In this document: positions 1-64,000 of the stretch, one piece after another
Layout of the letters: the number at the start of each line of letters is the position of its first letter
Position numbering within the stretch: position 1 is the first letter of the stretch
Source: Candidatus Doudnabacteria bacterium
GTDB lineage: Bacteria; Patescibacteriota; Doudnabacteria; UBA920
Direction of reading: 5' to 3'
Assembly (NCBI GenBank): GCA_963837465.1
Contig: CAWINB010000004.1
Coordinates: forward strand, 394,853 to 458,852
DNA: 64,000 bases
Position numbers and translations under genes: made by a program
Notes under the pieces: model-generated
The model's database searches: none
What the model saw: only the letters and a program-made list of their open reading frames with translations
What the model was told of the DNA's origin: nothing

Positions 1-274
1 CTTTTATTTTAGCTTCCCTGTTGTTTTCCTGGATATTAATGGCCTCGGCAGCCTTGGCGGTTAAGCATACCGACTTTGCCCCGCAGTATAATTAGAACCT
101 GACTTAAACAGGACTTACGCTTTTGGCATTATTGACCTGGATATTGTCCGACCAGCTTTTAAAAATGCCGCAATATGGACCCCAAAGACGGCAAAAATTC
201 TGGGATTGTTTGCCGGGGGAGGGTATGCTCCTGGCATGACGGCCTTAAGTATTTTTGGATAGGCTCGGGGGAAA

Positions 275-283
275 GTGCTATAA
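275..283 (+). promoter_or_regulatory. extended -10 element (TGcTATAAT) upstream of first ORF
   Basis: The sequence gtgctataat lies about 50 nt upstream of the ATG at 332. Confidence 0.3.
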
Positions 284-331
284 TTAAAATAATTAAAATT
301 AACCCTTTAAAAATAAAAAATTTATAATTTT

Positions 332-1942
332 ATGAAAATCGCTAAAATTACAACTTTTATTTTAAGTATTGTTTTATTTTTAGGATCCGCTTCAGCACTG
401 CCCGCCGCCGCCCTTACCTACTCGGAAATAAGCGGCCAGGGAACAGTTTTGGGAGCCAGCGTTAATGTTTCTTACCCCTATCCTTCCGGCAGTTTGGTCA
501 ATGACAGCGGCACCATTTACTTTATCAGCGGCGCCACCAAGATCCCCTTTACCAACTGGCAGGCCTTTGTGGGTTTGGGATATTCCCCAAGCAATGTGGT
601 TAAGGGCGATGTCTCCGATTATACCCCGGCTCAAAGTTATACCATCAACACAGCCAATGCCGCTCATCCCTGGGGTCAGTGGCTTTCTTACCGCGGCACG
701 GTTTACTATTCAACCCAGGCCGGCATGATAGCTGTTCCTTCCGCCGCCGTATTTTTAAATAACGGCGGTCAGTGGAATTTGCTGGTTAAGGCCAACAAGT
801 ATGATTTAACCGCCCTCGCTGCCAACCCTGGTTTGCCTTTGCTTGCCAGCAATGATCCCCGGATTATCGGCCTTCCGGATTTTGGATTTGGCGGTACTGC
901 CGGAGGGCCTTCCGTACCCGCGGCTCCGGTTAGTCCAGGCCTGCCTGCCGAATCTTCTTCTTTGTCCGTTCCTTCCGCTTCCGCCGCAAGCGGCATTGCC
1001 GGCAGTTTAAACACGGCGACTTTAAGCGTTTCTTCGCCCGCCGGCCAATTTGTGTTGTCCGGAGCCCAAAGCCAAACCGCGGCAGTATTTAATTTTACGG
1101 CTTCCGGCAGTCCGGTTACCATTGAGGAGCTGGATTTTATGGTACAAAACAGCGGCGCTTCCGGAATTACCCCGCCGGTTTCCTGGATTTACGTAGACGG
1201 CAATCCCGCGCCGGTATTGACCGGAGCCACCTCGTCGGTAAGCGGCTTAAATATTGTCGTGCCAAATAATGCCGCCGGAGTAAACGTGCCGGTCACAGCT
1301 TCTTACGCCAATATTAATCCTCCCAACAGCCCGTCCAACCAAATTTTTACCATCAACCTTGTTGGCGTTAAATATGTTACAGCCGGACAAACTATGACCC
1401 TTGCCCAAAGCTTGGTTTCCAATCCCATGGATTTGGTCAGCGTTATTCCCAGCGTTACCTTTAGCGGGCCGACCGGCATAATAACGGACGGACTGGTGCT
1501 GCTGGGCCAGGTTACTGTCAGCGCCACCGGAGGCGGAGGAATGCTTCTTGACCAGCTGCCGATTTCAGTCACCTCCTCGGGTAATGCCATTGCCAGCAGC
1601 GTTCCAAATAACCTAGTAGTTGACGATGACGGTTATGCCGTAAATACTTCCAACAGCGCGGTGACTTTCGCCCCCGGCGGCAACAGCAGCGCGGATATTG
1701 TTTTCAGCAGTGACAATACAATCGAGCCCGGCTTGTATAAAACTTATTCTATTTATTTGCCGGTGGAAGGCGCGGTGGGCGAAAGCGCGGGATCTTCCAC
1801 CATTACTACAACCCTGGGAAGCCCGGCCGGATTTATTTTTAATGACATTGACGGCAACACCAGCGGCTTAAATATTTCCGGCAGCAGCAACGGAGTCAGC
1901 ATTGCCAATTATTCAGCCAATTCGGTTACGGCCCACAATTAG
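332..1942 (+). CDS. secreted or cell-surface protein rich in Ser/Gly/Ala/Pro, function unknown
   Basis: The N-terminus (MKIAKITTFILSIVLFLGSASALPAAA) reads as a signal peptide. Composition is low-complexity with long S/A/G/P tracts and no recognisable catalytic motif. Confidence 0.5.
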   Translation: MKIAKITTFILSIVLFLGSASALPAAALTYSEISGQGTVLGASVNVSYPYPSGSLVNDSGTIYFISGATKIPFTNWQAFVGLGYSPSNVVKGDVSDYTPAQSYTINTANAAHPWGQWLSYRGTVYYSTQAGMIAVPSAAVFLNNGGQWNLLVKANKYDLTALAANPGLPLLASNDPRIIGLPDFGFGGTAGGPSVPAAPVSPGLPAESSSLSVPSASAASGIAGSLNTATLSVSSPAGQFVLSGAQSQTAAVFNFTASGSPVTIEELDFMVQNSGASGITPPVSWIYVDGNPAPVLTGATSSVSGLNIVVPNNAAGVNVPVTASYANINPPNSPSNQIFTINLVGVKYVTAGQTMTLAQSLVSNPMDLVSVIPSVTFSGPTGIITDGLVLLGQVTVSATGGGGMLLDQLPISVTSSGNAIASSVPNNLVVDDDGYAVNTSNSAVTFAPGGNSSADIVFSSDNTIEPGLYKTYSIYLPVEGAVGESAGSSTITTTLGSPAGFIFNDIDGNTSGLNISGSSNGVSIANYSANSVTAHN

Positions 1943-1968
1943 GGCGCCTTTTTTAACCAGGAATTTTT

Positions 1969-2634
1969 ATGAAAATTTTAGTGGCGGAAGATGAAAAGGA
2001 CATAAGAGACTTCCTGAAAAAAAATCTGGAAGCGGAGTGTTTCGCGGTTGACGCGGCGGCGGACGGAGAAACCGCAGTGTCCATGGCCAAACTTAACGAT
2101 TATGACATTATAATTTTGGACAACATCCTGCCCAAAAAACAGGGCGCCGATGTCTGCCGCGAAATCAGGGCCGCGGGCAAAAGCTTGCCCATACTTATGT
2201 TATCCGTAAAAACCGAAGCTTCGGCCAAGGTGGAGTTGCTCAACGCGGGGGCTGATGACTACCTGGGCAAACCTTTTTCCTTTGAGGAGCTGCTGGCCAG
2301 GCTGCACGCTTTGCTGCGCAGACCCAGGCCAATCCAAAATCAGCTCTTGGAAATTGAAGATTTAAAATTGGACTGCCGCAACCATTTGGCCCATCGCGGA
2401 GACAAAGGCATTTACCTTAGCCGCAAGGAGTTTATGCTGCTGGAGTATTTTATGAAAAACCGGGACAACGTTTTGTCGCGCGGCATGATTATGGAGCATG
2501 TCTGGGATATGAACGCCGATCCGTTTTCCAACACCATTGAATCGCACGTGCTGTCCCTGCGTAAAAAAATTGACGTGCCGGGAAGAAGGAAGCTTATCCA
2601 TACCGTTTCCGGCAGGGGTTACAAAATATCTTAA
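1969..2634 (+). CDS. two-component response regulator, OmpR/PhoB family
   Basis: A receiver domain (VAEDE, phospho-acceptor Asp in IIILDNILP, conserved K in LGKPF) is followed by a winged-helix C-terminus ending GRGYKI. Confidence 0.85.
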   Translation: MKILVAEDEKDIRDFLKKNLEAECFAVDAAADGETAVSMAKLNDYDIIILDNILPKKQGADVCREIRAAGKSLPILMLSVKTEASAKVELLNAGADDYLGKPFSFEELLARLHALLRRPRPIQNQLLEIEDLKLDCRNHLAHRGDKGIYLSRKEFMLLEYFMKNRDNVLSRGMIMEHVWDMNADPFSNTIESHVLSLRKKIDVPGRRKLIHTVSGRGYKIS

Positions 2635-2644
2635 AATGGGTTTA

Positions 2645-2676
2645 AGGCTCCGGCATCAAGCCGGAGCCTTTATTTT
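2645..2676 (+). terminator. rho-independent terminator after the response regulator
   Basis: A hairpin (aggctccggc atcaa gccggagcct) is followed by ttattttaa. Confidence 0.55.
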
Positions 2677-2896
2677 AAGTTCAGTAAAATTTTATATTTA
2701 TTTGAACAAGCTTTCAAAGGTTTTTCATGTAACCTTCGCTATTGTTTTAATGGATGGCCTGAAGCTATTTTTAAAAACAGCTTCAGGTAAAAAGTTCGCC
2801 AAGAACCTGTCCTAAAACAAATCGGAGGATTGAAGCCCCCGGGGCCTAAAGTTCTTTGACAACCCGCAACGTCGTTCAGAACAAAAAAAGGAAAAT

Positions 2897-3571
2897 ATGT
2901 TAACGAAAAATCAGACGCTTGTCGCGACCCGCGCCAGCCGCCAAAAAATCGGTTTCCCGGCGGATATTTCGCAGTGGCGCCACAGCCCCGCTGTCTACTC
3001 CGCCGGCAGCCTGTCCATTTGCGGCCATCCGGTCATGGAAAATTGGGAAACTCCCTATATGAAGGTTTTATCCGAAATCGCCTGCCAAAATGGCGGCGCG
3101 GTTTTGGAAGTTGGTTTTGGCATGGGTATAGCCTCCGGTTTTATCCAGGCCGCGGAGATTTTTTCCCATACGGTCATTGAGGCCAACGCAGGAGTGTTTA
3201 TACGGCTGCTGGAGTTTGCCAAAAATGCTTCCAGGCCGGTTAGTCCGACCTTGGGTTTTTGGGAAGAAATTTGTCCGGGTTTGCCTTCCGGCGGTTTTTC
3301 CGGAATTTTGTTTGACACCTATCCGCTATCCGAAGGCGATATCCACCAAAACCATTACGCCTTTTTTAGGGAGGCTTACCGGCTGCTTTGCCGGGGCGGA
3401 GCGCTGACTTACTATTCGGATGAAGCGCGGGATTTTTCCCCCGAACATCTGGAGTTATTGCGGACAGCCGGTTTTACGGATATCGGCGGCATAGTCTGTC
3501 CGGTCCGTCCGCCGCCGGACTGCCAATACTGGCAGCAGGGTAGTTTTTTGGCGCCGATCATCAGGAAATAA
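2897..3571 (+). CDS. guanidinoacetate N-methyltransferase (GAMT/RMT2)-family SAM-dependent methyltransferase
   Basis: Several blocks recalled from vertebrate GAMT are present: HPVMENWETPYM, VLEVGFGMGIAS (class I MT motif I), GILFDTYPLSE, and the C-terminal PPPDCQYW. Confidence 0.7.
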   Translation: MLTKNQTLVATRASRQKIGFPADISQWRHSPAVYSAGSLSICGHPVMENWETPYMKVLSEIACQNGGAVLEVGFGMGIASGFIQAAEIFSHTVIEANAGVFIRLLEFAKNASRPVSPTLGFWEEICPGLPSGGFSGILFDTYPLSEGDIHQNHYAFFREAYRLLCRGGALTYYSDEARDFSPEHLELLRTAGFTDIGGIVCPVRPPPDCQYWQQGSFLAPIIRK

Positions 3572-3592
3572 AAACAGGGAGCTATATATAAA

Positions 3593-3994
3593 ATGACGAA
3601 CATTTACGGACAACACCTTACATTGGACGGTTACGGAGCCAGCCCGGCCGCTCTTTCGGACCTGGCGCTGATTTACGATTTTTTGGACCGTTTACCGTTG
3701 CTGATCAACATGGAAAAAATAGGGCCGCCGCAGCTGGCAGTGTTTAAAAATGCCGGCAACGCGGGCATTACAGGGGCTATCCTGATTGTCACCTCGCATA
3801 TTTCCATCCATACTTATTCGCTTAAAGGCTGCCTGTTCCTTGACGTTTTTTCATGCCGGCGGTTCAGCGCGGAACTGGTTGTAAAAACGGTGACGGAAAC
3901 ATTCGGCATTGAGCGTTCGGAAATTTCAGTCATGGACAGAGGCAGGGAGTTTCCCGCCCGCAACCTTTATGGGCCGGAGATAAAAGCGTTATGA
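3593..3994 (+). CDS. S-adenosylmethionine decarboxylase-fold (class 1b SpeH/SpeD-like) pyruvoyl-dependent decarboxylase proenzyme, substrate uncertain
   Basis: The block GITGAILIVTSHISIHTY and the C-terminal LFLDVFSC match the SpeH self-cleavage and active-site region (ESHISIHTWPE ... DVFTCG). Here the canonical Glu-Ser and WPE residues are replaced by Thr-Ser and YSL. Confidence 0.65.
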   Translation: MTNIYGQHLTLDGYGASPAALSDLALIYDFLDRLPLLINMEKIGPPQLAVFKNAGNAGITGAILIVTSHISIHTYSLKGCLFLDVFSCRRFSAELVVKTVTETFGIERSEISVMDRGREFPARNLYGPEIKAL

Positions 3995-4710
3995 AGCGCC
4001 TGGATTTGATGGTGCGTCCGGCTAAGGAGCGGGACTGGCCGGCAATTTTAGAAATCGAACAGCGCTGGCAGCGGGACAATGTGGAGCCATTGTCGGAAAA
4101 AATTTTTCGGCTGTGGATGCGGACTCATCCGGAAGGTTTTTTGGTCGCGGTGGACGGCAGGGGGGAAGTTTGCGCCCATGCTTACGTTGAATGCGTCAGT
4201 TTCAGCTACGGACAGTTTAAAGCAGGGGAGAGCCGGGAAATTTTTACCCGTCCTTACGGCTCCCCCCGGCATAATCCGGACGGCAATTCCGTGCTGGTGC
4301 TGAACATTGCCGCCGTATCGGGAAGCGGCGGCGGAGTGGCGGCGTTGTCGGGGGTTACGGAGCTGGCTCGCGCCTGGGGCAAACAGAGGGTTTTTTACAT
4401 TCCCCGCATGCCCGGACTTTCCGCTTATCTGCAAGCCTGCCGGTCCTGGACACAGGCGGCGCTGCCGGACAAAAAAAGCATCGCCGCTTACTACGCGGTT
4501 AATTCCATGCGCGCGGTGGGCGCGGCAGTGGACACCGCGATTGCCGCGCGGGTGAAAGATCTGGAATTGCCCCCGGTGGAGAAACCCGACCAGGTACTGG
4601 CCCGTTTTATAGGCAGGGAACTGGGCGGCGAGTTGTGGGAAATTATTGACAGCGGCTACTCCGATCCGCTGAGTCTGGATTTGGCAGCGTTGTGCGTTAA
4701 GACTTTATGA
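3991..4710 (+). CDS. GNAT-family acetyltransferase-like protein
   Basis: The start overlaps the previous gene's stop (ATGA), so the two are translationally coupled. A motif-A-like Gly-rich segment (VSGSGGGVAAL) follows a beta-strand core (FLVAVDGRGEV). Confidence 0.45.
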   Translation: MKRLDLMVRPAKERDWPAILEIEQRWQRDNVEPLSEKIFRLWMRTHPEGFLVAVDGRGEVCAHAYVECVSFSYGQFKAGESREIFTRPYGSPRHNPDGNSVLVLNIAAVSGSGGGVAALSGVTELARAWGKQRVFYIPRMPGLSAYLQACRSWTQAALPDKKSIAAYYAVNSMRAVGAAVDTAIAARVKDLELPPVEKPDQVLARFIGRELGGELWEIIDSGYSDPLSLDLAALCVKTL

Positions 4711-4804
4711 CTTGGGGAACTATGCATTTTGGGGTGCCGGGCCAAGCCCGACACCCCTATTTTAAAACATAGCGTTTAATCACCGATAATGCTAAAATTA
4801 CCCT

Positions 4805-6796
4805 ATGATAAGCCCGTTTTTATTTACTTATATTTCCGGTATTTTTTCGGTAATTTGCTGGGTCTACGCCGGGGCGATAATCCGCAAGCGCCGCCAGAAG
4901 CCCCAGGTCCGTTATTTGGCCATGCTGATTGCCTTTGCCGGTTTGTGGGCTTTCAGTAATTCCTGGGCCGATGTCAGCGGAAGCAATGATCAGATACTTT
5001 TTTGGAGCGGCATGGCCATGTTAACCTACGCGTTTTTTACAGCCGGATTTTTTCATTTTACTTACCATTTTGTCGCGGAGTACCAGAAGCCCGCCAAGTG
5101 GATGCTGTGGTTGGTTTACGGGTTGACCATCATATTTTCGGTTTCAGGTTTTACTTCCTTAAGCTATTACAATCCCGTGGTGCTATATACCGGTCCAACC
5201 CTGGTTTCGGTTGGCTTTATGGCCGTAGCCGGCAACGCTTTTTTCTATCTGGTTTTTTTGGCCGCTTATTTTTTGCTCTGGAAAAATTACAAAAAAATGC
5301 CCCCGCGGCAGCGCTACCAGAGTATCTATATTGTAATCGGCAGCCTTGGGACAGTTATCGGCTGCGTGGTTTTTACCGTAATTTTACCGCTGTTCGGCAA
5401 CGCTAATTTTTACAGCACCGGACCGGTGTTTGACGCTTTTTTGATAGTCGGCATTTCTTACGCTATTTTTAAACATAACTTGCTGGACGTTAAATTTGTC
5501 ATCCAGAAATCCATCATTTACCTTTTTTTGCTGGGAATTATCGTGGTTTTTTATTTGACCCTGCTCTATGCCGCCCCCTACTTTCTGGACAACTCAGGCA
5601 GTCACGCCGTCTACCTGATTGACTCTTTGCTTACGGCCATAGCCGGCATTTTTGGTGTGCCTCCCCTGGAGCGCCGCTTCCGCAAAATCACCGACCGCTG
5701 GTTTTACCGCGACGCTTACGATTACGCCCAGGCTCTGCACGAACTCAGCGAGGTGCTGAAGCAGAATCTGGAACTGGAGCCGCTGAAACGGCGGACCGCG
5801 GAGACGCTTAAAAATTTTTTAAAGAGCGGTTATGTTGATTTGAGGCTGCTTGAGGAACCGGCGGGAACCGGCTTTATCGGTTTTGGCGTGGAGATTAAAT
5901 CATCCGGCAGGCAGATAGCCGAACTGCGGCTCGGTGAAAAACTTTCCGGCGACCCCTATTCCCAAAAGGATTTACAGCTCCTGAAAACTTTCGCCAATCA
6001 GGCCGCTGTAGCTCTGGAAAAAACCAGGCTGTTTGAACAGGTCAGGGCGCACTCGGTAATGCTGGAGGAGCAGGTTAACAGCCGCGCCGTCCAGTTGCGC
6101 GGGGCGCGGGAAGCCCAGAAGCAAATGATGATAGATATTTCCCATTCCCTGCAAACTCCGCTGACTGTAATGAAAGGACGCCTGGATTATCTGAAAAACC
6201 GCATCCCCGGAAATGAAGAGGTAAAAATTTTGGAAAAAACCGTGGACGAGATATCCAAGCGGGTTTATGATTTATTGCGTCTGGCCCGTTTGGAGGCCAG
6301 GGAAGAAATTTTTGATTTCCGGCCCATGAACTTAAGCGGCCTCGCCGGAGAAATGGTGGAATATCTCCAGGTTTTATGCGAAGCGCAAAATATTGCTTTG
6401 CGTTCCGCTATAGAGCCGGAAATTTTTGTACAGGGGGACAGGCAAAGGCTGGAAGAGATGATAAATAATATCGTCAGCAACGCCATTAAGTACACCGGTA
6501 ATGAACGTGTGATTTGGGTTTCGCTTCGCCGTAACGGCATTTCGGCCGAGCTTATTATACAAGACAGCGGCGTGGGTATAAATCCGGAGTCTTTGCCCTA
6601 TGTTTTTGACAGATTTTACAGAGAGCCCAATTCCAGCAACGCCGGCGGCATGGGTGTGGGCCTGGCCATAGCCAAAAAAATTGCCGAACAGCATAAAGGC
6701 AATATAAGCGCGGCAAGCGTTGTAGGCAAAGGTTCAACTTTTACTGTCAGCCTGCCGCCGTTGGTTGATGCGTTAAAAACCGGAATACCGGGTTAA
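4805..6796 (+). CDS. membrane sensor histidine kinase
   Basis: About six N-terminal TM helices are followed by a central GAF-like linker, a HisKA H-box (HSLQTPLTVMKGRLDYL) and HATPase_c N/G boxes (NAIKYT, GVGLAIAKKIAEQHKG). Confidence 0.85.
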   Translation: MISPFLFTYISGIFSVICWVYAGAIIRKRRQKPQVRYLAMLIAFAGLWAFSNSWADVSGSNDQILFWSGMAMLTYAFFTAGFFHFTYHFVAEYQKPAKWMLWLVYGLTIIFSVSGFTSLSYYNPVVLYTGPTLVSVGFMAVAGNAFFYLVFLAAYFLLWKNYKKMPPRQRYQSIYIVIGSLGTVIGCVVFTVILPLFGNANFYSTGPVFDAFLIVGISYAIFKHNLLDVKFVIQKSIIYLFLLGIIVVFYLTLLYAAPYFLDNSGSHAVYLIDSLLTAIAGIFGVPPLERRFRKITDRWFYRDAYDYAQALHELSEVLKQNLELEPLKRRTAETLKNFLKSGYVDLRLLEEPAGTGFIGFGVEIKSSGRQIAELRLGEKLSGDPYSQKDLQLLKTFANQAAVALEKTRLFEQVRAHSVMLEEQVNSRAVQLRGAREAQKQMMIDISHSLQTPLTVMKGRLDYLKNRIPGNEEVKILEKTVDEISKRVYDLLRLARLEAREEIFDFRPMNLSGLAGEMVEYLQVLCEAQNIALRSAIEPEIFVQGDRQRLEEMINNIVSNAIKYTGNERVIWVSLRRNGISAELIIQDSGVGINPESLPYVFDRFYREPNSSNAGGMGVGLAIAKKIAEQHKGNISAASVVGKGSTFTVSLPPLVDALKTGIPG

Positions 6797-6837
6797 GAGT
6801 AATATAAATAGTCATAAAGAAGCCTCTTTTTGACTTT

Positions 6838-7605
6838 ATGTGGTATAATACCAATATGAATTTACAGACTACATTAGTCTACAATTTACCCGCCAGCGAT
6901 TTATTGCTTACCGATAATGAGCGGCCTTATGTTTTGCGGGTTCGTGATTTTCCCGCGGAAGAAAAACCCCGCCAAAAGCTTATGCGTTACGGTCCCGGCG
7001 CTTTAAGCTTAAGCGAACTTTTGGCCGTGGTCTTTGGCGATGGCGGCGAAAAAGAAAAGGTCTTGGCCATGTCGGGACGGCTGTTAAAAGAGTACGGCGA
7101 AAAGGCCATAAGCGACCAGCGCGACGCCAAAATGCTGGCCAGGAAGTTGGATATTCCTTTGGCCAAAGCCTGTCAGTTGGTGGCCTGTTTTGAACTCGGA
7201 CGCAGGTTTTTTGCCAAGCCCAAAGGACGGCCGGAATTTTTACGCACCGCCCGCCAGGTTTTTGATTACGCCCGGGACATGCGCCTTCTGCCCAAAGAGC
7301 ATTTGCGCGGCATTTATTTAAACAACCATTACCGCCTGGTCCATGACGAGGTTATTTCCATCGGCACGCTTGACGCCAGCATCATCCACCCGCGCGAAGT
7401 TTTTAAGCCGGCTTTGGAACATTCCGCGTCCGCCGTTATTTTAGTTCATAATCACCCTTCCGGTGTCGTAGCTCCCAGCAAAAGCGATATTGATATTACC
7501 AGGCAAATGGTGGAAGCCGGCAAGCTGCTCGGAATTTTTTTGCTGGATCATATTATTGTCACCGACCAAAAATTTATAAGCATCCCCGCCGATTATGCCC
7601 ATTAA
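6838..7605 (+). CDS. radC: RadC/JAB (MPN)-domain protein, UPF0758 family
   Basis: The C-terminal JAMM-like motif HNHPSG and ...DHII, with SDIDITRQMVEAGKLLGIFLLDHIIV, is typical of RadC. Confidence 0.8.
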   Translation: MWYNTNMNLQTTLVYNLPASDLLLTDNERPYVLRVRDFPAEEKPRQKLMRYGPGALSLSELLAVVFGDGGEKEKVLAMSGRLLKEYGEKAISDQRDAKMLARKLDIPLAKACQLVACFELGRRFFAKPKGRPEFLRTARQVFDYARDMRLLPKEHLRGIYLNNHYRLVHDEVISIGTLDASIIHPREVFKPALEHSASAVILVHNHPSGVVAPSKSDIDITRQMVEAGKLLGIFLLDHIIVTDQKFISIPADYAH

Positions 7606-7921
7606 TTTTACATTTACAGCCCGAGATTTTATCGCCAGTTCGGGTTTCGCCATGAGTCCGTCATACTTTGTGCTGCGCGACAGGCCGTGGGAAAAATTCG
7701 GCCGGCAGGATATGGACGGCTATTTCAAAGACGGCTATAAAATATTCCAGCGCCGCCTCAGGGAATTTAACAAGCTTAAGCGGCCGCTGACATTAAAGGA
7801 AGAATACGAACTGGAGTTTATGCTTTCTTCGCTCGCGCACGCCAAAAAAGTTTTATACGAAGGTGTAGTGAAAATGCCCGAGTATGAGCCGGCACACAAT
7901 TTAGTTAGCTCAAAAAAATAG
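7595..7921 (+). CDS. hypothetical protein
   Basis: The ORF overlaps the radC stop and has no recognisable motif. Confidence 0.3.
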   Translation: MPINFTFTARDFIASSGFAMSPSYFVLRDRPWEKFGRQDMDGYFKDGYKIFQRRLREFNKLKRPLTLKEEYELEFMLSSLAHAKKVLYEGVVKMPEYEPAHNLVSSKK

Positions 7922-7942
7922 CAAAGTTATATAGCGGTCCGC

Positions 7943-7971
7943 GCCCCATCAAGGCCAGGGGCAGCCGGAAA
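7943..7971. repeat. copy of a roughly 30-bp repeat (gccccatcaaggccagRggcagccggaaa), family 5
   Basis: A near-identical copy lies at 61104-61133; both sit just downstream of plus-strand gene ends. Confidence 0.5.
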
Positions 7972-8008
7972 CTCTGTAACTTTTTAGTATTAAGCCCCTA
8001 AGAAGATC

Positions 8009-8854
8009 ATGACTTACCTTCAGGCTATCATCCTTGGCTTGGTCCAGGGAATTTCTGAATTATTTCCAATATCGAGCCTGGGGCACAGCGTGATTTTGCC
8101 CCGGCTTTTGGGCTGGAGTATCAACCAGAGTGCTCCGTTTTTTTTAAGTTTTTTGGTGGCTACGCATTTGGCCACGGCTGTGGTTTTATTCTGCTTTTTT
8201 TGGCGGGACTGGATGAATATTATAAAAGCCCTGGGCCGTTCTTTAGTCCGGAGGGAAATTAAAGTTGATGATTATTACGCCAAGCTTGGCTGGCTGCTGG
8301 TTTTAGGTACCATCCCGGCCGGAATTTTAGGCTTGCTGTTTCAGGATAAGCTGCAAACTCTGTTTGCTTCGGCTCGGGCCGCGGCCGGGTTTTTAATCCT
8401 AAACGGAGTACTTTTATACGGCGCGGAATTGCTCCGGCGGCGGTCGGACGCCGCGCGACAAGGGCAACCCTCGTATGAGCGTATTGCAAAGTTAACCTGG
8501 CGGCAGGGTTTTTTTATTGGCGTATCCCAAACTATTGCCCTAATTCCGGGCTTTTCCCGCTCAGGTTCCACTATGGCCGGCGGTCTTTTGGCCGGGCTTT
8601 CCCACGAAGACGCGGCGCGCTTCAGTTTTTTACTGGCCACGCCCATTATCGCGGCCGCGGCCGTACTGAAACTGCCGTCCCTAAACGGTTCCCAGTTTGG
8701 CATCACAATTGCCGGAGCGGCCTGCGCCGCCCTGGCCGCCTATTTCTCCGTAACCTTCCTGCTAAAATTTTTCAAAACCAACAAAATCACCCCCCTGGCA
8801 GCCTACTGTTTTTTCGCCGGGATAATTTATTCGGTGATTTTATATTTGAGATAG
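8009..8854 (+). CDS. uppP: undecaprenyl-diphosphatase
   Basis: The N-terminus MTYLQAIILGLVQGISELFPISSLGHSVI carries the BacA/UppP signature, and the protein has multiple TM segments. Confidence 0.85.
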   Translation: MTYLQAIILGLVQGISELFPISSLGHSVILPRLLGWSINQSAPFFLSFLVATHLATAVVLFCFFWRDWMNIIKALGRSLVRREIKVDDYYAKLGWLLVLGTIPAGILGLLFQDKLQTLFASARAAAGFLILNGVLLYGAELLRRRSDAARQGQPSYERIAKLTWRQGFFIGVSQTIALIPGFSRSGSTMAGGLLAGLSHEDAARFSFLLATPIIAAAAVLKLPSLNGSQFGITIAGAACAALAAYFSVTFLLKFFKTNKITPLAAYCFFAGIIYSVILYLR

Positions 8855-8933
8855 TTTTTTATATATAGGAACAGGAAACGGCAGCGGTGGCTAAAAAAGG
8901 TGTATAATATATTGAATTATTAAAAAGATCAAT

Positions 8934-9539
8934 ATGAAAATATTCAATCAAGACCAAAATAAAATGACTCTCAAAGACGGGAATGCTTCGGGATTAATAA
9001 TTGGAGTGGTTCTTATAATTGTCGGAGCTTATGGCGCTTATTATCTTCGTTCTACCGACGGATCCTCCAGCGCTGTGTGGGTTGCCGCGGCTGTCCTGTT
9101 ATTTGGGTTGATTACGATATTTGCCAGCTCTGCCATTATTGTCAATATCGACAAAAGCCAAAATCAGATCGCGTTTCAGAGAAAACGCTTACTGGGAAGC
9201 AAATCGCAAAACTATAATATTCCGGATGCCCTGCGGGTAGAATTGCGTAAGTCCTACCATATGCAATCGGCTAACCGTTCCTCAAACGGCGCAATGTCCA
9301 TGCCCCAGGAAGTCCTTAGTTACCAGTCCGTAATTATTTTTAAAGATGGCGCCGAATTGCCTTTGGATAATGTAAAGAATTCCAGCGGCACATCTATAGG
9401 CTCCGCTGTCTTAATGGGAGGCGCTGGAAAAGAACTGTCTATCGCCAGCCAAGTCGCCACTTTTTTAAATATCCCGTTTCAGGAGGTCGGACCGGGCTCC
9501 GCTCCAACGGTTATGGGTATGGGCGGTATAAATTTGTAA
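8934..9539 (+). CDS. hypothetical membrane protein
   Basis: Two TM helices are present; an extended -10 (ggtgtataat) lies upstream. Confidence 0.35.
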   Translation: MKIFNQDQNKMTLKDGNASGLIIGVVLIIVGAYGAYYLRSTDGSSSAVWVAAAVLLFGLITIFASSAIIVNIDKSQNQIAFQRKRLLGSKSQNYNIPDALRVELRKSYHMQSANRSSNGAMSMPQEVLSYQSVIIFKDGAELPLDNVKNSSGTSIGSAVLMGGAGKELSIASQVATFLNIPFQEVGPGSAPTVMGMGGINL

Positions 9540-9618
9540 ACCAAGAAGCAGGTTGCAGAAAAAACTTTAAAGTATGATAATGGCTCCTGACCCCGTTTTT
9601 TACGCAGTGGGAATTTGT

Positions 9619-9846
9619 TTAAGCGGTTTGTTTTTTTCCGCTGGCGAACCAGGAGTAAATGAACAGGGCCGCAGCTACAATTACGGCGGCCAGGCCGTGT
9701 TTGCGGTGGACGGTGTTTGAGCCGGTTTGGTGGCCGGGAAAAAACGTCGGCAGAGAGCCGGCGGTGCGGGCAAAGTAAAACCCGGCTATGATTAAAAAGA
9801 TAATACCCAAAATTACGGACGCGCCGACAAGGAATTTTTTGCTCAT
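9619..9846 (-). CDS. small two-TM membrane protein, hypothetical
   Basis: It has 75 aa and two hydrophobic helices. Confidence 0.3.
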   Translation of the reverse strand: MSKKFLVGASVILGIIFLIIAGFYFARTAGSLPTFFPGHQTGSNTVHRKHGLAAVIVAAALFIYSWFASGKKQTA

Positions 9847-9900
9847 AAAACAATCTATTTTTAATAGTTTAATTTATTATAGAGGATTTTAAGCGAGGGG

Positions 9901-9960
9901 GCTAGCTAATCAGCATATCAGATGATCAGCTAATTAGCTGGCGCACCTGATTGGCTGGCC
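9901..9960. promoter_or_regulatory. cluster of palindromes (agctaattagct perfect 12-mer; gctagctaatcag / ctgattggctggc) upstream of the His-rich membrane protein gene
   Basis: A perfect 12-bp palindrome with flanking inverted repeats lies 60-120 bp upstream of the ATG at 10020. Confidence 0.3.
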
Positions 9961-10019
9961 AAAATTGGCGTATAATTTAAAAAAGTGTATACTAAAGAGA
10001 ACTTAAAATTAATCAAAAA

Positions 10020-10688
10020 ATGATGATAATGAACAGTAAAAATAATTTCAAGAATACTGTTATCCTATGGCTGCCTTTTGCGGCCATGATAGTAATTTTT
10101 TCCGGGTTGGTTTACGGCGCTGCGCAGCAAAATTACAGACAATCGGCCAATGACCCGCAAATCCAGATTGCCGAAGACGTGGCCTCGGCCATTTCCGCCG
10201 GCACTACGGCTCCGGACGCCATTGTGCCACCCAACCCGACCACGGATATGTCGCCGAGTCTGGCAACTTTTTTAATAGTTTACAGCGCCACCGGCACTCC
10301 GATTGGTTCTTCCGTGGAATTGGACGGTAAAATTCCGTCTTTGCCGGCCGGTGTTACAGACTCCACCCTGCTCCACGGCGAAGACCGTTTTACCTGGCAG
10401 CCCCAGCCGGGCGTAAGGATTGCGGCGGTTGTTACCCATTACACTGGGCAGGTTTCCGGTTTTGTGTTGGCCGGCCGCTCTATAAGGGAAGTGGAGCTGC
10501 GTGAAAAGCAACTGGAAATTATGACCGGCATAGCCGCGCTGGCCGCTTTAATCGTAACTTTTTTACTGCTGCTTTGGGTGGTATGGATGGGCCGCTCAGC
10601 CTCTGAACACGAAGGTCATAGCCATATGGACGGCCATGATGATGAGCGCCATCACCAGCATCACGAACATAAAGAAGACAAGGAATAG
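10020..10688 (+). CDS. membrane protein with His-rich C-terminal tail (possible metal binding), hypothetical
   Basis: It has N- and C-terminal TM helices, and the tail reads SEHEGHSHMDGHDDERHHQHHEHKEDKE. Confidence 0.4.
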   Translation: MMIMNSKNNFKNTVILWLPFAAMIVIFSGLVYGAAQQNYRQSANDPQIQIAEDVASAISAGTTAPDAIVPPNPTTDMSPSLATFLIVYSATGTPIGSSVELDGKIPSLPAGVTDSTLLHGEDRFTWQPQPGVRIAAVVTHYTGQVSGFVLAGRSIREVELREKQLEIMTGIAALAALIVTFLLLLWVVWMGRSASEHEGHSHMDGHDDERHHQHHEHKEDKE

Positions 10689-10705
10689 CAGAAGTCCTCA
10701 AATTA

Positions 10706-12200
10706 AAGGCAAATAAAAAGCAAGCGCACTGTTTCCAGCGGCGCAGTAGTTTCTAATCAAGACATGGCCCCTATCCGCCAGCGGCCATTTTTTGATGTTC
10801 CTTAAGTTTAATGTTTTTAAATACTGCTGACTTTGCTTCCTGCATAAGTTTTGCCCATCCGTTATGGCTGTGGCCGGTGCTGATGTCATCCAGTTGTTTT
10901 TCCGTCCGTCCTGGGGCAAGGTAGCGTGTCCAATTATCCAGAGTCTTCAGTTTGGCATAGGGAGTTAAGTAAATATCATATTTTTTCTTTTCCTTGCCCT
11001 TATGGTCAACCGTGGTGGTGGCAAAGCCGCAGGGTCTGTGGAAGTTCAGGTAAGGGTTAAAAAACTTCTGGTAAAATTCGTTAATCTCCTGCGCGTAGGT
11101 TTTCGGGATATGAGTGTAGCCCATATACTTTCTGATGACACTGCCGTTCTTGCTTTCCACTAAGGCATTGTCATTGCAGTGCCTGCTTCGTGATTTTGTC
11201 TGTTTAATAACTAACCTTCTAAGAATATCAGCTACCGTGTAATTAATGTTCTCGCTACCGTTGTCAGAGTGGAAGTTAATTACTGTAAAGGGAAACATTT
11301 GCTGCAACTGTTCAAATATGGGTTTTAAATGCAGCTCGGAAATCGTTTCCACACAGAAGACCATTTCCCATTGGGTGACTTCATCCACCAGGTTTAAGTG
11401 GTAAATACCTTTCTCATACTTGCCCAAAGCCAGCTTACGGTCGCCCTGATGCACGGTATCCACCCGCAGATAGCCCGGAATGCCCATATTGTCGGGTCTT
11501 CTTCTAATACCAATCGGGGTGCTTACTGGATCGGTTATGGTAAAGGTGGTGGAGTGGCTGGTGTAAATTCTTTTAACTCGCAGATTGTAGATATGGGAAA
11601 CGGAAATATCTTTTAGTCTTTTAAACCGTTCGTCACCGAATATTTCATATTCAGCCATTAGGATCTGTTTGGTGGCATGGGCATTCATTCGTTGGTGCAG
11701 ATTATCGGTTTCAGCCAGCAATAGTATTTCTGCCGGGCCATAAACAGTAACAAACCGGTTTTTCTTGCCCCAATTCGGGGACAAGGCCACTAACCCACTT
11801 CCTCTCTTGTTGGTAATCAGTCGTTTTAGCTGTCTGCCCGACATGCCGGTCATCCGTTGGATATATTCCTTAATCTGCCCCTTGTCTTTTTTGCCTTTAA
11901 GCCGGACATAGCCAAACTTGTTTAAGACGTTGTTAATCCATTCATATTTCTCCTTTCTGGAAACTGAGGTAAAATTAATTGCTGTATTGACCTTTAGAAA
12001 TTCCTTGATTTGAGCTATGCTCGTAACGCTTAAGTCTGTCATATCGATTGTCATCAAGTCAGTGTGGCAGGCTTATGCTCTTTGTACAGCTTCCGGGCAA
12101 CCCTCCGGTTTCAGCAATTGGGGTACCGTCCTCCTTTAGAGGCTGTCTCAAAGATAGGGGCCATGTTCCATTGTATAAGACTGGCGCTTGCTTTTTTGGC
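10706..12200 (-). mobile_element. IS element carrying an rve (integrase-core) DDE transposase, with imperfect terminal inverted repeats
   Basis: Left end ...aaaaagcaagcgc...acatggccc (10706-10770) and right end gggccatgt...gcgcttgctttttt (12150-12200) form inverted repeats. Confidence 0.45.
10771..12057 (-). CDS. DDE transposase, integrase-core (rve) superfamily
   Basis: The N-terminus is HTH-like, and the catalytic region has DTVHQ ... HSDNGSE ... LVESKNG (a D, D, E arrangement typical of the rve fold). Confidence 0.75.
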   Translation of the reverse strand: MMTIDMTDLSVTSIAQIKEFLKVNTAINFTSVSRKEKYEWINNVLNKFGYVRLKGKKDKGQIKEYIQRMTGMSGRQLKRLITNKRGSGLVALSPNWGKKNRFVTVYGPAEILLLAETDNLHQRMNAHATKQILMAEYEIFGDERFKRLKDISVSHIYNLRVKRIYTSHSTTFTITDPVSTPIGIRRRPDNMGIPGYLRVDTVHQGDRKLALGKYEKGIYHLNLVDEVTQWEMVFCVETISELHLKPIFEQLQQMFPFTVINFHSDNGSENINYTVADILRRLVIKQTKSRSRHCNDNALVESKNGSVIRKYMGYTHIPKTYAQEINEFYQKFFNPYLNFHRPCGFATTTVDHKGKEKKKYDIYLTPYAKLKTLDNWTRYLAPGRTEKQLDDISTGHSHNGWAKLMQEAKSAVFKNIKLKEHQKMAAGG

Positions 12201-12349
12201 CAATATCGGCTATAATGAGTTTATCATCTTCGATTAAGTGTTTTAGGAACTTAGGCTTTTAGTTCATCTAGAGTTTAATCCAAGCATCAATCGTTTATAA
12301 TATTTAGTTAAGAGTGTAAGGTGAGCTCTTAGATGAAAGCCTAATGTAA

Positions 12350-12727
12350 ATGGCTAAGAAATTATTTGTCGGCGGAATCCCGTGGGCGACCACTTCCGAC
12401 GATTTGCAGGCTCTGTTCAGCCAGCACGGTAATATTACGTCCGCTACCGTTATTAGCGACAAAATGACCGGCAGAAGCCGCGGTTTTGGTTTCGTTGAAT
12501 TTGAAAACGACGCCGAAGCGGACGCAGCTGTTGCGGCCTTAAACAATTCCGACTACAACGGACGCACCTTGGTAGTTAAGGAAGCTCGTCCTTTGGAAGA
12601 CAGACCAAAACGCAGTTTTGGCGGCGGCAGTGGCGGCGGCTACGGCGGCGGTTCCCGCGGTGGTAATGGCGGAGGCTACGGTGGTGGCAATTCCGGCGGA
12701 GGCTACGGCCGACGCGACCAGTACTAA
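12350..12727 (+). CDS. RRM-type glycine-rich RNA-binding protein
   Basis: RNP2 (LFVGGI) and RNP1 (RGFGFVEF) motifs are present, followed by a C-terminal GGGYGGG repeat tail. Confidence 0.85.
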   Translation: MAKKLFVGGIPWATTSDDLQALFSQHGNITSATVISDKMTGRSRGFGFVEFENDAEADAAVAALNNSDYNGRTLVVKEARPLEDRPKRSFGGGSGGGYGGGSRGGNGGGYGGGNSGGGYGRRDQY

Positions 12728-12788
12728 AGATTTGTTTTTATTACAAATTTTATAGATCGCTAATTCCCTAAACTTTGGGAATTAATTA

Positions 12789-12818
12789 AAACTCCCCGAA
12801 AGGGGAGTTTTAATTTTG
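12789..12818 (+). terminator. rho-independent terminator
   Basis: A perfect hairpin (aaaactcccc gaaa ggggagtttt) is followed by aatttt. Confidence 0.7.
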
Positions 12819-13046
12819 CTCTGTCAATTAGTCTGGGCAGGCGGCTCTTGTTTTTATACAGGATTGACGGACAAATTGCCTTTGTGCTATAAAGACTATC
12901 AGCCTTGTCCTTTAAAAATAAGCTAATTTAGCAGGCATTAACTTGTTAGGGATGTAGTTTTTTCGCGATGGATTTCCGCGGGCGCGACTCGCTAACAAGT
13001 GTCCGCCCGCTAAACCAATTTTGTCTAACAGAGAGGAAGAGGGAAA

Positions 13047-13436
13047 ATGGTACGTTTTATAATCTTGCTTGTTGCAGTAACATTGATAGTTGCCTTTGTC
13101 GGCTACTACGAATTGCGTCCCGCCGCTTTGATGGCTGTCACCATCGATAGCCACGACCCTATACTGAAACATGCGGTTGTCGTTGAGACTCAAAAGTCGC
13201 ACACCACGACTTTTGAGCCGGGTAAAGCTACAGCGCGCGCCGACGATCAGCTAATAGTTGTCGTAAAGTACAAAAAAGACGACCCGTCACATGACGGGGT
13301 AGGTGCTTACGAAGTATCGTTTATTTGTGATACTCAAGAGGGCAGATTTCTCAAGGTCGCCAGTCAAGGGGATGCCTTGTTCGCAAGCCTGGACGGAGAG
13401 GCTTGCGGAGTAAGCTCCCAATACATAAAGTGGTAA
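13047..13436 (+). CDS. hypothetical exported protein with N-terminal TM anchor
   Basis: A hydrophobic N-terminus is present and no motif is recognisable. Confidence 0.35.
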   Translation: MVRFIILLVAVTLIVAFVGYYELRPAALMAVTIDSHDPILKHAVVVETQKSHTTTFEPGKATARADDQLIVVVKYKKDDPSHDGVGAYEVSFICDTQEGRFLKVASQGDALFASLDGEACGVSSQYIKW

Positions 13437-13577
13437 CAGCGGCGGCAGCGGGGGAAGACGAACTGCAAACAGTATTAATGTTTGCCCGATCTTCTCCCAG
13501 CCCTTTTAAGTTCATCGATAAGTGATGGATTTGGAAGGGTTTTTTTATTTTTTTTTAGAATATGCTAATATATTTGT

Positions 13578-13991
13578 ATGAATACCAAACATAAATACGA
13601 TGTGATTGTGCTTTTTGGGCTTTTGGGTTTTGCTGTGAGTTTGTATTTGTCGATTACTCATTATTTGGGCTTTACGGTGCCTTGTAATGTTACGCACGGT
13701 TGTGAAATTGTTTTAACCAGCAAGTATTCGGTTTTTTTGGGGTTGCCTGTGGCTGTGTGGGGGGCTGGCTATTTTACGGCCGTTATTTTTTCCGCGCTTT
13801 TGGCCAATCACTATCTGTTTTGGAGGAGGGTAGTGACTGTGCTTTTGTCGGTTGGGGCGCTGGTTTCTTTAGGGCTATTGAGCATCCAATTTTTTGTCTT
13901 AAAAAAGGTTTGCCAGTACTGTTTTACTACAGATTTAACCACCCTACTTCTGTTCTTTTGGGATTTGAATGTTAATTTTAGCAAACCTTAA
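13578..13991 (+). CDS. vitamin K epoxide reductase (VKOR)/DsbB-like membrane thiol-oxidoreductase family protein
   Basis: It has four TM helices, a CxxC (KVCQYC) within a TM segment, and a Cys pair (CNVTHGC) in the first loop. Confidence 0.6.
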   Translation: MNTKHKYDVIVLFGLLGFAVSLYLSITHYLGFTVPCNVTHGCEIVLTSKYSVFLGLPVAVWGAGYFTAVIFSALLANHYLFWRRVVTVLLSVGALVSLGLLSIQFFVLKKVCQYCFTTDLTTLLLFFWDLNVNFSKP

Positions 13992-14211
13992 ATTTAGCCT
14001 TGTTTAAGGCATATTTTGTATTAGCTAAAAGAGCAATTTTCTGAAATTTGCCCTTTTCTTTTTGCCCAAAAACGGTTATAATTTAAGGGTAGACTTTATT
14101 AGAAATAGCTGTTAAAAACAGCCCAATGAATTGGGCGCGCTACATTTATACTCTCTTGCTAAATTAATTCCGAAATGTTAGAATAAGGCCAAGAGCCTTA
14201 ACCCTAACAAA

Positions 14212-14631
14212 ATGTACCAAATAAAACTGTCCGTCAGTGAGCTTAAAAAGATTAAACAACTTCAGGAACAGGAAAAAAATGTCAGAGTTCTGCGCCGTCT
14301 GGAGGCCATAAAGTTACTGAACCAGGGGCAAAACCATCAGGAGATCGCGGAAGCGTTTAATGTCTGCGTGGATACGATTACAGACTGGATAAAAATCTAT
14401 CAATCCGAGAAACTACAGGGACTACGCAAGCTACAATTTAAAGATAAACGGAAGTCAAAAATTAATGATTATGTAGACCAAATCAAACAAGATGTAAAAG
14501 ACAACACTATTACGACTTTAGCTGAAATGCAGGCCTGGATTAAGGAAAAATATTCAATTGAGATGGAACAAAGCTGGCTGTTTCGCTGCTGTAAAAAAAA
14601 CTCAATTTATCTTACAAAAAAACCCATATAG
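14212..14631 (+). CDS. IS630 transposase N-terminal (HTH) portion, orfA
   Basis: An HTH-like segment (QNHQEIAEAFNVCVDTITDWI) is present; the reading frame is split from the downstream DDE portion. Confidence 0.7.
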   Translation: MYQIKLSVSELKKIKQLQEQEKNVRVLRRLEAIKLLNQGQNHQEIAEAFNVCVDTITDWIKIYQSEKLQGLRKLQFKDKRKSKINDYVDQIKQDVKDNTITTLAEMQAWIKEKYSIEMEQSWLFRCCKKNSIYLTKKPI

Positions 14632-14672
14632 TTCCCAGCGGCGCGCCTGACAGAGAGACCCAGGAAGATTTT

Positions 14673-15248
14673 GTGAAATTAATCTTTAAAACCATAAAGA
14701 AAGCTGATAAAGACAAAGGCATCGTGCTGTTTTTAGACCCCGCTCACCTGGTCCATAATGCTGACAATAGCTACTGCTGGCAACTTAAAGGTAAAAGTGA
14801 AACTAAAAAGGTTCCTTCAAACAGCGGCCGGGAAAGATTAACTGTTATTGGCGCTATCAACCCCGTAGCTTTTAAACCCACTATTTTGACGACCGAAGAT
14901 AACTGTGACGGGCAAATGATGACAATATTCTTAGGGGAAGTCAGAAAAGATTATCCTAAAGCTAAAACCATATACATTTTCCTGGATAACGCCAAGTACA
15001 ACCATAGCAAGCAGGCCAACGAGGAAGCGAAACATCTGGGCATTGAGCTGTTGTTCCTGCCGCCGTATTCTCCCAACTTAAACTTGATTGAACGCCTCTG
15101 GAAATTCATGAAAAAGAAAGTTAAAGCCAACAAGTACTACAAAACCTTTCAGGAGTTTACAATCGCCATACATGATTTCTTTAAAAACATATCTCAGTAC
15201 AAAGCGGAGCTTAAAACACTATTAACTCTTAATTTTGAAATTATATAA
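14673..15248 (+). CDS. IS630 transposase DDE catalytic portion, orfB (split or frameshifted from orfA)
   Basis: Catalytic motifs VLFLDPAH, IFLDNAKYNHSK and LPPYSPNLNLIE match the IS630 D, D(34)E arrangement. Confidence 0.75.
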   Translation: MKLIFKTIKKADKDKGIVLFLDPAHLVHNADNSYCWQLKGKSETKKVPSNSGRERLTVIGAINPVAFKPTILTTEDNCDGQMMTIFLGEVRKDYPKAKTIYIFLDNAKYNHSKQANEEAKHLGIELLFLPPYSPNLNLIERLWKFMKKKVKANKYYKTFQEFTIAIHDFFKNISQYKAELKTLLTLNFEII

Positions 15249-15293
15249 TCGGAATTAATTTAGCAAGAGAGTATACATCAATATTATCTTTGG

Positions 15294-15354
15294 ATCTGGA
15301 TCCCGGATATTTTTTACAGCTTGCGATAACCATCAAGGTAAAAAATTCCGGGAT
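15294..15354 (+). repeat. palindromic repeat family 1, copy A (ggatcccggatatttttt-N23-aaaaaattccgggatg)
   Basis: The inverted arms cccggatatttttt / aaaaaattccggg are shared with copies at 22349-22410 and 23723-23783; the internal 23-mer is about 85% identical to the copy B reverse complement. Confidence 0.8.
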
Positions 15355-15376
15355 GACACAACGGAGTTTCAGCGTT

Positions 15377-16003
15377 ATGCAAATACAATACTTCGGTTTA
15401 TCCTCATTTAAAATCACCACCAAAGAAGCCACAATTATTACCGACCCGTTCCATAAAGATTCCGGGCTTACCCCACCACGGGGAGCGACGGAAGTTTTAA
15501 TTTTGGCTGAAAAAAACAGCAAGCTTTATTCCGCCACTTCCGGAATTTCCGGCGAGCATTTTGATATTACCGATCCCGGCGAATACGACGTCAAAGGCGT
15601 AACCGTAACCGGCATCCCGTTAAAACAGGAAGGCAAATACGTTACAATCTTTTTAATAGAAAGCGAAGACATCAGGATTTTAAACCTGACCCACATTAAG
15701 GAGTTTAATATTAAGGAAGATGAGCTGGAAGAGCTGGGCGATATAGACATCTTGATTTTGCCGGTCGGCGGCAACACCGTAATGTCGGCTTCGGCGGCAT
15801 CCAAAGCCGTTGCCGAAGTTGAGCCTAAGCTGGTTATTCCGTCGCACTATAAAATGGCAGATTTAATTTTAGACCTGGACCCGTTGGAAAAATTTATAAA
15901 AGAGATGGGCGGCAAAAAAGAAGAAATGGAAAAACTCACGGTAAAGAAAAAAGATTTGCAGGAAGAGGGAATAAAGGTAGTGGTGCTGGAGCCGTTAAGG
16001 TAG
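15377..16003 (+). CDS. metallo-beta-lactamase-fold metal-dependent hydrolase (UPF0173-like)
   Basis: The likely true start is MQIQYFGLSSFKI at 15377 (the ORF track starts at 15290, inside the repeat). Typical ...ILILPVGG and VIPSHY segments are present. Confidence 0.65.
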   Translation: MQIQYFGLSSFKITTKEATIITDPFHKDSGLTPPRGATEVLILAEKNSKLYSATSGISGEHFDITDPGEYDVKGVTVTGIPLKQEGKYVTIFLIESEDIRILNLTHIKEFNIKEDELEELGDIDILILPVGGNTVMSASAASKAVAEVEPKLVIPSHYKMADLILDLDPLEKFIKEMGGKKEEMEKLTVKKKDLQEEGIKVVVLEPLR

Positions 16004-16004
16004 A

Positions 16005-16086
16005 CAGCGTATAGCGGTTAGGGTATAGCGTTTAGTGCCGACCCTTGACCGCCCTATACGCTAAACGCTAACCCCTATAGGCTAAA
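16005..16086. repeat. palindromic repeat family 2, copy E (ttagcgtttag ... ctaaacgctaa)
   Basis: Arms cggttagggtatagcgtttag and ctaaacgctaacccctatagg are inverted; a related copy lies at 38511-38584. Confidence 0.7.
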
Positions 16087-16289
16087 TGTCCCTAATTCAA
16101 AACATCCAAAAAAAATCCCAAAGTCAAAAACTGGCAATTATGTGGGCCGTGGCCGGAATTGTAGCGGTGTTGCTGGTGGCTGTTTGGGTTATCAGCTCCC
16201 ACTTCCACAAAAACGTACCCGAAGACACAACATTATTCCAAACTATAGGTAAGGGGATTGAGGGTGTGAGAGATAATTATAAGAAATAA
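16086..16289 (+). CDS. small membrane protein, hypothetical
   Basis: A single TM helix is present. Confidence 0.25.
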   Translation: MSLIQNIQKKSQSQKLAIMWAVAGIVAVLLVAVWVISSHFHKNVPEDTTLFQTIGKGIEGVRDNYKK

Positions 16290-16294
16290 TACAA

Positions 16295-16600
16295 ATGATA
16301 CCGGAAGGAAAATATGTTAACAGGGCTTCTCTGGAAGTTATTAAGCCTGTATTATCAGAAATACAAAAAGATAATTTACGTCTGCTAAGCGGTGAGTTAG
16401 ACGAATTAGTTAAATCCTTATATGGCAAAGGAGATGTCAATTCTATAAACCATATTACCGGCGAAATACTGCGACAACAAAAACGGGATATACCTAATGC
16501 GGCTTTAATTGACGGCCTCAATTTGCAGCTAATGGCAGCTTATGCCCCCATTATAATAAACTTGGTTATTTTGTTCGAAACGATTTGCCACAAGCCCTAA
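16295..16600 (+). CDS. hypothetical protein
   Basis: The ORF is in line with neighbours upstream of gyrA and has no motif. Confidence 0.2.
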   Translation: MIPEGKYVNRASLEVIKPVLSEIQKDNLRLLSGELDELVKSLYGKGDVNSINHITGEILRQQKRDIPNAALIDGLNLQLMAAYAPIIINLVILFETICHKP

Positions 16601-16788
16601 TTGATTATCTTAGTAGTCAGGAAATTGATTTAAAAACTTTTCCATCCGATATGTTAAAATCAGTCGCGGGATTAATCTCCCAAGATTTAACGGCAAGTAA
16701 GGAGTCAGAGAATAATAAGTTTAGGTTGCCCGTATGGATAGAGAAAGTCCAAAAAATTCAATTAGCAGTTAAACAATTATTTTAAAAA

Positions 16789-19257
16789 ATGCCCAAAGAT
16801 TCAAAAGCGGAATTATCGGCTGATATCGGGGAGATAAAACCCCGCGATATCCAGACGGAAATGCAGGAGTCGTATTTGGATTACGCGATGAGCGTAATTG
16901 TTAGTCGCGCGTTGCCGGATGTGCGCGACGGGCTTAAGCCCGTGCACCGCCGAATTTTGTATGTCATGCACGAACTGGGACTTCGGCACAATGTTAAATT
17001 CCGCAAAAGCGCGGCGGTAGTTGGTGATGTTTTAGGTAAGTATCATCCTCACGGCGACATTTCCGTGTACGACGCCATGGTCCATATGGCCCAGTTGTTT
17101 GCCATGCGCTATCCATTAATAGACGGCCAGGGAAACTTTGGCAGTATGGACGGCGATGGTCCGGCCGCTATGAGATACACCGAGGCGCGTATGTCGGCGC
17201 TGGCCGAAGAATTGCTGACGGATTTGGACAAAGAAACCGTAGCCTGGCGCGACAACTACGATGCCACCAGAAAAGAGCCGGTCGTACTGCCTGGCAAAGT
17301 CCCCAACCTGTTGCTTAACGGCACACTCGGGATTGCCGTAGGCATGGCCACGGACATTCCGCCCCACAATTTAACTGAAATTTGCGACGCTATTGTTAAA
17401 CTTATAGAAGATCCCGAAGCCACCACCGAAGACCTGATGGAATTCGTTAAAGGCCCGGATTTTCCCACCGGCGGCATTATTTACGATGTCGCCGCCATAA
17501 AAAACGCCTACGCCACCGGCAAGGGCGGCATTGTCATGCGCGGCAAAACGGAAATTGTGGAAAGTAAAAGCGGCGCTTACCAGATTTTGGTGCACGAAAT
17601 CCCCTATCGCGTCAACAAAGCCACGCTGCTGGAAAAAATTGCCGAACTGGTGCGCGACAAAAAAATTGAGGGCATCCGCGACGTGCGCGATGAAAGCGAC
17701 AAAGACGGCGTGCGTATTGTGGTGGACGTAAAAAAGGACGGCCTGCCCAATAAAATTTTAAACCAGCTGTTTTCCTACACCCAGCTGCAGGAAACTTTTC
17801 ATTTAAATATGCTGGCTTTGGTGGATGGTATTGAACCGCACGTTTTAAATTTAAAGACAGTGCTGGAAAAATTCCTGGAACACCGCCAGATTGTGGTAAA
17901 ACGCAGGACGGCTTATGAACTTAAAAAAGCCAAGGAGCGCGCCCATATTTTGGAGGGTTTAAAAAAGGCCCTGGACCATATTGACGAGGTCATCAGCATT
18001 ATCCGCAAAAGCCCGACCAAGGAAGAGGCCAAAGTTAACCTGATGGCCAAGTTTAAGCTGACGGAAATCCAGACCGACGCGATTTTGGAAATGCGTTTGC
18101 AAACTTTGGCCGGCTTGGAACGCAAAAAAATTGAAGATGAGCTAAATGAAAAAAAACTGTTGATTGAAGAACTGGAAGGGATTTTGCAGTCAGCCAAAAA
18201 AATACTGGGAATTATAAAAAAAGAAGTGCTGGAATTGAAGGATAAATACGGCGACGAGCGACGCACCCAGGTTATAAAAAACGCCATCGGTTCTTTTTCG
18301 GCCGAAGATTTAATCCCGGACAGCGATGTCATAATTACCGTAACCAAATCCGGCTATGTTAAACGTCTGGCGCCGGACACCTACAAACAGCAGGCGCGCG
18401 GCGGCAAGGGCGTTATCGGCCAGAGTTTAAAGGAAGAAGATGTCGTGGATAAACTTATTTCTTCCAACACCCACGATGACATTTTATTTTTCACCAACAA
18501 GGGCAGGGTGTTCCAGACCAAAGTTTACGAACTGCCGGAAGGTTCGCGCACGGCCAAGGGCCAGGCTTTGGTTAATTTTTTGCAGCTGCAGAACAACGAA
18601 ACCGCCCAGGCCATTTTAACTTTTTCCAAAAAAGACCAGGCCAAATTTTTGGTCATGGCCACCAAAAAAGGTTTGATAAAAAAAGTGGCGCGCGAGGAAT
18701 TCGCCAAAGTTCGCAAAAGCGGCATGATTGCCCTTAATCTTAAAGGCGATGACGAATTAAAATGGGTTCAAACTTCCTCCGGCGAAGACCAGATTATGCT
18801 GTCCACGGAAAACGGCCAGGCCATCCGCTTTAACGAAAAAGACGTGCGCGCCATGGGCAGAAACGCCAGTGGCGTTGGCGGCATGCGCATAAAAAAAGAC
18901 GACAATATCATAAGCATGGATGTAATCCGCAAGTCCGTGGATGTTAAAACTCTGGAAGTTTTGGTGGTTACGGAAAACGGCTTGGGCAAAAAAACCGAAG
19001 CTTCTTATTATAAAACCCAAAACCGCGGCGGCAGCGGCATAAAAACTTTAAAAGTTACTCCCAAAACCGGCAAGATCGTGGCTATGTACATTTTAAACAA
19101 CAGCGAAGAGCATGACTTGGTTATAATTTCCAAAATGGGCCAAACCATCCGCACATCCCTTAACTCCGTCTCCACTCTGGGCCGCGCCACCCAGGGCGTC
19201 AGGCTGATGAGGCTGGATGAGGGTGATAAAGTGGCAAGCGCTACTATTATAAATTAA
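16789..19257 (+). CDS. gyrA: DNA gyrase subunit A
   Basis: The N-terminal region has [26 protein letters not shown] and the active-site Tyr region. A GyrA-box-like QQARGGKG is present with C-terminal beta-pinwheel repeats. Confidence 0.9.
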
Positions 19258-19269
19258 GTATAAATTAAG

Positions 19270-19297
19270 CCGGCGCGTGTTGTGAGCGCCGGCTCCT
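19270..19297. terminator. hairpin between convergent gyrA and receiver gene (bidirectional terminator candidate)
   Basis: The hairpin agccggcgc gtgttgtga gcgccggct is flanked by A/T-rich sequence. Confidence 0.45.
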
Positions 19298-19300
19298 TCA

Positions 19301-19720
19301 TTACGCCGCGGTTTCTACGATTGTAATCGACCTGAGGGCTTCGATGACATGTTCTAGAAAAGCCTGGAGCGCAAAAGGTTTTCTTAGAACCACTGCCCCT
19401 GCGGGAAGGGTGGTGTCCGGCCATCCCGTGATGAAAATTGTTTTACCATTAGGGAAGTGCTCCCCAAATTTTTTAGCTACTTGGATTCCGTCCAGTCCAG
19501 GCAAAACTACATCTACAATGAGCAGGTGAATCGGTTTTTTGTGTTCACTGATAAATTGCGCGGCTTCCTGACCATTTCCGGCAACAACCGCACGAAGGCA
19601 ATTTAATTCTAGCACTAGAGCTATAAAGCCAGAAATTGCAGAATCGTCTTCGACGACCAGAACAGTAAGTACTTCCCTGTTTCTACGAAAGTAGCCAGTA
19701 TCTAAGCTATTATCCCCCAT
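19301..19720 (-). CDS. single-domain response regulator receiver (CheY-like)
   Basis: It has the VEDD acidic pocket, the phospho-acceptor in LLIVDVVLPG, and a conserved K in RKPF. Confidence 0.75.
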   Translation of the reverse strand: MGDNSLDTGYFRRNREVLTVLVVEDDSAISGFIALVLELNCLRAVVAGNGQEAAQFISEHKKPIHLLIVDVVLPGLDGIQVAKKFGEHFPNGKTIFITGWPDTTLPAGAVVLRKPFALQAFLEHVIEALRSITIVETAA

Positions 19721-19787
19721 AAGACTTTCTCCTTATAGGAGGTATATTCCACAAAACAACTACTGTCAAGTATAAAAAACCCCGGAT

Positions 19788-22124
19788 TTATTCCGAGGTT
19801 TTTTTCTTGCCGAATTTCTTTTTCGGCTTGGGCGGGTTTTCCTTCCAGTTTTTATAAGCTTCGTCCAACTGGGCTTGGCTTTCGGGTTTTATGTTCATTA
19901 CAAAGGTGCAATCCGGAAAGCGGGTACAGGCAAAAAACGGTTTGCCGCGGCCGCGGGATTTTTTTTCCACGACATCGCCGGGTTTATCGCGCCGATTATC
20001 ATCGGCCAGGCACGCCGGGCATTTAAATCCTGTCTTGTTCCATATTTTGGATATGCCTTTGCATTTTGGGTAATCCACGCAGCCCAGGAAAAAGCCGAAG
20101 CGTCCGCGTTTTACTTCCATTGGTTTGCCGCAAATGGGGCACATTTCACCTTTGGTCTTATCCTGTAAGGCCTTAATCTGGGCCGCCTCTTCCGGCATCG
20201 GCAAAGTTACTTTGCTGCCTTCTTCCGGACAGGCCAAAAATTTTCCCATCCGGCCGTATTTTATGAGCATCATTTTGCCGCAGTGCGGGCAGGGGTGGGT
20301 GGAAATTTCAATCTGTTTTTGCACGCTTTTTTCTTTTTCTATCAGGTGCTTTTTGAACGGGCCGTAAAATTCGCGCATTACCTCCACCCACTTAATGGCG
20401 CCGGCGGCAATATCATCCAATTCTTCTTCAATGTGGGAAGTAAAATTAATATCCACTATTTCCGGAAAATTTTCCACCAGCATGTCATTGACCAAAAAAC
20501 CTTCCTCGGTGGGTTTGTACTTTTTGTCTTCTTTGGTGGCGTAGCCGCGGTCCTGGATGGTGGATAGCGTAGGCGCGTAGGTGGATGGCCGGCCCACGCC
20601 GTGGGCTTCCAATGCTTTAATTAAAGTCGCGTCGGTATAGCGCGGAGGCGGCTCGGTAAAATGCTGCAGCGGCAACAGTTCATGTAATTTTAGTATTTCT
20701 TCCGCCGCAACTTCCGGCAGTACGCCCTCTATTTCGTCTTCGGCTTTTTCGTCCTGGCCTTCGGTATAGGCGCGGATAAAGCCGTCAAACTTAACGACTT
20801 GGCCGTTGGCGCGGAAGGTGTAGCTGACTGCTGACTGCTGACTGCTGTTAGTTTGTATATCCACCACCGTTTGCTCCAAAACGGCCTGGGCCATTTGGCA
20901 GGCTATGGCGCGTTTCCATATAAGATCATAAATTTTATACTGGCCGTTATCCAGATACGCTTTAATGTCCGCGGGCTTGCGCGTTACATCGGTCGGGCGG
21001 ATAGCCTCATGCGCTTCCTGCGCGCCTTTGCTTTTATTGGTAAAGTGGCGCGGCTCGCTTAGGGAATATTGTTGCCCAAAATTTTCATCCACAACTTGTT
21101 TTATGGCAAGCAACGCGCTTTGCGCCAGGTTTAAGCTGTCGGTGCGCATATAGGTAATCAACCCCTGGTGGCCTTCGGCTCCAAGCGCTACGCCTTCGTA
21201 CAGTTGCTGCGCAATAACCATGGTTTGCTTGGCGGACATGCCGAACTTGCGCGCGGCTTCCTGCTGCAGCGTGGACGTGATAAACGGCGGCGACGGGTTG
21301 CGCTTAACTTCTTTTTGGAAAATTTCCAAAACTTTATATTCCGCGCCGTTTAAATCGCCGACGATTTTTTGCGCGTCCGCTTGTTTGGCAATACCCATTT
21401 TGCCAATGGCTTTGTCGCCGATTTTGTGGAGTTTGGCGGTGAAGGTTTTATCATCGTTGGACGGCACGCCGCCTGGCGCGGCCGCTACATTATCCATTTT
21501 CGATAATTTCGCTTCAATAGACCAATACTCTTCTTTATTAAATTTCTGGATTTCCCGTTCGCGCTCCACCACCAAACGCACGGCAACCGATTGCACGCGG
21601 CCGGCCGAAAGTCCGTATCTAATTTTTCGCCACAAAAACGGCGACAGTTCATAACCAACCAGCCGGTCCAAAACCCGCCTGGCCTGCTGGGCATCCACCA
21701 GATTTAAGTCCAAATCCCGCGGGTTTTTCATGGCTTCCTCTATGGCCGATTTGGTAATTTCGTGGAAAACAATCCGCTTAATCCTGCCGTCTTCCCTGCC
21801 TTTGGCAATTTCCGCTTCATCACCCAAACCCAAAGCCTGGATAAGATGCCAGGAAATAGCCTCGCCTTCGCGGTCTTCATCAGTCGCCAATATAATAGAG
21901 GGCGCGGTTTTGGCGTCCTTTTTTAACCTGGCCACGACTTCCCTGGCTTTGGGGGGAATAATATAGACAGGTTCAAAGTTGTGTTCAACGTCTATGGACA
22001 GTTTGCTTTTCGGCAAATCGCGCACGTGGCCCATACTGGCCTCCACCTGATATTGCCCGGCCAAAAAACGCGAAATTGTTTTCGCTTTGGTGGGGGATTC
22101 GACGATGATTAAGGGTTTGGACAT
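19788..22124 (-). CDS. topA: DNA topoisomerase I with C-terminal zinc-ribbon domains
   Basis: The TOPRIM N-terminus is MSKPLIIVESPTKAKTI, the active-site Tyr region is LITYMRTDS, and there are several C-terminal C4 ribbons. Confidence 0.9.
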   Translation of the reverse strand: MSKPLIIVESPTKAKTISRFLAGQYQVEASMGHVRDLPKSKLSIDVEHNFEPVYIIPPKAREVVARLKKDAKTAPSIILATDEDREGEAISWHLIQALGLGDEAEIAKGREDGRIKRIVFHEITKSAIEEAMKNPRDLDLNLVDAQQARRVLDRLVGYELSPFLWRKIRYGLSAGRVQSVAVRLVVEREREIQKFNKEEYWSIEAKLSKMDNVAAAPGGVPSNDDKTFTAKLHKIGDKAIGKMGIAKQADAQKIVGDLNGAEYKVLEIFQKEVKRNPSPPFITSTLQQEAARKFGMSAKQTMVIAQQLYEGVALGAEGHQGLITYMRTDSLNLAQSALLAIKQVVDENFGQQYSLSEPRHFTNKSKGAQEAHEAIRPTDVTRKPADIKAYLDNGQYKIYDLIWKRAIACQMAQAVLEQTVVDIQTNSSQQSAVSYTFRANGQVVKFDGFIRAYTEGQDEKAEDEIEGVLPEVAAEEILKLHELLPLQHFTEPPPRYTDATLIKALEAHGVGRPSTYAPTLSTIQDRGYATKEDKKYKPTEEGFLVNDMLVENFPEIVDINFTSHIEEELDDIAAGAIKWVEVMREFYGPFKKHLIEKEKSVQKQIEISTHPCPHCGKMMLIKYGRMGKFLACPEEGSKVTLPMPEEAAQIKALQDKTKGEMCPICGKPMEVKRGRFGFFLGCVDYPKCKGISKIWNKTGFKCPACLADDNRRDKPGDVVEKKSRGRGKPFFACTRFPDCTFVMNIKPESQAQLDEAYKNWKENPPKPKKKFGKKKTSE

Positions 22125-22348
22125 AAAAAAAGTGATTAGTGGCTAGCGGTTAGTGGATAGAAAACGCAGATTGCTTATTGATACAAAAGTGAGTTTAGCC
22201 ATAAAAAAAAAGTTTGTCAAACGACGCAACAGTAACATATATAAAAAATGGCGTCGTCCTGAGCGAGCCGTTAGGCGAGTCGAAGGATCTATGGTCGCTG
22301 ATTTATCGCGGATAAGGACGCTGAACTGGCGCTGAATTTAGGCTTTGT

Positions 22349-22410
22349 CCATCCCGGAATTTTTTACGTTGACGGTTATCGTAAGCTGTAAAAAATATCC
22401 GGGATCCAGA
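22349..22410 (-). repeat. palindromic repeat family 1, copy B (inverted relative to copies A and C), at the capA 3' end
   Basis: The reverse complement reads ggatcccggatatttttt acagcttacgataaccgtcaacg taaaaaattccgggatgg. Confidence 0.8.
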
Positions 22411-22428
22411 ACAGGTAGTAGTGTTAAT

Positions 22429-23607
22429 TTATGGGTAAAGAACGTTTTGGTCTTGTCCTATTTTATTTAAAATAGTTTTTGTTTCCTCGGCCGTGGCCGG
22501 GCGGGGTTGGGCGGTTTGGATTATGACTGGGATGAGCTCAATGGAATCCAATGTCGCGGGCTGGCGCTGGCCTTGGATATCTGACAGGTTTGCCGCGCCA
22601 GGTGTTTGGGCGTTTTGAAATTTGAAATTTGAAATTTGGATTTTCAACGCCAACCCCTCCATCGTATCCTCACTAAATTCCTGGTCAAACACAAAATTGC
22701 CCAAACTGTAAAAAATGTATTTTCCTTTATATTTTTCAACTGGCTGCTCCCAATGCGGGTGCGCGCCTATGACAATATCCGCGCCGTCATCTATGGCTGT
22801 GTGGGCAAAATTAATTTGCGCCTGGTTGGGCGTGCGGGTGTATTCAATTCCGGCGTGCATTGTGGCGACTACAAAATCACATTCTTGTCTTGCCGTTGTA
22901 ATGGCGGATTTTAGCATGACAGTATTTTCTATGCGCGCCACATAATTGTTGGTGACTTTCCCGCCGTCATTTAAGGAAGAAAACGACGCGCCCACAAAAC
23001 AAATTTTTATGCCGTTGGATGTTACTACTGCCGGAGTCCAGGCTTGATCCAAATTGTCCCCGGTGCCTTCGCGCGCTATGCCCAAACCATCAAGAGTTTT
23101 TATCGTGGCGTCCACGCCCGCAAGTCCCTGGTCAAAAGCGTGGTTGTTGGCCAGGTTAATGATCTGGAAATTGTAATCCTTAAGTCCTGTCAGGTTTTGC
23201 GGAGGGTCGCCAAAAACCAGGGAGTTTCCCCCAATGACTTCGTCCTTGGCTGCCGGCGCCACCGGCCCCTCCAGGTTGGCAAAATTAAAATCCGTGGAAC
23301 GTAAGACACCGGCCATGCCAAGAAACGGGTAATCAACATTGCCGGATTTTTGTATGTCCACGGCCGCGTAGCGCGAAAGCATAATATCGCCGACGGCTAA
23401 AAAGGTTGTGGTCGCGGCGGCAGGAGTTGTCTGATTTTGTGATGATAATTGCCGACTCTCCTGGTAAAAATCGTTTAATGACCCCGATGAAGCCGGTAGT
23501 TTGGAAATGGTGGTACGGGAACCAAAAATATCATGGCGCCAAACTAAAAAACCGCCAATAAGCAGGAGGATAAAAACAGGGATAGTAATTTTCCGGATGA
23601 TTTTCAT
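22429..23607 (-). CDS. CapA/PgsA-family metallophosphatase-like protein (poly-gamma-glutamate synthesis family)
   Basis: An N-terminal signal/TM segment is followed by FLAVGDIMLSRY, a CapA-type calcineurin-like fold. Confidence 0.7.
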   Translation of the reverse strand: MKIIRKITIPVFILLLIGGFLVWRHDIFGSRTTISKLPASSGSLNDFYQESRQLSSQNQTTPAAATTTFLAVGDIMLSRYAAVDIQKSGNVDYPFLGMAGVLRSTDFNFANLEGPVAPAAKDEVIGGNSLVFGDPPQNLTGLKDYNFQIINLANNHAFDQGLAGVDATIKTLDGLGIAREGTGDNLDQAWTPAVVTSNGIKICFVGASFSSLNDGGKVTNNYVARIENTVMLKSAITTARQECDFVVATMHAGIEYTRTPNQAQINFAHTAIDDGADIVIGAHPHWEQPVEKYKGKYIFYSLGNFVFDQEFSEDTMEGLALKIQISNFKFQNAQTPGAANLSDIQGQRQPATLDSIELIPVIIQTAQPRPATAEETKTILNKIGQDQNVLYP

Positions 23608-23722
23608 TTATAGGAGTTTACACCCCGGAATTTTTCACTTCAGCGCCTATTATCAGGTGAAAAATATCCGGCTGGTCCGACAAAGCTTTAGCGACGGCGG
23701 AGGTCCAGGATTAAGCTTGTGT

Positions 23723-23783
23723 CCGGATCCCGGATATTTTTTGCGGCTTATGAATTACCATCGGCGCAAAAAATTCCGGGATG
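23723..23783 (+). repeat. palindromic repeat family 1, copy C, at the capA 5' side
   Basis: The sequence is ggatcccggatatttttt gcggcttatgaattaccatcggcgc aaaaaattccgggatgg. Confidence 0.8.
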
Positions 23784-23833
23784 GACGATTATAGTTGCTA
23801 AAATGTTCTAATGCTTACATGCTCTATGAACTA

Positions 23834-24931
23834 CTACCTAGCCAGCACATACTGCTGTCCGCCCAAATTTTTAACCCGGCCTTTCATTTCCAAAAAAGTC
23901 AGGGCCGAGGTTACGGCCGAAGCTTCCAGTCCGGAAGTTTTTATAAGCTGGTTAATTACCACAGGATCAAAACCAATTAATCTTAGCAAAACCGTTTCTT
24001 CCCTGCTGTCGCCCAAAAGGTTTCGCGCGGCTTGTTGCTGGGGCAGGGTCTTTAAGTTTAAATCTTCCAAAATATCATTGGCCGAGGTTACGGGTTTAGC
24101 GCCCATTTTCAGCAAGTTGTTCGGTCCCTGGCTTTGCGGGCTGTAAATTGGTCCGGGCACGGCGTAGAGCTGACGGTTTTGGTCCAGCGCGTGTTTGGCT
24201 GTTATGAGCGTGCCGCTTTGCAAATCGCATTCTATTACCAAAGTCGCCGGGCAAAGTCCGGAAATAATCCGGTTGCGGGCCACGAAGTTTTGTTTAAAGT
24301 TGGGAGTGCCGATGGGATATTCGGCAAGCAACGCTGCCCCGGCATCCACAATTCGCTTGGCCAATAACGCGTGGTGTTTGGGATAAAGGCTTTTTTCATC
24401 CAGGCCGCCGCCCAGCACCGCTATGGTGCGTCGGCCTTTTTTTATGGCGATTTCGTGGGCCGCGCTGTCCACGCCAAAGGCCATTCCCGAAACCACTACC
24501 ACACCCGCGTCCACCAACGGCTCCGTTAATTGGGAAACCGCTACCCGGCCGTAAGCGGTTATTTGCCGCGTGCCGACCACGGCCACGCACAGCTCGTCAG
24601 GCTGGTCCATTGTTCCTTTGTAATACAAAATTACAGGCAGTTTGGGGATTTCCAACAGCAGCCTCGGATAGTTGGCGCTGTTGTAAGCAAGAATTTTAAT
24701 CCCTTCCCTCTCCAGCTTTTCCTGTTCCTGCTCCAGGTTAATTTCGTCCCTCAAAGCCAAAAATTTTTCCGCGACCTCCGGTTCTATGCCCGCGTTTACC
24801 AGCAGACTCTTTTTAGCTTCAAAAGCCTGCTTGTAATTTTCAAAACCGTTGGCCATTCGCATAAGACGGCCGGGTCCGAACTGGGGCAGCAGGTTAAGGC
24901 CGTGCAAATATAAGGAATCATCAAAAACCAT
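23834..24931 (-). CDS. dprA: DNA processing protein DprA (Smf)
   Basis: The Rossmann-like DprA core has GVDSAAHEIAIKKGRRTIAVLGGGLD and a C-terminal winged-helix. Confidence 0.85.
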   Translation of the reverse strand: MVFDDSLYLHGLNLLPQFGPGRLMRMANGFENYKQAFEAKKSLLVNAGIEPEVAEKFLALRDEINLEQEQEKLEREGIKILAYNSANYPRLLLEIPKLPVILYYKGTMDQPDELCVAVVGTRQITAYGRVAVSQLTEPLVDAGVVVVSGMAFGVDSAAHEIAIKKGRRTIAVLGGGLDEKSLYPKHHALLAKRIVDAGAALLAEYPIGTPNFKQNFVARNRIISGLCPATLVIECDLQSGTLITAKHALDQNRQLYAVPGPIYSPQSQGPNNLLKMGAKPVTSANDILEDLNLKTLPQQQAARNLLGDSREETVLLRLIGFDPVVINQLIKTSGLEASAVTSALTFLEMKGRVKNLGGQQYVLAR

Positions 24932-24961
24932 AATAAAACAAGGATTTTATTAACAAACGGC

Positions 24962-24990
24962 TTGACAAAATTGCCGAATGGGAGTATAAT
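24962..24990 (+). promoter_or_regulatory. perfect-consensus sigma70 promoter (TTGACA-N17-TATAAT)
   Basis: The sequence is ttgaca aaattgccgaatgggag tataat. Confidence 0.55.
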
Positions 24991-24997
24991 AACATAT

Positions 24998-25140
24998 CAA
25001 GTACGCTTTTGTGTCCGCTACCCTATCTGCAAGTCGTAAGAGCCGATATCATCCCTCCTATTATCGGCTTGAGCATCAAGCAAAGGTTCGTAGACGATTG
25101 TTTGCGGCCTTTCACTTGCAGGTGGGGTAGTGGGTATAAA
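24998..25140 (+). ncRNA. candidate structured small RNA (unclassified)
   Basis: A 17-bp long-range helix (cuacccuaucugcaagu / acuugcaggugggguag, including two GU wobbles) encloses an 8-bp hairpin (agccgaua/uaucggcu) with a C-rich loop. It is preceded by the consensus promoter and followed by a palindromic element. Confidence 0.3.
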
Positions 25141-25223
25141 TTTACGAAGTACGAACAGGTGCGAACTTACGAACCAACAAGCGTATCGATTCGTACGTTC
25201 GTAAACTTAGTACTTCGTAAACT
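25141..25223. repeat. solo palindrome of repeat family 3 (tttacgaagtacgaa ... ttcgtacttcgtaaa), the cargo-less form of the GxxExxY mini-element TIRs
   Basis: The two arms match the TIRs flanking the GxxExxY gene at 59828-60316. Confidence 0.7.
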
Positions 25224-25226
25224 CCG

Positions 25227-25775
25227 CTAAGATATTATAAATGTTTGAATCTCTTCTTTAATTTTAGGAAATACTTCTTCCCGAAGTTTTTTTATTTCTT
25301 CATCGCTAAAATTTTCTAGCACAAACACGTCGGTCGGCATGTCCAGCCGGGAGGCGCGGGTGTCCACGCCAATTCTGATTCTGTGAAAATCCTGCGTGCC
25401 CAGGTTATCAATAATGCTTTGCACGCCGTTGTGGCCGGCGGCGGAAGATGACTCCGTGGAGCGCGTAACGCCAAATGGCAGGTCAACCTCGTCGTGGACG
25501 ACCAAAAGGTCTTTGGACAAATCCATTTTATAAAAATTACAGATTACTTTTAAAGCCTGGCCGCTGTCGTTCATATAAGTTTGCGGTTTTAAAAAAATAA
25601 CTTTATCCGGCCCGTTCTGCCAGGTGTAAATTTCGGACTTAAATTCACGGCCCGGTTTGGCCGTCATGAATCCATCGCCGTCATTTAAAATAAAATCCAA
25701 AGCCAAAAAACCCACATTATGGCGCGTAGTCTTATATTTCTCCCCCGGATTTCCCAAACCAACAATAAGTTTCAT
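25227..25775 (-). CDS. pth: peptidyl-tRNA hydrolase
   Basis: The N-terminus MKLIVGLGNPGEKY...RHNVGF is the Pth signature. Confidence 0.9.
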   Translation of the reverse strand: MKLIVGLGNPGEKYKTTRHNVGFLALDFILNDGDGFMTAKPGREFKSEIYTWQNGPDKVIFLKPQTYMNDSGQALKVICNFYKMDLSKDLLVVHDEVDLPFGVTRSTESSSAAGHNGVQSIIDNLGTQDFHRIRIGVDTRASRLDMPTDVFVLENFSDEEIKKLREEVFPKIKEEIQTFIIS

Positions 25776-25892
25776 TGGTGCATTCTAGCAAATATTCCTT
25801 TACTTGACAAAAGCGACGGTTTTGCTAATATATAAATACAAACGCCCCGTCCAGCCGTAAGGTCCGACGGGGTTTTGTGTTATAATTAAGCC

Positions 25893-26483
25893 ATGAAGAC
25901 AATACTTTACATTGACGGCAGAAACACGCTCGGAAAAATGGCCTCTATTTTGACGTCCGAAGGCCAGCCTGTTCCCGCTTGGGACACTTACAACTTTAAG
26001 GGGCTATTGGCCAAAGTTTTGGAAGGAATTGCCATTGACGAAATGGTATTTTATTTTGCCAAAATTAAAGAACATCCCGATACTAAAGACAAATCCCAAG
26101 CCTTAATTCAGGCTCGTCGGTTGCTTAAAACCGCACTGGAAAAACAGGGTTTCAAAGTTATTTTGGCTGGCGTAGTCCGTGGCAACATTGCCAAAGATCT
26201 CAGAGGTAAAGAAATTTTAGTCTTTAAGGAAAAAGGTGTTGACGTTAGTATCGCCGTGGATATGGTAGCAGCTGCCTGCGATGGCAATGTAAAAACCGCA
26301 ATCCTTGCCAGTTCCGATTCTGATTTACAGCCGGCCATTCGGGAAATAACAAAACGAAATGTGGAAAGTATCTACCTTGGCTTTGAGCTACAGCCAAACA
26401 AGGGACTGACCGCTACTACCAAACGAACAATTTTAATACGTAATTCCGAAGTCTTGGCTTATACCAAAGCAAAGCCGCTTTAA
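25893..26483 (+). CDS. NYN-domain (LabA/DUF88-like) putative ribonuclease
   Basis: The segment EKGVDVSIAVDMV ... ILASSDSDLQPAI matches the NYN/PIN-like acidic residue pattern. Confidence 0.6.
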   Translation: MKTILYIDGRNTLGKMASILTSEGQPVPAWDTYNFKGLLAKVLEGIAIDEMVFYFAKIKEHPDTKDKSQALIQARRLLKTALEKQGFKVILAGVVRGNIAKDLRGKEILVFKEKGVDVSIAVDMVAAACDGNVKTAILASSDSDLQPAIREITKRNVESIYLGFELQPNKGLTATTKRTILIRNSEVLAYTKAKPL

Positions 26484-26520
26484 TAAAAAGGTGCTATAAT
26501 ATGTCCGTAAGTTTAACTTT

Positions 26521-27108
26521 ATGAACAAAGTTTACGCATTTAAAACTGAACAACGAACCAGCGTAGCTATCACTGTAATTGTCGGCTTGATAATTGTTAT
26601 TTTATCAATTGGTTTATTTTTTATCACTGCTCGTCCCATAGGCAACCCTTCCGGTACCCCAGGATATTTTTTGACACAACTTATATATACATATCCCGTA
26701 TTGGGTTTAGTTATCGGCGGCTGTTTAATTTTTTTCAGTATGCGCCCATTCTTAATTAAGTTAAAAATTGCTGATGGCATTTTGCGAATAAGAAATTTTT
26801 TAAATTTAAATCAAATCGAAATTGAAAAGATAACTGAAATTGGGAATAGATACGAAATAAAGAAACCCAGTTGGCGTGGACTTCTACCCTCATCCGTTAG
26901 GCAATGCGGTTTGTTGATAAAAGAACAAAGCGGCAAAATATATGAAATTCCAAGAGATATTCAAAAACCTCAACAATTTATTTCAGATTTGCAAAAAATT
27001 AATCCCCACATTGTTTATAACGAAGGTTTAAGCCAACAATCTAAAGCCCAAATCGAAAAAGAAATTAGTGAAACTTCCGACACTAAAAGGGGTAGTCTTT
27101 TTAAATAG
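26521..27108 (+). CDS. hypothetical membrane protein
   Basis: It has two TM helices and no motif. Confidence 0.35.
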   Translation: MNKVYAFKTEQRTSVAITVIVGLIIVILSIGLFFITARPIGNPSGTPGYFLTQLIYTYPVLGLVIGGCLIFFSMRPFLIKLKIADGILRIRNFLNLNQIEIEKITEIGNRYEIKKPSWRGLLPSSVRQCGLLIKEQSGKIYEIPRDIQKPQQFISDLQKINPHIVYNEGLSQQSKAQIEKEISETSDTKRGSLFK

Positions 27109-27232
27109 TTTTTCATTTCAAGAACTTACAAAATAAGTTCCTACTTGGTCAAAAACAGTAATAAGCCCAATTTATAATTTTATAACAATACGCAGTTCTG
27201 AATGCATCCAACGATGGGAGGGAATAAAATAA

Positions 27233-27268
27233 CAGAAACTTACCTAAGGTAAGTTTCTGTTATTTTTG
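27233..27268. terminator. bidirectional rho-independent terminator between convergent genes
   Basis: The hairpin acagaaacttacc taa ggtaagtttctgt is followed by tattttt. Confidence 0.6.
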
Positions 27269-27275
27269 GATACGG

Positions 27276-28730
27276 TTAACTTTTATCCTTCCCCTGCAAC
27301 CGTAAAGTAATGGGGGTGCCCCAGAAGCCGAGTTCTTTAATGAGGGAGTTTTCCAGGAATTTACGGAATTGTTGGGAGATGGCTGCGGGGTGGTTGACCA
27401 GGAGTTCAAATTTTGGCGGGTTGGTTTCCGTTTGGCGGAGGGAAAAAACTTTGGGTTTTTTTTGGTCGCGCAACAGTTTGGGCGGATTTTTTTTCATAAC
27501 TTTGGCCAAAAATTCTTTTAAGACATCGGCGTCAATTATTTTGTGCCTGGTTTCGTAAATGGGTTTTATGGCCGAAAGAGCCTCCTGCAAACCTTTGCCC
27601 GTAACCGCCGAGACAAAAAACATCGGGCACATCCAAAAAAACGGGAAGTGGGTGGAAATGTAATCGCGGATGCTGTTGTAGTCGTCATCTTTTCTGCCGG
27701 AAAGCGACCGTGGTTTTGGTTTATTACCCTTTTTCTCTAAAGCTGCCTCGGGCGCCAAATCTATCTTGTTGGCTAAAATTACGCAGCCCTTTTGCATATT
27801 TAAAATTTCTCCGGCAATATGCTGGTCCTGTTTGGTAATTTCTTCGGTGGCGTCAATAACCAAAAAGCAGACGTCGCTGCGCCTGATGGACTTAAAGCTC
27901 TGGAAGCCGGAAAAAACATCAGGCTCGGCCTGGCGGTGATCTTTTCTTTTTAGGCCCGCGGTGTCGATAAAAGTATAATCCGTGCCATCCATCGTTATAT
28001 TTTCGTCTATGGCCGCGCGCGTGGTGCCGGGCACCGGCGAAACAACGACCCGTTCTTTTTTCAGGATGGCGTTAAACAGGCTGGACTTGCCGACGTTGGG
28101 TTTGCCGACAATGGATACGGCGATTGTATCGGGGTTTTGTAGGGGCAGAGCTTGCTTGTCCGCCGTAGCTTTAGCGTAGGAGGGCTCGCCCGGTTGATCG
28201 GATAGCGGGCGGCCAAGGCCAGCCCCTACACCCAGTTTAGCAGCCACCGCGTCCAGCATATCGCCTATGCCGCGTCCGGAAACCGCCGAGACGCCGAAGG
28301 AAGGCTTTACGCCCAGGCGGGAAAATTCACCGAGCGTTTCGGCCCAGGTTTTCGGCGAGTCCAGTTTGTTGACGCAGAGCATGACAGGTTTTTTGGCGGC
28401 GCGGATTTTTTTTAACACTGTTTTGTCGACGGCCATAACTCCTTCTTTGCCGTCGGCTACAAAAATAATTACATCGGCTTCGGTTAAAGCAACATCAATT
28501 TGTTTGCCGACATTTTTTTCCAAATCCCCGCCGTGGTCAAAACCCAGGCCCGCGGTATCCACCAAAGTAAAAGCCGCGCCGTTCCAGGCAGTGTCAATGT
28601 ACTGGCGGTCGCGGGTCGTTCCGGCGACTGCTGAGGTTACAGCCAGGGAACGGCCGGTTATTTTGTTTAGCAATGTGGATTTGCCGGCGTTGGGCTGGCC
28701 GACGAGGGCGACTATGGGAAGAGGTTTCAT
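27276..28730 (-). CDS. der: ribosome-associated GTPase Der (EngA)
   Basis: Two tandem GTPase domains (GQPNAGKSTL and GKPNVGKSSL P-loops) are followed by a C-terminal KH-like domain. Confidence 0.85.
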   Translation of the reverse strand: MKPLPIVALVGQPNAGKSTLLNKITGRSLAVTSAVAGTTRDRQYIDTAWNGAAFTLVDTAGLGFDHGGDLEKNVGKQIDVALTEADVIIFVADGKEGVMAVDKTVLKKIRAAKKPVMLCVNKLDSPKTWAETLGEFSRLGVKPSFGVSAVSGRGIGDMLDAVAAKLGVGAGLGRPLSDQPGEPSYAKATADKQALPLQNPDTIAVSIVGKPNVGKSSLFNAILKKERVVVSPVPGTTRAAIDENITMDGTDYTFIDTAGLKRKDHRQAEPDVFSGFQSFKSIRRSDVCFLVIDATEEITKQDQHIAGEILNMQKGCVILANKIDLAPEAALEKKGNKPKPRSLSGRKDDDYNSIRDYISTHFPFFWMCPMFFVSAVTGKGLQEALSAIKPIYETRHKIIDADVLKEFLAKVMKKNPPKLLRDQKKPKVFSLRQTETNPPKFELLVNHPAAISQQFRKFLENSLIKELGFWGTPITLRLQGKDKS

Positions 28731-28798
28731 CCAGGCATTTTAGCATTTAAACATAGAAGCATACAAGCACGGGGTCATTGGATCATGTGAGCATTAAA

Positions 28799-30331
28799 TC
28801 AACTGCTTGTCGCTGCCGTTGTCGTAGATGTCTGCGGTATGGCGCCGGCCGGTTGCTGCGCCGGAGGCGCTACGTAAGGCGTAGGCGGCGGTTCCGTAGG
28901 CGCGTTTTGTCCCAGCACTACAATTACGTCAACTTTATTTTTATCCGGAGTCACGCCAGGCGGCGGCAAAGTTACGGCCGTGGCGTTAAGCTCGTTGCCG
29001 ATAAATTCCGCCGTGGCCGGCTTGGGATTGACCTGGTAATAAATAGTTTGCGGCAGCTTGTCCAAGCTGTAATTTAGTTGATAGACAGTCAGTCCGGCAT
29101 CGGTTAGATCCCTAAAAGCCGTATTGTAAGCTTGCGTATCTCCGGTGGAGCTGGCCAGCCAGACTGTCGCGTTTTCGTCTTTAAGCTTGGCTATGGCAAA
29201 ACTGTTCTTAAAAAAGTTTTGGATGTCGGCGTCGCTTTTGCCCGGGCAGGGAGTTAAAATATAAGCGCCGTCCGAAGCCAGGATTTCCGGACAAATTAAA
29301 TAGGTGTCGGGATCCAGGCTTAATGACAGGATGTTCATGTTGTTGTTTTTTGTCAGGTTGTAAAGCTGCAGCATTTCGGCCGGGCTGATGTTAGTATGGA
29401 AATGGTCGGCTACAATATTAAGCAGGTTATTGACCGTGGAAATCCCGCTGACCAGATTTTCCGACAAAACTTTTTGCTTAAAGGCGTCTATGATTTTTTG
29501 CTGGCGCTGGGAGCGGGCAAAGTCAGAGCCTTCCACGCCGGCGGCGTGGCGCGAGCGGGCAAAAATCAGGGCCCTGGCCCCGTCCATATGCTGCGGGCCG
29601 GCAATAAAAGTTTGCGGCGGCAGGTAGCCGTTGTCGGCGCCGTCGTCCGGATAGGCGTAATCGGTAAAAGTCCGGTCCACCGTAACGTCCACGCCGCCTA
29701 CGGAGTCTATGGCTTTTTCAAAGCCGGAAAAATCCAGAACCGCGAAATAGGGGATTTGCAGGCCGGTTAGGTTTTGTACCGCAGTGATGGCCGATTGCCC
29801 GGCCTCGTTCCAGTCGTAATTTTTTATGTAGCCGTCGGAAAAAGCTTCGTTAATTTTGCCCATGCCGCCGTCAGGCAGGGTTACCCAGTAATCGCGCGGT
29901 ATGGAAGTCAGCGTCACTTCGCCTATGTCCGGGCGGATTTGGGCCAAAATCATGGTGTCGGTCAGGTAGGGGCCGTCGTGACCCTCGCCGCCTATGCCCA
30001 AAATCAAAATATTAATCTGGCTGAGGTTTTCCCCCGATAAGGTCTGATTCCCCCCCATGCCCATAACCTGGGCGATCTTTTCCAGAAATGTGGTTTTTTG
30101 TCCGACAAAGATTTTTTGCGACAAATTATCGGCGCGAATAGCCGCGGCGCCTATAAGTATTATTACCGACGCTGTTAGCAGGGTTAAAAACCATTTTAAA
30201 ATTTTCCCGCCCCGGCCTTTGTTTTTGGCTTTGGGCAAATTTGTCGGCGCGACCGGCGCCGGCCGGTTAAAGGCCGGCGTTTTAGGCGCCGGGCTATTGA
30301 TTTTTGGATTTATGGAGTCTAAATTTTTCAT
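28799..30331 (-). CDS. LytR-CpsA-Psr (LCP) family protein
   Basis: An N-terminal TM segment is followed by the LCP core ILILGIGGEGHDGPYLTDTMILAQIRPD...TSIPRD. Confidence 0.8.
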   Translation of the reverse strand: MKNLDSINPKINSPAPKTPAFNRPAPVAPTNLPKAKNKGRGGKILKWFLTLLTASVIILIGAAAIRADNLSQKIFVGQKTTFLEKIAQVMGMGGNQTLSGENLSQINILILGIGGEGHDGPYLTDTMILAQIRPDIGEVTLTSIPRDYWVTLPDGGMGKINEAFSDGYIKNYDWNEAGQSAITAVQNLTGLQIPYFAVLDFSGFEKAIDSVGGVDVTVDRTFTDYAYPDDGADNGYLPPQTFIAGPQHMDGARALIFARSRHAAGVEGSDFARSQRQQKIIDAFKQKVLSENLVSGISTVNNLLNIVADHFHTNISPAEMLQLYNLTKNNNMNILSLSLDPDTYLICPEILASDGAYILTPCPGKSDADIQNFFKNSFAIAKLKDENATVWLASSTGDTQAYNTAFRDLTDAGLTVYQLNYSLDKLPQTIYYQVNPKPATAEFIGNELNATAVTLPPPGVTPDKNKVDVIVVLGQNAPTEPPPTPYVAPPAQQPAGAIPQTSTTTAATSS

Positions 30332-30481
30332 AACGCCTCTTAACTGCCTCTTGATTATAGTTCAAAATTCCTGAATCGTTAAGAGCCTTGCGTGAATTCT
30401 TTAAACAATGTTATATTTTAGCCACATGTAGTGTTGTTTTTTGGGTGATGCCAAGTTGCGGCGGCGGTTTACGCAAATTTT

Positions 30482-30558
30482 GGTCGTATAGCTCAGTTGG
30501 TTAGAGCGTTCCGTTCACATCGGAAAGGTCTCTGGTTCGAGTCCAGATACGACCACCA
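30482..30558 (+). tRNA. tRNA-Val (anticodon CAC), CCA encoded
   Basis: The cloverleaf has acceptor ggtcgta/tacgacc, a D-arm, anticodon stem ttccg/cggaa with loop ttCACat, T-arm tctgg ttcgagt ccaga, discriminator A, and CCA. Confidence 0.9.
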
Positions 30559-30698
30559 CTTTGAGCGCCTTAATTCAGACCGAGGTATTCAAAGTTTGTA
30601 GCAAAAGATAAAACACGGTTAATCCGTGTTTTTAGTTTCCCCACCTCCGTGTCGTTGCGAGGAGTGCAGCCGACGAAGCAATCTTTCCATTGTGGTGT

Positions 30699-30738
30699 CC
30701 ATCCCGGCCGAGTGCAACCGAGAGCCGGGATCCAGAAC
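30699..30738. repeat. short variant of repeat family 1 (catcccgg ccgagtgcaaccgagag ccgggatccagaac) between tRNA-Val and the recombinase gene
   Basis: It shares the terminal gtccatcccgg ... ccgggatccagaac with copy B but lacks the A/T arms. Confidence 0.5.
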
Positions 30739-30743
30739 CAAGA

Positions 30744-32126
30744 TTATTCCAACGTTAAAATTTTGTTTGTTAGTATAAGTTTGCTTTTCAAGCACCCCAG
30801 CAGTTCCCGCTTGTCTTGGATGCTGCCTTCCTTGAGAATATATTTTGCGTAATTTCGGGTGGTAATATTTTTGTGTTTAATTTTAGCCTCCGCAGTTAAA
30901 TCCAAAACCATGGATTGGAATTTACTGTAACGGTCCATCTCCTGGGTAATTTTGTCCTTAATGCCCAACTCGTCCAAGTCAATCCGGTCTATAATATTAA
31001 ACAGTTGGCTGATGAGCAGTTCTTCCCGAACGTAACCGCTCTTGCATTGGTAATCTTTGCTCTTGTTACAGCCGTAATAAACATAGCGGTTTATACTGCC
31101 GTCTTTAAGTTTTTTAAATTTTTCATCAGCACACACGCCCGAGCCGCATAGCCCGCAAGTGACCAGTTTTGTAAAAGCAAACTCCTTGCCGTAGGTTTTA
31201 GTGGAAGTACTGATTTCTTGATTAAGTTTTTCCTGCACCTTGGCAAAAAGTTCCTGGGTAATTATCGGCGTATGCTTGCCGGTGTACCATTTGCCGGACT
31301 TTCTTGGGTATTCGTAAGTGCCGTAGTAAAAGGAATTTCTTAGCATGAGGTAAATATTACTCAGCGATAAAATTTTTCCGGTTTTGGTCACAAATCTTAA
31401 ATCGTTTTTCAGCCAGTTGTGAATCTTGCGGCCACTCCAGCCATTGTCGGCCACTTTTTCAAACATTTGTTTTACGACTGGCGCTCTCATTGGGTCGGGA
31501 ATAACCGAGCAGGGCTTGTCCGTCCGTTTTTCGTTGAGGTACCCGGTCGGCGCAACTCCCGGCCAAAGACCCATCTCCACCCGAGTCCGCATTCCGCGCT
31601 TGATGTTTATGCTGCGGTTGTCATTTTCCAGCTTGGCTTGACTGCCCAAAATCATAAGCAAAAATTTTTCGTTAGGAGAGTCTGTAAAAGCTTGGCTGTA
31701 AGTCCTAATCTGAATCAACAGCTTTTGATCCATCAAATCTATGATGGAGCCGAGGTCTCCTGCGTTCCTACTTAACCTATCTGGTGCCCATGTTAAAATG
31801 CAGTTGAATTTACCCGAGCGAATGTCTGTAATTAGCTCGTTAAAAACCTCGCGCTGGCCCGAAGACTTGGCGCTGTGGCTTTCCCGTTTTACGTCAACTA
31901 CATGAAGCCCCTCCCGTTGGGCAATCTGCGCCATTTCTTTAATTTGGCTATCAATGCTTAAAATTTGTTTTTCCTCTTGCTCCGTGGACTTACGGGCATA
32001 GAGGCAATACTTTAGCGGTGGCGGGACCACAGCAGTAGAAGGGCTACCTACTGCCTGCCTTAAATTCCTCAAAAATCTTGCGTTTTCCATATGCGTTGTA
32101 GGGTTGGTTAATAATCTATACAACAC
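30744..32126 (-). CDS. large serine recombinase (resolvase/invertase N-terminal domain with recombinase and Zn-ribbon extension)
   Basis: The catalytic Ser region is YCLYARKSTEQEE..LSIDSQ, with VFNELITDIRSGKFNCILTWAPDRLSRN and C-terminal Cys-rich and coiled-coil regions. Confidence 0.85.
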   Translation of the reverse strand: MLYRLLTNPTTHMENARFLRNLRQAVGSPSTAVVPPPLKYCLYARKSTEQEEKQILSIDSQIKEMAQIAQREGLHVVDVKRESHSAKSSGQREVFNELITDIRSGKFNCILTWAPDRLSRNAGDLGSIIDLMDQKLLIQIRTYSQAFTDSPNEKFLLMILGSQAKLENDNRSINIKRGMRTRVEMGLWPGVAPTGYLNEKRTDKPCSVIPDPMRAPVVKQMFEKVADNGWSGRKIHNWLKNDLRFVTKTGKILSLSNIYLMLRNSFYYGTYEYPRKSGKWYTGKHTPIITQELFAKVQEKLNQEISTSTKTYGKEFAFTKLVTCGLCGSGVCADEKFKKLKDGSINRYVYYGCNKSKDYQCKSGYVREELLISQLFNIIDRIDLDELGIKDKITQEMDRYSKFQSMVLDLTAEAKIKHKNITTRNYAKYILKEGSIQDKRELLGCLKSKLILTNKILTLE

Positions 32127-32252
32127 ATTGATGACGCAGGCTGGGCAGTAAGTCCAGGCGACCAGAGTTGATAAGAAGTAGGTAACTTATTTTCTTTAAA
32201 TCTTAGAAAATGCTATTATTAAGGCATAATTAATGGTTTATTTATTCGCTAT

Positions 32253-33272
32253 ATGAAAAAATTATTATTTTTGTTTCCAATTGTAACGTTGTTGGCCGTC
32301 AGTTGTAATTCCGCCCCTCAGGCCAGCAATCCATCTGCCACACCAAGTATACAAACAACGCCGTCAACGACGAACACCACCCAAATTAATACCTCCAACT
32401 GGAAAACTTACACTAACACATCGGATAAGAGCACTTTGTACCCCAATGGTTATGCGATAAATTACCCTGCAGATGTTACCATTAAAATGCAGGAAAATTT
32501 TATAGCCGACCCTTATTTTTATTTTCCGAGCAGTTATTTCGGCGGGGCCAATATAACCCAGGCTACTTTTGCTATTAACGAAACCCCTTGCCACGCCGAA
32601 CTCCCGCCGTCCCAACAAGTAATTTTAGGAGGCAGCACTTATTCTAAGAGCAGTTGGGTAATAAATCAGAATATGGCCACACTTAGCTACTGGCAAAACT
32701 GTTTTACCATTTTAAATTTGACTTTGACCTCAAATGGCGGAGCGATAGCAAAATCAGTGGAAAATCAATTTGAGTTAATCACAGACCAAATGGTGGCCAC
32801 GCTACATGGTTTAAAATCAAATGGCCCTGACACATCAAAATGGTCCACGTTCAACAGTTCGCAGTTGGGTTTCCAAATTAAATATCCAACTGGCTGGACT
32901 TATGATGTTTTGACAGATAAGTCAGAGAATATCCCTGTCACGAGCGTCCATTTCTATCCACCAGGAAAAACTGCTGGCTATGAGTATCAAGGGGATATTA
33001 TTATCGACACCGTTGCCAATCCCAGACAGTTAGATTTAAAAACATTTTATAGTGATCCACAAAATAATCTGGTGGACGGTGGCACCTTAACCACCCTGAC
33101 AAATCTTTTTGGCTACCCTGAAATAAAATTTACGAACATTCCGGCCATGGTTCCCAGCGATCAGGTCTCCGTAAATTTAGGCAAAACCATAGTTGAGCTT
33201 GTAGATGTCGGTCAGCAACACAGCGATGACGGAATCACTAATGCTATGGCGAATTCTATAAACAAATACTAA
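32253..33272 (+). CDS. lipoprotein, hypothetical
   Basis: A lipobox is present (LLAVSC at MKKLLFLFPIVTLLAVSCNS). Confidence 0.4.
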   Translation: MKKLLFLFPIVTLLAVSCNSAPQASNPSATPSIQTTPSTTNTTQINTSNWKTYTNTSDKSTLYPNGYAINYPADVTIKMQENFIADPYFYFPSSYFGGANITQATFAINETPCHAELPPSQQVILGGSTYSKSSWVINQNMATLSYWQNCFTILNLTLTSNGGAIAKSVENQFELITDQMVATLHGLKSNGPDTSKWSTFNSSQLGFQIKYPTGWTYDVLTDKSENIPVTSVHFYPPGKTAGYEYQGDIIIDTVANPRQLDLKTFYSDPQNNLVDGGTLTTLTNLFGYPEIKFTNIPAMVPSDQVSVNLGKTIVELVDVGQQHSDDGITNAMANSINKY

Positions 33273-33345
33273 GCTGCATCTCGCCTATTTTTACGTCGGC
33301 TAGCTCTTACGGATTAGTTGTATTTTAATTATCTGGAACACACGT

Positions 33346-33640
33346 TTTGGAACACGAAACACACCCTTAAGGCGTGTTCCAAGTGTTCCAAAATCCGACA
33401 AAATGGGACATTGTCCTAATACCCCCTACACTGGCTTCTGGCCTGTAACATTCCAGATTCGGCCATAGCTATGGGCTTGAAAGGTAAAAATTTTACACTT
33501 TCTAATACCCCCTACAGCGTAACATTTGTAACATTCGGGACACTTTCTACTGACATTAAGGACTGTCCCAAACTGTCCCATTTTGTAAAAATTGGAACAC
33601 GGAACACAGGCTTAAGGCGTGTCCCAAGTGTTCCAAAATT
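33346..33640. repeat. complex repeat region: two roughly 45-bp direct repeats about 250 bp apart, each containing a hairpin (ggaacacg...cgtgttcc), enclosing inverted aaaatgggaca/tgtcccatttt and duplicated taataccccctaca
   Basis: DR1 at 33346-33390 and DR2 at 33596-33640 are about 90% identical. Confidence 0.6.
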
Positions 33641-33764
33641 AGGCAACTTCCCAAAATCCAGACCCGACCGAGAGGGCTGATTTTGGCGACTTTGCAAAAC
33701 TCTCAGAAACCCTTACAATACTCCAAGACGGCCGCTTCGCGAGCGGAGTACTCCACCAGGAATT

Positions 33765-34649
33765 ATGGGAAAAAAGTCATTAATAAATAAAATACGCCGC
33801 GAATTTCCGGACCTAAAATGGCAGCACGCCCAGCATATTGTCGAAGGTTGGGATCATTATGTTTTGAAGTTGGACGACAAATATATCTTTCGTTTTCCGC
33901 GCAAAGTAAATTATGCCAAAAGGTTGTATGGCGAAGTATTGCTTTTAAAATACCTGTCGGCGAAGAAGCTTCCTATTCCGGTACCGCGGTATGAATTCGT
34001 GGCAAAAGATAAAAGTTTCGCCGGATATTCAATTCTGGAGGGCGACCAGATGAGAAAGGTAATTTTTGACGAGCTGACTAATAGTGCCAAAATTACTATT
34101 GCCAAACAAATAGGCTCCTTTCTCTCAATTTTGCACACAACGCCATTATCCATCGGTAAAAAATTTGGAGCTCGGCAGGTTGATTCTCGCAAGCAGTACA
34201 AAGACTTGGTTAAAAATACTAAAAAATATATTAAGCCGCGTCTGTCTAAAAAAGATAATGCTTTAGTTGATGAATTTTTAAAAGACTTTGGCGAATATCA
34301 GGGTTACCCACATAAGTGCTTGACTCATAGTGATATTTATCGGGACCACCTAATTGTAGATAAGAGCAAAAAGAGGCTTTCCGGCATTATAGATTTTGCG
34401 GACAGAAGCATCGCGGATCCAGCTTGGGATTTTTCTGAACTATGGACATATGGTAAAAAGTTTGTGGAAGAAGTTTATAAGAATTACACTGGCCCGAAAG
34501 ATAAAGATTTTTTACATCGGTCCCAACTCTACTGTAAACGAGTCCCTCTATGGGTTATGATATCTCCTTTTTTGGGAACGAGAGGAACTTTCGCTCTTGG
34601 GCGTAAATTATTCAAAGAGATATATTTGGGAAACTTATTTGATGAATAA
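33765..34649 (+). CDS. aminoglycoside phosphotransferase (APH)/choline-kinase-like phosphotransferase family protein
   Basis: The catalytic loop is HSDIYRDHLIV and the DFG-like region is IIDFADRSIADPAWDF. Confidence 0.7.
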   Translation: MGKKSLINKIRREFPDLKWQHAQHIVEGWDHYVLKLDDKYIFRFPRKVNYAKRLYGEVLLLKYLSAKKLPIPVPRYEFVAKDKSFAGYSILEGDQMRKVIFDELTNSAKITIAKQIGSFLSILHTTPLSIGKKFGARQVDSRKQYKDLVKNTKKYIKPRLSKKDNALVDEFLKDFGEYQGYPHKCLTHSDIYRDHLIVDKSKKRLSGIIDFADRSIADPAWDFSELWTYGKKFVEEVYKNYTGPKDKDFLHRSQLYCKRVPLWVMISPFLGTRGTFALGRKLFKEIYLGNLFDE

Positions 34650-34726
34650 ACTATAGTTAAACCCATAGCTTGACCAAAGCCCAAATCCCGGTAGAATGAC
34701 AATATCAATCTAAATTAAATTATTTT

Positions 34727-35341
34727 ATGGAAACCCCGGAAAATCAAAACCAACCTGCCCCAGTCAATCCCGGCAATCCCAACGGCGCTTTACAGTCAGT
34801 TGGGGCTTTTATTTGGGATTTGGTCAAAATTTTAATCATTGCCCTTATTATAATTGTGCCGTTTAGGATGTTTGTGGCCGAGCCTTTTGTGGTTTCGGGT
34901 TCGTCCATGCTGCCCAATTTCCAAAACCATAATTATTTAATAGTAGACAGGCTGTCTTACATAACCGGCGCTCCAAAGCGCGGCGACGTTATTGTTTTGC
35001 TTTATCCCAAAGATACTTCGCAATTTTTTATTAAAAGGATTATCGGGCTGCCCGGCGACACGGTTGAGCTTGAAAACGGCTATGTGGTCATAAAAAACAG
35101 CCAATGGCCCCAGGGACAAAGGCTGGCAGAGCCTTATTTGCCCGACCAATCCGAAACTTTTGGCAGTCCGGATCCCGTGGTTTTGGGCAGCGGCGAATAT
35201 TTTGTTTTGGGTGATAACCGCACCGCCAGTTCAGATTCCCGCGTCTGGGGTATTTTGCCGCGCAACGATATTGTAGGCAGGGTCTGGGTCCGGATTTATC
35301 CCTTCAGCGACGCGGGGTTTATTAAAACTCCGACTTATTAA
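34727..35341 (+). CDS. lepB: signal peptidase I
   Basis: It has an N-terminal TM segment, catalytic Ser in GSSMLPNF, catalytic Lys in FIKRIIGLPGD, and the GDNRTASSDSR box. Confidence 0.85.
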   Translation: METPENQNQPAPVNPGNPNGALQSVGAFIWDLVKILIIALIIIVPFRMFVAEPFVVSGSSMLPNFQNHNYLIVDRLSYITGAPKRGDVIVLLYPKDTSQFFIKRIIGLPGDTVELENGYVVIKNSQWPQGQRLAEPYLPDQSETFGSPDPVVLGSGEYFVLGDNRTASSDSRVWGILPRNDIVGRVWVRIYPFSDAGFIKTPTY

Positions 35342-35485
35342 AATTTTAAATGCTAATTTCTAAACTCTAAACAAATTACAATATTTAAATTTTAAGTACC
35401 AAACCTGAAACACGAACACCCCAGTTTTAAATTTAATGTTTATGAGTTAGGATTTGTTTAGTATTTAGTTTTTAAAATTTAGAAT

Positions 35486-36799
35486 TTGATTTTTATTATG
35501 GGTCGACCAAAGAAAAACCAAACCGCGGCCGCGGGCTCCGCGCCGAAAAAAATCCACAGCCTGCCGGCTTTGGAAGATATTACCGCGGAGACAGACCCTT
35601 TATGGGCCGCGATTTTTAACAAACTGGCCAGGTTTTCCCGGGTTTACGGTTTTGAAAAAATTGAAACCCCGCTTTTGGAAGACAGCAGGCTGTACGAAAA
35701 TTTTTACCAAAGCGACCCAAAAGCCCTGGCCGCGGTTGTCCGCCTGGAGATGCCGGGCAGGCAGGCGGCGCTGCGGGCGGATTTACTGCCGGGCGCGCTC
35801 AGGCCTTACTACCAATATAAAATTTACGAAAAATCCACGCTTTCCAAATGGGCTTACTCCGGTTTTGCCGTAAAATCAGACCAAAAGACCGGGGACTTGC
35901 TCAGTGATTACCAGTTCGGCTTTGAAGTTTTCGGCTTGTTTGGCCACCTGACCGAAGCGCAGACCATAGGAGCGGTCTGGGAATTTTTGCGGAGCCTGGG
36001 ACTCAAAGATTCACTGCTGGAAATCAATCACATCGGGCAGGAGGAGTGCCAGGAAGCCTACAGCCGGACTCTGCAGGAGTATCTGTCCGCAAAAAAGTTT
36101 CAACTGTGCGATAATTGCAACGAGCAGCTTAAAGGCAGGATCTTAAACGTTTTCCGCTGCGATAATCTGGACTGCCAGGCTCTGCTTTCGGAAGCGCCCA
36201 CGGTTTTGGATTTTTTGGACGATGACAGCCGCAAGCATTTTACCAGTATTTTGGAAGCCTTGGATGAATTAAGGGTGCCTTACCAGCTGAATTCGCTTTA
36301 CGCCGGCCCAGCCGGGTACGGCAAAACCAATTTGGTTATCAAGTATAAAACCAAAGACGAGAATGTTGTGATAGGCGAAGGCGGCTACCACGACAGTTTA
36401 ATCCAGAGCCTCAGCGGCAAAAGCTATTGTTGTTTTGGTTTTTCCGGCAGCTTGTCCATGGTCCGCGAGCTTTTGGAATTAAATAAAATTACAGTATCCA
36501 GGGAGCATAAGAGCGATGTATTTTTGGTGCCGCTGGGCGAGCTGGCCGCCAAAAAAGCCCTGCGGCTGTTTAGGGATCTTACGGCTGAAAAAATTTCGGT
36601 GCACGACCATTTTGGCAACAGCGGCGTGAAAAATCAGCTTAAACAGGCGGAAACCCAGGGATCGCCCATAGCTTTGATAATGGGGCAAAAAGAGGCGGTG
36701 GATGAAATGGTAATCCTGCGCGACGTAAAAAGCGGCATGCAGGAAATTATTTCTTATGATAAAATAGTGGCGGAAGTGAAGAAAAGATTGGGGAGATAG
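35486..36799 (+). CDS. hisS: histidyl-tRNA synthetase-like protein (class II aaRS catalytic core with anticodon-binding domain; divergent motif 2; Cys-rich insertion)
   Basis: A motif-3-like GEGGYHDSL and a C-terminal anticodon-binding-domain pattern (VFLVPLGE...IALIMGQKEAVDEMVILRD) are present. Motif 2 is degenerate. An inserted CDNCNEQLKGRILNVFRCDNLDC is present. Confidence 0.6.
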   Translation: MIFIMGRPKKNQTAAAGSAPKKIHSLPALEDITAETDPLWAAIFNKLARFSRVYGFEKIETPLLEDSRLYENFYQSDPKALAAVVRLEMPGRQAALRADLLPGALRPYYQYKIYEKSTLSKWAYSGFAVKSDQKTGDLLSDYQFGFEVFGLFGHLTEAQTIGAVWEFLRSLGLKDSLLEINHIGQEECQEAYSRTLQEYLSAKKFQLCDNCNEQLKGRILNVFRCDNLDCQALLSEAPTVLDFLDDDSRKHFTSILEALDELRVPYQLNSLYAGPAGYGKTNLVIKYKTKDENVVIGEGGYHDSLIQSLSGKSYCCFGFSGSLSMVRELLELNKITVSREHKSDVFLVPLGELAAKKALRLFRDLTAEKISVHDHFGNSGVKNQLKQAETQGSPIALIMGQKEAVDEMVILRDVKSGMQEIISYDKIVAEVKKRLGR

Positions 36800-36802
36800 C
36801 TG

Positions 36803-37274
36803 GGGTAATGACAAAAATGAGCAAAAATAATAAAAATGACAAAAATGGCGGACAGAGATTTAAAACAAAGGACAAAGAAGTTTGGTATTGAAGTAATTAA
36901 GCTAGTTCAGCAAATTAATGAAAAAGGTCCGGTTGCGGCAAAAATAATCGCCAATGGGCAGCTAATAAGGTCGGGTACCGGAGTAGCCGCGAACTACAGA
37001 GCTGCGTGCAGATGTAAGTCCAGAAAAGATTTTATTTCAAAAATTGGTACGGTAATTGAAGAAGCGGACGAAACTCAGTTGTGGCTTGAGTTACTTATTG
37101 AATCAGGACTTATAAAAGCGGAATTAATTAAAGAGCTTTTACAGGAATCAGGAGAGATAACAGCGATCATGACTTCATCAAAAGATTCGGCAATTAGAAA
37201 TCAACAAGGCGCGAAAGAATAGAGCGGTCGTATTTTTGTCATTTTTTTAATTTTTATTATTTTTGTCATTACCC
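36803..37274 (+). mobile_element. mini-element: four-helix-bundle protein gene flanked by roughly 45-bp terminal inverted repeats (gggtaatgacaaaaat ... aaaaatgacaaaaatg)
   Basis: The left TIR (36803-36848) and the reverse complement of the right TIR (37231-37274) are near-identical. The element sits between hisS and the HIT gene. Confidence 0.7.
36836..37222 (+). CDS. four-helix-bundle protein (TIGR02436-like; '23S rRNA intervening-sequence protein' family)
   Basis: The helical pattern and the motifs LIRSGTGVAANYRAACRCKSRKDFISKI and EADETQLWLELL are characteristic. Confidence 0.7.
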   Translation: MTKMADRDLKQRTKKFGIEVIKLVQQINEKGPVAAKIIANGQLIRSGTGVAANYRAACRCKSRKDFISKIGTVIEEADETQLWLELLIESGLIKAELIKELLQESGEITAIMTSSKDSAIRNQQGAKE

Positions 37275-37281
37275 TATCCTT

Positions 37282-37617
37282 ATGGATGATTGCGTATTTT
37301 GTAACATAGTCAGCAAAACCATAGACTCCGAGTTATTTTTTGAAGACCCGGATTTAATAGTTATAAAGGATATTTTGCCCAAAGCGCCCGTGCATCTTTT
37401 GGTTATTCCCAAAAGGCATATTGTCAGCATCGGCGAAATGTCAGACGCTGATCAGACTTTGGCCGGCGATATGATTTTAACGGCCAAAAAAATGGCGGAA
37501 AAATTTAACGTGGCCGAAAGCGGCTATAAGCTGGTTTTTAACGTTGGCACCGATGGCGGCATGGTAGTGCCGCATTTGCATTTGCATTTGCTCGGCGGCA
37601 AGAAATTGCCGGAGTAG
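37282..37617 (+). CDS. HIT (histidine triad) family protein
   Basis: The N-terminus is CVFCNI and the triad is HLHLHLLGG. Confidence 0.85.
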   Translation: MDDCVFCNIVSKTIDSELFFEDPDLIVIKDILPKAPVHLLVIPKRHIVSIGEMSDADQTLAGDMILTAKKMAEKFNVAESGYKLVFNVGTDGGMVVPHLHLHLLGGKKLPE

Positions 37618-37622
37618 GGCGC

Positions 37623-37683
37623 TGGAATTATGAATTAGGAAGTATGAATTAGGGTCATAATTCCTAATTTATACTTCCTAATT
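37623..37683. repeat. palindromic repeat family 4, upstream copy (ggaattatgaattaggaagtat ... tcataattcctaatttatacttcctaat)
   Basis: The interleaved inverted repeats are related to the copy at 37996-38063. Confidence 0.6.
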
Positions 37684-37746
37684 TTTTTATGTTGCCAAAA
37701 TAAGACTATCCTGTTATAATTATTCCATCCTAAATCCGAAAGGAGA

Positions 37747-37995
37747 GTGAGTGTTTTGGTAGAAGTAAAGAAAAAAGACAACGAAAGTTTTGACAGCCTG
37801 CTTAGGCGTTTTAACCGCAAGATCCAGCAAAGCGGCGTGCTTATACGCGCCCGCAGAACCCGATTTTTTGACCCCCCCAAGTCCAGAAACCTGCAAAAAG
37901 TCGCCGCCCGCCGCCGCAGCCAGATAAAAGCGGAAAAAGAAGAGCTGAAAAAAATGGGCAAACCGGTTCCGGTAAGGCGTTTCGGGAGAAGATAA
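37747..37995 (+). CDS. rpsU: 30S ribosomal protein S21
   Basis: The sequence ...SFDSLLRRFNRKIQQSGVLIRARRTRFFDPPKSRN... is S21-like. Confidence 0.85.
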   Translation: MSVLVEVKKKDNESFDSLLRRFNRKIQQSGVLIRARRTRFFDPPKSRNLQKVAARRRSQIKAEKEELKKMGKPVPVRRFGRR

Positions 37996-38063
37996 TCGAA
38001 TTATGAAGCATGAATCAGGAATTTTGAATCGCCATTTCCTAATTCATAATTCCTGATTCCTAA
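37996..38063. repeat. palindromic repeat family 4, downstream copy (gaattatgaagcatgaatcaggaatt ... aattcataattcctgattcc)
   Basis: These inverted repeats flank rpsU on its other side. Confidence 0.6.
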
Positions 38064-38067
38064 TTCA

Positions 38068-38508
38068 ATGCTGAATTTACAACAAATTGAAGCCGACCTG
38101 ACAACAGCCATGAAGGCTAAGGACCGGTTAACTGTAGATACCCTGCGCGGCTTGAAGGTTAGAATTCAGAATGAACAAATCGCCAAAATAAGGGAGTTAA
38201 ACGAAGCGGAGATTGTCACTCTGATAAGATCCGAAGTCAAACGCCGCAAAGAGGCGGCGGAAAGTTTTGCCGTGGGAGGCAGGCCGGAAATGGCCGATAA
38301 AGAAGCCCGGGAAGCTTTGGCGCTGGAAAAATACCTGCCGGCGCAAATTTCCGAAACTGAGCTGGCCGCAATTATAGACGCTGTTATCGTGGAAAACAAT
38401 TTTACAGCCGCGGATTTTGGCAAAGCCATGGGAGCGCTGAAATCCAAAACCGGACAATCGGCCGATGGCGCCATGATGGCGAAATTATTGAAAGAAAAAC
38501 TAAAGTAA
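38068..38508 (+). CDS. yqeY: GatB/YqeY-domain protein
   Basis: The N-terminus reads LQQIEADLTTAMKAKDRLTVDTLRGL; the rpsU-yqeY pair is a conserved arrangement. Confidence 0.8.
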   Translation: MLNLQQIEADLTTAMKAKDRLTVDTLRGLKVRIQNEQIAKIRELNEAEIVTLIRSEVKRRKEAAESFAVGGRPEMADKEAREALALEKYLPAQISETELAAIIDAVIVENNFTAADFGKAMGALKSKTGQSADGAMMAKLLKEKLK

Positions 38509-38510
38509 AA

Positions 38511-38584
38511 TTAGGGTTTAGCGGCTAGGGGTTAGCGTTTAGTGTTCCCGTTAATCCCTAAACGCTAAACGCTAAACGCTAATT
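38511..38584. repeat. palindromic repeat family 2, copy F, with three tandem ctaaacg units
   Basis: The left arm gggtttagcggctaggggttagcgtttag is inverted against ctaaacgctaaacgctaaacgctaa on the right. Confidence 0.7.
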
Positions 38585-38586
38585 TA

Positions 38587-39834
38587 ATGGCTAAAGAAAG
38601 TTACATTGTCGGCGTCGACGTTGGCACATCCAGCGTGCGCGTGGTGCAGGCTAAGCTGGACGGGCAGACCGGCCAGCTTAATATTATCGGCTCAAGCGAA
38701 GTCCCCTCGGCCGGTATGCGCCGCGGCGTAATTGTGGATATAGAAGAAGCGGTTTCCGCCATTTCCAGCGCCCTGGAAAAAGCCGAGCGGATGACCGGCG
38801 TGCCCGTGGCCTCGGCCAACGTGAGCGTGGGCGGCAGCCATATTTCGTCGCTTCAGTCGCACGGCGTTATCGCCGTATCGCGGGCCGACGGCGAAATTAC
38901 GGAAAATGATATTGTGCGCTGCGTGGATGCCAGCCAGGCCATATCCATCCCCCAAAACAAGGAAGTTCTTCACGTTTTTCCCAAAACTTTTACTTTGGAC
39001 GGGCAAAGCGGCATTAAAGACCCTGCCGGAATGAGCGGCATCCGTCTGGAAGTGGATACTATCATAGTCCAGGGCGGGTTGCCGTTCATTAAAAATTTGA
39101 CCCGTGCGGTAACCCAGGCCGGTTTGTCTATAGATGATTTGGTTTTGGCGCCGTGCGCGGCGGCCGAAGCTGTTTTAAGCAAACGACAAAAAGATCTGGG
39201 AGTCTGTCTGGTGGATTTTGGCGCCGGCACAACCAGCCTGGCGGTTTACGAAGAAGGCGATTTAATGCATACCGTGGTTTTACCCATAGGCAGCATGCAT
39301 ATTACCAACGACATTGCCATCGGCCTTCGCTGCAGCATTGAAACCGCGGAAAAAGTTAAACTGCTGTTTGGCCACAGTGACCCCAAAGCCATAGACCAGG
39401 ACGAAGAAATAGATTTATCCAAACTGGACAAAACAGAAGAACATTCCACCGTGCGCGGCTATGTGGCGGAAATTATAGAAGCGCGTCTGGAAGAAATTTT
39501 CAGGATGATAAACAGCGAGCTGAAAAAAATTTCGCGCGACGGCAAACTGCCGGCCGGAATTATTTTAACCGGCGGCGGCGCCAAAATGCCCGGCATAGTG
39601 GAATTTTGCAAAAAACATTTGCGCCTGCCCTCGTCTTTAGGCAAACCTCAAGTCTCCACAGTCATAGACCGCGTGGAAGACCCCAGCTTTGCCACAGCCT
39701 CCGGCCTCGTCCTCTGGGGCAACAAATACACCTCCAGCTCCGGCCAGCAACAACTGGGCAGCATAATCAAAAACCTGCTCAGCAACCAAAGCGTGGCAAA
39801 GCTAAGAAATTGGATGAAGAGCTTTTTGCCGTAG
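38587..39834 (+). CDS. ftsA: cell division protein FtsA
   Basis: The actin-like ATPase N-terminus is YIVGVDVGTSSVRVV, with conserved DFGAGTTSLAV and GGGA motifs. Confidence 0.9.
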   Translation: MAKESYIVGVDVGTSSVRVVQAKLDGQTGQLNIIGSSEVPSAGMRRGVIVDIEEAVSAISSALEKAERMTGVPVASANVSVGGSHISSLQSHGVIAVSRADGEITENDIVRCVDASQAISIPQNKEVLHVFPKTFTLDGQSGIKDPAGMSGIRLEVDTIIVQGGLPFIKNLTRAVTQAGLSIDDLVLAPCAAAEAVLSKRQKDLGVCLVDFGAGTTSLAVYEEGDLMHTVVLPIGSMHITNDIAIGLRCSIETAEKVKLLFGHSDPKAIDQDEEIDLSKLDKTEEHSTVRGYVAEIIEARLEEIFRMINSELKKISRDGKLPAGIILTGGGAKMPGIVEFCKKHLRLPSSLGKPQVSTVIDRVEDPSFATASGLVLWGNKYTSSSGQQQLGSIIKNLLSNQSVAKLRNWMKSFLP

Positions 39835-39860
39835 TTAACTTTTTGTGCTATAATATCAAT

Positions 39861-40067
39861 ATGCGCAATTGGTTTATGAATGATAAACATTTTGCTAATA
39901 ATAATGAAAAAGCTATTTGGCAACTGGAACAAATGGTGAATTTTGGTTTGGCCCGGGGGGAGAAACTTAACAAGAAACAACTGTTAAAATTTTGGGACAA
40001 CCTGAGCCTGGATCCGTCCAAAAAGAAATTTTTACAGGATATAATTCCCGAATTATGGACATCTTAA
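39861..40067 (+). CDS. small hypothetical protein (possible remnant of a partner gene of the adjacent AbiEii-like toxin)
   Basis: It is 68 aa counted from MRNWFMNDKHF; the ORF track entry 39606.. begins inside ftsA. Confidence 0.25.
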   Translation: MRNWFMNDKHFANNNEKAIWQLEQMVNFGLARGEKLNKKQLLKFWDNLSLDPSKKKFLQDIIPELWTS

Positions 40068-40847
40068 GTTCCAGGCAGATTTTACTTTTGGAAAGTTTTG
40101 GCAAAGAAAAATTCCTGAAACAAAACTTTTATCTGACCGGCGGCACTCCCTTGGCCGCTTTTTATTTGCGGCATCGTTATTCCGAAGACCTGGATTTTTT
40201 CAGCGAAACGGAATTTGATGTTTTAGAGCCTGTTTAATAAATTGCTTTTGAAGGCGATCTGCCAGAGGCGGAGGAGCTAAAAAGTTGAAGAAAAATGAGG
40301 CGATACCAGGGATTATCGGTGAATTTTGATGAGACTTTTGCAGCCCAATTCCTGAAATTGCGGCCAAAATGAATTTTTAAACAGGCTCTTAGACATTACT
40401 TCTTATTTCGGTAAAGTTAAGCAGGAAGCGGGCTTTGAAAAAATTGATTTGCAGCAAAGCTTTAACCGCAATCTTTATTTTTTAACTTTTCCGGAGGAAG
40501 TTTTGAAGCTGGAGTTTACCTATTTTCCTTTTCCCCGCATTGAGCGCGGGCCGGAACATTATGGAATTACCACTGACAGCCTTACGGATATAGCGGTCAA
40601 TAAATTATTTTCTGTCTACCAGCGTACCAAGGCCCGCGACTACATAGACTTATATTTTATTTGCAGGCGGGAAAATTTTACAATCCAGGATTTAATCGTC
40701 AAAGCCAGGGCCAAGTTTGATTTCCACATTGACCTGCTGCAGCTGGGGACAAAGTTTTCGCGGGCCGCCCAGGCAACGGATTACCCGCGAATGATAACAA
40801 AAGTTACCGACTCCGAATGGCAAGATTTCTTTAAGGATGAAGGATGA
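40055..40847 (+). pseudogene. AbiEii/AbiGii-family nucleotidyltransferase toxin gene, disrupted (two ORF fragments at 40055-40237 and 40449-40847)
   Basis: The N-terminal fragment has LTGGTPLAAFYLRHRYSEDLDFF (AbiEii/DUF1814 signature) and the C-terminal fragment continues the family. About 210 nt between them lack a continuous frame. Confidence 0.6.
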
Positions 40848-40919
40848 AGCCAAAAAACTCGGCAGTCAAATTTTGGAATAAGCGCGGCTTTCTTTGTCAC
40901 TGTAGGGCAACAAATACCC

Positions 40920-41015
40920 CCCGGCTCAGCCCAACTCGGCAGCATAGTAAAAAATTTAATGAACAACGAAAACGTGGCCAAAATAAGGAAATGGATGAAA
41001 AGCTTTTTGCCGTAA
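40920..41015 (+). other. diverged duplicate of the ftsA 3' end (encodes ...QLGSIVKNLMNNENVAKIRKWMKSFLP*)
   Basis: It is about 75% identical at the nucleotide level to the ftsA terminus at 39744-39834 and ends with the same MKSFLP-stop. Confidence 0.65.
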
Positions 41016-41152
41016 TATTGACGCCATAAGGTATAAAGGTTACTTATATATTATACCCTTAAATAAGGGTTAATTTTGTAATAATATATTAAATATTAAT
41101 GTCGGCTAAACTTGTGTGTATTATAAAAAAGTCTTGACTTTTTTGTAATATC

Positions 41153-41533
41153 GTGTATAGTAGTCATATTTATTTTTTTGACACGGGATTGGTGAATGGG
41201 GATGAGGGTAAAAAGTTTGAAAATTTTATGGCTGTCAGCCTGCTTAAATCGGCATTGGGGGAAACAGACTATAGCGGAAAGGCCCATGAAGTAAACTATG
41301 TGCGCACTAAAGAAGGCAGGGAGGTCGATTTTGCCCTGGTGGAGAACAATAAAATTATCAGCCTGGTTGAAGCCAAACTGGCCGATGGAGAACCGGATAA
41401 AAATCTGAAATATTTTTCAGAAAAATACGGCATTGCCGGAACACAAGCGGTTAAGGAGCTTAAGCGCGAAAAATCTTTGGGCAAAATTGACGTGCTTTCG
41501 GCCGAGAGGTATTTAAAAAGCCTGTTTTTATGA
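41153..41533 (+). pseudogene. C-terminal fragment of an AAA-ATPase/DUF4143-family protein (N-terminal ATPase domain missing)
   Basis: A YFFDTGL motif lies near its start, and no upstream coding region for an ATPase domain is present. Confidence 0.45.
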
Positions 41534-41609
41534 AAACAGTTTCGTAGCGGTCTCTAAAATCTTCTATAACAAACCATAAGTATAAGTAAGGGTAAATTTA
41601 TCCAAGTTC

Positions 41610-42929
41610 TTACTTTTCCTCAAACGCCGCCCATAGGGCGCGGAATTTGTCTACATAAGGCTGAGTTTCTGCTTTCAAATGATGCTGCCAATTGGCGCCA
41701 TAGTCCCGAATGGCGTGAGCTGCTGTAGGGGCGCCGCCATTATAGGCTGCCGCCAAGTACTCTCCCATAAACTTAGAATCCTGGGAAAATACTCTTCTTT
41801 GCTCCGGGCTGGCATTACTTAAATCTGAATCGAAAAGCAACAGGGAAGCCATTGCGCTATTTTGATGGTCGTCCATACCATCTCGAAAGCCTTTAACCAA
41901 CCTGGCTTCGGGATACTTTCGGGCAATCGATTCATAAGTATTAGGAATGAATTGGAACAAACCACCGGCTCCGGCGTTGCTATAGGCATAAATATAGGAG
42001 TATTCCCTATTAGCTCCTACAACGGTTAGCACTCTGTTAGTCAAATCGCCAATAACTTCTCGCTCAGCGTTGGCCTGGGTCAACGTCGGTACATTTGGCG
42101 CGGTTGGATGCTCTAATTTATGAGCCTCACGTTTAAAGACAAAGGGGTCAATATGTTCGCTCATGGAAAGTAGTAATGCTACCTTCATAGGCATGGCATC
42201 GGCCAAAAGTTTGCCTGGGAAAGCTTTGGATACTACCTTCCTCATTCGCAAAGCCTCCTGGGCCGCAATTAGTTGCCCGACTAAATAATCATAACCCTTT
42301 TTTCTTATGACTGGCGTGTCCAGGTCTTCGGTGTAGGGGGTATATATTTCTTCCTCAAAATTATTTTCGATTTGCAGCGCTCTTTTCAGGGCTAAAACTA
42401 CATGATGTTGGGGAGCCGTAATTTCAAACGCTGTGCCAATACCTAACGCCTCTCCTTTTACTACTTTAAAACCCTCCTTGTTAGGGGCGCCGTTTTGATC
42501 TACGTTTATGAACTCAATTTGGTTAGGGTGATTTACGGAATCAGTAGCCGCCAACAGGATATTGTAAGTTTTTAGCTTTTCTTTATGCTTTATAACAGGC
42601 GCCCTTTTTTGTCCTTTTCTTTTCTTCCCGTAAATCGGTACGGACTCAACTGTAAATCCCGCTTTTTCATCTTCTAAGCCAATCCAGGCCTGGTCAATAA
42701 TGCCAAAAATTTCCGGACGGTTAACATAAGCGTCTTCACTGCTTAGAGATTCTCCGCTAATGAATTTGGGCGGCCTCAACTCGCCTTCTTGTTCCTTTTT
42801 CACTTCTTGGGCCACTTTGGCCGAATCAACTTTTGACCCTTCGCGCGGCAGCCGGTTGCGGATAAAATTAGCGGCGGCTCCGGCTCCGGCGGCAATGAAT
42901 AGATCCCTTCTGGAAAATTTTTCCGGCAT
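41610..42929 (-). CDS. secreted lytic transglycosylase (SLT-domain) protein
   Basis: The N-terminus is Tat-like (SRRDLFIAAGAGAAA), and the SLT motif is YSNAGAGGLFQFIPNTY. Confidence 0.65.
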   Translation of the reverse strand: MPEKFSRRDLFIAAGAGAAANFIRNRLPREGSKVDSAKVAQEVKKEQEGELRPPKFISGESLSSEDAYVNRPEIFGIIDQAWIGLEDEKAGFTVESVPIYGKKRKGQKRAPVIKHKEKLKTYNILLAATDSVNHPNQIEFINVDQNGAPNKEGFKVVKGEALGIGTAFEITAPQHHVVLALKRALQIENNFEEEIYTPYTEDLDTPVIRKKGYDYLVGQLIAAQEALRMRKVVSKAFPGKLLADAMPMKVALLLSMSEHIDPFVFKREAHKLEHPTAPNVPTLTQANAEREVIGDLTNRVLTVVGANREYSYIYAYSNAGAGGLFQFIPNTYESIARKYPEARLVKGFRDGMDDHQNSAMASLLLFDSDLSNASPEQRRVFSQDSKFMGEYLAAAYNGGAPTAAHAIRDYGANWQHHLKAETQPYVDKFRALWAAFEEK

Positions 42930-42941
42930 AAAATTTTATAC

Positions 42942-43937
42942 TTAGTAATAAAGATCTTGTTTGTATTTGTTCATCAGGTCGCGGTAGTTTTTTTCAACCA
43001 TGACATGGTAACAAGGCTGGTTGCCTTCTTGTTCCGCTTCAACGATGCCTTTTTCTTTGAGTAAAATCAGACGGCCTTCCAGCCAGCGTTTTTGCTGCGC
43101 AGTTAAAGGCCTGGAGATTTTTTCCAGGGGTGAAACTGCGTTCCCCGCGAGATCTTTTTTAAATTCATCACCCCAGACAATATCAACTGCCGCCCCGGTC
43201 GGGTGCACGGAACGGCTGGAACGGTTTCGGTTCCCCACTCTGGCCAAATCACCCGATTGCACGTCCCAAGGCCGGACAGCCGAGGAAACCATAAGCGGTG
43301 GCGCATCAGGAAACTCCAGAGCGTAGTCGTGGGCCAAATCGGTTAGGAATTCGGCGGTCCATTCCGCGCAATAATCTCGTTTATATTTGCTGCCTTGATG
43401 GACTTCTTTTCGGTGGTGCGGGCCTGTAGTGTAATAGGTGAAGTCTCCATGCAGCGATAAGTAAGGATCAAGAGTTAAAAATTTATTAGTTGGCAATTCC
43501 ACAAGGTAGCCACCATGGGGATTAGGAATCCCTTCGCCTTCTTTGTTCCTCATGTATCCATTATCGTTGACTTCAAACTTCATATGTTGCCACATGGCTT
43601 CTTTGTCTCGCAGACGGCTTAATCCATCTTGATCGGCCATTTCATTTTGCCGGTTCAGCGATTCGCGTCTGCCCAATAATTGAGTGGGGATGGCGTTTTT
43701 TTCATGGCTTAAGTCTGCGACTTTGGCGTGCCCTGGTTGACCTTCTTTAGCTTCATGTTTAGCTTCGGGTTTGGCTGCTTTTTGTGCTTCGGTCGGAAGA
43801 GGTTTGGGTTTGCTGCTCTCCAAAGAAGCCAGTTTTTTTGCAATGCCCTCTCCTGCTTGCTCCAGCATTGCGCCACCCAAAAAAGCGCCGCCAAGCCTAA
43901 GTGCATCCCTTCGATCGTATCCTTCTCTTTTAGCCAT
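42942..43937 (-). CDS. secreted peptidase M15/LAS-family-like cell-wall hydrolase (tentative)
   Basis: An SxHxxGxAxD-like motif (SVHPTGAAVD) and a Tat-like N-terminus (RRDALRLGGAFLGGA) are present. Confidence 0.45.
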   Translation of the reverse strand: MAKREGYDRRDALRLGGAFLGGAMLEQAGEGIAKKLASLESSKPKPLPTEAQKAAKPEAKHEAKEGQPGHAKVADLSHEKNAIPTQLLGRRESLNRQNEMADQDGLSRLRDKEAMWQHMKFEVNDNGYMRNKEGEGIPNPHGGYLVELPTNKFLTLDPYLSLHGDFTYYTTGPHHRKEVHQGSKYKRDYCAEWTAEFLTDLAHDYALEFPDAPPLMVSSAVRPWDVQSGDLARVGNRNRSSRSVHPTGAAVDIVWGDEFKKDLAGNAVSPLEKISRPLTAQQKRWLEGRLILLKEKGIVEAEQEGNQPCYHVMVEKNYRDLMNKYKQDLYY

Positions 43938-44012
43938 AGAGGTTATTTTAAATAATATAAGTAATTATAGCATATTACGGGTAAGAAGCGACAAAAACCT
44001 ACTAAATAAGAC

Positions 44013-44041
44013 GCTTTTGCTATTGACAAAATATGGAAAAA
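44013..44041 (+). promoter_or_regulatory. perfect-consensus sigma70 promoter (TTGACA-N17-TATAAT) followed by a short hairpin with U-run, abutting the IS5 left end
   Basis: The promoter reads ttgaca aaatatggaaaaaatga tataat. Downstream aaaaacatca ttat tggtgttttt forms a hairpin. Confidence 0.4.
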
Positions 44042-44113
44042 ATGATATAATACAAAGTCAATATTATAAAGCGCCAGATAAAAACATCATTATTGGTGTT
44101 TTTAGCCGGCCCT

Positions 44114-45389
44114 TTAAGGGCCTGTTGCCGAATGCTTAAATTGGTAAAAAGATAAGCAAGCTGATTTTAGTCTAACCCTTTTTAGGATTAAGTTTGGTTA
44201 TCTTCGTATCAATTGTTTTGTTTGAGCGGTTTCGGAGGGAAATTTCAGGATACTTTTTCCTCTCCGGACGCGCTCCATCTCAAAGCCCCAATCTAGGGGC
44301 TTGTTTGTATTGGCAGAATGGTTATGGCTTTTTTAAGGTTATGGCAAATGGCTTCAAACGTGACCTGGAAAAATACTTTAGCCCGGCCTCTGAATTTGGC
44401 TCGTTTTCTGCATTTGGAGAAGGTGCCTTCAAAGGGCATTCTCATGGCGGATATCCAGCGATCCAAATCTTTGTTCTTGGTTTTGTTATTGTTCTTTCTG
44501 ATAGTTCCCGCGTGCAGACCGTGAGCTTTTAAAACATTATCGTTTTCTTTGCAGTCAAACAGCTTGTCGGAAAATACCATACCCTGTTTGGGGCAAATAC
44601 TGTCGGTAGTCTTGTAATCAGGTACATTAGCGGCGGTTACGGCCAGTTTGGTAATTAAACCGTATCTCATGTCCACGGCCTCGTGCCGCTTGTAGCCAAA
44701 CCAAATGCTGGTCTTGCTTTTGGCTCCCCAGCGGGCGTCTTTGTCGGTGGCGTAGTTTTTAACGTTTTTGTTGTTAAGTTTTTCCTCTCCGTCGGCTATG
44801 GCTTTGTCCCGTTCATCCCAGAGGGCGGTTTTGGTAATGATACTGGAAGCATCGATGAAGGTAAAAACATTGCCGACTAAGCCAAGTGATTCTAAATGCT
44901 TGTTAATACCGGTAAAAATATCGTAGAGTTTTTGTGCGCCAATTCTCTTTCGTAGCTTGCAAAAGTAGGTATGGTCAGGAGTTTGTTCTAGCAGGCCAAA
45001 GCCAGCAAACCAGCGGACAGCCATATTTTCCTTTACGCACTTTTCCATTTCCCGGTCCGAGTAGTCTTCCCAAAACTGGATAAGCAAAGCCAGAAAGCCT
45101 TTTTCTATGGCTATGCCGGTAGTGCCTAAATCGCTATACAAAGAACGTAAGGGAGAAACAAACTGCTCAAAGTCGATGATTTCCTTAAGTCTCCTAAATG
45201 GATGAGTGGCCTCTATTATTTTGTTAAAGATCTGTTGTTCTGTCTGCAAAAGAAACGGGCTGGTTTTATCATTGGGCTGTAACATTTTTTTATTTTCCTT
45301 AATGTTTACAGCTTAATTATATCATTTTAAAAACTTTTTTACTTGAGGAAAACTTAATATTTTTTGCCATTCGGCAACAGTCCCTTTAA
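44114..45389 (-). mobile_element. IS5-family insertion sequence with roughly 22-bp terminal inverted repeats
   Basis: Left end ttaaagggcctgttgccgaatg (44114-44134) matches the reverse complement of right end cattcggcaacagtccctttaa (45368-45389). Confidence 0.65.
44293..45285 (-). CDS. IS5-family DDE transposase
   Basis: The DDE_Tnp_1-like pattern has FIDASSIITK ... DKLFD ... and a C-terminal basic tail. Confidence 0.75.
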   Translation of the reverse strand: MLQPNDKTSPFLLQTEQQIFNKIIEATHPFRRLKEIIDFEQFVSPLRSLYSDLGTTGIAIEKGFLALLIQFWEDYSDREMEKCVKENMAVRWFAGFGLLEQTPDHTYFCKLRKRIGAQKLYDIFTGINKHLESLGLVGNVFTFIDASSIITKTALWDERDKAIADGEEKLNNKNVKNYATDKDARWGAKSKTSIWFGYKRHEAVDMRYGLITKLAVTAANVPDYKTTDSICPKQGMVFSDKLFDCKENDNVLKAHGLHAGTIRKNNNKTKNKDLDRWISAMRMPFEGTFSKCRKRAKFRGRAKVFFQVTFEAICHNLKKAITILPIQTSP

Positions 45390-45440
45390 CAAAATTTTCG
45401 ATTCACAAGTACCACGAATTTCGTCCAGGAGGACAACCCA

Positions 45441-46610
45441 ATGAAGAAGCAACACATGACGGCGAGCACGCTCGCCATTTTCGCGCTGATGGTTCTGGCC
45501 ACCATGACCGGATGCAGCAAACCCCAACCCGCGCCTGTTCAACAAAAAGCCGCGGAACAGCCCGAGCCGCCGCCGGCGCCCAAGAAGGTGTCCGTCACCT
45601 TTAAATCGTCGGAGGCCCCGTTCTATCTATCGGAGCATTACAGCGCTGGCAGAATCCAGGAGTTTAGGACGCAAAGCAATAAGTCTGACGATGTGTGGAC
45701 GGCTACCTACGACGAGATGAACCTTGGTAATAACAATCAGTACGCGACCCTGGTCCAAGACGGCAATATTGTGCTTACCAAGCGCATTCCGGCAGAGAAG
45801 TTCTCGGGCACCGAAGACAAGAGTATAGACTTAGACGACAGCGAGCTTGAGGCTCTCAGTCCTGACGGCTGGGTCGTGCGCCCGAATGTTCGCGTGCACG
45901 CGTTCAAGAGCGAATTCGCCGATACCAAGACCGTTAAAGTCGGGGGTGACGACAAGACCCTTGACGAACTCGCGAAGAGCCAGTACCCCTGGAGGATTAC
46001 CCGCTTCGGCCAAGGTTTCCAGGCCGAAGTGGATAACGATGTCCTCCTCAATGGCTTCCGTCCGGACGGAGTGCGCCTGTTCCTGCGGCGCCAAGAGGAG
46101 CTTAAGGCCGGCGACGACCTGGTCGAAGCCATTAAGGACGGATCCGTAACCGGTTTGGCCGTTGAGCAGCAGATTGGGAACTTCCATGAGTACGCTGCTC
46201 TGTTCGATTCTATGCCGGATGCCATTAAAGGTCCGGCGATCGATACGCTGGTTACCATCATGATTCCCAAAGTGACGGCCAAGGCTGACGAGCCTTCTGC
46301 TAGAAACGCTGCTGCTCGAGTCCTGCTAGATTTTACTTGGGACATGGTCAAGGCCATGCCGCCAACGATGGACTCAGCATGCAGTAACTGGCCAGATACA
46401 GTCGCAGACAGGCCGGTTCCGAACTATGGCAATCTCACCCAAAAGCAGTGCATGGAGAGGGTGGATATGCTTAAGTTCTGGGCGCGGCGCGGGCAGTTTT
46501 CATTCGAGAGGACCAAGGCCGATGTGGCCAAGGCGCTCGGTTCAGCTCCTGCTCCGGCCACCGGCGGCATTCCGAAAAAAGGTATCCCCAAGAAGGGAGC
46601 TGGTAAGTAG
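45441..46610 (+). CDS. lipoprotein, hypothetical (high-GC gene)
   Basis: A lipobox MTGCS follows a signal peptide, and the C-terminal tail is Gly/Lys-rich. Local GC is clearly above the window average. Confidence 0.5.
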   Translation: MKKQHMTASTLAIFALMVLATMTGCSKPQPAPVQQKAAEQPEPPPAPKKVSVTFKSSEAPFYLSEHYSAGRIQEFRTQSNKSDDVWTATYDEMNLGNNNQYATLVQDGNIVLTKRIPAEKFSGTEDKSIDLDDSELEALSPDGWVVRPNVRVHAFKSEFADTKTVKVGGDDKTLDELAKSQYPWRITRFGQGFQAEVDNDVLLNGFRPDGVRLFLRRQEELKAGDDLVEAIKDGSVTGLAVEQQIGNFHEYAALFDSMPDAIKGPAIDTLVTIMIPKVTAKADEPSARNAAARVLLDFTWDMVKAMPPTMDSACSNWPDTVADRPVPNYGNLTQKQCMERVDMLKFWARRGQFSFERTKADVAKALGSAPAPATGGIPKKGIPKKGAGK

Positions 46611-46776
46611 TAGTTGCTTTACCTCAAAATCCTCACTATAGGATCAGGGCGAGCAGTTTGCATCTAAATGATGTATTCTGCCCGCCCTGTTTTATTAGTT
46701 TAAATAGATATAAAGTTTTAATTATAGGAAAAAATATAATTTTCCTTTTAAATAAGGTACTAGATAATACTTATTC

Positions 46777-46805
46777 TTGACATATAGTTAGAAATAATGT
46801 ATAAT
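46777..46805 (+). promoter_or_regulatory. perfect-consensus sigma70 promoter (TTGACA-N17-TATAAT) with a long structured leader
   Basis: The promoter reads ttgaca tatagttagaaataatg tataat. Three hairpins follow before the ATG at 47082, including gtatcccttgc...gcaagggatac. Confidence 0.5.
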
Positions 46806-47081
46806 AATAAGTCAAAATTAAATTAGTTCTTTATCTTCTGGTTTCATTTTTGCTCTTAAAGAAAAAGCAAAAATGAGTCCAGAATTTCTGGCTCAATTGT
46901 TCTTTAATAAATATCCAGGAGGATAAACGTTACTATTTTAAATTTAAGTATCCCTTGCGAATAAAGCATCCATAAAATGAATGTTTGGATTCTTTCTTAG
47001 CAAGGGATACTCTCAAGTTCCCAAGCGCCCGGCACGTAGTGCCGGTATCCCAGTCAATACACTGTACAACGGAGAAAAAAG

Positions 47082-48584
47082 ATGCGTCAGAATTTTTTCG
47101 TCACTTTACTCGCCGCGATGCTCATTCTCACGGTGGGAAACGTAAACGCCCAACACAAGTTCGTCCCGACAACACCCGCTCCGGCCGTCGCACAGGAAAA
47201 ACCGGTGGCCGCGGAGCCCCCGGCGGAAACTCCGGAACAGGCCGCACCGGCAATAACTGACGACCATATTAAAGAGATCGCAGCAGCGGCGGTAGCAGAT
47301 GCTATTGCCAAACTGCCGGCCCCGCCAAGCAAGACCGCTATCGTGACGGAGGTTGTGAAGCAAATGCCATCCGCCCCCAACTATGACTTTTTCTTCTATA
47401 TCCAGGGTGGGATTGACCTCGTTCTGGCGATCGTTGGGGTTGTGTTTCTGTTGTTGCGCCGTAAGTCCAAGCGAAGAGTGATCTCTGGGGGAGCCGCGGC
47501 AGCCATTTTGTTGGCTTGCTTGATTGCTCTTTCCACGGTTCCTGTTCATGCAGCCGGTCCTACTGCAACTTGCACGCCCTATGTAACCAAGGACGGCACC
47601 CCCGTCGATATTACGTGCAAGGTTAACGGCATTACCAGCGCCGGCACGGTTACGTTTAGTGATACTAATGTGACCGCGACTGACGTCCACCTGACAGGCA
47701 ACACCTTGAAGTTCAAGGCAACGGCGGGCACTGCGGCGACGGCTCCCAACAGCCCCGACATGGCGGTTGATACTACCGCCGTCGGTTCTCCACTTGCGGT
47801 ACTGGACAATAACAGCGCCGCTCTCGCAGATATGGTCGTCAACATCGTCAAAGGATCCCCCGCTCCCACCACGGGCAGCGGCGCTTCCTCGGGAGGCGAC
47901 GACATCCGTTGGCACGCATTGTTTAACAGCGTCTGCGGAGTTGATAAGGCCCATGCCCGCTGCGGAAGGGAATTCGGACCCGCCATTACGGGGGACGAAT
48001 TGTTTGCGAAGCTGAAGGCGGCTCGCAACCAAGCGGAGGAAAACCTGGTGATGGGTATGTTCTCCAATGCTGTGGAGTTTAACTCTACCGACCGGGTTTT
48101 CCAAGACGATCGCTTCAAGGACGCCGCAAAGAAGACCGCGGATGCTCTCGCCGCCCTGAATGGGGCTGTTCAGAGCATCCAAGGCGGCGTAACCGAAACC
48201 CGCGTTCGCGCAATCGCTCGCGAGGAAGTTCAACCGGCCACCACGGCGGCTAATGAGGCTAAGGGCATCGCTGGTCAGGCGCTTGGCGAGGCAACTCGCG
48301 CCAATCTTCGGTTGACCAACATCGAACCCGTCATCAGTGCGAACGTCGAAGCCACGCAAGCGGCTCTCGAACTTGGTGACCATGGCGGTTCCTTCCTCGG
48401 CTTCGGCGGCGGCCCCAAACGGGATGTCAAGGTCGAAGCGAGGGCGGCTGGGTTTAAGCTCTTCTGTGCCCAGACGCTAGCCAAAACCGGCAAACCGGGC
48501 GAAGGTTGCCCGGTTCCGCAGTCCCAAGCTTCGGCCCAAAACGGCACCGCTGGTACAGTGGTGCAGATGCAGCCGAAGAAATAG
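47082..48584 (+). CDS. secreted protein with internal TM/anchor segment, hypothetical (high-GC gene)
   Basis: It has a signal peptide (MRQNFFVTLLAAMLILTVGNVNAQ) and a second hydrophobic segment followed by RRKSKRR. Confidence 0.5.
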   Translation: MRQNFFVTLLAAMLILTVGNVNAQHKFVPTTPAPAVAQEKPVAAEPPAETPEQAAPAITDDHIKEIAAAAVADAIAKLPAPPSKTAIVTEVVKQMPSAPNYDFFFYIQGGIDLVLAIVGVVFLLLRRKSKRRVISGGAAAAILLACLIALSTVPVHAAGPTATCTPYVTKDGTPVDITCKVNGITSAGTVTFSDTNVTATDVHLTGNTLKFKATAGTAATAPNSPDMAVDTTAVGSPLAVLDNNSAALADMVVNIVKGSPAPTTGSGASSGGDDIRWHALFNSVCGVDKAHARCGREFGPAITGDELFAKLKAARNQAEENLVMGMFSNAVEFNSTDRVFQDDRFKDAAKKTADALAALNGAVQSIQGGVTETRVRAIAREEVQPATTAANEAKGIAGQALGEATRANLRLTNIEPVISANVEATQAALELGDHGGSFLGFGGGPKRDVKVEARAAGFKLFCAQTLAKTGKPGEGCPVPQSQASAQNGTAGTVVQMQPKK

Positions 48585-48912
48585 TAACGTAATAAAACTC
48601 TAAGGACAGGCCTCTGCCAACAAACCTACCTTAGAGAGAACACTTAAAGGGGCGCCGTGCTCAGCTTATGCTGACTCCGCGCCCCCTTCACTTTTATATC
48701 ATTAAAATTTGTTAATATGGACAATGGTAAAAAGCCGTTGCGAAGTTGGAGAATTGTGATAAAATGAAAAGTCAAACTTGCCGCGTGGTTAAAAAAGCCA
48801 AATAGTTAGCTTTTTTAATTGCCCGGTAATATTGGGCAGGCTTAAAATATTTCAGGAGGATAAAATTTAATGATGCGTAATTGTCATACCGACAAGCAAA
48901 GTATGGGTTATT

Positions 48913-50103
48913 TTGTTTGTGGGTGTGACGATTATGAAAAATACTATACTACGAATTGCGTTGTTTTGTGCTGTGTTCGCCGCGGCTTCGGTCGCGTCGG
49001 CACAGCAAATGTTTTTTGAAACTCCCGAAGCCTGCACTTCGGCCGCTCCGGGAACATTTTCCGTTTACCAGCCCAAGTACGATACCAAATTGGGGTGGTG
49101 GAAGGAGATGAAATCCTTGGGCAAGGCTGAGCTCGTGGAAAACCACGGCAAGGTCTACTGTGCCGATGAGTTTACGGTTGTCGGCTGGAGAATTATTCAA
49201 TGGCCGGAAAACAACCCGTACTACACTTCGGACGGTAAGATTGCCGATGGTCGGTGTGGCAACGAAGTTCGCCACATTTGGGAAGTTCCTCCGCCTGCAC
49301 CGCCGCCCCAGTTGCCTCCACCGACCGGGAATATTCACGTAGTGAAAAAGACCTTTGATCCCGATTCGGTGCATATGATAATACCTACGGGCGCCGCGCA
49401 GGTGTTCGCGGGTACTACTCAAATACCGTTGAACCGGAATGATAACGGTGATGCCGAAGGCCTTATCGCTCTCCCCGAGGGCGATTACGACATAAGTGAA
49501 CAGTTTGACCCACAAGTCTGGACTCAGATTTGGTTGTCAAACAAGCGTGTTCATGTAGTTGCCGGTCAAACAGTTGAAGTCGAAATCAAGAACCAGCAAC
49601 TGCGCCCTCCGCCTCAACCGGTTGCCCCTCCCCATGTTTGCCCTATTTGCGGGGAAGTCGTCGCTTCGGCGGACTTGTCCCAGGTAGTGCTTACCGCGGA
49701 TCTTCAGCTTTGGGTTCGCGTGAAGTGGGAGGCAGTTCGGGTCATTGGAGTTTTTTGGCAGAATCGAGAGGTTTTTTCCGGACCCAACGGGACTCTCACT
49801 GTCTCCAACTTTAAGGGTGCTGGAATCTATGAGATGGAAGTACACGGAGAAGACAACGAAGGGCATATTCTGATTTGTGCTTTCAACGTTGTAACCGTGC
49901 TGCCCCCACCTCCACCGGCTCCCCATAAGGTAAAGAAAAACCACAAAAAGTTAGTGGTCGGCATAGTAATTGCAGTAGGTGTGGGGGTTTGCATTGCCTC
50001 TGCTGTTGAGGGGTGGCCTGTCCCATGCGGATGGGTGGTGAAGCTTTTTCATAAAGCCGCAGCCGCGCCAATTCAAAAGGCTCCCATTCCTGTAACCCGG
50101 TAG
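48913..50103 (+). CDS. secreted protein with C-terminal TM anchor and Pro-rich linkers, hypothetical (high-GC gene)
   Basis: A signal peptide follows MKNTIL (the probable start is near 48934). PPPAPPPQLPPP tracts are present, and the C-terminus has LVVGIVIAVGVGVCIASAV. Confidence 0.45.
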   Translation: MFVGVTIMKNTILRIALFCAVFAAASVASAQQMFFETPEACTSAAPGTFSVYQPKYDTKLGWWKEMKSLGKAELVENHGKVYCADEFTVVGWRIIQWPENNPYYTSDGKIADGRCGNEVRHIWEVPPPAPPPQLPPPTGNIHVVKKTFDPDSVHMIIPTGAAQVFAGTTQIPLNRNDNGDAEGLIALPEGDYDISEQFDPQVWTQIWLSNKRVHVVAGQTVEVEIKNQQLRPPPQPVAPPHVCPICGEVVASADLSQVVLTADLQLWVRVKWEAVRVIGVFWQNREVFSGPNGTLTVSNFKGAGIYEMEVHGEDNEGHILICAFNVVTVLPPPPPAPHKVKKNHKKLVVGIVIAVGVGVCIASAVEGWPVPCGWVVKLFHKAAAAPIQKAPIPVTR

Positions 50104-50372
50104 TTTTTCAGCCCCGGGCGCCACGGGCAAGCATCATATAAATGGCGCGGTAATCTCTTAAAAAGGCAGTTTGTTGGGAATTTTATTCCTACAACTGCCT
50201 TTTGTTTTTGGTTATAAGGTTAATTTTTTTGTTGCGCTTGACAGAAATACAGTTAATAGGTATAATATAAAGTCATTTTTTATTATTATCAACAAATAAT
50301 ATTTTTTGTGTTATAATTAACCAAGTTTATAAAAGCATTTAGTTTAATCAAATCTAATAATATAGCTAAATT

Positions 50373-51890
50373 ATGGAAAATCCATTTTCAAAAATTGCTA
50401 AAGCATATAAGGATAGTGATTTTGCTTTACGCGGGCAGACCAAAAGAGAAACCAAGGCTTTAGCCAGGGAAGAGGAGTTGACTGACGAGGCTTTGGTAGA
50501 CAAAATCCTCCAAGACCGGGGTTTTGGTAAATTTTTAGTGGACAGCAATCCAAAATACCAGAGCATGAACTTTGACAAGAAAGATTTTAAGGATATTCGG
50601 GAAAAGTATTACGCCTATACGGAATCCAAAAAGGTAGCCACGGAACTTAGGACTGTCTACAGCCAAGAGATAATGCAGGATTTGGATATTGAGCTAACAC
50701 CGGCTGAGCAAGATCAGGTATTTGAGAGCATGGATGTGGCACTAAGCAGCAGACTGCAAAAAGACGGCAGGAATATTGAAATTTCCAGGCTTAAAAATAA
50801 GCTGGAGGAATATAATAAATTAAAAGAACGGATTGAGCAACTTGAAAGCAAATTCCAGCAGGCGGGGGTCAACGAAGCTGTTATTGAGGGAATGTCCAGC
50901 GAAAAGGGAATGGATAAGCTAAGGGATCGCGAGAAGTTGGCAAAAACGGCTAAAAAGATAAAGGTGCCGTTTATGAAAGGCCGTAACCGCGGCATACAGG
51001 AAGCGCGTCAGGATTTAGTGGGTAATTTTGAAATTGAGAGAGAAAATATTAAAGCCCAATTCCAGGAGGTCAAAGCCGGCAGAAAAGAAGCGGAAGGACT
51101 GCGGCGACAACTCGACGAATTGAGGCAATATTTTTTGGTGCAGATTAAGATAGCGGACTCGGTCATAGACCGGGCAAGATTCCGGGCCAACGAAGTCCTT
51201 AAGGCTCGCGTAGAAACTGCCACCATCGAATACCAAAGACATGACCCTGCTTCAACCAAAAAAATGCAGGAGTTAGCTGACCTGCAGGCTTATTCAGAAC
51301 TTATGGACTCCACAGCCAGAAGCAAAACCGATGAAGATTATATGAATGATTTAGACGCGAAGCATCATTTTGGTGGGCGCAGGATTACGACTGCGGAGGC
51401 AGACCAGTTGGAAGCCTGGAGAGACCAGGAAGAGACCCGTGCAGCTTCAACTTTAGACACTACCGATTCAGCCAGTAAATTATTGGGCAAAATGCGTGAA
51501 GGCCGGAAGAAAAAAGGCAAAGGCGGCATTGATTATACAGCTGGCGGCCAGGTTGTTGACTTTTATGACCTTTATGACTTGGACACTGATACAGAGTTGG
51601 TAAAGAATTTGGATAGTATGCTGGAGAAGGAACTGGAGACTGTGATGGAACGAGCGGTTTTCACTTCCCGTACTATTCAGCAGTTTGAAGGCGCCTTGGA
51701 TCCGGTTTTAAAACGCTGGGAAGCCGGTCAGTATAATACCCGTGGCAAGGTCAGGAATTTTATCGCGGACAAGTTAGTTGCTCTTTGCAATACTCCTTCT
51801 ATGGAACCGGTTATGAAGGTGCAGGTTAAAGCTTTGCTGTATAAGCGCGGCATTTTTAAAGGCTTAACGCGCGTAGCGATACCTAAATAA
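50373..51890 (+). CDS. hypothetical coiled-coil protein, first gene of a four-gene operon
   Basis: It is charged and helical (505 aa) with no catalytic motif recognised. Confidence 0.4.
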   Translation: MENPFSKIAKAYKDSDFALRGQTKRETKALAREEELTDEALVDKILQDRGFGKFLVDSNPKYQSMNFDKKDFKDIREKYYAYTESKKVATELRTVYSQEIMQDLDIELTPAEQDQVFESMDVALSSRLQKDGRNIEISRLKNKLEEYNKLKERIEQLESKFQQAGVNEAVIEGMSSEKGMDKLRDREKLAKTAKKIKVPFMKGRNRGIQEARQDLVGNFEIERENIKAQFQEVKAGRKEAEGLRRQLDELRQYFLVQIKIADSVIDRARFRANEVLKARVETATIEYQRHDPASTKKMQELADLQAYSELMDSTARSKTDEDYMNDLDAKHHFGGRRITTAEADQLEAWRDQEETRAASTLDTTDSASKLLGKMREGRKKKGKGGIDYTAGGQVVDFYDLYDLDTDTELVKNLDSMLEKELETVMERAVFTSRTIQQFEGALDPVLKRWEAGQYNTRGKVRNFIADKLVALCNTPSMEPVMKVQVKALLYKRGIFKGLTRVAIPK

Positions 51891-51923
51891 TACCGATTTA
51901 AATTATAAAATAAAATAATATAT

Positions 51924-52214
51924 ATGAGCGTAGACCTATCAAAACTAGAACAGCTAGTTGAAGAAGAAAATTTTGAGCAAGCACAAAGTATGTTGGTGGA
52001 TTATTTTAGCCAACCCTTAACTCCGGAAGAACGCGGGCAGGCTTATATTGAAGTCGCCTCCGTTTATCTGGATATTGCCAATTATTTTAACAAGCAAAAG
52101 GCCGAGCTTCTTGAGGCCGGAATAAAAGCTTTGGCCGAACTGGACAAGCAGAGAAAGCAATTGGATGACTTGATAGATCTGGACAAAGTTCGCAAAGCCA
52201 TTAAAGACTCCTAA
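51924..52214 (+). CDS. small acidic helical protein, hypothetical
   Basis: It is 96 aa and lies 34 nt after the previous gene. Confidence 0.3.
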   Translation: MSVDLSKLEQLVEEENFEQAQSMLVDYFSQPLTPEERGQAYIEVASVYLDIANYFNKQKAELLEAGIKALAELDKQRKQLDDLIDLDKVRKAIKDS

Positions 52215-52230
52215 GAGCCTGTTTAAATTT

Positions 52231-52548
52231 ATGGATTCATTTGATATTCCAATGCCACCAGAAATCCGGCAGTTTTTGGAAGATATGCTCAAAGACGCGG
52301 ATGCTATGCCGGAGGCCGAGGAGCTGAAAGAAATGATGCTGAGCGATTTATACACCCGCTTGCAGGCCAAGCTGTTTTTACTTTTAGCCGACAAGTTGGA
52401 AGAAGACCAACTGGAAACTTACAGCAGGCTATCTACTTTGGATCCAGCCCAGGGAAACGCTTATTTAGATGATGTCCTGCCAAACTATAGGCAATTGTTT
52501 TTGCAAACTCTGGCGGAATTCAGGGGTGTGTTTTTAGGCAAAAAATAA
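52231..52548 (+). CDS. small acidic helical protein, hypothetical
   Basis: It is 105 aa and lies 17 nt after the previous gene. Confidence 0.3.
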   Translation: MDSFDIPMPPEIRQFLEDMLKDADAMPEAEELKEMMLSDLYTRLQAKLFLLLADKLEEDQLETYSRLSTLDPAQGNAYLDDVLPNYRQLFLQTLAEFRGVFLGKK

Positions 52549-52561
52549 GTTAAAACTTTTT

Positions 52562-55500
52562 ATGCCCAGGGAATATCGTCAAGGCACAGTTCTTGACCAA
52601 ATAGACGAGGAAAACAAAAACCGCGATACCGACATTGGCCATATTGAGCAGTCCCACCAGCCGGTTTTTCACAAGTCACAAAAATCCCGCGATGAGATTA
52701 AAATTAAACGCAAGCTGGATCTCGATAAGCCCGAAGTCCAGACTTTTAAGATTACCGCCGCGGCTGTGGACGAAATAATAGATGCGGCCGCTCAGAGAGT
52801 GGGCGAGCAAAAGGCTCAGGAATATTTGGATAAAGCGGGTTGGATAAAGAAATCTTTTGTGCGTCCCAGTGAAAAGGCACTGATAGAAAAGTTTAAAGAA
52901 GAAGTCAAAGCCGAGATTCTGGCCAACCGCAATTTAATGGCCAGCATTGAGGGCAGGGCGCTGCTGAATTCAAAAGTTGAAAAATTGCACGCCGATTCTG
53001 ACAGGGCGACACAGGCTATTTTTGAGGTATTGGTGGAAAGAGCTCATAATTTAGAGCGTAAATCTAATGAAGAATTTTGGGGACTTAGTTCAGGTCCGGA
53101 AGATAAAAAATCAAAACAAAAGAATGAAAAATACGAAACCAGGGAAAAAATCGCGCATACTGCGTCTATGGATGCCGCTGCCGCGGACTTGATCGCCAAA
53201 TGGGCTTTTGAGGAAATTCCTGACCGCAACGCTTTTGACGCCTTAGCTGAAGAGAAAATTTTTCGCAAATTAACCACCAAAGCCAATCTTGGCAAAGCGG
53301 AAACTTTTGCTTCCAATCTGTTTTTTGTCGCCGAGCAATATAAAGAGTCAATAGAAAAAACTTTAAAGAAAGCCGCTAAAGAATTTTCCCCGGCCGAAAA
53401 AACTAAAGTCCGTAATTATTTAAGGGGATCGGTTAGGTTAGATATCAATATGGCCCTGAGTAAGGCGGATATGGCTCGCCGCAAGCCCGAGGGTGTTATG
53501 CGCGCGGTGGAAGCAGTGGTTGATTTTACCCAAATGCCTTATTTGGCAAAACTAGGTAAATTTGCCGGTACTGGATTTGGCAAATTTTTGTCTAAAATTC
53601 CTGGTGGGAATTTTATGAGTAAAACAATTGACCGTCTATGGGGCTTAAGCGTTGGTAACCCTTTAGTTTATGCTTGGGTGGGTAACAGGTTAGCTTACGC
53701 GGCGGCTTCCGGAGTTGGTATTAAAACCGCAATGCTGGCCGGCACAGCTTTAGCCGTGGGTTTGGGGCCCGGCACTATTATGGCTATTGGCGCGGCTCTG
53801 GGCGGCGGCAGTTATTTTGCTTTGAGAAAAGCCGCCGAAATGAGCCGTGATAGGCGCAGGCGTGAAGACAAAGCCATTTTGGGAACAGGCCCTAAAGAAA
53901 GTCTGCAACCTGTAGATACCAGGGAAATTGGCCTGAAGCTTATTTTGCAATTGACTGAAAAAAAGGAGCCATTAACAGAAGAGGAAAAACAAAAAATTGG
54001 CCAATGGGCGGCGGCTTTGCGTTTGCATAATGTCCATAATGTTAATATTTTAGGAGTATCCAGGGAAGAAGGAGAAAGTAATAAAAGTAATATTGTGGCA
54101 GTGGATAATTTGCAAGAGGCTATTTTAAATTTGTTGGAAAAAAAACATGCGGAATTTCAGCATTACGACAGTAGCGCAAATAATTGGGACGCGCAAGCCC
54201 GCGATTTTAGCCGTTATATAGGTGACGCGGAAAGGAAGTTGCTGGAGAAAATCAAACTGGTCGATAAAGAAAAAGCCGCGGAAATTGTGCGGGGTGCTTT
54301 GGTTGCGGGCGTGGTGGGTGGCGCTATCGCGGGCGTCGGTTCTATATTAAGTCCCGAAGTCCTGAAGTTACTTAAAGAGGGGGTAAATGTCGCTTCCCAC
54401 AATCTTGGCGGACATGATGTCTTTGATACCAACTATAATACTTATGCCGAAGCTTTGTGGCATAAGGGGGCTGAAAAGCTTGGCTGGGTTCCTGCTGCCC
54501 CCACTCATTTTAATGGTGAAATGGTGCCAAATGATTTTGCTATTTTTAATGGTCACACTCAAATTAAATTACCGGTAGGGTATGGTAGTTTTCATTTACA
54601 TAATAACAGCGGTGATTTTATTGTCATTACAGATCCGGCACAGCATGTTGTGGGAAACCCCATTCAAGTTGGTGCTGACGGTATAATAAACCCGGCCTCC
54701 TGGAACCATTTTACCCATGACTTAGGGTGGCAAGTTAATCATGCAGACGCAGCCGCGGCCGCTCACGGCGGCATCCCTGGCCATTCCCGCAGCTTTACGG
54801 ACTGGCTGCATGACTTAAGGTCTCATTTGCCCAACGGAGTTAAGATAGAAGAAGCTCATTTTAAGGGAAATTATGACAACTTAACCCCAAATTCAGATTT
54901 AAATGAGCTTAATTTCCATATTAATGTGGCAGGGAATGGTGATGTCCACTGGGATGTGCAGAACTTAATGCAGTATGGCTCATTTCATCAAGTTGGAGGA
55001 ACTTTTATTCCGGGCGCTGCTCCCTATCAGCCTGATATGACGGCATTGCTTCATTCCGGCGACCTTAAATTTGTAATTATTCCCGATGCGGCGCATCCGC
55101 ATGACGCCATATTTTTAAATATGGACTCAACAGGACACGCTATTGTTCCCAAAGATATAGCGCAGTGCCTGTTAAATTCCGCCACCGGCCACCCCAAAGA
55201 AGGTGTGCTTATTGGCTCCGCTCATATTTTAGACAGACCCGGCGGTGGTAAAGATATGATAATGATCAACGCAATTAAGGGTCATGGCGAGGCTGTAAAT
55301 TATGACATGTCTTCGGCCGCTACCCCTACGGGCACTACAGCAGGTCCGGCAATTTGGGATGCCCGCCCTCCGATTGTATACACCAGCGAAGCCCCGTACG
55401 GTCCTGCCGGTTATCGCCGCCAGACGGACGAGGATATAACTACCGCACGGGAAAAACGGGAAACAAAAGAATTGGAACGGCAGTGGAAAGAGCAACTTGC

Positions 55501-56959
55501 TAAAATGTCTCCGGAAGAAAAAATGCTTATGGCGCAGAATGATATGCTGGCTGTTTTAAGCGGATCTGACAAAACGCTGACCGCGATTATTCCGGCTTTT
55601 GATAAAACATCCGCTAGGTACCGATTAGATGAAGCACAGCAGGAAAAATTACTTGTAGATATCTGTAAGGCTAAGGGTATGACTGATGAAGAAGTAAAGA
55701 CCGCGTTGGCTCAACAAGTTCAACAGAACGCCGCGCCTGTAGCAGTTGCTGCGGGCGGGGGTACCCCTGAGGCGCAAGCATCCTCTACTCCTGCGGCCCA
55801 GTCGTTTTCCACTAAAAAAACAGCATTGCTCAATAGTTTGCTGGCAAGAGAAATGGAAGCAAGCAGGAAAGCCGCGTTTCCCGAAGCTGCTCCTGACAGG
55901 CGGTTCCTCAGCGAACTTAATAAAAGAGAATCCAATCGTGCTCCGCATTTGGAATTCAGCGCGGACGATGGTTTATTGAAAAAGAAAACGGATTTAGATT
56001 TTATAAACTCCCTGGCCGAGTCTGTCCATGACTTTTTGGTCGCGGAAGGTCTGGACGCAAATGTTTACAGCCTGGCATCTTATAAAATTAAAATTACGGA
56101 AACCCCTCCTTATGGTTGGAATGAAAAGGATAAGAGCTTGTTGTCTGTGGGAACAACTGAATCTCCAAATAAAATAGCTTTGGATATTTTGGAAAAAATT
56201 AAAACTCCGGATTCGCCCCTTGAATATAGATATAGGGACCTGACGGAAGTTAATAATTCAGCAGATAATAAAGAGCCGACCTTAAAATTTAGCTATGATC
56301 CAGGTGTGTTGATTGGCATTGGTCAAAGTGCCGTTAACAATTATGGCAAACGTTTGCATAGCGAACTACGAAGCCAGATCGGCACTGACCCAAGGTTTGA
56401 AGACGCTCTGTTAAGAATTAATTTTATAAACCCTCGGGATCCAATGCCCGATGTTCCGGATATTGATGCTCATGGGTATACTATTATGACGTTGCCTTTT
56501 GGCGACAATGTTAAAAGAGATGCAGGGATAATTTTAAGGGAAATGAAACGATTGGCACCCGAGACATTGCCGCCGGTTGATAGAGTGTTTTTGAGGGATA
56601 TTAATAATTTGCCCGGAAACCAGAATCCCAATATAGCATTTGATATGCCGGATTCAATAATCAGAGAAATGGGATCACCGGAAGCCAAGATTTATGTGAC
56701 AAGAATAGCGGCAAAAATGGAAGCGAAGCTCAATCAACTGAAAGCGGCTAATGGAGGAAGGGATAGGGCCTTTTTTGAATCTTTGGTTATTTCAGTTGGG
56801 GTTAGCAGGAATGCGGCTGATTTGCACGGCACTCTTGGAGCTGACGGTAGTTTTCAGTTCACTTTTCCCGCTTACAAAGGAACGGTTAATAGGGAGCCGG
56901 ATAATAGAATAGAGGCCAGAATTAATCAGCAGTTTGAAGAAATAAGGAATGCGCCCTAA
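52562..56959 (+). CDS. giant protein (1465 aa) with Gly-rich hydrophobic segments, function unknown
   Basis: It starts 14 nt after the previous gene. It contains putative membrane-inserting Gly/Ala-rich segments (GTALAVGLGPGTIMAIGAALGGGSYFAL; LVAGVVGGAIAGVGSIL). No known catalytic motif was recognised by eye. Confidence 0.5.
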   Translation: MPREYRQGTVLDQIDEENKNRDTDIGHIEQSHQPVFHKSQKSRDEIKIKRKLDLDKPEVQTFKITAAAVDEIIDAAAQRVGEQKAQEYLDKAGWIKKSFVRPSEKALIEKFKEEVKAEILANRNLMASIEGRALLNSKVEKLHADSDRATQAIFEVLVERAHNLERKSNEEFWGLSSGPEDKKSKQKNEKYETREKIAHTASMDAAAADLIAKWAFEEIPDRNAFDALAEEKIFRKLTTKANLGKAETFASNLFFVAEQYKESIEKTLKKAAKEFSPAEKTKVRNYLRGSVRLDINMALSKADMARRKPEGVMRAVEAVVDFTQMPYLAKLGKFAGTGFGKFLSKIPGGNFMSKTIDRLWGLSVGNPLVYAWVGNRLAYAAASGVGIKTAMLAGTALAVGLGPGTIMAIGAALGGGSYFALRKAAEMSRDRRRREDKAILGTGPKESLQPVDTREIGLKLILQLTEKKEPLTEEEKQKIGQWAAALRLHNVHNVNILGVSREEGESNKSNIVAVDNLQEAILNLLEKKHAEFQHYDSSANNWDAQARDFSRYIGDAERKLLEKIKLVDKEKAAEIVRGALVAGVVGGAIAGVGSILSPEVLKLLKEGVNVASHNLGGHDVFDTNYNTYAEALWHKGAEKLGWVPAAPTHFNGEMVPNDFAIFNGHTQIKLPVGYGSFHLHNNSGDFIVITDPAQHVVGNPIQVGADGIINPASWNHFTHDLGWQVNHADAAAAAHGGIPGHSRSFTDWLHDLRSHLPNGVKIEEAHFKGNYDNLTPNSDLNELNFHINVAGNGDVHWDVQNLMQYGSFHQVGGTFIPGAAPYQPDMTALLHSGDLKFVIIPDAAHPHDAIFLNMDSTGHAIVPKDIAQCLLNSATGHPKEGVLIGSAHILDRPGGGKDMIMINAIKGHGEAVNYDMSSAATPTGTTAGPAIWDARPPIVYTSEAPYGPAGYRRQTDEDITTAREKRETKELERQWKEQLAKMSPEEKMLMAQNDMLAVLSGSDKTLTAIIPAFDKTSARYRLDEAQQEKLLVDICKAKGMTDEEVKTALAQQVQQNAAPVAVAAGGGTPEAQASSTPAAQSFSTKKTALLNSLLAREMEASRKAAFPEAAPDRRFLSELNKRESNRAPHLEFSADDGLLKKKTDLDFINSLAESVHDFLVAEGLDANVYSLASYKIKITETPPYGWNEKDKSLLSVGTTESPNKIALDILEKIKTPDSPLEYRYRDLTEVNNSADNKEPTLKFSYDPGVLIGIGQSAVNNYGKRLHSELRSQIGTDPRFEDALLRINFINPRDPMPDVPDIDAHGYTIMTLPFGDNVKRDAGIILREMKRLAPETLPPVDRVFLRDINNLPGNQNPNIAFDMPDSIIREMGSPEAKIYVTRIAAKMEAKLNQLKAANGGRDRAFFESLVISVGVSRNAADLHGTLGADGSFQFTFPAYKGTVNREPDNRIEARINQQFEEIRNAP

Positions 56960-57014
56960 ACAGATTTTGTTTATTTACCAACAGGCTTACTTAGCAGTGT
57001 CGTCTAATAAGATA

Positions 57015-58289
57015 TTATGGTGACTTAGCCGGAGTACTTTGGGTAGTTGTCGGTGTCACAACGGTGGTCGGCTGGATTTGCGCTTGGAGCAAACTTTCCA
57101 CAATCGCGATAATGCTAAAGGACAGGATGGCGACTACAAGGCCCAGGATTGCCCAGGTGATGGTTTTTTTGGCTTTAGTGATAGCTTCTTCGCTGCCGGA
57201 GCCCACAATCATTTGAAAACCTCCCACTATAATAAACACCACGGCCAATACCCCAAGTACGGAAAGCAAACCCTGCGCCACCAGCAAAAACGCGTGCACC
57301 AAATCACTTTCGGGCAAGGGGTCGTAAAGGCATGATGTTGGATCGGTGCAGGGGGTGGTGGAATTTGGTGTGGCGGCGTTAGCACCGCTTGCGGAAGTTA
57401 CTGGCGCCACGCACACACCTTGGGAAACGTTGCAAGTATAGCCAACTTCATCGGCGGCGTTGCAATCTGGGTCACTAGTGCAAGCCCTGCATAAACCGGC
57501 ATTAGTGCAAAGCTGGGAAGCGCATTGGCTAAAGTCAGTACAAGTCGCGCCATTAGGCAAATTTGTTGTTGCGGCTGTTGGCGCAACGCATACGCCTTGG
57601 GAAACGTTGCAAGTATAGCCAACTTCATCAGAGGCGTTACAATCAGCGTTACTTGTGCAAGCCCGGCAAAGGCCTGCATTAGTACAAAGTTGAGAGGCGC
57701 ATTGGCTGAAGTCGGTGCACCCTCCTCCATTTGGGACGTTGCTCGTTGCGGCCTGTGTGAGAGTAATGCCAACTGGAGATGATTCAGTTAAAACTGGCCA
57801 ATTATTTGAGCCATCAGTGACTTTAACCATAGCCGCTACCTGCAAGCTGCTAGGTATGTTCCCATTGTTCCAAGAAGAAGATGGAGTGAAGGTGTTGTTT
57901 GGCAATGAGAATGTCTGGGAAGTTTGAGCCGGTTGTCCGCTCTGGGCATTATAGGTTAATGGGAAAACAATATCAGATAGCAATCTATTGCCAGTAGTTT
58001 TATCATAAACAGTTACATAGACGTTAAGCGCGTTTGTATTGCTGTTCGGAACAGGACAAGTGCCTGTTAAGCTGCCGTTGTCTGTTAGTAGGTTATTCAC
58101 TGTTACAGAACCGGAAATAGTAAATGGCGTATTATTAGCTCCAGATTTTGGATTTACGTCAAAGCTTATTTGCGCGGCGCAACTGGCGGAAGAGGCTGTT
58201 GCAATATTTGGAGTAAGCGAAACCAAGCCAAAAATCTCCACCATCAAAAAGCTTAAGGCAAAGACTATTTTTACTATTTTTTGTTTCAT
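57015..58289 (-). CDS. secreted Cys-rich protein with duplicated module and C-terminal two-helix hydrophobic anchor
   Basis: It has a signal peptide. The module TDFSQCASQLCTNAGLCRACTS..DCNA.DEVGYTCNVSQGVCVAP is duplicated. The C-terminal LSVLGVLAVVFIIVGGFQMIV...ILGLVVAILSFSIIAIV resembles a pilin-like double helix. Confidence 0.45.
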   Translation of the reverse strand: MKQKIVKIVFALSFLMVEIFGLVSLTPNIATASSASCAAQISFDVNPKSGANNTPFTISGSVTVNNLLTDNGSLTGTCPVPNSNTNALNVYVTVYDKTTGNRLLSDIVFPLTYNAQSGQPAQTSQTFSLPNNTFTPSSSWNNGNIPSSLQVAAMVKVTDGSNNWPVLTESSPVGITLTQAATSNVPNGGGCTDFSQCASQLCTNAGLCRACTSNADCNASDEVGYTCNVSQGVCVAPTAATTNLPNGATCTDFSQCASQLCTNAGLCRACTSDPDCNAADEVGYTCNVSQGVCVAPVTSASGANAATPNSTTPCTDPTSCLYDPLPESDLVHAFLLVAQGLLSVLGVLAVVFIIVGGFQMIVGSGSEEAITKAKKTITWAILGLVVAILSFSIIAIVESLLQAQIQPTTVVTPTTTQSTPAKSP

Positions 58290-58367
58290 AAATAAGTTTA
58301 ATTTTATCGTTATTATTATACAATAAATTAATTAAATTGGGAATTTTAGCCTGCCAGACTGAGGTTT

Positions 58368-58396
58368 TTGACAAAGTTTTGCATATAATCCATAAT
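58368..58396 (+). promoter_or_regulatory. sigma70-like promoter (TTGACA-N17-CATAAT) upstream of ftsZ; a second extended -10 (TGTTATAAT) lies at 58482-58490
   Basis: The promoter reads ttgaca aagttttgcatataatc cataat; the second element is tgttataat. Confidence 0.45.
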
Positions 58397-58525
58397 TGGA
58401 TTCATAAAGAACTGTGAAGCCGTTTATTGTTGCCTATAAAATCCCAAGGATTTCAAATATCTGTCAGGTTCCCACTTTTTGTGTTATAATCTTTGCAGTT
58501 AAAAAACAAAAATTTAAAATCAAAA

Positions 58526-58577
58526 ATCAAGACCATCCAGAAAGCTTTCGCTTAAGTCTTGATTTTATTTTTTTTAT
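58526..58577 (+). promoter_or_regulatory. hairpin plus U-run (terminator-like) in the ftsZ leader
   Basis: The pairing caagac ... gtcttg is followed by attttattttttttat, immediately before the ftsZ RBS. Confidence 0.3.
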
Positions 58578-58607
58578 CTATTATTCTGTAACTTAAGGGG
58601 TTCCGTT

Positions 58608-59828
58608 ATGAAAAAAACTATGGAAGTCAAACCAAAAATTGAAGCTTTTGCCAGGATTAAGGTTTTGGGCATTGGAGGGTCGGGGACTAACGCGGTTAAC
58701 CGTATGACCCAGCTGGGCATTAAGGGTGTGGAGTTTATTGCTATTAATACCGACGCGCAGGCTTTGCATAATAACCAGGCCGACCGGAAGGTCCATATTG
58801 GCAAAAGCGCCACCAAGGGCCTTGGCAGCGGTATGAATCCCGATTTGGGCAGGCAGGCGGCCGAAGAAAGCGTGGAAGAACTGGAAGAGGTTATAGACAA
58901 CGCGGATATGGTGTTTATTACCTGCGGTTTAGGAGGCGGCACGGGTAGCGGCGCGGCTCCTATTGTGGCTGAGCTGGCTAAAAACAAAGGCATCTTAACC
59001 GTGGGCGTAGTTACCAAGCCATTTACCTTTGAAGGCAGCAAGCGCAAGGAAGTGGCCGAAACCGCTTACGATAATTTAAAGGATAAAGTAGATGCCATTA
59101 TCTCCATCCACAACGACCGCATCCTCCAAATCATCGACAAAAAAACTTCACTCATCGAAGCTTTTAAAACTGTGGATGAAGTCCTGCGCCAGGGCATTGC
59201 GGGTATTTCCGACCTGATTACCACCCATGGTATTGTTAACGCGGATTTCGCGGACGTAAAAAGCATAATGCAGGACGCGGGCACGGCGCTTATGGGTATT
59301 GGCCGGGCCACGGGCGAAAATCGCGCGGCGGAAGCGGCTAAAGCGGCCATTAATTCTCCTTTGCTGGAAATGACCGTAGACGGAGCCAAAGGCGTGCTGT
59401 TTAATATTACCGGCGGCAGCAGTTTGGGAATGTTTGAAATAGACGAGGCAGCCAAGGTTATTACCAGGAGCATAGACCCGGATGCCAAGGTTAAGTTTGG
59501 CGCGGTTATAGACGAAAATATGGGCGACGAAGTGCGCATTACGGTTATTGCCACGGGTTTTGATGAAAGCAGCAAGCGTACCACCACGGCCCAAATGGTT
59601 TTAAACGAACAACCTAAAACTGTCAGGATGCCCGAACCTAAAATTGTTAACCCGGTTATACCGCCGGTAGAAATCCGCAAGCCGATGTTTAATCCCAAAC
59701 CGGCTCCGGTACCGGAAAATATAGATTTTACCCCGAACGCCGTAAACATCGGCAAGCCGGAACCAAGCGAACCGGTCAACGAAGACGATCTGGAAATCCC
59801 GGCGTTTATTAGAAAGAAGATGAAATAG
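58608..59828 (+). CDS. ftsZ: cell division GTPase FtsZ
   Basis: The tubulin signature GGGTGSG is present, with N-terminal IKVLGIGGSGTNAVNRM and a conserved C-terminal DDLEIPAFIRKK peptide. Confidence 0.9.
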   Translation: MKKTMEVKPKIEAFARIKVLGIGGSGTNAVNRMTQLGIKGVEFIAINTDAQALHNNQADRKVHIGKSATKGLGSGMNPDLGRQAAEESVEELEEVIDNADMVFITCGLGGGTGSGAAPIVAELAKNKGILTVGVVTKPFTFEGSKRKEVAETAYDNLKDKVDAIISIHNDRILQIIDKKTSLIEAFKTVDEVLRQGIAGISDLITTHGIVNADFADVKSIMQDAGTALMGIGRATGENRAAEAAKAAINSPLLEMTVDGAKGVLFNITGGSSLGMFEIDEAAKVITRSIDPDAKVKFGAVIDENMGDEVRITVIATGFDESSKRTTTAQMVLNEQPKTVRMPEPKIVNPVIPPVEIRKPMFNPKPAPVPENIDFTPNAVNIGKPEPSEPVNEDDLEIPAFIRKKMK

Positions 59829-60316
59829 TTTACGAAGTACGAAAATTTACGAACTTACGAACATGACGCCTTCTATTTTGCGGCGACAGGATTTAATTCA
59901 TCCTGAGCTAAGCTATAAAATAGTAGGCGTCCTTTTAAATGTTTATGGTCAGTTAGGCTATGGCTTATATGAGCGCGCTTATCAGAAAGCTGTTGGCGTA
60001 GGTTTTAAAAAGGCAGGCTTATTGTTTGTGGAACAGCTCTACGCTCCGATTGTTTTTGAGGGTACTGTTGTGGCTAAAAATTATCTGGACTTTTTGGTGG
60101 AAGATAAGGTGGCCGTTGAATTAAAACGCGGAGACAAGTTTGTTAAAGCCCATATCGATCAATTGTATAATTATTTAGTGGCTAAAGATTTACGGCTGGG
60201 AATTTTGGTTTATTTTGCTCCTAACAGGTTGCACTACAAAAGAATTGTGAACCTGCCCCAAGATCCAAAGGTCAAATAAGTTTCGTAAGTTCGTACCCTT
60301 TTCGTACTTCGTAAAC
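59828..60316 (+). mobile_element. mini-element: GxxExxY-family gene flanked by roughly 36-bp near-perfect terminal inverted repeats
   Basis: Left TIR gtttacgaagtacgaaaatttacgaacttacgaaca (59828-59862) and the reverse complement of the right TIR (60280-60316), gtttacgaagtacgaaaagggtacgaacttacgaaac, are about 90% identical. Confidence 0.75.
59863..60279 (+). CDS. GxxExxY-family protein (PD-(D/E)XK nuclease-like fold, TIGR04256-like)
   Basis: The sequence YERAYQKAVGVGFKKAGLLFVEQLYAPIVFEGTVVAKNYLDFLVEDKVAVELKRGD has the GxxExxY-like pattern, with an acidic core (D...E.K). Confidence 0.7.
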   Translation: MTPSILRRQDLIHPELSYKIVGVLLNVYGQLGYGLYERAYQKAVGVGFKKAGLLFVEQLYAPIVFEGTVVAKNYLDFLVEDKVAVELKRGDKFVKAHIDQLYNYLVAKDLRLGILVYFAPNRLHYKRIVNLPQDPKVK

Positions 60317-60643
60317 TCATAAAGCTGATCCACTTGCTTTTTCTCTCTCGCTGTGCTATAATAAGTAGGTAATGATATTTCACGGTCGGTTTCCCAAAAA
60401 CAGGGAAGGAATATCTTTAGGACTAATATCAAAGAAACAAAAACAATCCGGATAATTTTCTGGAGAAGTTATCGGGATAAAACCAAAACACAATTAAATA
60501 TTTCCAAAAGCTTTATAATTGGCTCTGTCAATTGGAGAGCGAATTTATATCGCGGATTTATCCAAAAGCATTTAATGTTTTTGGAGTATATCCTGTTTTT
60601 GTGAATAAGAACCTATTTTCTCAAACAGGTTCCAAATAGATAT

Positions 60644-61021
60644 ATGACCAAATTTTTAACCCAGGAAACTCCTGCCAAAGTAATGAGCCTGCTTAGCTTA
60701 TCTTTGGCTTCCATGTTCTTTTTATTCGCTGTTACCTTAAGTAACGCCAGTTTCAGCCAGGTGCAAAACCCGCTACCCGACCCTTTCGCGGCCACAAACA
60801 TTACGCGTGTGTTGGATGTGGCTTCAAACAGCTACAGTAATTTCCTTTACGCCAACTTAATAAATCCCACGCAAGCGGAATACGCTTTTGTGGCCGGCAA
60901 TGTGGCTTATGTGGGGCAAAATGCCGGTTATGAAATTGCCGAACTTAGCAGTCCTATTTATGCTTCGGCTTCCCAGGGTCAGGCGGCTGGCGCTGCCGCT
61001 GAATTGGTTGCCACAAAGTAG
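60644..61021 (+). CDS. small secreted protein, hypothetical
   Basis: An N-terminal hydrophobic signal-like segment is present. Confidence 0.35.
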   Translation: MTKFLTQETPAKVMSLLSLSLASMFFLFAVTLSNASFSQVQNPLPDPFAATNITRVLDVASNSYSNFLYANLINPTQAEYAFVAGNVAYVGQNAGYEIAELSSPIYASASQGQAAGAAAELVATK

Positions 61022-61052
61022 GCCCGGCGACTATCAGTCAAATAAATATAAA

Positions 61053-61090
61053 AACAACCCCGGCTGTGCCCCCGGGGTTGTTTTATTATT
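61053..61090 (+). terminator. rho-independent terminator
   Basis: The hairpin aacaaccccgg ctgtgcc cccggggttgtt is followed by ttattatt. Confidence 0.7.
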
Positions 61091-61103
61091 ATAGGACTTC
61101 CGT

Positions 61104-61133
61104 GCCCCATCAAGGCCAGAGGCAGCCGGAAAA
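61104..61133. repeat. second copy of repeat family 5 (gccccatcaaggccagaggcagccggaaa)
   Basis: It matches the copy at 7943-7971. Confidence 0.5.
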
Positions 61134-61564
61134 TTCTTTTGCCTTCGTCTTGCCTAGTAATAATGTACATATTAGTTAAAACCGCGCGTGGCAAGACGTG
61201 AGTCAAAACAAATTTACCGACTACCCTGGCCTGCAGTCGGGCGGCGCGAGCCTTATATTCGGGTTTACTTTTGTGGATATCTGTCAAAAAAATTACAGGG
61301 TTTTTAAAAAACCCCAATAATTCGCGGTCTTGTAAAAATCTATATCTAGTATTATAATATTTAAGGATGCTACTACATATGGTAGCGACAGGAAAACAGC
61401 GAAATACAAATAAAAAGCAAAAAAGTCCCGGCCGAACCTTAAACGGGACTAAATAATAAGAATTACCAGCAATTCTTGCAAGCAAGGGTTGTTAAATGAC
61501 CTCAAAAACATTATAGAAATAAATTTTTACTCTTATTTAATTACAACCAAAAGATTTTAAAAGT

Positions 61565-62011
61565 ATGCGTTGCCCTAATTGCCAGTTTGAAGACACAAAA
61601 GTGCTGGATAGCCGGCCGGTGGACGAGGGTAGCGCCATAAGGCGCCGCAGGGAGTGTGAAAAATGCGAGTTCCGCTTTAGCACTTACGAAGAAATAGAAA
61701 TTTTGGACTTGGCGGTTGTGAAAAAAGACGGCAGCAAGCAGATATTTTCCAAAGAGAAGCTGGAAACCGGCATACGAAGACCTTTTGAAAAACTCCCGCA
61801 TACCGATGAAACACTCAGAAAGCTGGTTTCGGCCATAGAGATAGAAATCCAAAAAAAAGCAAAGGACGGGCAAATCAGCAGCCTGGAAATCGGCGAGATT
61901 GTGATGAAGAAAATAAAAAAAGTGAACAAAGTCGCCTACATCCGCTTTGCCGCCGTTTACAGGCAATTTGAGGATGTGGATGAGTTTAAGGAAGAACTAC
62001 GCAAACTATAA
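61565..62011 (+). CDS. nrdR: transcriptional repressor NrdR
   Basis: An N-terminal Zn-ribbon (MRCPNCQFEDTKVLDSRPVDEG...RRRECEKCEFRFSTYE) is followed by an ATP-cone. Confidence 0.9.
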   Translation: MRCPNCQFEDTKVLDSRPVDEGSAIRRRRECEKCEFRFSTYEEIEILDLAVVKKDGSKQIFSKEKLETGIRRPFEKLPHTDETLRKLVSAIEIEIQKKAKDGQISSLEIGEIVMKKIKKVNKVAYIRFAAVYRQFEDVDEFKEELRKL

Positions 62012-62021
62012 GTTTGCAATT

Positions 62022-62120
62022 ACAAATTTCCAATTTCAAATGATAAAATAAGTTTCGGTTAGGAAATTTGATGCTTGCGATTTTATTTGAAATTTGAAAT
62101 TTGGCATTTGAAATTTTTAA
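62022..62120. promoter_or_regulatory. repeat array in the nrdR-nrdJ intergenic region (candidate NrdR or other operator sites)
   Basis: Inverted arms caaatttccaatttcaaatg (62022-62041) and tttgaaatttgaaatttgg (62086-62104) are present, with three tttgaaattt direct repeats at about 11-bp spacing. Confidence 0.3.
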
Positions 62121-62188
62121 ACTAATTAACTTGTTTATTCGTCCATCATAATATTGATGTCGTAAACATCACCAGAAAATAAAACAAT

Positions 62189-64000
62189 ATGCAACCCAAA
62201 GTCAATCTCCAGACCAGAACAACCAACGCGCTGTCCGAATTAGGCGAAAAAATATTTTTGGACCGTTACGCGGTTAAGGATATTAAACGCGAAACTTTGG
62301 CCGTGGGCGATACCGTGGTGGTTTTGGTGAATCCCAAAACCGGCCAGCGCGAGATTGGCGTTATTGAAAATATTGACTTTGCCAGCAAAGATGTCAGCGT
62401 GCGTATGCGCGACGGCCAGCTGGAACACCGGACCATTGAGCACGTGGACAAGCCGCTGGAACTGGTGCCGGAGCAGATGTTCGACCGCATTGCCAGGCAT
62501 ATTGCCAGCGTGGAAAAAACCGCTTCCAAGCAGGACGAGTGGCAGGAAAAATTCCGTAAATTAATGGATGACTGGAAGTACGTGCCCGCCGGCCGGATTT
62601 TTACCGGAGCGGGCACCGGACAGAATTTAACTTTTTATAACTGTTATGTTATTCCGCATCCCAAAGATTCCGCGGCGGTATTTTTGAAACCCTGAGCCAA
62701 ATGGCGGAAATTATGTCCAGAGGCGGCGGCGTTGGCATTAATGTCTCATCGCTCCGCCCCCGCTACGCTTACGTTAAAGGTGTAAACGGTCGCTCCTCCG
62801 GCGCGGTCTCCTGGGCATCGCTCTACAGTTTTGTTACAGGTTTAATCGAGCAGGGTGGATCCAGGCGCGGCGCTTTGATGTTAATTTTAAACTGCTGGCA
62901 TCCGGACGTTTTGGATTTTATCAATTCCAAAAAAGAAGCCGGAAAAATCACCAACGCCAACATCAGCGTCGGCATTACCGACGACTTTATGGACGCGGTG
63001 AAAAACGACAAGCCCTGGGACCTGATTTTTCCCGACACTTCGGACCCGCTTTACAAAGACAAATGGGACGGCAATATCAAGCGCTGGCAGGAAACCGGCG
63101 GTAAAATCATAAAGCACAAAACCGTGCGCGCCACCGATATTTGGGACAACATTATTACTTCGGCCTGGCAGTCGGCCGAACCCGGCATGTATTTTATTGA
63201 CCGCGCCAATTACTATTCCAATTCCTGGTACTTTGCCGATTTGCCCTGCACCAACCCCTGCGGCGAACAGCCTCTGCCGGCCTGGGGCGTGTGCAATTTG
63301 GGCCACGTTAATTTGGCCAGGCACATCAACAAAGAAACCGGAGAGGTTTTATGGAACGATTTAAAGCAAACCGTGCAGTACGCCGTGCGTTTTCAGGATA
63401 ATGTTATAGACGCCACGCCCTATTTTTTTGACGAGAACAAAAACCAGCAAATGAGTGAGCGCAGGGTCGGCATGGGCACTATAGGTTTGGCGGAAATGAT
63501 GATTTACAGCGGCGTAAAATACGGCAGTTCCGAGTCCGTGGATTTTATAGACAAACTTTACCAGTTTATAGCGGTTACGGCTTACGAAACTTCCATAGAG
63601 CTGGCGCGCGAAAAAGGCGCGTTCCCGAAATTTGACGCTGAAAAGTTTTTACAGTCGGGTTATATGAAGCAGATGCCCGCCTACATTCGCAACCTGACCG
63701 CCAAGTACGGCATCCGCAACGTCACCATTTTAACCCAGGCGCCAACGGGCACTGTGGGCACTATGGTTGGCACCAGCACCGGCATTGAGCCGTTTTTTTC
63801 CTGGACTTATTTCAGGAAGTCGCGTTTGGGCGTGCACGAGGAAAAAATCAAACTGGCGCAGGATTGGGAGGCCTTGCATCCGGGCCAGGATTTGCCAGAT
63901 TATTTTGCCACGGCCATGGAACTGATGCCGGAAGAACACGTGCGGGTGCAGGCCGCTGTCCAGCGCTGGACAGACTCGGCTATTTCCAAAACCTGCAACG
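62189..64000 (+). CDS. nrdJ: class II (adenosylcobalamin-dependent) ribonucleotide reductase, with apparent +1 frameshift at a T5 run near 62680; continues past the window end
   Basis: The upstream frame ends ...CYVIPHPKDSAAVFLKP*. Another frame continues FETLSQMAEIMSRGGGVGINVSSLRPR...C..NPCGEQPL... (RNR active-site regions). One extra T would join the two frames. Confidence 0.75.

Follow-up and report, generated by a model that had tools for sequence, protein, structure and literature searches.

A conserved gene pair of Patescibacteria encoding a DUF5663 protein and a giant protein, a possible host-directed effector with its chaperone

In Agrobacterium, the VirE1 gene sits just upstream of VirE2. 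Type III translocators (IpaB, SipB, YopB) and the transmembrane (TM) effectors of type VI secretion systems (T6SS) are large proteins in which a hydrophobic helical hairpin inserts into the target membrane, and pore-forming toxins of the colicin type contain glycine-zipper hairpins; to our knowledge, Patescibacteria have neither a T3SS nor a T6SS. Small chaperones encoded by adjacent genes (IpgC/SycD, Eag/DUF1795) shield hydrophobic segments before export (Krampen et al. 2018, as summarized in PMC12981334). Substrates of VirB/D4 systems carry positively charged C-terminal signals recognised by VirD4, moderately hydrophobic TM effectors evade SRP, and mis-targeting is preventable by chaperones (PMC12981334). 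[quoted passage not shown] Patescibacterium danicum encodes exoproteins of >5000 aa with FhaB and DUF2341 domains (PMC11809585).

The 64,000-nucleotide stretch of a Candidatus Doudnabacteria genome analysed here (the window) contains a cluster of four genes, A to D. Of these, C and D represent a two-gene module that is conserved and whose occurrences seen so far all fall within Patescibacteria. This module of ultra-small (Patescibacteria/CPR) bacteria, comprising a DUF5663 protein and a giant protein, is previously undescribed. We infer, with a probability of about 0.35, that the giant protein is a host-directed effector or translocator with DUF5663 as its chaperone or adaptor, perhaps a substrate of type IV secretion.

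Gene cluster and conserved gene pair

The four genes, present on the forward strand exactly where the preliminary description placed them, are A (50373..51890, 505 aa), B (51924..52214, 96 aa), C (52231..52548, 105 aa, Pfam DUF5663) and D (52562..56959, 1465 aa, the giant protein). Their spacing is as tight as had been described, with gaps of 33, 16 and 13 nt, each one less than the 34, 17 and 14 nt given before. All four are genuine genes rather than chance open reading frames, because an unrelated metagenome contig (L001) has homologues of A, B, C and D in identical order (32%, 45%, 56% and 43% identity, respectively), and C and D have many more homologues beyond it. The window average of 46% GC is matched by the four genes (42-47%). 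Upstream, a terminator-like intrinsic hairpin followed by a U-run (50161..50209, forward strand) folds at -21 kcal/mol (z-score -5.55; none of 200 shuffled sequences folds equally well), and was absent from the output of a simple terminator scan because of bulges in its stem. As predicted from the sequence, it would terminate the upstream gene (48913-50103) and insulate the cluster. Downstream of the hairpin are a predicted sigma-70-type promoter (TTGACA-17 nt-TATAAT, 50238..50266, forward strand) matching the consensus at all 12 positions and a second candidate with an extended -10 element (50289-50317, 10 of 12 positions).

The cluster consists of two pairs, and the arrangement proposed to be a single four-gene operon is not conserved as such: a search for it elsewhere returned L001 as the only second instance. 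A and B, which precede C and D, are a second, analogous pair of a large and a small acidic protein. The A protein is K/E-rich and soluble, with no TM segment and a cationic C-terminal tail (net charge +7 across the final 25 aa); it has no match in Pfam, NCBIfam, PHROG, PADLOC or PDB, and a single homologue, at the equivalent position in L001. Its residues 29-170 share homology with the N-terminus of a family of about 690 aa (hhalign 95%, E 2.6e-8), members of which precede B homologues in L016-L018. Homologues of B (L001, L016, L017 and L018, E 1e-36 to 1e-40) are each found immediately 3' of an A-like large gene. B and C are both acidic, as had been noted (pI 4.47 and 4.30), neither has a hydrophobic or TM segment, C has no signal peptide, and hhalign finds no relationship between the two.

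C exceeds the gathering cut-off of Pfam DUF5663 (PF18908, E 1.4e-5, 26.0 bits versus 23.7), so that the earlier statement that no known domain is present needs correcting for C. A sequence search of solved structures finds no relative of C, and the literature searched contains no mention of DUF5663, for which no function or partner has been described. The precomputed DUF5663 label also occurs on small genes beside giant genes in other loci, and the family HMM matches 18 local and 11 more adjacent small genes. The earlier observation of a small acidic partner beside a giant protein is strongly upheld for C and D: each of the roughly 24 loci examined has a DUF5663 gene directly beside the giant gene (13 of 13 loci in the Doudnabacteria lineage, another four in close relatives, and 7 of 7 in distant members). 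The two are 3-24 nt apart, and the DUF5663 gene lies upstream in about 23 of the 24, the exception being one distant member. The adjacency holds regardless of chromosomal context, which varies among ftsZ, thrS/rplA and ABC transporter genes. We know of no previous report of an obligate pairing of DUF5663 with a giant protein. In the lineage of the window, C and D lie directly upstream of ftsZ (58608..59828, forward strand here) in at least 13 relatives and at least 17 loci. The suggestion of a novel module is borne out in that the pair is conserved and unannotated, and no housekeeping domain emerged.

Giant protein architecture and membrane topology

D belongs to an unannotated Patescibacteria superfamily with about 89 cluster representatives among the 1.84 billion covered by the profile search, nearly all of 1200-2250 aa. 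It has no match in Pfam, NCBIfam, PHROG, PADLOC or PDB sequences, and none by Foldseek among solved (PDB) or viral (BFVD) structures. A conserved core of about 550 aa is followed by a beta-rich domain, a Pro/Arg motif and a lineage-variable C-terminal head. The core begins with an alpha/beta N-domain identified by profile search and AlphaFold model (residues 55-335, 52724..53566, mostly pLDDT 70-90), with near-invariant A77, R101, L125, R222, F225, A257, D294 and D303. No other part of D is shared so widely in the superfamily, most of the 89 representatives being matched here. Next come a Gly/Ala-zipper hairpin (residues 360-435, 53639..53866, dGapp +3.3 kcal/mol), modelled with low confidence and containing a GNP motif, a GPG turn and then a conserved basic stretch, RDRRRRED; and a helical domain ending in a second Gly-zipper helix (residues 446-598, 53897..54355, pLDDT 78-91). 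Homology to the E family, whose members likewise pair with DUF5663, covers residues 429-567 (hhalign 93.7%). The predicted beta-rich domain (residues 601-956, 54362..55429) contains 26 His residues at positions that are not conserved, and is closed by the superfamily-wide motif RPP...P.G-Y-R-R-x-x-D (residues 936-956), in which P937, R952 and R953 vary hardly or not at all. The head (residues 1109-1465, 55886..56956, pLDDT 80-95; all of these features being on the forward strand) comprises three tandem alpha/beta repeats of about 115 aa that are mutually homologous (hhalign 77-94% between repeats). It is lineage-specific, its place being taken in distant members by PP2C (four cases), GT2, GT9 or kinase (Pkinase) domains in a Pfam scan.

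Syntenic D proteins are only 12-30% identical where FtsZ is 76-86% identical, and their similarity does not follow that of FtsZ, a non-clock-like divergence that is greatest in the beta-rich and C-terminal regions. The Gly/Ala-rich hydrophobic stretches pointed out previously are present (about 360-416, and 572-598), but as marginal Gly-zippers rather than ordinary TM helices. With Hessa dGapp computed as a simple position-independent sum, no member of the D family has a 19-mer below +1 kcal/mol (median +2.6). Of eight reference proteins encoded in the window, by comparison, seven contain segments of +0.7 kcal/mol or lower, the lowest at -3.7, and the eighth, PGA_cap, contains none. The Kyte-Doolittle scale rates the 572-598 helix (dGapp +2.2 kcal/mol) as fairly hydrophobic (1.97), and YidC or Sec might yet insert it as an ordinary anchor. 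No additional hydrophobic segment follows the core in 72 of 75 family members, so that the nucleotide- or sugar-dependent head enzymes and the beta-rich domain share one side of the membrane.

The C-terminal tails of the D family are cationic: their charge averages +3.5, and that of 810 other proteins encoded in these loci +0.6 (p = 1.3e-13), while +5 or more is reached by 44% and 6%, respectively. The D protein of the window has no such tail (net -1; its closest relatives +1, +2 and -1), a point against the effector reading. Convergent with D is a gene (57015..58289, reverse strand) whose product, secreted, Cys-rich and 424 aa long, carries at its C-terminus a VirB2-like domain scoring above the cut-off of T4SS_pilin (PF18895, E 5.2e-8). 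L084, L009 and L007 have this neighbour too, and in one distant member (L089) a VirD4/TrwB-type coupling protein is encoded directly upstream of the DUF5663-giant pair. These adjacencies are anecdotal, because pilin genes occur near ftsZ also in relatives without D and VirB2-like arrays are common in Patescibacteria; the coupling protein was seen in a single locus, and no virB4, virB6 or virD4 was found among the window ORFs scanned (most of those of at least 120 aa). The link to secretion that the preliminary description drew from the gene arrangement is accordingly circumstantial, consisting of the pilin gene, one VirD4-type neighbour and the family-wide tails. A length of 1.2-2.2 kaa is large for a T4SS substrate and also speaks against an effector, as does the finding that none of A to D is homologous to a known effector, chaperone or secretion component.

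An epibiotic bacterium may use the giant protein as a contact-dependent effector or translocator directed at its host. The marginal glycine-zipper helices would avoid co-translational insertion into the producer's own membrane, and DUF5663 would attend the conserved core in the cytoplasm as its dedicated chaperone or adaptor. An export machine would then take over the complex, the most plausible candidate being the Patescibacteria T4SS with its VirD4-type coupling protein, after which the helices would insert post-translationally into the target membrane and so place or deliver the variable head. The extreme, non-clock-like divergence might reflect selection for host specificity or an arms race.

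The main alternative, nearly as likely, is that D is a permanent envelope protein of the Patescibacteria cell itself, with its N-domain and helical domain cytoplasmic, the hairpin and the 572-598 helix as anchors, the beta-rich domain and head exposed on the cell surface for adhesion or host recognition, DUF5663 as a cytoplasmic regulatory or assembly subunit on the N-domain, and divergence due to host-range selection on a surface protein. An N-in/C-out orientation fits the positive-inside pattern (K-rich before the hydrophobic block, RDRRRRED after it), the region past TM3 is beta-rich and, with the C-terminal region, the most variable, large surface proteins of class ABY1 genomes have been proposed as adhesins (PMC11809585), and the missing tail of the window's D is as expected. 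However, PP2C, Ser/Thr-kinase, GT2 and GT9 heads would then be extracellular, away from ATP and nucleotide sugars, with no return TM segment in the 72 members; all hydrophobic segments are marginal (dGapp > +1), unlike the anchors of resident membrane proteins of the same genome; the cationic tails across the family are unexplained; and neither Pfam nor Foldseek detects an adhesin-type domain (Ig, FN3, FhaB).

It is unlikely that D is a polymorphic contact-dependent toxin acting on competitors through a pore-forming core, an enzymatic head or both, with the small protein as immunity factor, a role that had been entertained for it. The conserved N-terminal part with variable C-terminal domains, the Gly-zipper hairpins and the tight linkage of the gene pair recall such systems, pore-forming colicins included, but DUF5663 does not co-vary with the putative toxin domain, standing beside giants with unrelated heads, and its gene is usually upstream rather than downstream, which makes immunity unlikely. 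Immunity to pore-formers normally comes from membrane proteins, whereas DUF5663 is soluble; PP2C, GT and kinase domains are atypical of toxins; there is no Pfam match to toxin, LXG, Rhs, CdiA or colicin families and no PADLOC match; and within the window the module is single copy, with no orphan cassettes.

The ftsA-ftsZ interval

The cluster lies in an interval of about 19 kb between ftsA (38587-39834) and ftsZ. An IS transposase is encoded there at 44293-45285, as are toxin-antitoxin fragments, and three genes form a block of 51-55% GC (45.4-50.1 kb). These features, and the exchange at this site suggested by D similarity that departs from the FtsZ phylogeny, are what favours joint arrival of A to D by horizontal transfer as cargo of an integrated, mobile island, within which the preliminary description had placed them. 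That origin is quite improbable: the compositionally foreign part is the neighbouring block, the GC of A to D being that of the window, and C and D are syntenic at this site in many relatives and therefore not island cargo. No phage or plasmid collection has a match, and no recombinase or repeats specifically flank A to D.

The position of C and D immediately 5' of ftsZ might also mean that the genes encode a lineage-specific scaffold of the divisome or cell shape (a dcw accessory), but this has very little to recommend it, since ftsA directly adjoins ftsZ with no such genes between them in the close relatives L010, L024 and L029-L045, other relatives hold different cassettes at the site (E+C, or the 690-aa family with B, F690+B), distant members adjoin thrS, rplA or transporter genes instead, and D evolves far faster than FtsZ.

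Comparison with known systems

Among described systems, VirE1-VirE2 of Agrobacterium and IcmS/IcmW/LvgA of Legionella resemble C and D in having a small acidic helical cytoplasmic protein encoded beside a large exported one. The cationic tails of the D family resemble the T4SS signals recognised by VirD4, although the window's own D is without one, its hydrophobic segments are only moderately hydrophobic like those of SRP-evading TM effectors, and the neighbouring genes include those for a pilin and, in a single locus, a coupling protein, as for a T4SS effector. There are also differences: neither in sequence nor in fold do C and D resemble VirE1/E2, IcmS/W or known effectors, and the giant is far larger (1.2-2.2 kaa) and known from sequence, with secretion putative; the producer is a monoderm-type epibiont and the putative target another bacterium.

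Type III translocators and T6SS TM effectors are alike in combining a large hairpin protein with an adjacent small gene, but have no counterpart of the alpha/beta N-domain or the polymorphic enzymatic heads, and the small proteins give no TPR or Eag fold signal (for B, Pfam sub-threshold noise only). Polymorphic toxin systems (CdiA/CdiI, Rhs, LXG-Lap-immunity, colicins) likewise join exchangeable C-terminal domains to a conserved N-terminal part that would serve delivery, and share a tightly linked small gene, a hypervariable locus and, in pore-forming colicins, glycine-rich hydrophobic hairpins. They differ in that DUF5663 is a constant, soluble and usually upstream partner whatever the C-terminal domain, that the heads are enzymes of signalling or glycosylation, not nucleases, deaminases or pore-formers, and that the D family is without LXG, WXG, Rhs, filamentous-haemagglutinin or colicin domains. 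The FhaB-type exoproteins of P. danicum (class ABY1) differ from D in their FhaB/DUF2341 domains and architecture, D having in addition a dedicated small partner, but they are also large, belong to the same bacterial class and have likewise been proposed to act in host interaction (PMC11809585).

The four-gene cluster and its chromosomal setting

Four genes on the + strand are located exactly where the preliminary description placed them: gene A (50373-51890, 505 aa), gene B (51924-52214, 96 aa), gene C (52231-52548, 105 aa) and gene D (52562-56959, 1465 aa). The cluster is as tight as had been claimed, but its gaps are 33, 16 and 13 nt rather than 34, 17 and 14 nt. The products of B and C are indeed small and acidic (pI 4.47 and 4.30, respectively), lacking hydrophobic segments, transmembrane helices and signal peptides, and are encoded 13-16 nt before the next gene. 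The gene upstream of the cluster is terminated by a hairpin and U-run (-21 kcal/mol, z -5.6 by folding), which is followed by a predicted sigma-70 promoter (50238-50266, matching the consensus at 12/12 positions). The leaders of A, B, C and D (50340-50372, 51891-51923, 52215-52230 and 52549-52561) are short and AT-rich, with no recognisable Shine-Dalgarno sequence.

A minus-strand gene is convergent with D at a distance of 55 nt. This gene (57015-58289) has a 424-aa product, unusually large for a "pilin", in which a signal peptide and two Cys-rich repeats of almost the same sequence (GGGCTDFSQCASQLCTNAGLCRACTS..DCNA.DEVGYTCNVSQGVCVAP) are followed by a C-terminal VirB2-like T4SS_pilin two-helix domain. 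About 12 relatives encode homologous pilin-type C-terminal domains 5' of ftsZ, with or without D.

Neighbours in the window include ftsA (38587-39834), ftsZ (58608-59828), gyrA, topA, hisS and tRNA-Val, together with families typical of Patescibacteria (T4SS_pilin PF18895, DUF5715 and DUF5663), and FtsZ is 84-86% identical to that of many MAGs labelled Candidatus Doudnabacteria. The ftsA and ftsZ genes are normally adjacent. Here they are about 19 kb apart, but they are immediate neighbours in more distant relatives (loci L010, L024 and L029-L045), and thus the interval is a variable region.

Immediately after the tRNA-Val(CAC) gene, the - strand encodes a large serine recombinase (30482-32126; Resolvase, Recombinase and Zn ribbon domains); an integrated element distinct from the A-D cluster may have its boundary here. 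Just 3' of ftsA (40449-41533), short ORFs matching only the C-terminal parts of AbiEii (132 aa) and DUF4143 (126 aa) have the appearance of degraded toxin-antitoxin or ATPase genes. A DDE transposase gene immediately precedes three consecutive genes (45441-50103) for hypothetical secreted or lipoprotein-like proteins of 389, 500 and 396 aa with signal peptides, Pro/Ala-rich linkers and C-terminal anchors, the 396-aa protein having partial homologues at three other loci (L011, L012 and L028). The ribonucleotide reductase large subunit is represented by a 168-aa N-terminal ORF (62189-62695), compared with 881-908 aa in the relatives L090 and L091; an insertion, for instance of some intervening element, may have split the gene, which would then continue in an ORF that extends past the end of the window.

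The DUF5663 partner and the core of the giant protein

The preliminary description found no known domain in the cluster, which holds for A, B and D (Pfam, NCBIfam, PHROGs and PADLOC searches were empty) but not for C, a member of the Pfam family DUF5663 (PF18908; E 1.4e-5, 26.0 bits versus a gathering cut-off of 23.7, profile positions 11-81 of 84). None of the four proteins matches a PADLOC anti-phage model at E up to 0.01, or the Pfam families of type VII secretion substrates (WXG100, LXG) and their Lap partners (DUF3130/DUF3958) at E up to 0.1, and PDB sequence and profile searches with D, the D family, the C family and A were empty.

The giant protein D consists, according to alignments and AlphaFold models, of a variable N-terminus (residues 1-54), an alpha/beta N-domain (residues 55-335) with nearly invariant R101, R222, D294 and D303, a Gly/Ala-zipper block (residues ~360-420) with a conserved basic stretch directly after it, a helical domain (residues 446-570), a second Gly-zipper helix (residues 572-598), a beta-rich, His-rich domain (residues 601-935), an Ala-rich linker (residues 957-1108) and a C-terminal head of three homologous alpha/beta repeats (residues 1109-1465; hhalign 77-94%). 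The Gly/Ala-rich hydrophobic stretches noted earlier were recovered as the block at ~360-416 and the hydrophobic helix at 572-598. A short motif, RPP...P.G-[YW]-R-[RK]-x-x-[DE] (residues 936-956, window 55367-55429), occupies the equivalent position in all members of the superfamily, precisely where the beta-rich domain gives way to the variable linker and head; it could serve for processing or recognition. The models of the core and of residues 600-1465 had pLDDT values of 69.8 (pTM 0.68) and 75.6, respectively. Foldseek comparisons of both with the PDB, and of the ectodomain model with BFVD, gave nothing at E < 1e-3 with a meaningful TM-score, and no relative of the newly defined core domain of ~550 aa could be detected among the structures solved to date. 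Interpreting the conserved N-domain residues as an R/S/E set like that of ADP-ribosyltransferases was rejected, the candidate "STS" residues being in a predicted helix, and a metal site in the beta-rich domain is unlikely because its His positions are not conserved.

When 1.84 billion cluster representatives were searched exhaustively with a profile of residues 1-1120 of D, 89 matched at E < 1e-3, nearly all of them 1200-2250 aa long, and a refined 19-sequence profile covers almost the whole core in essentially all 89; D fits this profile end to end, from the N-domain through the Gly-zipper hairpin and the helical domain to the second Gly-zipper helix. The C-terminal domains identified by Pfam among 28 members scanned are PP2C (4 members), GT2, GT9 and Ser/Thr kinase, and DHH-like and HExxH motifs were seen by eye in other members. 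The large FhaB exoproteins of Patescibacterium danicum belong to a separate family.

Seven distant members of the superfamily each have an abutting gene of ~100 aa, six upstream (one cut by a contig end) and one downstream, and the product of each of these seven small genes is matched by the HMM of the C family (E 1e-10 to 5e-38). The chromosomal contexts of these distant pairs vary (thrS/rplA, an ABC transporter, ftsZ), so the pairing is conserved and the location is not. The local C-family HMM connects C to 29 further small proteins adjoining giants, and the pairing of DUF5663 with a giant protein was found in all of the ~24 loci examined, the pair in the window being 13 nt apart. A DUF5663 gene and a giant gene constitute a conserved module with a defined core, polymorphic heads and, in this lineage, a hypervariable cassette locus. 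A literature search retrieved no paper that mentions DUF5663 or describes its pairing with a giant protein; the module gives this orphan Pfam family a partner and a genomic context.

Alternative cassettes upstream of ftsZ

The word-indexed protein search, which has almost no sensitivity for these proteins (2 matches for D, 2 for C and, with a saturated candidate list, none for the core alignment), found one homologue besides D itself (P0002, 43% identical), and scans of genomes and metagenome contigs with the D and A alignments gave no matches. The four-gene arrangement that had been put forward as a candidate module recurs in identical order on L001, the 7.2-kb metagenome contig encoding P0002 (32%, 45%, 56% and 43% identity for A, B, C and D). 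A was detected only in the window and on this contig. When ORFs of the 10-kb ftsZ flanks from 80 related genomes were searched by iterative HMM, 13 D-family proteins of 1331-1659 aa were found, each with a C-family gene immediately 5' wherever upstream DNA was present, and nearly all encoded by genes that stop just before ftsZ. The syntenic D proteins are only 12-30% identical, N-domain included, where FtsZ is 76-86% identical, and their similarity does not follow that of FtsZ, a pattern indicative of diversifying selection, of cassette exchange or of both.

Beyond the window and L001, homologues of B occur at L016-L018, where they are 3' of a ~690-aa protein (F690) with an N-terminus similar to residues 29-170 of A (hhalign 95%, E 2.6e-8). 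At five loci without D, a ~1000-aa protein (E) that has the inter-helix domain in common with D (hhalign 93.7%, E 1.8e-7), as well as Gly/Ala-zipper segments and a Lys-rich tail, is encoded 5' of a DUF5663 gene. Because of these C+D, E+C and F690+B loci, the site upstream of ftsZ is seen to hold alternative cassettes, each pairing a large protein with a helical one that is small and acidic; two of them, A+B and C+D, are present in the window. In close relatives (P0010, P0006 and P0005), C-D-ftsZ is preceded by other cassettes, and those identified upstream include a 265-aa protein with an acidic 104-aa protein (L093) and a 531-aa protein with a second DUF5663-like gene (L091). The ftsA-ftsZ interval of this Doudnabacteria subclade behaves as a hot spot for such cassettes, and other relatives have none. 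No relationship between B and C was detectable by hhalign, and Rosetta-stone fusions were rejected, the A, B and F690 profiles being unmatched in the N-terminal extensions of superfamily members.

Two DUF5663 genes per locus are present in L026 (regions 3376-7765 and 9470-9775) and L091 (regions 2977-4960 and 7656-12425), one paired with D and the other solitary or 3' of another large protein, which suggests cassette duplication or turnover. In two close relatives a MNT/HepT toxin-antitoxin pair lies between the giant gene and ftsZ (L090, 5385-5985; L093, 5476-6079).

Membrane insertion, secretion and possible functions

By the Hessa biological scale, simplified to a position-independent 19-residue sum, the best 19-mer of D scores +2.2 kcal/mol and 75 full-length members have a median of +2.6 kcal/mol with none below +1.0, whereas among eight reference proteins encoded in this window, seven contain segments that score +0.7 or less, the lowest being -3.7, and only PGA_cap is without a hydrophobic segment; the reference membrane proteins reach -0.3 to -3.7. 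No segment of D reaches, by this simplified sum, the dGapp of about 0 or lower that is the criterion for SRP/Sec insertion. Since 72 of the 75 members lack hydrophobic segments after the core, the PP2C, kinase and GT heads are in the same compartment as the beta-rich domain; this compartment would be outside the producer cell if the orientation is N-in.

The last 25 residues of the family have a mean net charge of +3.5, versus +0.6 in a set of 810 other proteins encoded at these loci, and tails of +5 or more are found in 44% of the family versus 6% of the other proteins (Mann-Whitney p = 1.3e-13). The tail of D in the window has a charge of -1, and those of its nearest relatives -1 to +2; A has +7 and E has +6. 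A VirB2-like pilin-domain gene adjoins D and also its homologues in L084, L009 and L007, and in one case (L089, 1-1512) a gene for a VirD4/TrwB-type coupling ATPase is directly 5' of a distant DUF5663-giant pair; these T4SS adjacencies are anecdotal. The hallmarks of secretion chaperones (small, acidic, cytoplasmic and encoded beside a candidate substrate) are present in B and C, which have no similarity by Pfam, NCBIfam or PDB sequence to known chaperone families (class I/II T3SS-like, VirE1-like, IcmS/W-like or Eag).

The reading tentatively preferred, with a probability of about 35%, is that D may be a chaperoned transmembrane effector of contact-dependent secretion, especially by a VirB/D4-type T4SS. 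The glycine-zipper helices are marginally hydrophobic, as in such effectors; the constant DUF5663 protein would act as a small acidic cytoplasmic chaperone; the heads need cytoplasmic cofactors and yet are not brought back into the cytoplasm of the producer; and the cationic tails and T4SS neighbours would provide a link to type IV secretion, D of the window being itself without a cationic tail.

The main rival, a serious possibility if likewise a tentative one, is a resident surface protein of N-in/C-out topology with DUF5663 as its cytoplasmic subunit. Such a protein accounts for the positive-inside pattern and for the variable ectodomain, but its extracellular heads dependent on ATP or NDP-sugars, its weak hydrophobicity and the cationic tails are left unexplained. 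The immunity-type arrangement suggested in the preliminary description, considered here as a polymorphic toxin paired with its immunity protein, was not borne out: the small gene is 5' of the giant gene in ~23 of 24 loci rather than immediately downstream, and a single family accompanies any head (PP2C, GT2, repeats or none) with no co-variation with the C-terminal domain. An accessory role in the divisome, as a component of the dcw cluster, conflicts with one or more direct tests, as ftsA abuts ftsZ directly in the more distant relatives and distant family members are found in other chromosomal contexts. Carriage as cargo of a mobile island fares no better, since foreign composition in the interval is confined to a block at 45.4-50.1 kb (51-55% GC) beside an IS transposase gene (44293-45285), and A-D have 42-47% GC, close to the mean of 46% for the window. 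Searches for homologues of the cluster in phages and plasmids found none, and cargo of either kind was rejected.

Patescibacteria (CPR) account for much of the diversity of bacteria and are apparently epibionts on other microbes, and to our knowledge almost nothing has been established about the molecules by which they contact and exploit their hosts. The module is a concrete, testable candidate class of host-interaction effectors that combines a dedicated small acidic partner, glycine-zippers too weak for ordinary insertion, swappable enzymatic heads and cationic tails with a hot spot of fixed chromosomal position at which diversification is extreme. A bolder proposal, which is unlikely as it stands, is that the DUF5663-giant, A+B and E+C cassettes encode the missing substrates of the repurposed T4SS of Patescibacteria: chaperoned, self-inserting glycine-zipper proteins would be driven into the host membrane at the contact site, there forming a conduit for feeding the epibiont or reprogramming the host through enzymatic heads (PP2C, kinase, glycosyltransferase).

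With regard to known systems, the effector reading is favoured because the zipper helices, small partner, cofactor-needing heads, tails and T4SS neighbours would match what is established for transmembrane effectors that are chaperoned and exported by contact-dependent secretion systems, above all VirB/D4-type T4SS (reviewed in PMC12981334). It would also fit the T4SS of Patescibacteria, which is widespread, has lost its role in conjugation, is indispensable to epibiotic growth of the sole genetically tractable lineage, and has had no substrate described (PMC12102498).

Follow-up and report, generated by a model that had tools for sequence, protein, structure and literature searches.

Directly after ftsZ in the 64-kb stretch of DNA analysed here (hereafter the window), a small gene of the GxxExxY family lies between two inverted repeats, and the same repeats form a palindrome without a gene elsewhere in the window. 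This raises the question of what kind of unit the gene and its repeats make up, and what the one does for the other. The original prediction saw a tiny terminal-inverted-repeat (TIR) element, with the GxxExxY protein as its cargo or possibly its mobility factor, that also gives rise to MITE-like derivatives.

Anatomy of the element downstream of ftsZ

The locus consists of the following parts.

58608–59828, + strand: ftsZ, the upstream host gene (open reading frame (ORF) list; Pfam Tubulin and FtsZ_C matches of the identical gene in locus L121)
59827–59861, + strand: left arm, 35 nt, AG TT TACGAA G TACGAA AATT TACGAA CT TACGAA
59863–60279, + strand: GxxExxY / PDDEXK_3 gene, 138 aa, PF13366/TIGR04256
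60282–60317, + strand: right arm, the inverted copy, 36 nt, TTCGTA AG TTCGTA CCCTT TTCGTA C TTCGTA AACT
60334–60362, + strand: conserved promoter-like block, TTGCTT-N17-TATAAT plus an extended TGTG, as read from the window sequence

The inverted repeat begins at 59827 with AGTTTACGAAGTACGAAAA, and its start coincides with the last two bases of the ftsZ stop codon TAG (59826–59828). The left arm contains four hexamers with start-to-start spacings of 7, 10 and 8 nt and leaves 1 nt between its end and the ATG, and the right arm sets in 2 nt past the TAA stop codon of the GxxExxY gene. A repeat search resolved the arms into an outer pair that is perfect over 19 nt (59827–59845 and 60299–60317) and an inner pair that is perfect over 14 nt (59848–59861 and 60282–60295), with a non-complementary spacer of 2–3 / 3–4 nt between them. 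The inverted repeats, predicted as 36 bp, are confirmed as arms of 35–36 nt that differ by one indel, and the unit, predicted as 489 bp, measures 491 bp by the re-read coordinates. The minimum-free-energy fold of 59815–60330 pairs both arms (z-score −4.7). A single arm, on the other hand, is a row of four direct hexamers without self-complementarity and cannot fold on itself.

We found neither a promoter nor a Shine-Dalgarno sequence belonging to the GxxExxY gene, and no target-site duplication in the flanks of the element (GATGAAAT on the left, CATAAAGC on the right). The element exactly fills the spacer from the ftsZ stop codon to the promoter of the next gene. That promoter, at 60334–60362, serves the gene at 60644–61021 and bounds the slot of the element downstream; a consensus scan had missed it because TTGCTT shares three of six bases with TTGACA. 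The same block also stands 3' of the element, the solo palindrome or the lone arm in L122, L126, L217 and L218.

The 15-mer TTTACGAAGTACGAA, with up to two mismatches, occurs four times in the window, against an expected 0.18, and none of 100 shuffles reached four. The four occurrences are exactly the four arms, two of them in the predicted cargo-less palindrome, which is real and of the same type.

25141–25223, no strand assigned: solo palindrome; left arm 25141–25173, loop of 16 nt, right arm 25190–25223

The solo has a folding z-score of −4.0. It directly follows the stop codon of pth (25227, minus strand), and on its other side is a conserved non-coding block upstream of dprA. In Rfam, no family matched the element or the solo, nor did any match the conserved block beside the latter.

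A predicted nuclease kept after ftsZ over a long time

The predicted PD-(D/E)XK-like character of the 138-aa protein was borne out by matches to PF13366 PDDEXK_3 (1.2e-25, 90.6 bits, cut-off 22) and TIGR04256 GxxExxY (7.4e-27, 94 bits, cut-off 35). The residues E37, D76, E86 and K88 of this predicted nuclease are intact, the catalytic E, D and ExK positions do not vary, and the alpha-beta-beta-beta-alpha-beta core of the PD-(D/E)XK superfamily is present. The fold is Cas4/RecB-like, with Cas4, restriction enzymes and Hjc as neighbours. The family is listed as having unknown function (PMC3424549). No known transposase class (DDE, HUH, serine, tyrosine) was matched, PF13366 and TIGR04256 being the only hits, and a sequence search of the PDB with the family profile returned nothing significant (best, Csn2, E = 0.08). 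By tblastn, the window contains this one GxxExxY gene, and the protein is absent among 50,697 phage records.

The ftsZ copy is old. FtsZ orthologues are 86–88% identical. Among the window, L122 and L126, synonymous sites are saturated (dS > 1), and the three nevertheless agree at all 48 hexamer bases, while their middle spacers differ in both sequence and length. The GxxExxY gene has a dN/dS of about 0.10–0.16 in the same comparison, which indicates purifying selection. The copy has been kept syntenically after ftsZ and is no recent insertion.

Occupancy of the site varies among relatives. The ORF is present in the window, L122, L126 and L131. In its place, L217 carries a TACAGA palindrome without an ORF and L218 a single arm, and L219 has nothing there. 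Terminator hairpins occur at this site in the loop or directly 3' of lone arms. Intermediates of decay were found as well, since L179 has an internally deleted ORF still within its arms, and L082 has a frameshifted ORF.

Gene and arms form one unit across the family

The arm formula TACGAA-N1-TACGAA-N3-5-TACGAA-N2-TACGAA describes the same anatomy family-wide. Most of about 90 relatives, 43–80% identical, are tightly enclosed by such arrays. At least two repeat units stand on both sides in 70 of the 93 evaluable GxxExxY ORFs from the fetched loci, and at least three in 48 of 93; the other evaluable ORFs mostly have degenerate units or one arm only. The arms directly adjoin the start and stop codons, and the spacers around the ORFs, about 33–50 nt, are just the arm. 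The ORF points the same way as the gene upstream of it in 43 of 45 cases, and as the gene downstream in 46 of 46. Orthologous loci keep their repeats, and many further copies of the repeats exist beyond the sites in the window, both contrary to what would have refuted the original prediction. The predicted unity of gene and repeats stands, but the arms are not ordinary TIRs: they are hexamer arrays with a conserved 7/10/8 spacing that recur across phyla.

The repeat units include TACGAA, TACTAA, TACAGA, CGCTGA and others, and the type follows the protein clades. Where paralogues share one contig (L174, L159 and L082), each has its own repeat unit, and a solo of the rare CGCTGA type and a GxxExxY element of that type are 3.3 kb apart. 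In 58 non-redundant arm pairs, the hexamer positions are complementary in 1324 of 1392 cases and N1 in 43 of 58 (about 31% by chance), while the complementarity of the middle spacer, 0.30, is at chance level. Since the arm mismatches show no G-U strand bias (34 sense versus 29 antisense), a role of the arms at the DNA level is equally possible.

The TACGAA arm motif reaches far beyond these genes, with at least 120 loci in Patescibacteria, Bacteroidota and other phyla, where it occurs alone, in short palindromes without an ORF and within hairpins of 23S rRNA. At these loci, a GxxExxY ORF lies within four arm pairs, while several dozen pairs are ORF-less. Of 168 arms, only 17 fall within ORFs of 120 aa or more, though such ORFs make up 75% of the DNA. 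Lone arms with four intact hexamers exist, and Bacteroidota have tandem direct arrays of arms that are unable to form hairpins. None of 2.9 million IMG/VR viral contigs contains the arm pattern. A 77-bp inverted repeat of P. gingivalis (PMC3969353) matched TACGAA/TTCGTA as text, and its sequence proved unrelated to the hexamer arrays.

Solo palindromes and a second cargo

The source DNA has two TACGAA sites within the 64 kb searched. Other genomes have three to six near-identical solos within 8 kb, and the likeness of solos within a genome extends to their loops and asymmetric spacers. No target-site duplication was found at solos in L001, L026, L050 and L077. Solos exactly fill the spacers between a stop codon and the next Shine-Dalgarno sequence, even in ribosomal-protein operons, and from their position between ribosomal-protein genes they do not block transcription. 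The spacer after pth holds a solo in two relatives (among them L211, with one of the TACTAA type) and only an ordinary terminator hairpin in two others (L213 and L215).

The window also contains a second element of the same architecture.

36803–37274, + strand: second element with a different cargo, recognised by a jackhmmer match, inverted repeats, ORF and Pfam

Its left arm (36803–36847) is made up of four ~10-nt units (ATGACAAAA), the last of which includes the ATG, and its right arm spans 37232–37274; the inverted repeats cover 33 nt at 85%. The ORF (36836–37222) encodes a 128-aa protein of the 23S_rRNA_IVP family (PF05635, 2e-13). The element fills the spacer from the hisS stop (36799) to the ATG of a HIT gene (37282), and its unit motif has four exact occurrences and is found nowhere else in the window. 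The same arrayed inverted arms surround four-helix-bundle genes in L168, L132, L186 and L206. Since an unrelated four-helix-bundle cargo sits in the same architecture, the case for GxxExxY as the transposase is weakened, and the arrays may serve something independent of the GxxExxY protein.

Relation to 23S rRNA intervening sequences

The closest known relatives of the ftsZ element are the intervening sequences (IVSs) of 23S rRNA. In L026, ORF-less TACGAA palindromes sit at two 23S rRNA hairpin tips (LSU model positions ~583 and ~1218) and also in the 23S-5S spacer, so that the same type of palindrome is found in the element and in rRNA IVSs. The IVS of Coxiella measures 428–444 nt, and RNase III cuts its terminal stem of 28 bp; the ATG of its four-helix-bundle ORF is immediately preceded by GACAGAT heptamers, three or four in tandem (PMC4990558). 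The ftsZ element has four TACGAA hexamers in the corresponding place, and both thus have arms of three or four tandem 6-7-nt repeats that end at the ATG. The 23S rRNA IVSs of Coxiella, Leptospira, Salmonella and others share further traits with it: a length of about 430–490 nt, a small ORF enclosed by a long stem of complementary terminal arms, a poor or absent Shine-Dalgarno sequence, short ORF-less versions and a sporadic distribution across phyla.

The differences concern place, cargo and processing. The 23S rRNA IVSs sit at hairpin tips (helix 9, 25 or 45), whereas the ftsZ element occupies a protein-coding operon spacer, and among about 100 loci no GxxExxY gene was found inside rRNA; L166 and L171 have a 16S gene nearby, but there the element lies 1.5 kb downstream of it. 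The ORF of an rRNA IVS, if any, is S23p / 23S_rRNA_IVP (PF05635, TIGR02436), in contrast to the PF13366 cargo of the ftsZ element. RNase III excises the rRNA IVSs without religation, as shown for that of Coxiella (PMC4990558); for the ftsZ element, such processing is an extrapolation. The literature searched describes neither IVS-type elements outside rRNA, nor a GxxExxY cargo, nor the conserved hexamer-array grammar.

A model for the maintenance of the element

We consider the ftsZ unit to be an IVS-type palindromic element with a predicted-nuclease cargo, which would be transcribed by read-through, released by RNase III and kept up in a homing-like manner, and we give this explanation as a whole a probability of roughly 0.45. 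The unit would belong to a widespread class of palindromic insertions with arms of about four short repeats, of which the rRNA IVSs are the known representatives. Having no promoter, it would be transcribed by read-through from ftsZ, and its arms would pair in the transcript over about 13 bp, a roughly 4 × 4 internal loop and about 14 bp. By analogy with the rRNA IVSs, RNase III would cut the arm stem, leaving the host transcript unharmed and releasing the RNA of the ORF. At the DNA level, the nuclease may act on those copies of its cognate hexamer-array palindrome that lack the ORF and thereby maintain its own gene in the population, with the ORF being copied by break-induced copying as in homing. 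The ORF-less solos would be decayed copies or unoccupied sites.

Several observations stand against this model. Lone arms with four hexamers are not simply explained by a stem or by homing. The long vertical inheritance of the ftsZ copy and the single GxxExxY gene in 64 kb give no direct sign of spread, and about 35 bp of homology in each arm is little for gene conversion from one locus to another.

Alternative explanations

The original reading, taken as a miniature cut-and-paste TIR transposon with GxxExxY as transposase and MITE-like non-autonomous derivatives, now seems quite improbable. It accounts for the terminal inverted repeats, the ORF-less derivatives, the copies dispersed in other genomes, the presence and absence at orthologous sites and the internal-deletion intermediate L179. 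Near-identical ORF-less copies in other genomes and the decay intermediates L179 and L082 also uphold the predicted derivatives, but no copy examined, in the window or among the solos elsewhere, has the target-site duplication expected of MITEs. A role of GxxExxY as mobility factor in this sense finds no support in the protein, which has no known transposase fold or domain, and is weakened by the unrelated IVP cargo in the same architecture. That the ORF is co-oriented with adjacent genes 89 times out of 91, and that the element exactly fills operon spacers, fits free transposition poorly. The ftsZ copy was in place before synonymous sites became saturated and has remained stable, and motif and protein are missing from the viral contigs and phage records searched. 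Another reading takes the palindrome as primarily a host RNA module, an intercistronic hairpin for processing, stability or insulation which can replace a terminator and in which the ORFs (defence or toxin-like genes, for example) are passengers unrelated to the arms. The palindrome replaces an intrinsic terminator after pth, terminator hairpins lie in the loop or just past lone arms at the ftsZ site, solos fill stop-to-SD spacers even in ribosomal-protein operons, few arms lie in ORFs, and two unrelated cargo families have one architecture. We regard this account as unlikely, since a plain hairpin requires neither four identical hexamers per arm nor the conserved 7/10/8 spacing, and the hexamer type co-varies with the cargo clade. 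The lack of a G-U strand bias, the patchy occupancy of orthologous sites, which suggests dispensability, and the hairpin-incompetent direct arrays of Bacteroidota also count against it.

The solos could instead be served in trans. In a REPIN/RAYT-like arrangement, a single-copy, vertically inherited and domesticated GxxExxY nuclease would mobilise or maintain the ORF-less palindromes, possibly to the benefit of the host, while its own gene does not spread. REP/REPIN-RAYT systems have one gene between inverted copies of a repeat whose other copies are scattered through intergenic DNA without a gene, as well as vertical inheritance, purifying selection and a repeat type per paralogue, and the ftsZ GxxExxY gene resembles them in its flanking inverted copies, its vertical inheritance at one locus and its single copy within 64 kb. 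Purifying selection on ORF and hexamers, the ratio of one gene to many solos (four GxxExxY pairs against several dozen ORF-less ones), the separate repeat type of each paralogue, the cognate CGCTGA solo adjoining a cargo copy and the near-identity of solos within a genome, loops and asymmetric spacers included, all agree with such a helper. GxxExxY, however, is a predicted PD-(D/E)XK nuclease, whereas RAYTs belong to the HUH/Y1 enzymes of the IS200/IS605 kind. REPs are individual hairpins, whereas a hexamer-array arm pairs only with the opposite arm. REPs are also species-specific, in contrast to the arm motif, which is shared across phyla. The frequent loss or decay of the ORF is unexpected of a domesticated essential helper, and non-nuclease cargo occurs in the same architecture. 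Altogether, a domesticated helper seems to us an unlikely explanation.

The IVS-type model borrows its maintenance step from homing endonuclease genes, which are free-standing or intron-borne and include enzymes of the PD-(D/E)XK type, such as I-Ssp6803I. These genes likewise place a small nuclease ORF in the middle of a symmetric site and have occupied, empty and decayed alleles that differ by lineage, and their insertion is harmless at the RNA level, as proposed here for the ftsZ element. The latter, on the other hand, lacks a self-splicing intron or intein, its site is a palindrome repeated at many loci, and cleavage and homing are proposed for it by analogy. Bacterial MITEs and intergenic palindromic repeats such as Correia/NEMIS, ERIC, RUP and BOX, of which Correia is an RNase III substrate, are likewise short, intergenic and multi-copy, have terminal inverted repeats and are co-transcribed with flanking genes. 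Unlike these, elements of the ftsZ type have no target-site duplication, follow a hexamer-array grammar, have a linked protein family and are found inside rRNA hairpins.

Implications for the origin of IVS elements

More than 25 years after IVSs were discovered, their origin and mobility were still being called unclear (PMC4990558). The presence of a predicted GxxExxY nuclease in an IVS-type palindrome suggests a candidate mobility factor for IVS elements, and nuclease-cargo palindromes in operon spacers, together with their ORF-less dispersed form, offer a concrete, testable candidate for how IVSs arise and spread. They also account for a common class of intergenic repeats in CPR and Bacteroidota genomes, and they point to a set of small predicted nucleases whose own flanking repeats may reveal their specificity. 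PF13366/TIGR04256 and PF05635/TIGR02436, two very large families without assigned function, share one grammar, a promoterless small ORF between inverted arrays of about four repeats. A broader generalisation, which we think doubtful, is that GxxExxY nucleases, perhaps with IVP proteins, are the mobility or maintenance factors of IVSs in one unrecognised class of mobile elements, each lineage reading its own hexamer. If true, this class would colonise rRNA hairpins and operon spacers in Patescibacteria, Bacteroidota and Proteobacteria, and it would provide a naturally diversified set of repeat-array-specific nucleases.

Structure of the element downstream of ftsZ

The best-supported interpretation of the unit directly after ftsZ is a palindromic element of the type of the intervening sequences (IVSs) of 23S rRNA, with a PD-(D/E)XK nuclease as cargo. 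The features concerned are as follows.

58608‒59828, + strand: ftsZ, stop codon TAG; the inverted repeat starts at 59827
From 59827: left arm, AGTT-TACGAA-G-TACGAA-AATT-TACGAA-CT-TACGAA, 1 base from the ORF's ATG
59863‒60279: GxxExxY ORF, 138 aa; PF13366 PDDEXK_3 (1.2e-25), TIGR04256 GxxExxY (7.4e-27)
Up to 60317: right arm, TTCGTA-AG-TTCGTA-CCCTT-TTCGTA-C-TTCGTA-AACT, beginning 2 bases past the ORF's TAA
36803‒37274: second element, between hisS and a HIT-family gene; 128-aa 23S_rRNA_IVP ORF (PF05635, 2e-13)
25141‒25223: solo (ORF-less) palindrome, directly past the stop codon of pth (minus strand) and upstream of dprA

A repeat search resolved the arms of the ftsZ element into a perfect outer pair of 19 nt and a perfect inner pair of 14 nt, separated by a short non-complementary spacer. 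Arm sequences, repeat pairs and profile matches confirm the gene between inverted repeats that the original prediction had placed here. A 15-mer of the arm is found at four places in the window and no others, namely both arms of this element and both arms of the solo at 25141‒25223, the cargo-less palindrome of the original prediction; with an expected count of 0.18 and four reached in 0 of 100 shuffles, a chance origin is excluded. The window contains a single GxxExxY gene. Between ftsZ and the ORF, the + strand showed neither promoter-like nor terminator-like sites. No solved structure for the GxxExxY protein was detectable by sequence, and the literature searched gives no function for the family.

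Linkage of GxxExxY genes to the arms

A metagenome scan yielded 80 loci with relatives 43‒64% identical to the window protein, which together with genome loci gave 93 evaluable GxxExxY ORFs. At least two repeat units flank the ORF on both sides in 70 of these and at least three in 48, the remainder having mostly degenerate units or one arm only. The gene-arm linkage thus extends across the family. The elements use the unit types TACGAA, ACGAAT, TACTAA, TACGGA, TACAGA, TACAAA, CGCTGA, ACAGAA and TGCGGA; any single element has one type common to both arms, and the type tracks the protein clades of a neighbour-joining tree. Paralogues on the same contig carry separate types (three in locus L174, two each in L159 and L082), and in L082 a rare CGCTGA-type solo lies 3.3 kb from a CGCTGA-type GxxExxY element. 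Among 52 non-redundant elements, the ORF is oriented like the upstream gene in 43/45 cases and like the downstream gene in 46/46, and the stop-to-ATG gap on each side (~33‒50 nt) is taken up by the arm alone. In L134 (2670‒2935), five tandem left arms (period ~58 nt) precede one GxxExxY ORF with a single right arm.

The arm as a conserved hexamer array

We scanned the GTDB collection (one genome per species) for TACGAA-N-TAC-N-AA-N2-12-CGAA-NN-TACGAA. The repeats are not confined to the window, since the pattern occurs at at least 120 loci of other genomes; judged by their record titles, the matches listed include ~83 from many lineages of Patescibacteria, 21 from Bacteroidota, 8 from 'Gammaproteobacteria' MAGs, 3 from Bdellovibrionales and 1 from Omnitrophota. 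The original prediction had described the arms as terminal inverted repeats (TIRs). They are not of the ordinary kind: the arm in the matches listed is always an array of four hexamers with start-to-start spacings of ~7, 9‒11 and 8. The commonest form among them is an inverted pair with a loop of 6‒54 nt; others are a single arm, an inverted pair around a GxxExxY ORF (L045, L072, L082 and L094) and, in some Bacteroidota, tandem direct arrays. The tandem arrays (L018 7090‒7365, with a 41-nt period; L099 3422‒3648; L036 1298‒1419; L017 5305‒5523) are head-to-tail runs of 11‒24 hexamers; they cannot form hairpins, and a stem model does not account for them. Among the matches listed, 17 of 168 arms lie within ORFs of at least 120 aa, which make up 75% of the DNA.

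Solos of one genome (MFVF01, L026, L077) are near-identical, including their loops and asymmetric spacers, indicating a dispersed repeat family. No target-site duplications, which the original prediction had proposed to look for, were found at these solos. A TIR transposon with MITE-like derivatives, as first proposed, is the least probable of the readings considered. Solos often occupy precisely the space between a stop codon and the Shine-Dalgarno-ATG of the next gene, even between ribosomal-protein genes (rplV, rpsC), and thus cannot be strong terminators.

In 58 non-redundant arm pairs, 1324 of 1392 hexamer positions are complementary between arms, as is N1 in 43 pairs (~31% by chance), and the middle spacer is complementary at chance level (30%). 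The pairing thus comprises ~13 bp, an internal loop of ~4×4 and a further ~14 bp. Arm mismatches show no G-U bias toward the sense strand (34 vs 29), and the counts favour selection neither as an RNA stem nor as a DNA structure. A host RNA module with the genes as passengers seems unlikely, and we regard a domesticated system resembling REPIN/RAYT as equally improbable.

Relationship to 23S rRNA intervening sequences

The rRNA operon of L026, a MAG labelled Gammaproteobacteria, contains three 89-nt ORF-less TACGAA palindromes (1909‒1997, 4535‒4623 and 5317‒5405). Two are at 23S hairpin tips, at LSU model positions ~583 and ~1218, which we take to be the classical IVS sites in helix 25 and helix 45; the 23S-5S spacer contains the third. 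This 23S gene measures 4110 nt against a 2925-position model, indicating further insertions.

In the Coxiella IVS (428‒444 nt), RNase III cuts a terminal stem of 28 bp formed by inverted repeats; GACAGAT heptamers, three or four in tandem, abut the ATG of an S23p four-helix-bundle ORF whose Shine-Dalgarno sequence is poor (PMC4990558). Stem, tandem repeats before the ATG and small ORF are also the anatomy of the window element. In the second window element, 3 nt separate the hisS stop from a four-unit ATGACAAAA arm, whose fourth unit contains the ATG of the IVS protein (IVP); the IVP ORF and the inverted arm come next, and 7 nt lead on to the ATG of the HIT-family gene. The four-helix-bundle genes of L168, L132, L186 and L206 each lie inside inverted arrays of their own unit type. 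The occurrence of this architecture with an unrelated cargo family, the four-helix bundle, is a main caveat to the IVS-type interpretation, as are the lone arms, which it does not readily explain.

The element lodges in an operon spacer and would be transcribed by read-through. By extrapolation from rRNA IVSs, RNase III would cut the arm stem, probably rendering the element harmless. The nuclease probably acts at the DNA level on cognate palindromes, maintaining or spreading the element.

IVS elements and the IVP ORF are already known; a survey of insertions in CPR rRNA, published in 2024, mentions IVP ORFs as well as short insertions resembling IVSs, and mentions no arrays, no GxxExxY and no copies outside rRNA (PMC11270868). 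Relative to the literature searched, the presence of IVS-type elements in operon spacers, away from rRNA, their frequent GxxExxY nuclease cargo, the hexamer-array grammar conserved across phyla, the covariation of unit type with cargo clade, and the decay series from ORF-bearing element through solo to lone arm appear to be new. Typical CPR rRNA insertions also occur near arm-bearing loci: a 16S gene with ~730 nt extra (L166 1‒1528; model positions 739‒1533 cover 1528 nt) and a 23S gene split by a group I intron (L046 1074‒3350).

Age, selection and decay

The ftsZ copy is old and not a recent insertion. Homologues P0005 (79% identical) and P0020 (74%) share the order ftsZ, GxxExxY, a 125‒144-aa hypothetical protein, nrdR and RNR, and a 64%-identical homologue likewise follows ftsZ in L131. 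Between the window, L122 and L126, identities are 85‒88% for FtsZ, 80‒87% for NrdR, 72‒75% for GxxExxY and 48‒57% for the neighbouring hypothetical protein; dS exceeds 1 or is not computable (saturated), and GxxExxY dN/dS is ~0.10‒0.16. These relatives have not kept the gene without flanking repeats: all eight hexamers (48 bases) are identical in the three loci, and the middle spacers vary in sequence and length. Since the hexamers are invariant and dN/dS is low despite saturated dS, selection maintains both protein and hexamers.

In relatives, the post-ftsZ slot is bounded downstream by a conserved promoter-like block, TTGCTT-N17-TGTGCTATAAT. In L217 (FtsZ 79% identical) it holds a TACAGA/TACGGA palindrome that lacks an ORF and has a terminator hairpin inside its loop; in L218 (84%) it holds a single arm of three hexamers followed by a terminator, and in L219 (76%) it is empty. 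A 60-aa, internally deleted GxxExxY remnant in L179 still has arms on both sides, and one copy in L082 is frameshifted; ORF-less palindromes can thus derive from ORF-bearing ones. At the post-pth site, the solo is of the TACTAA type in L211 and of the TACGAA type in the window, and L213 and L215 have an ordinary terminator hairpin only.

Between the window solo and dprA, a ~125-nt block (25010‒25134, minus strand) is conserved in L211, L213 and L215. Its RNAalifold structure has 5 covarying pairs and a hairpin whose loop, AUAGGAGGGAUGA, is invariant. Rfam gave no match at E ≤ 1, and the block is a candidate for a new leader or small RNA preceding dprA. A long untranslated stretch from the promoter-like block to the 125‒144-aa hypothetical gene (window 60363‒60643, L217 3790‒4180, L218 3940‒4136) shares TTTCAAAGGTCGATT and the hairpin GGCTCT..CAATTGG.GAGC, and is possibly a structured leader. 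Immediately 5' of ftsZ, L218 (1796‒2459) carries paired nucleotidyltransferase (NTP_transf_2) and HepT-like genes, absent there from the window, which resemble a further small module of the selfish type near ftsZ.
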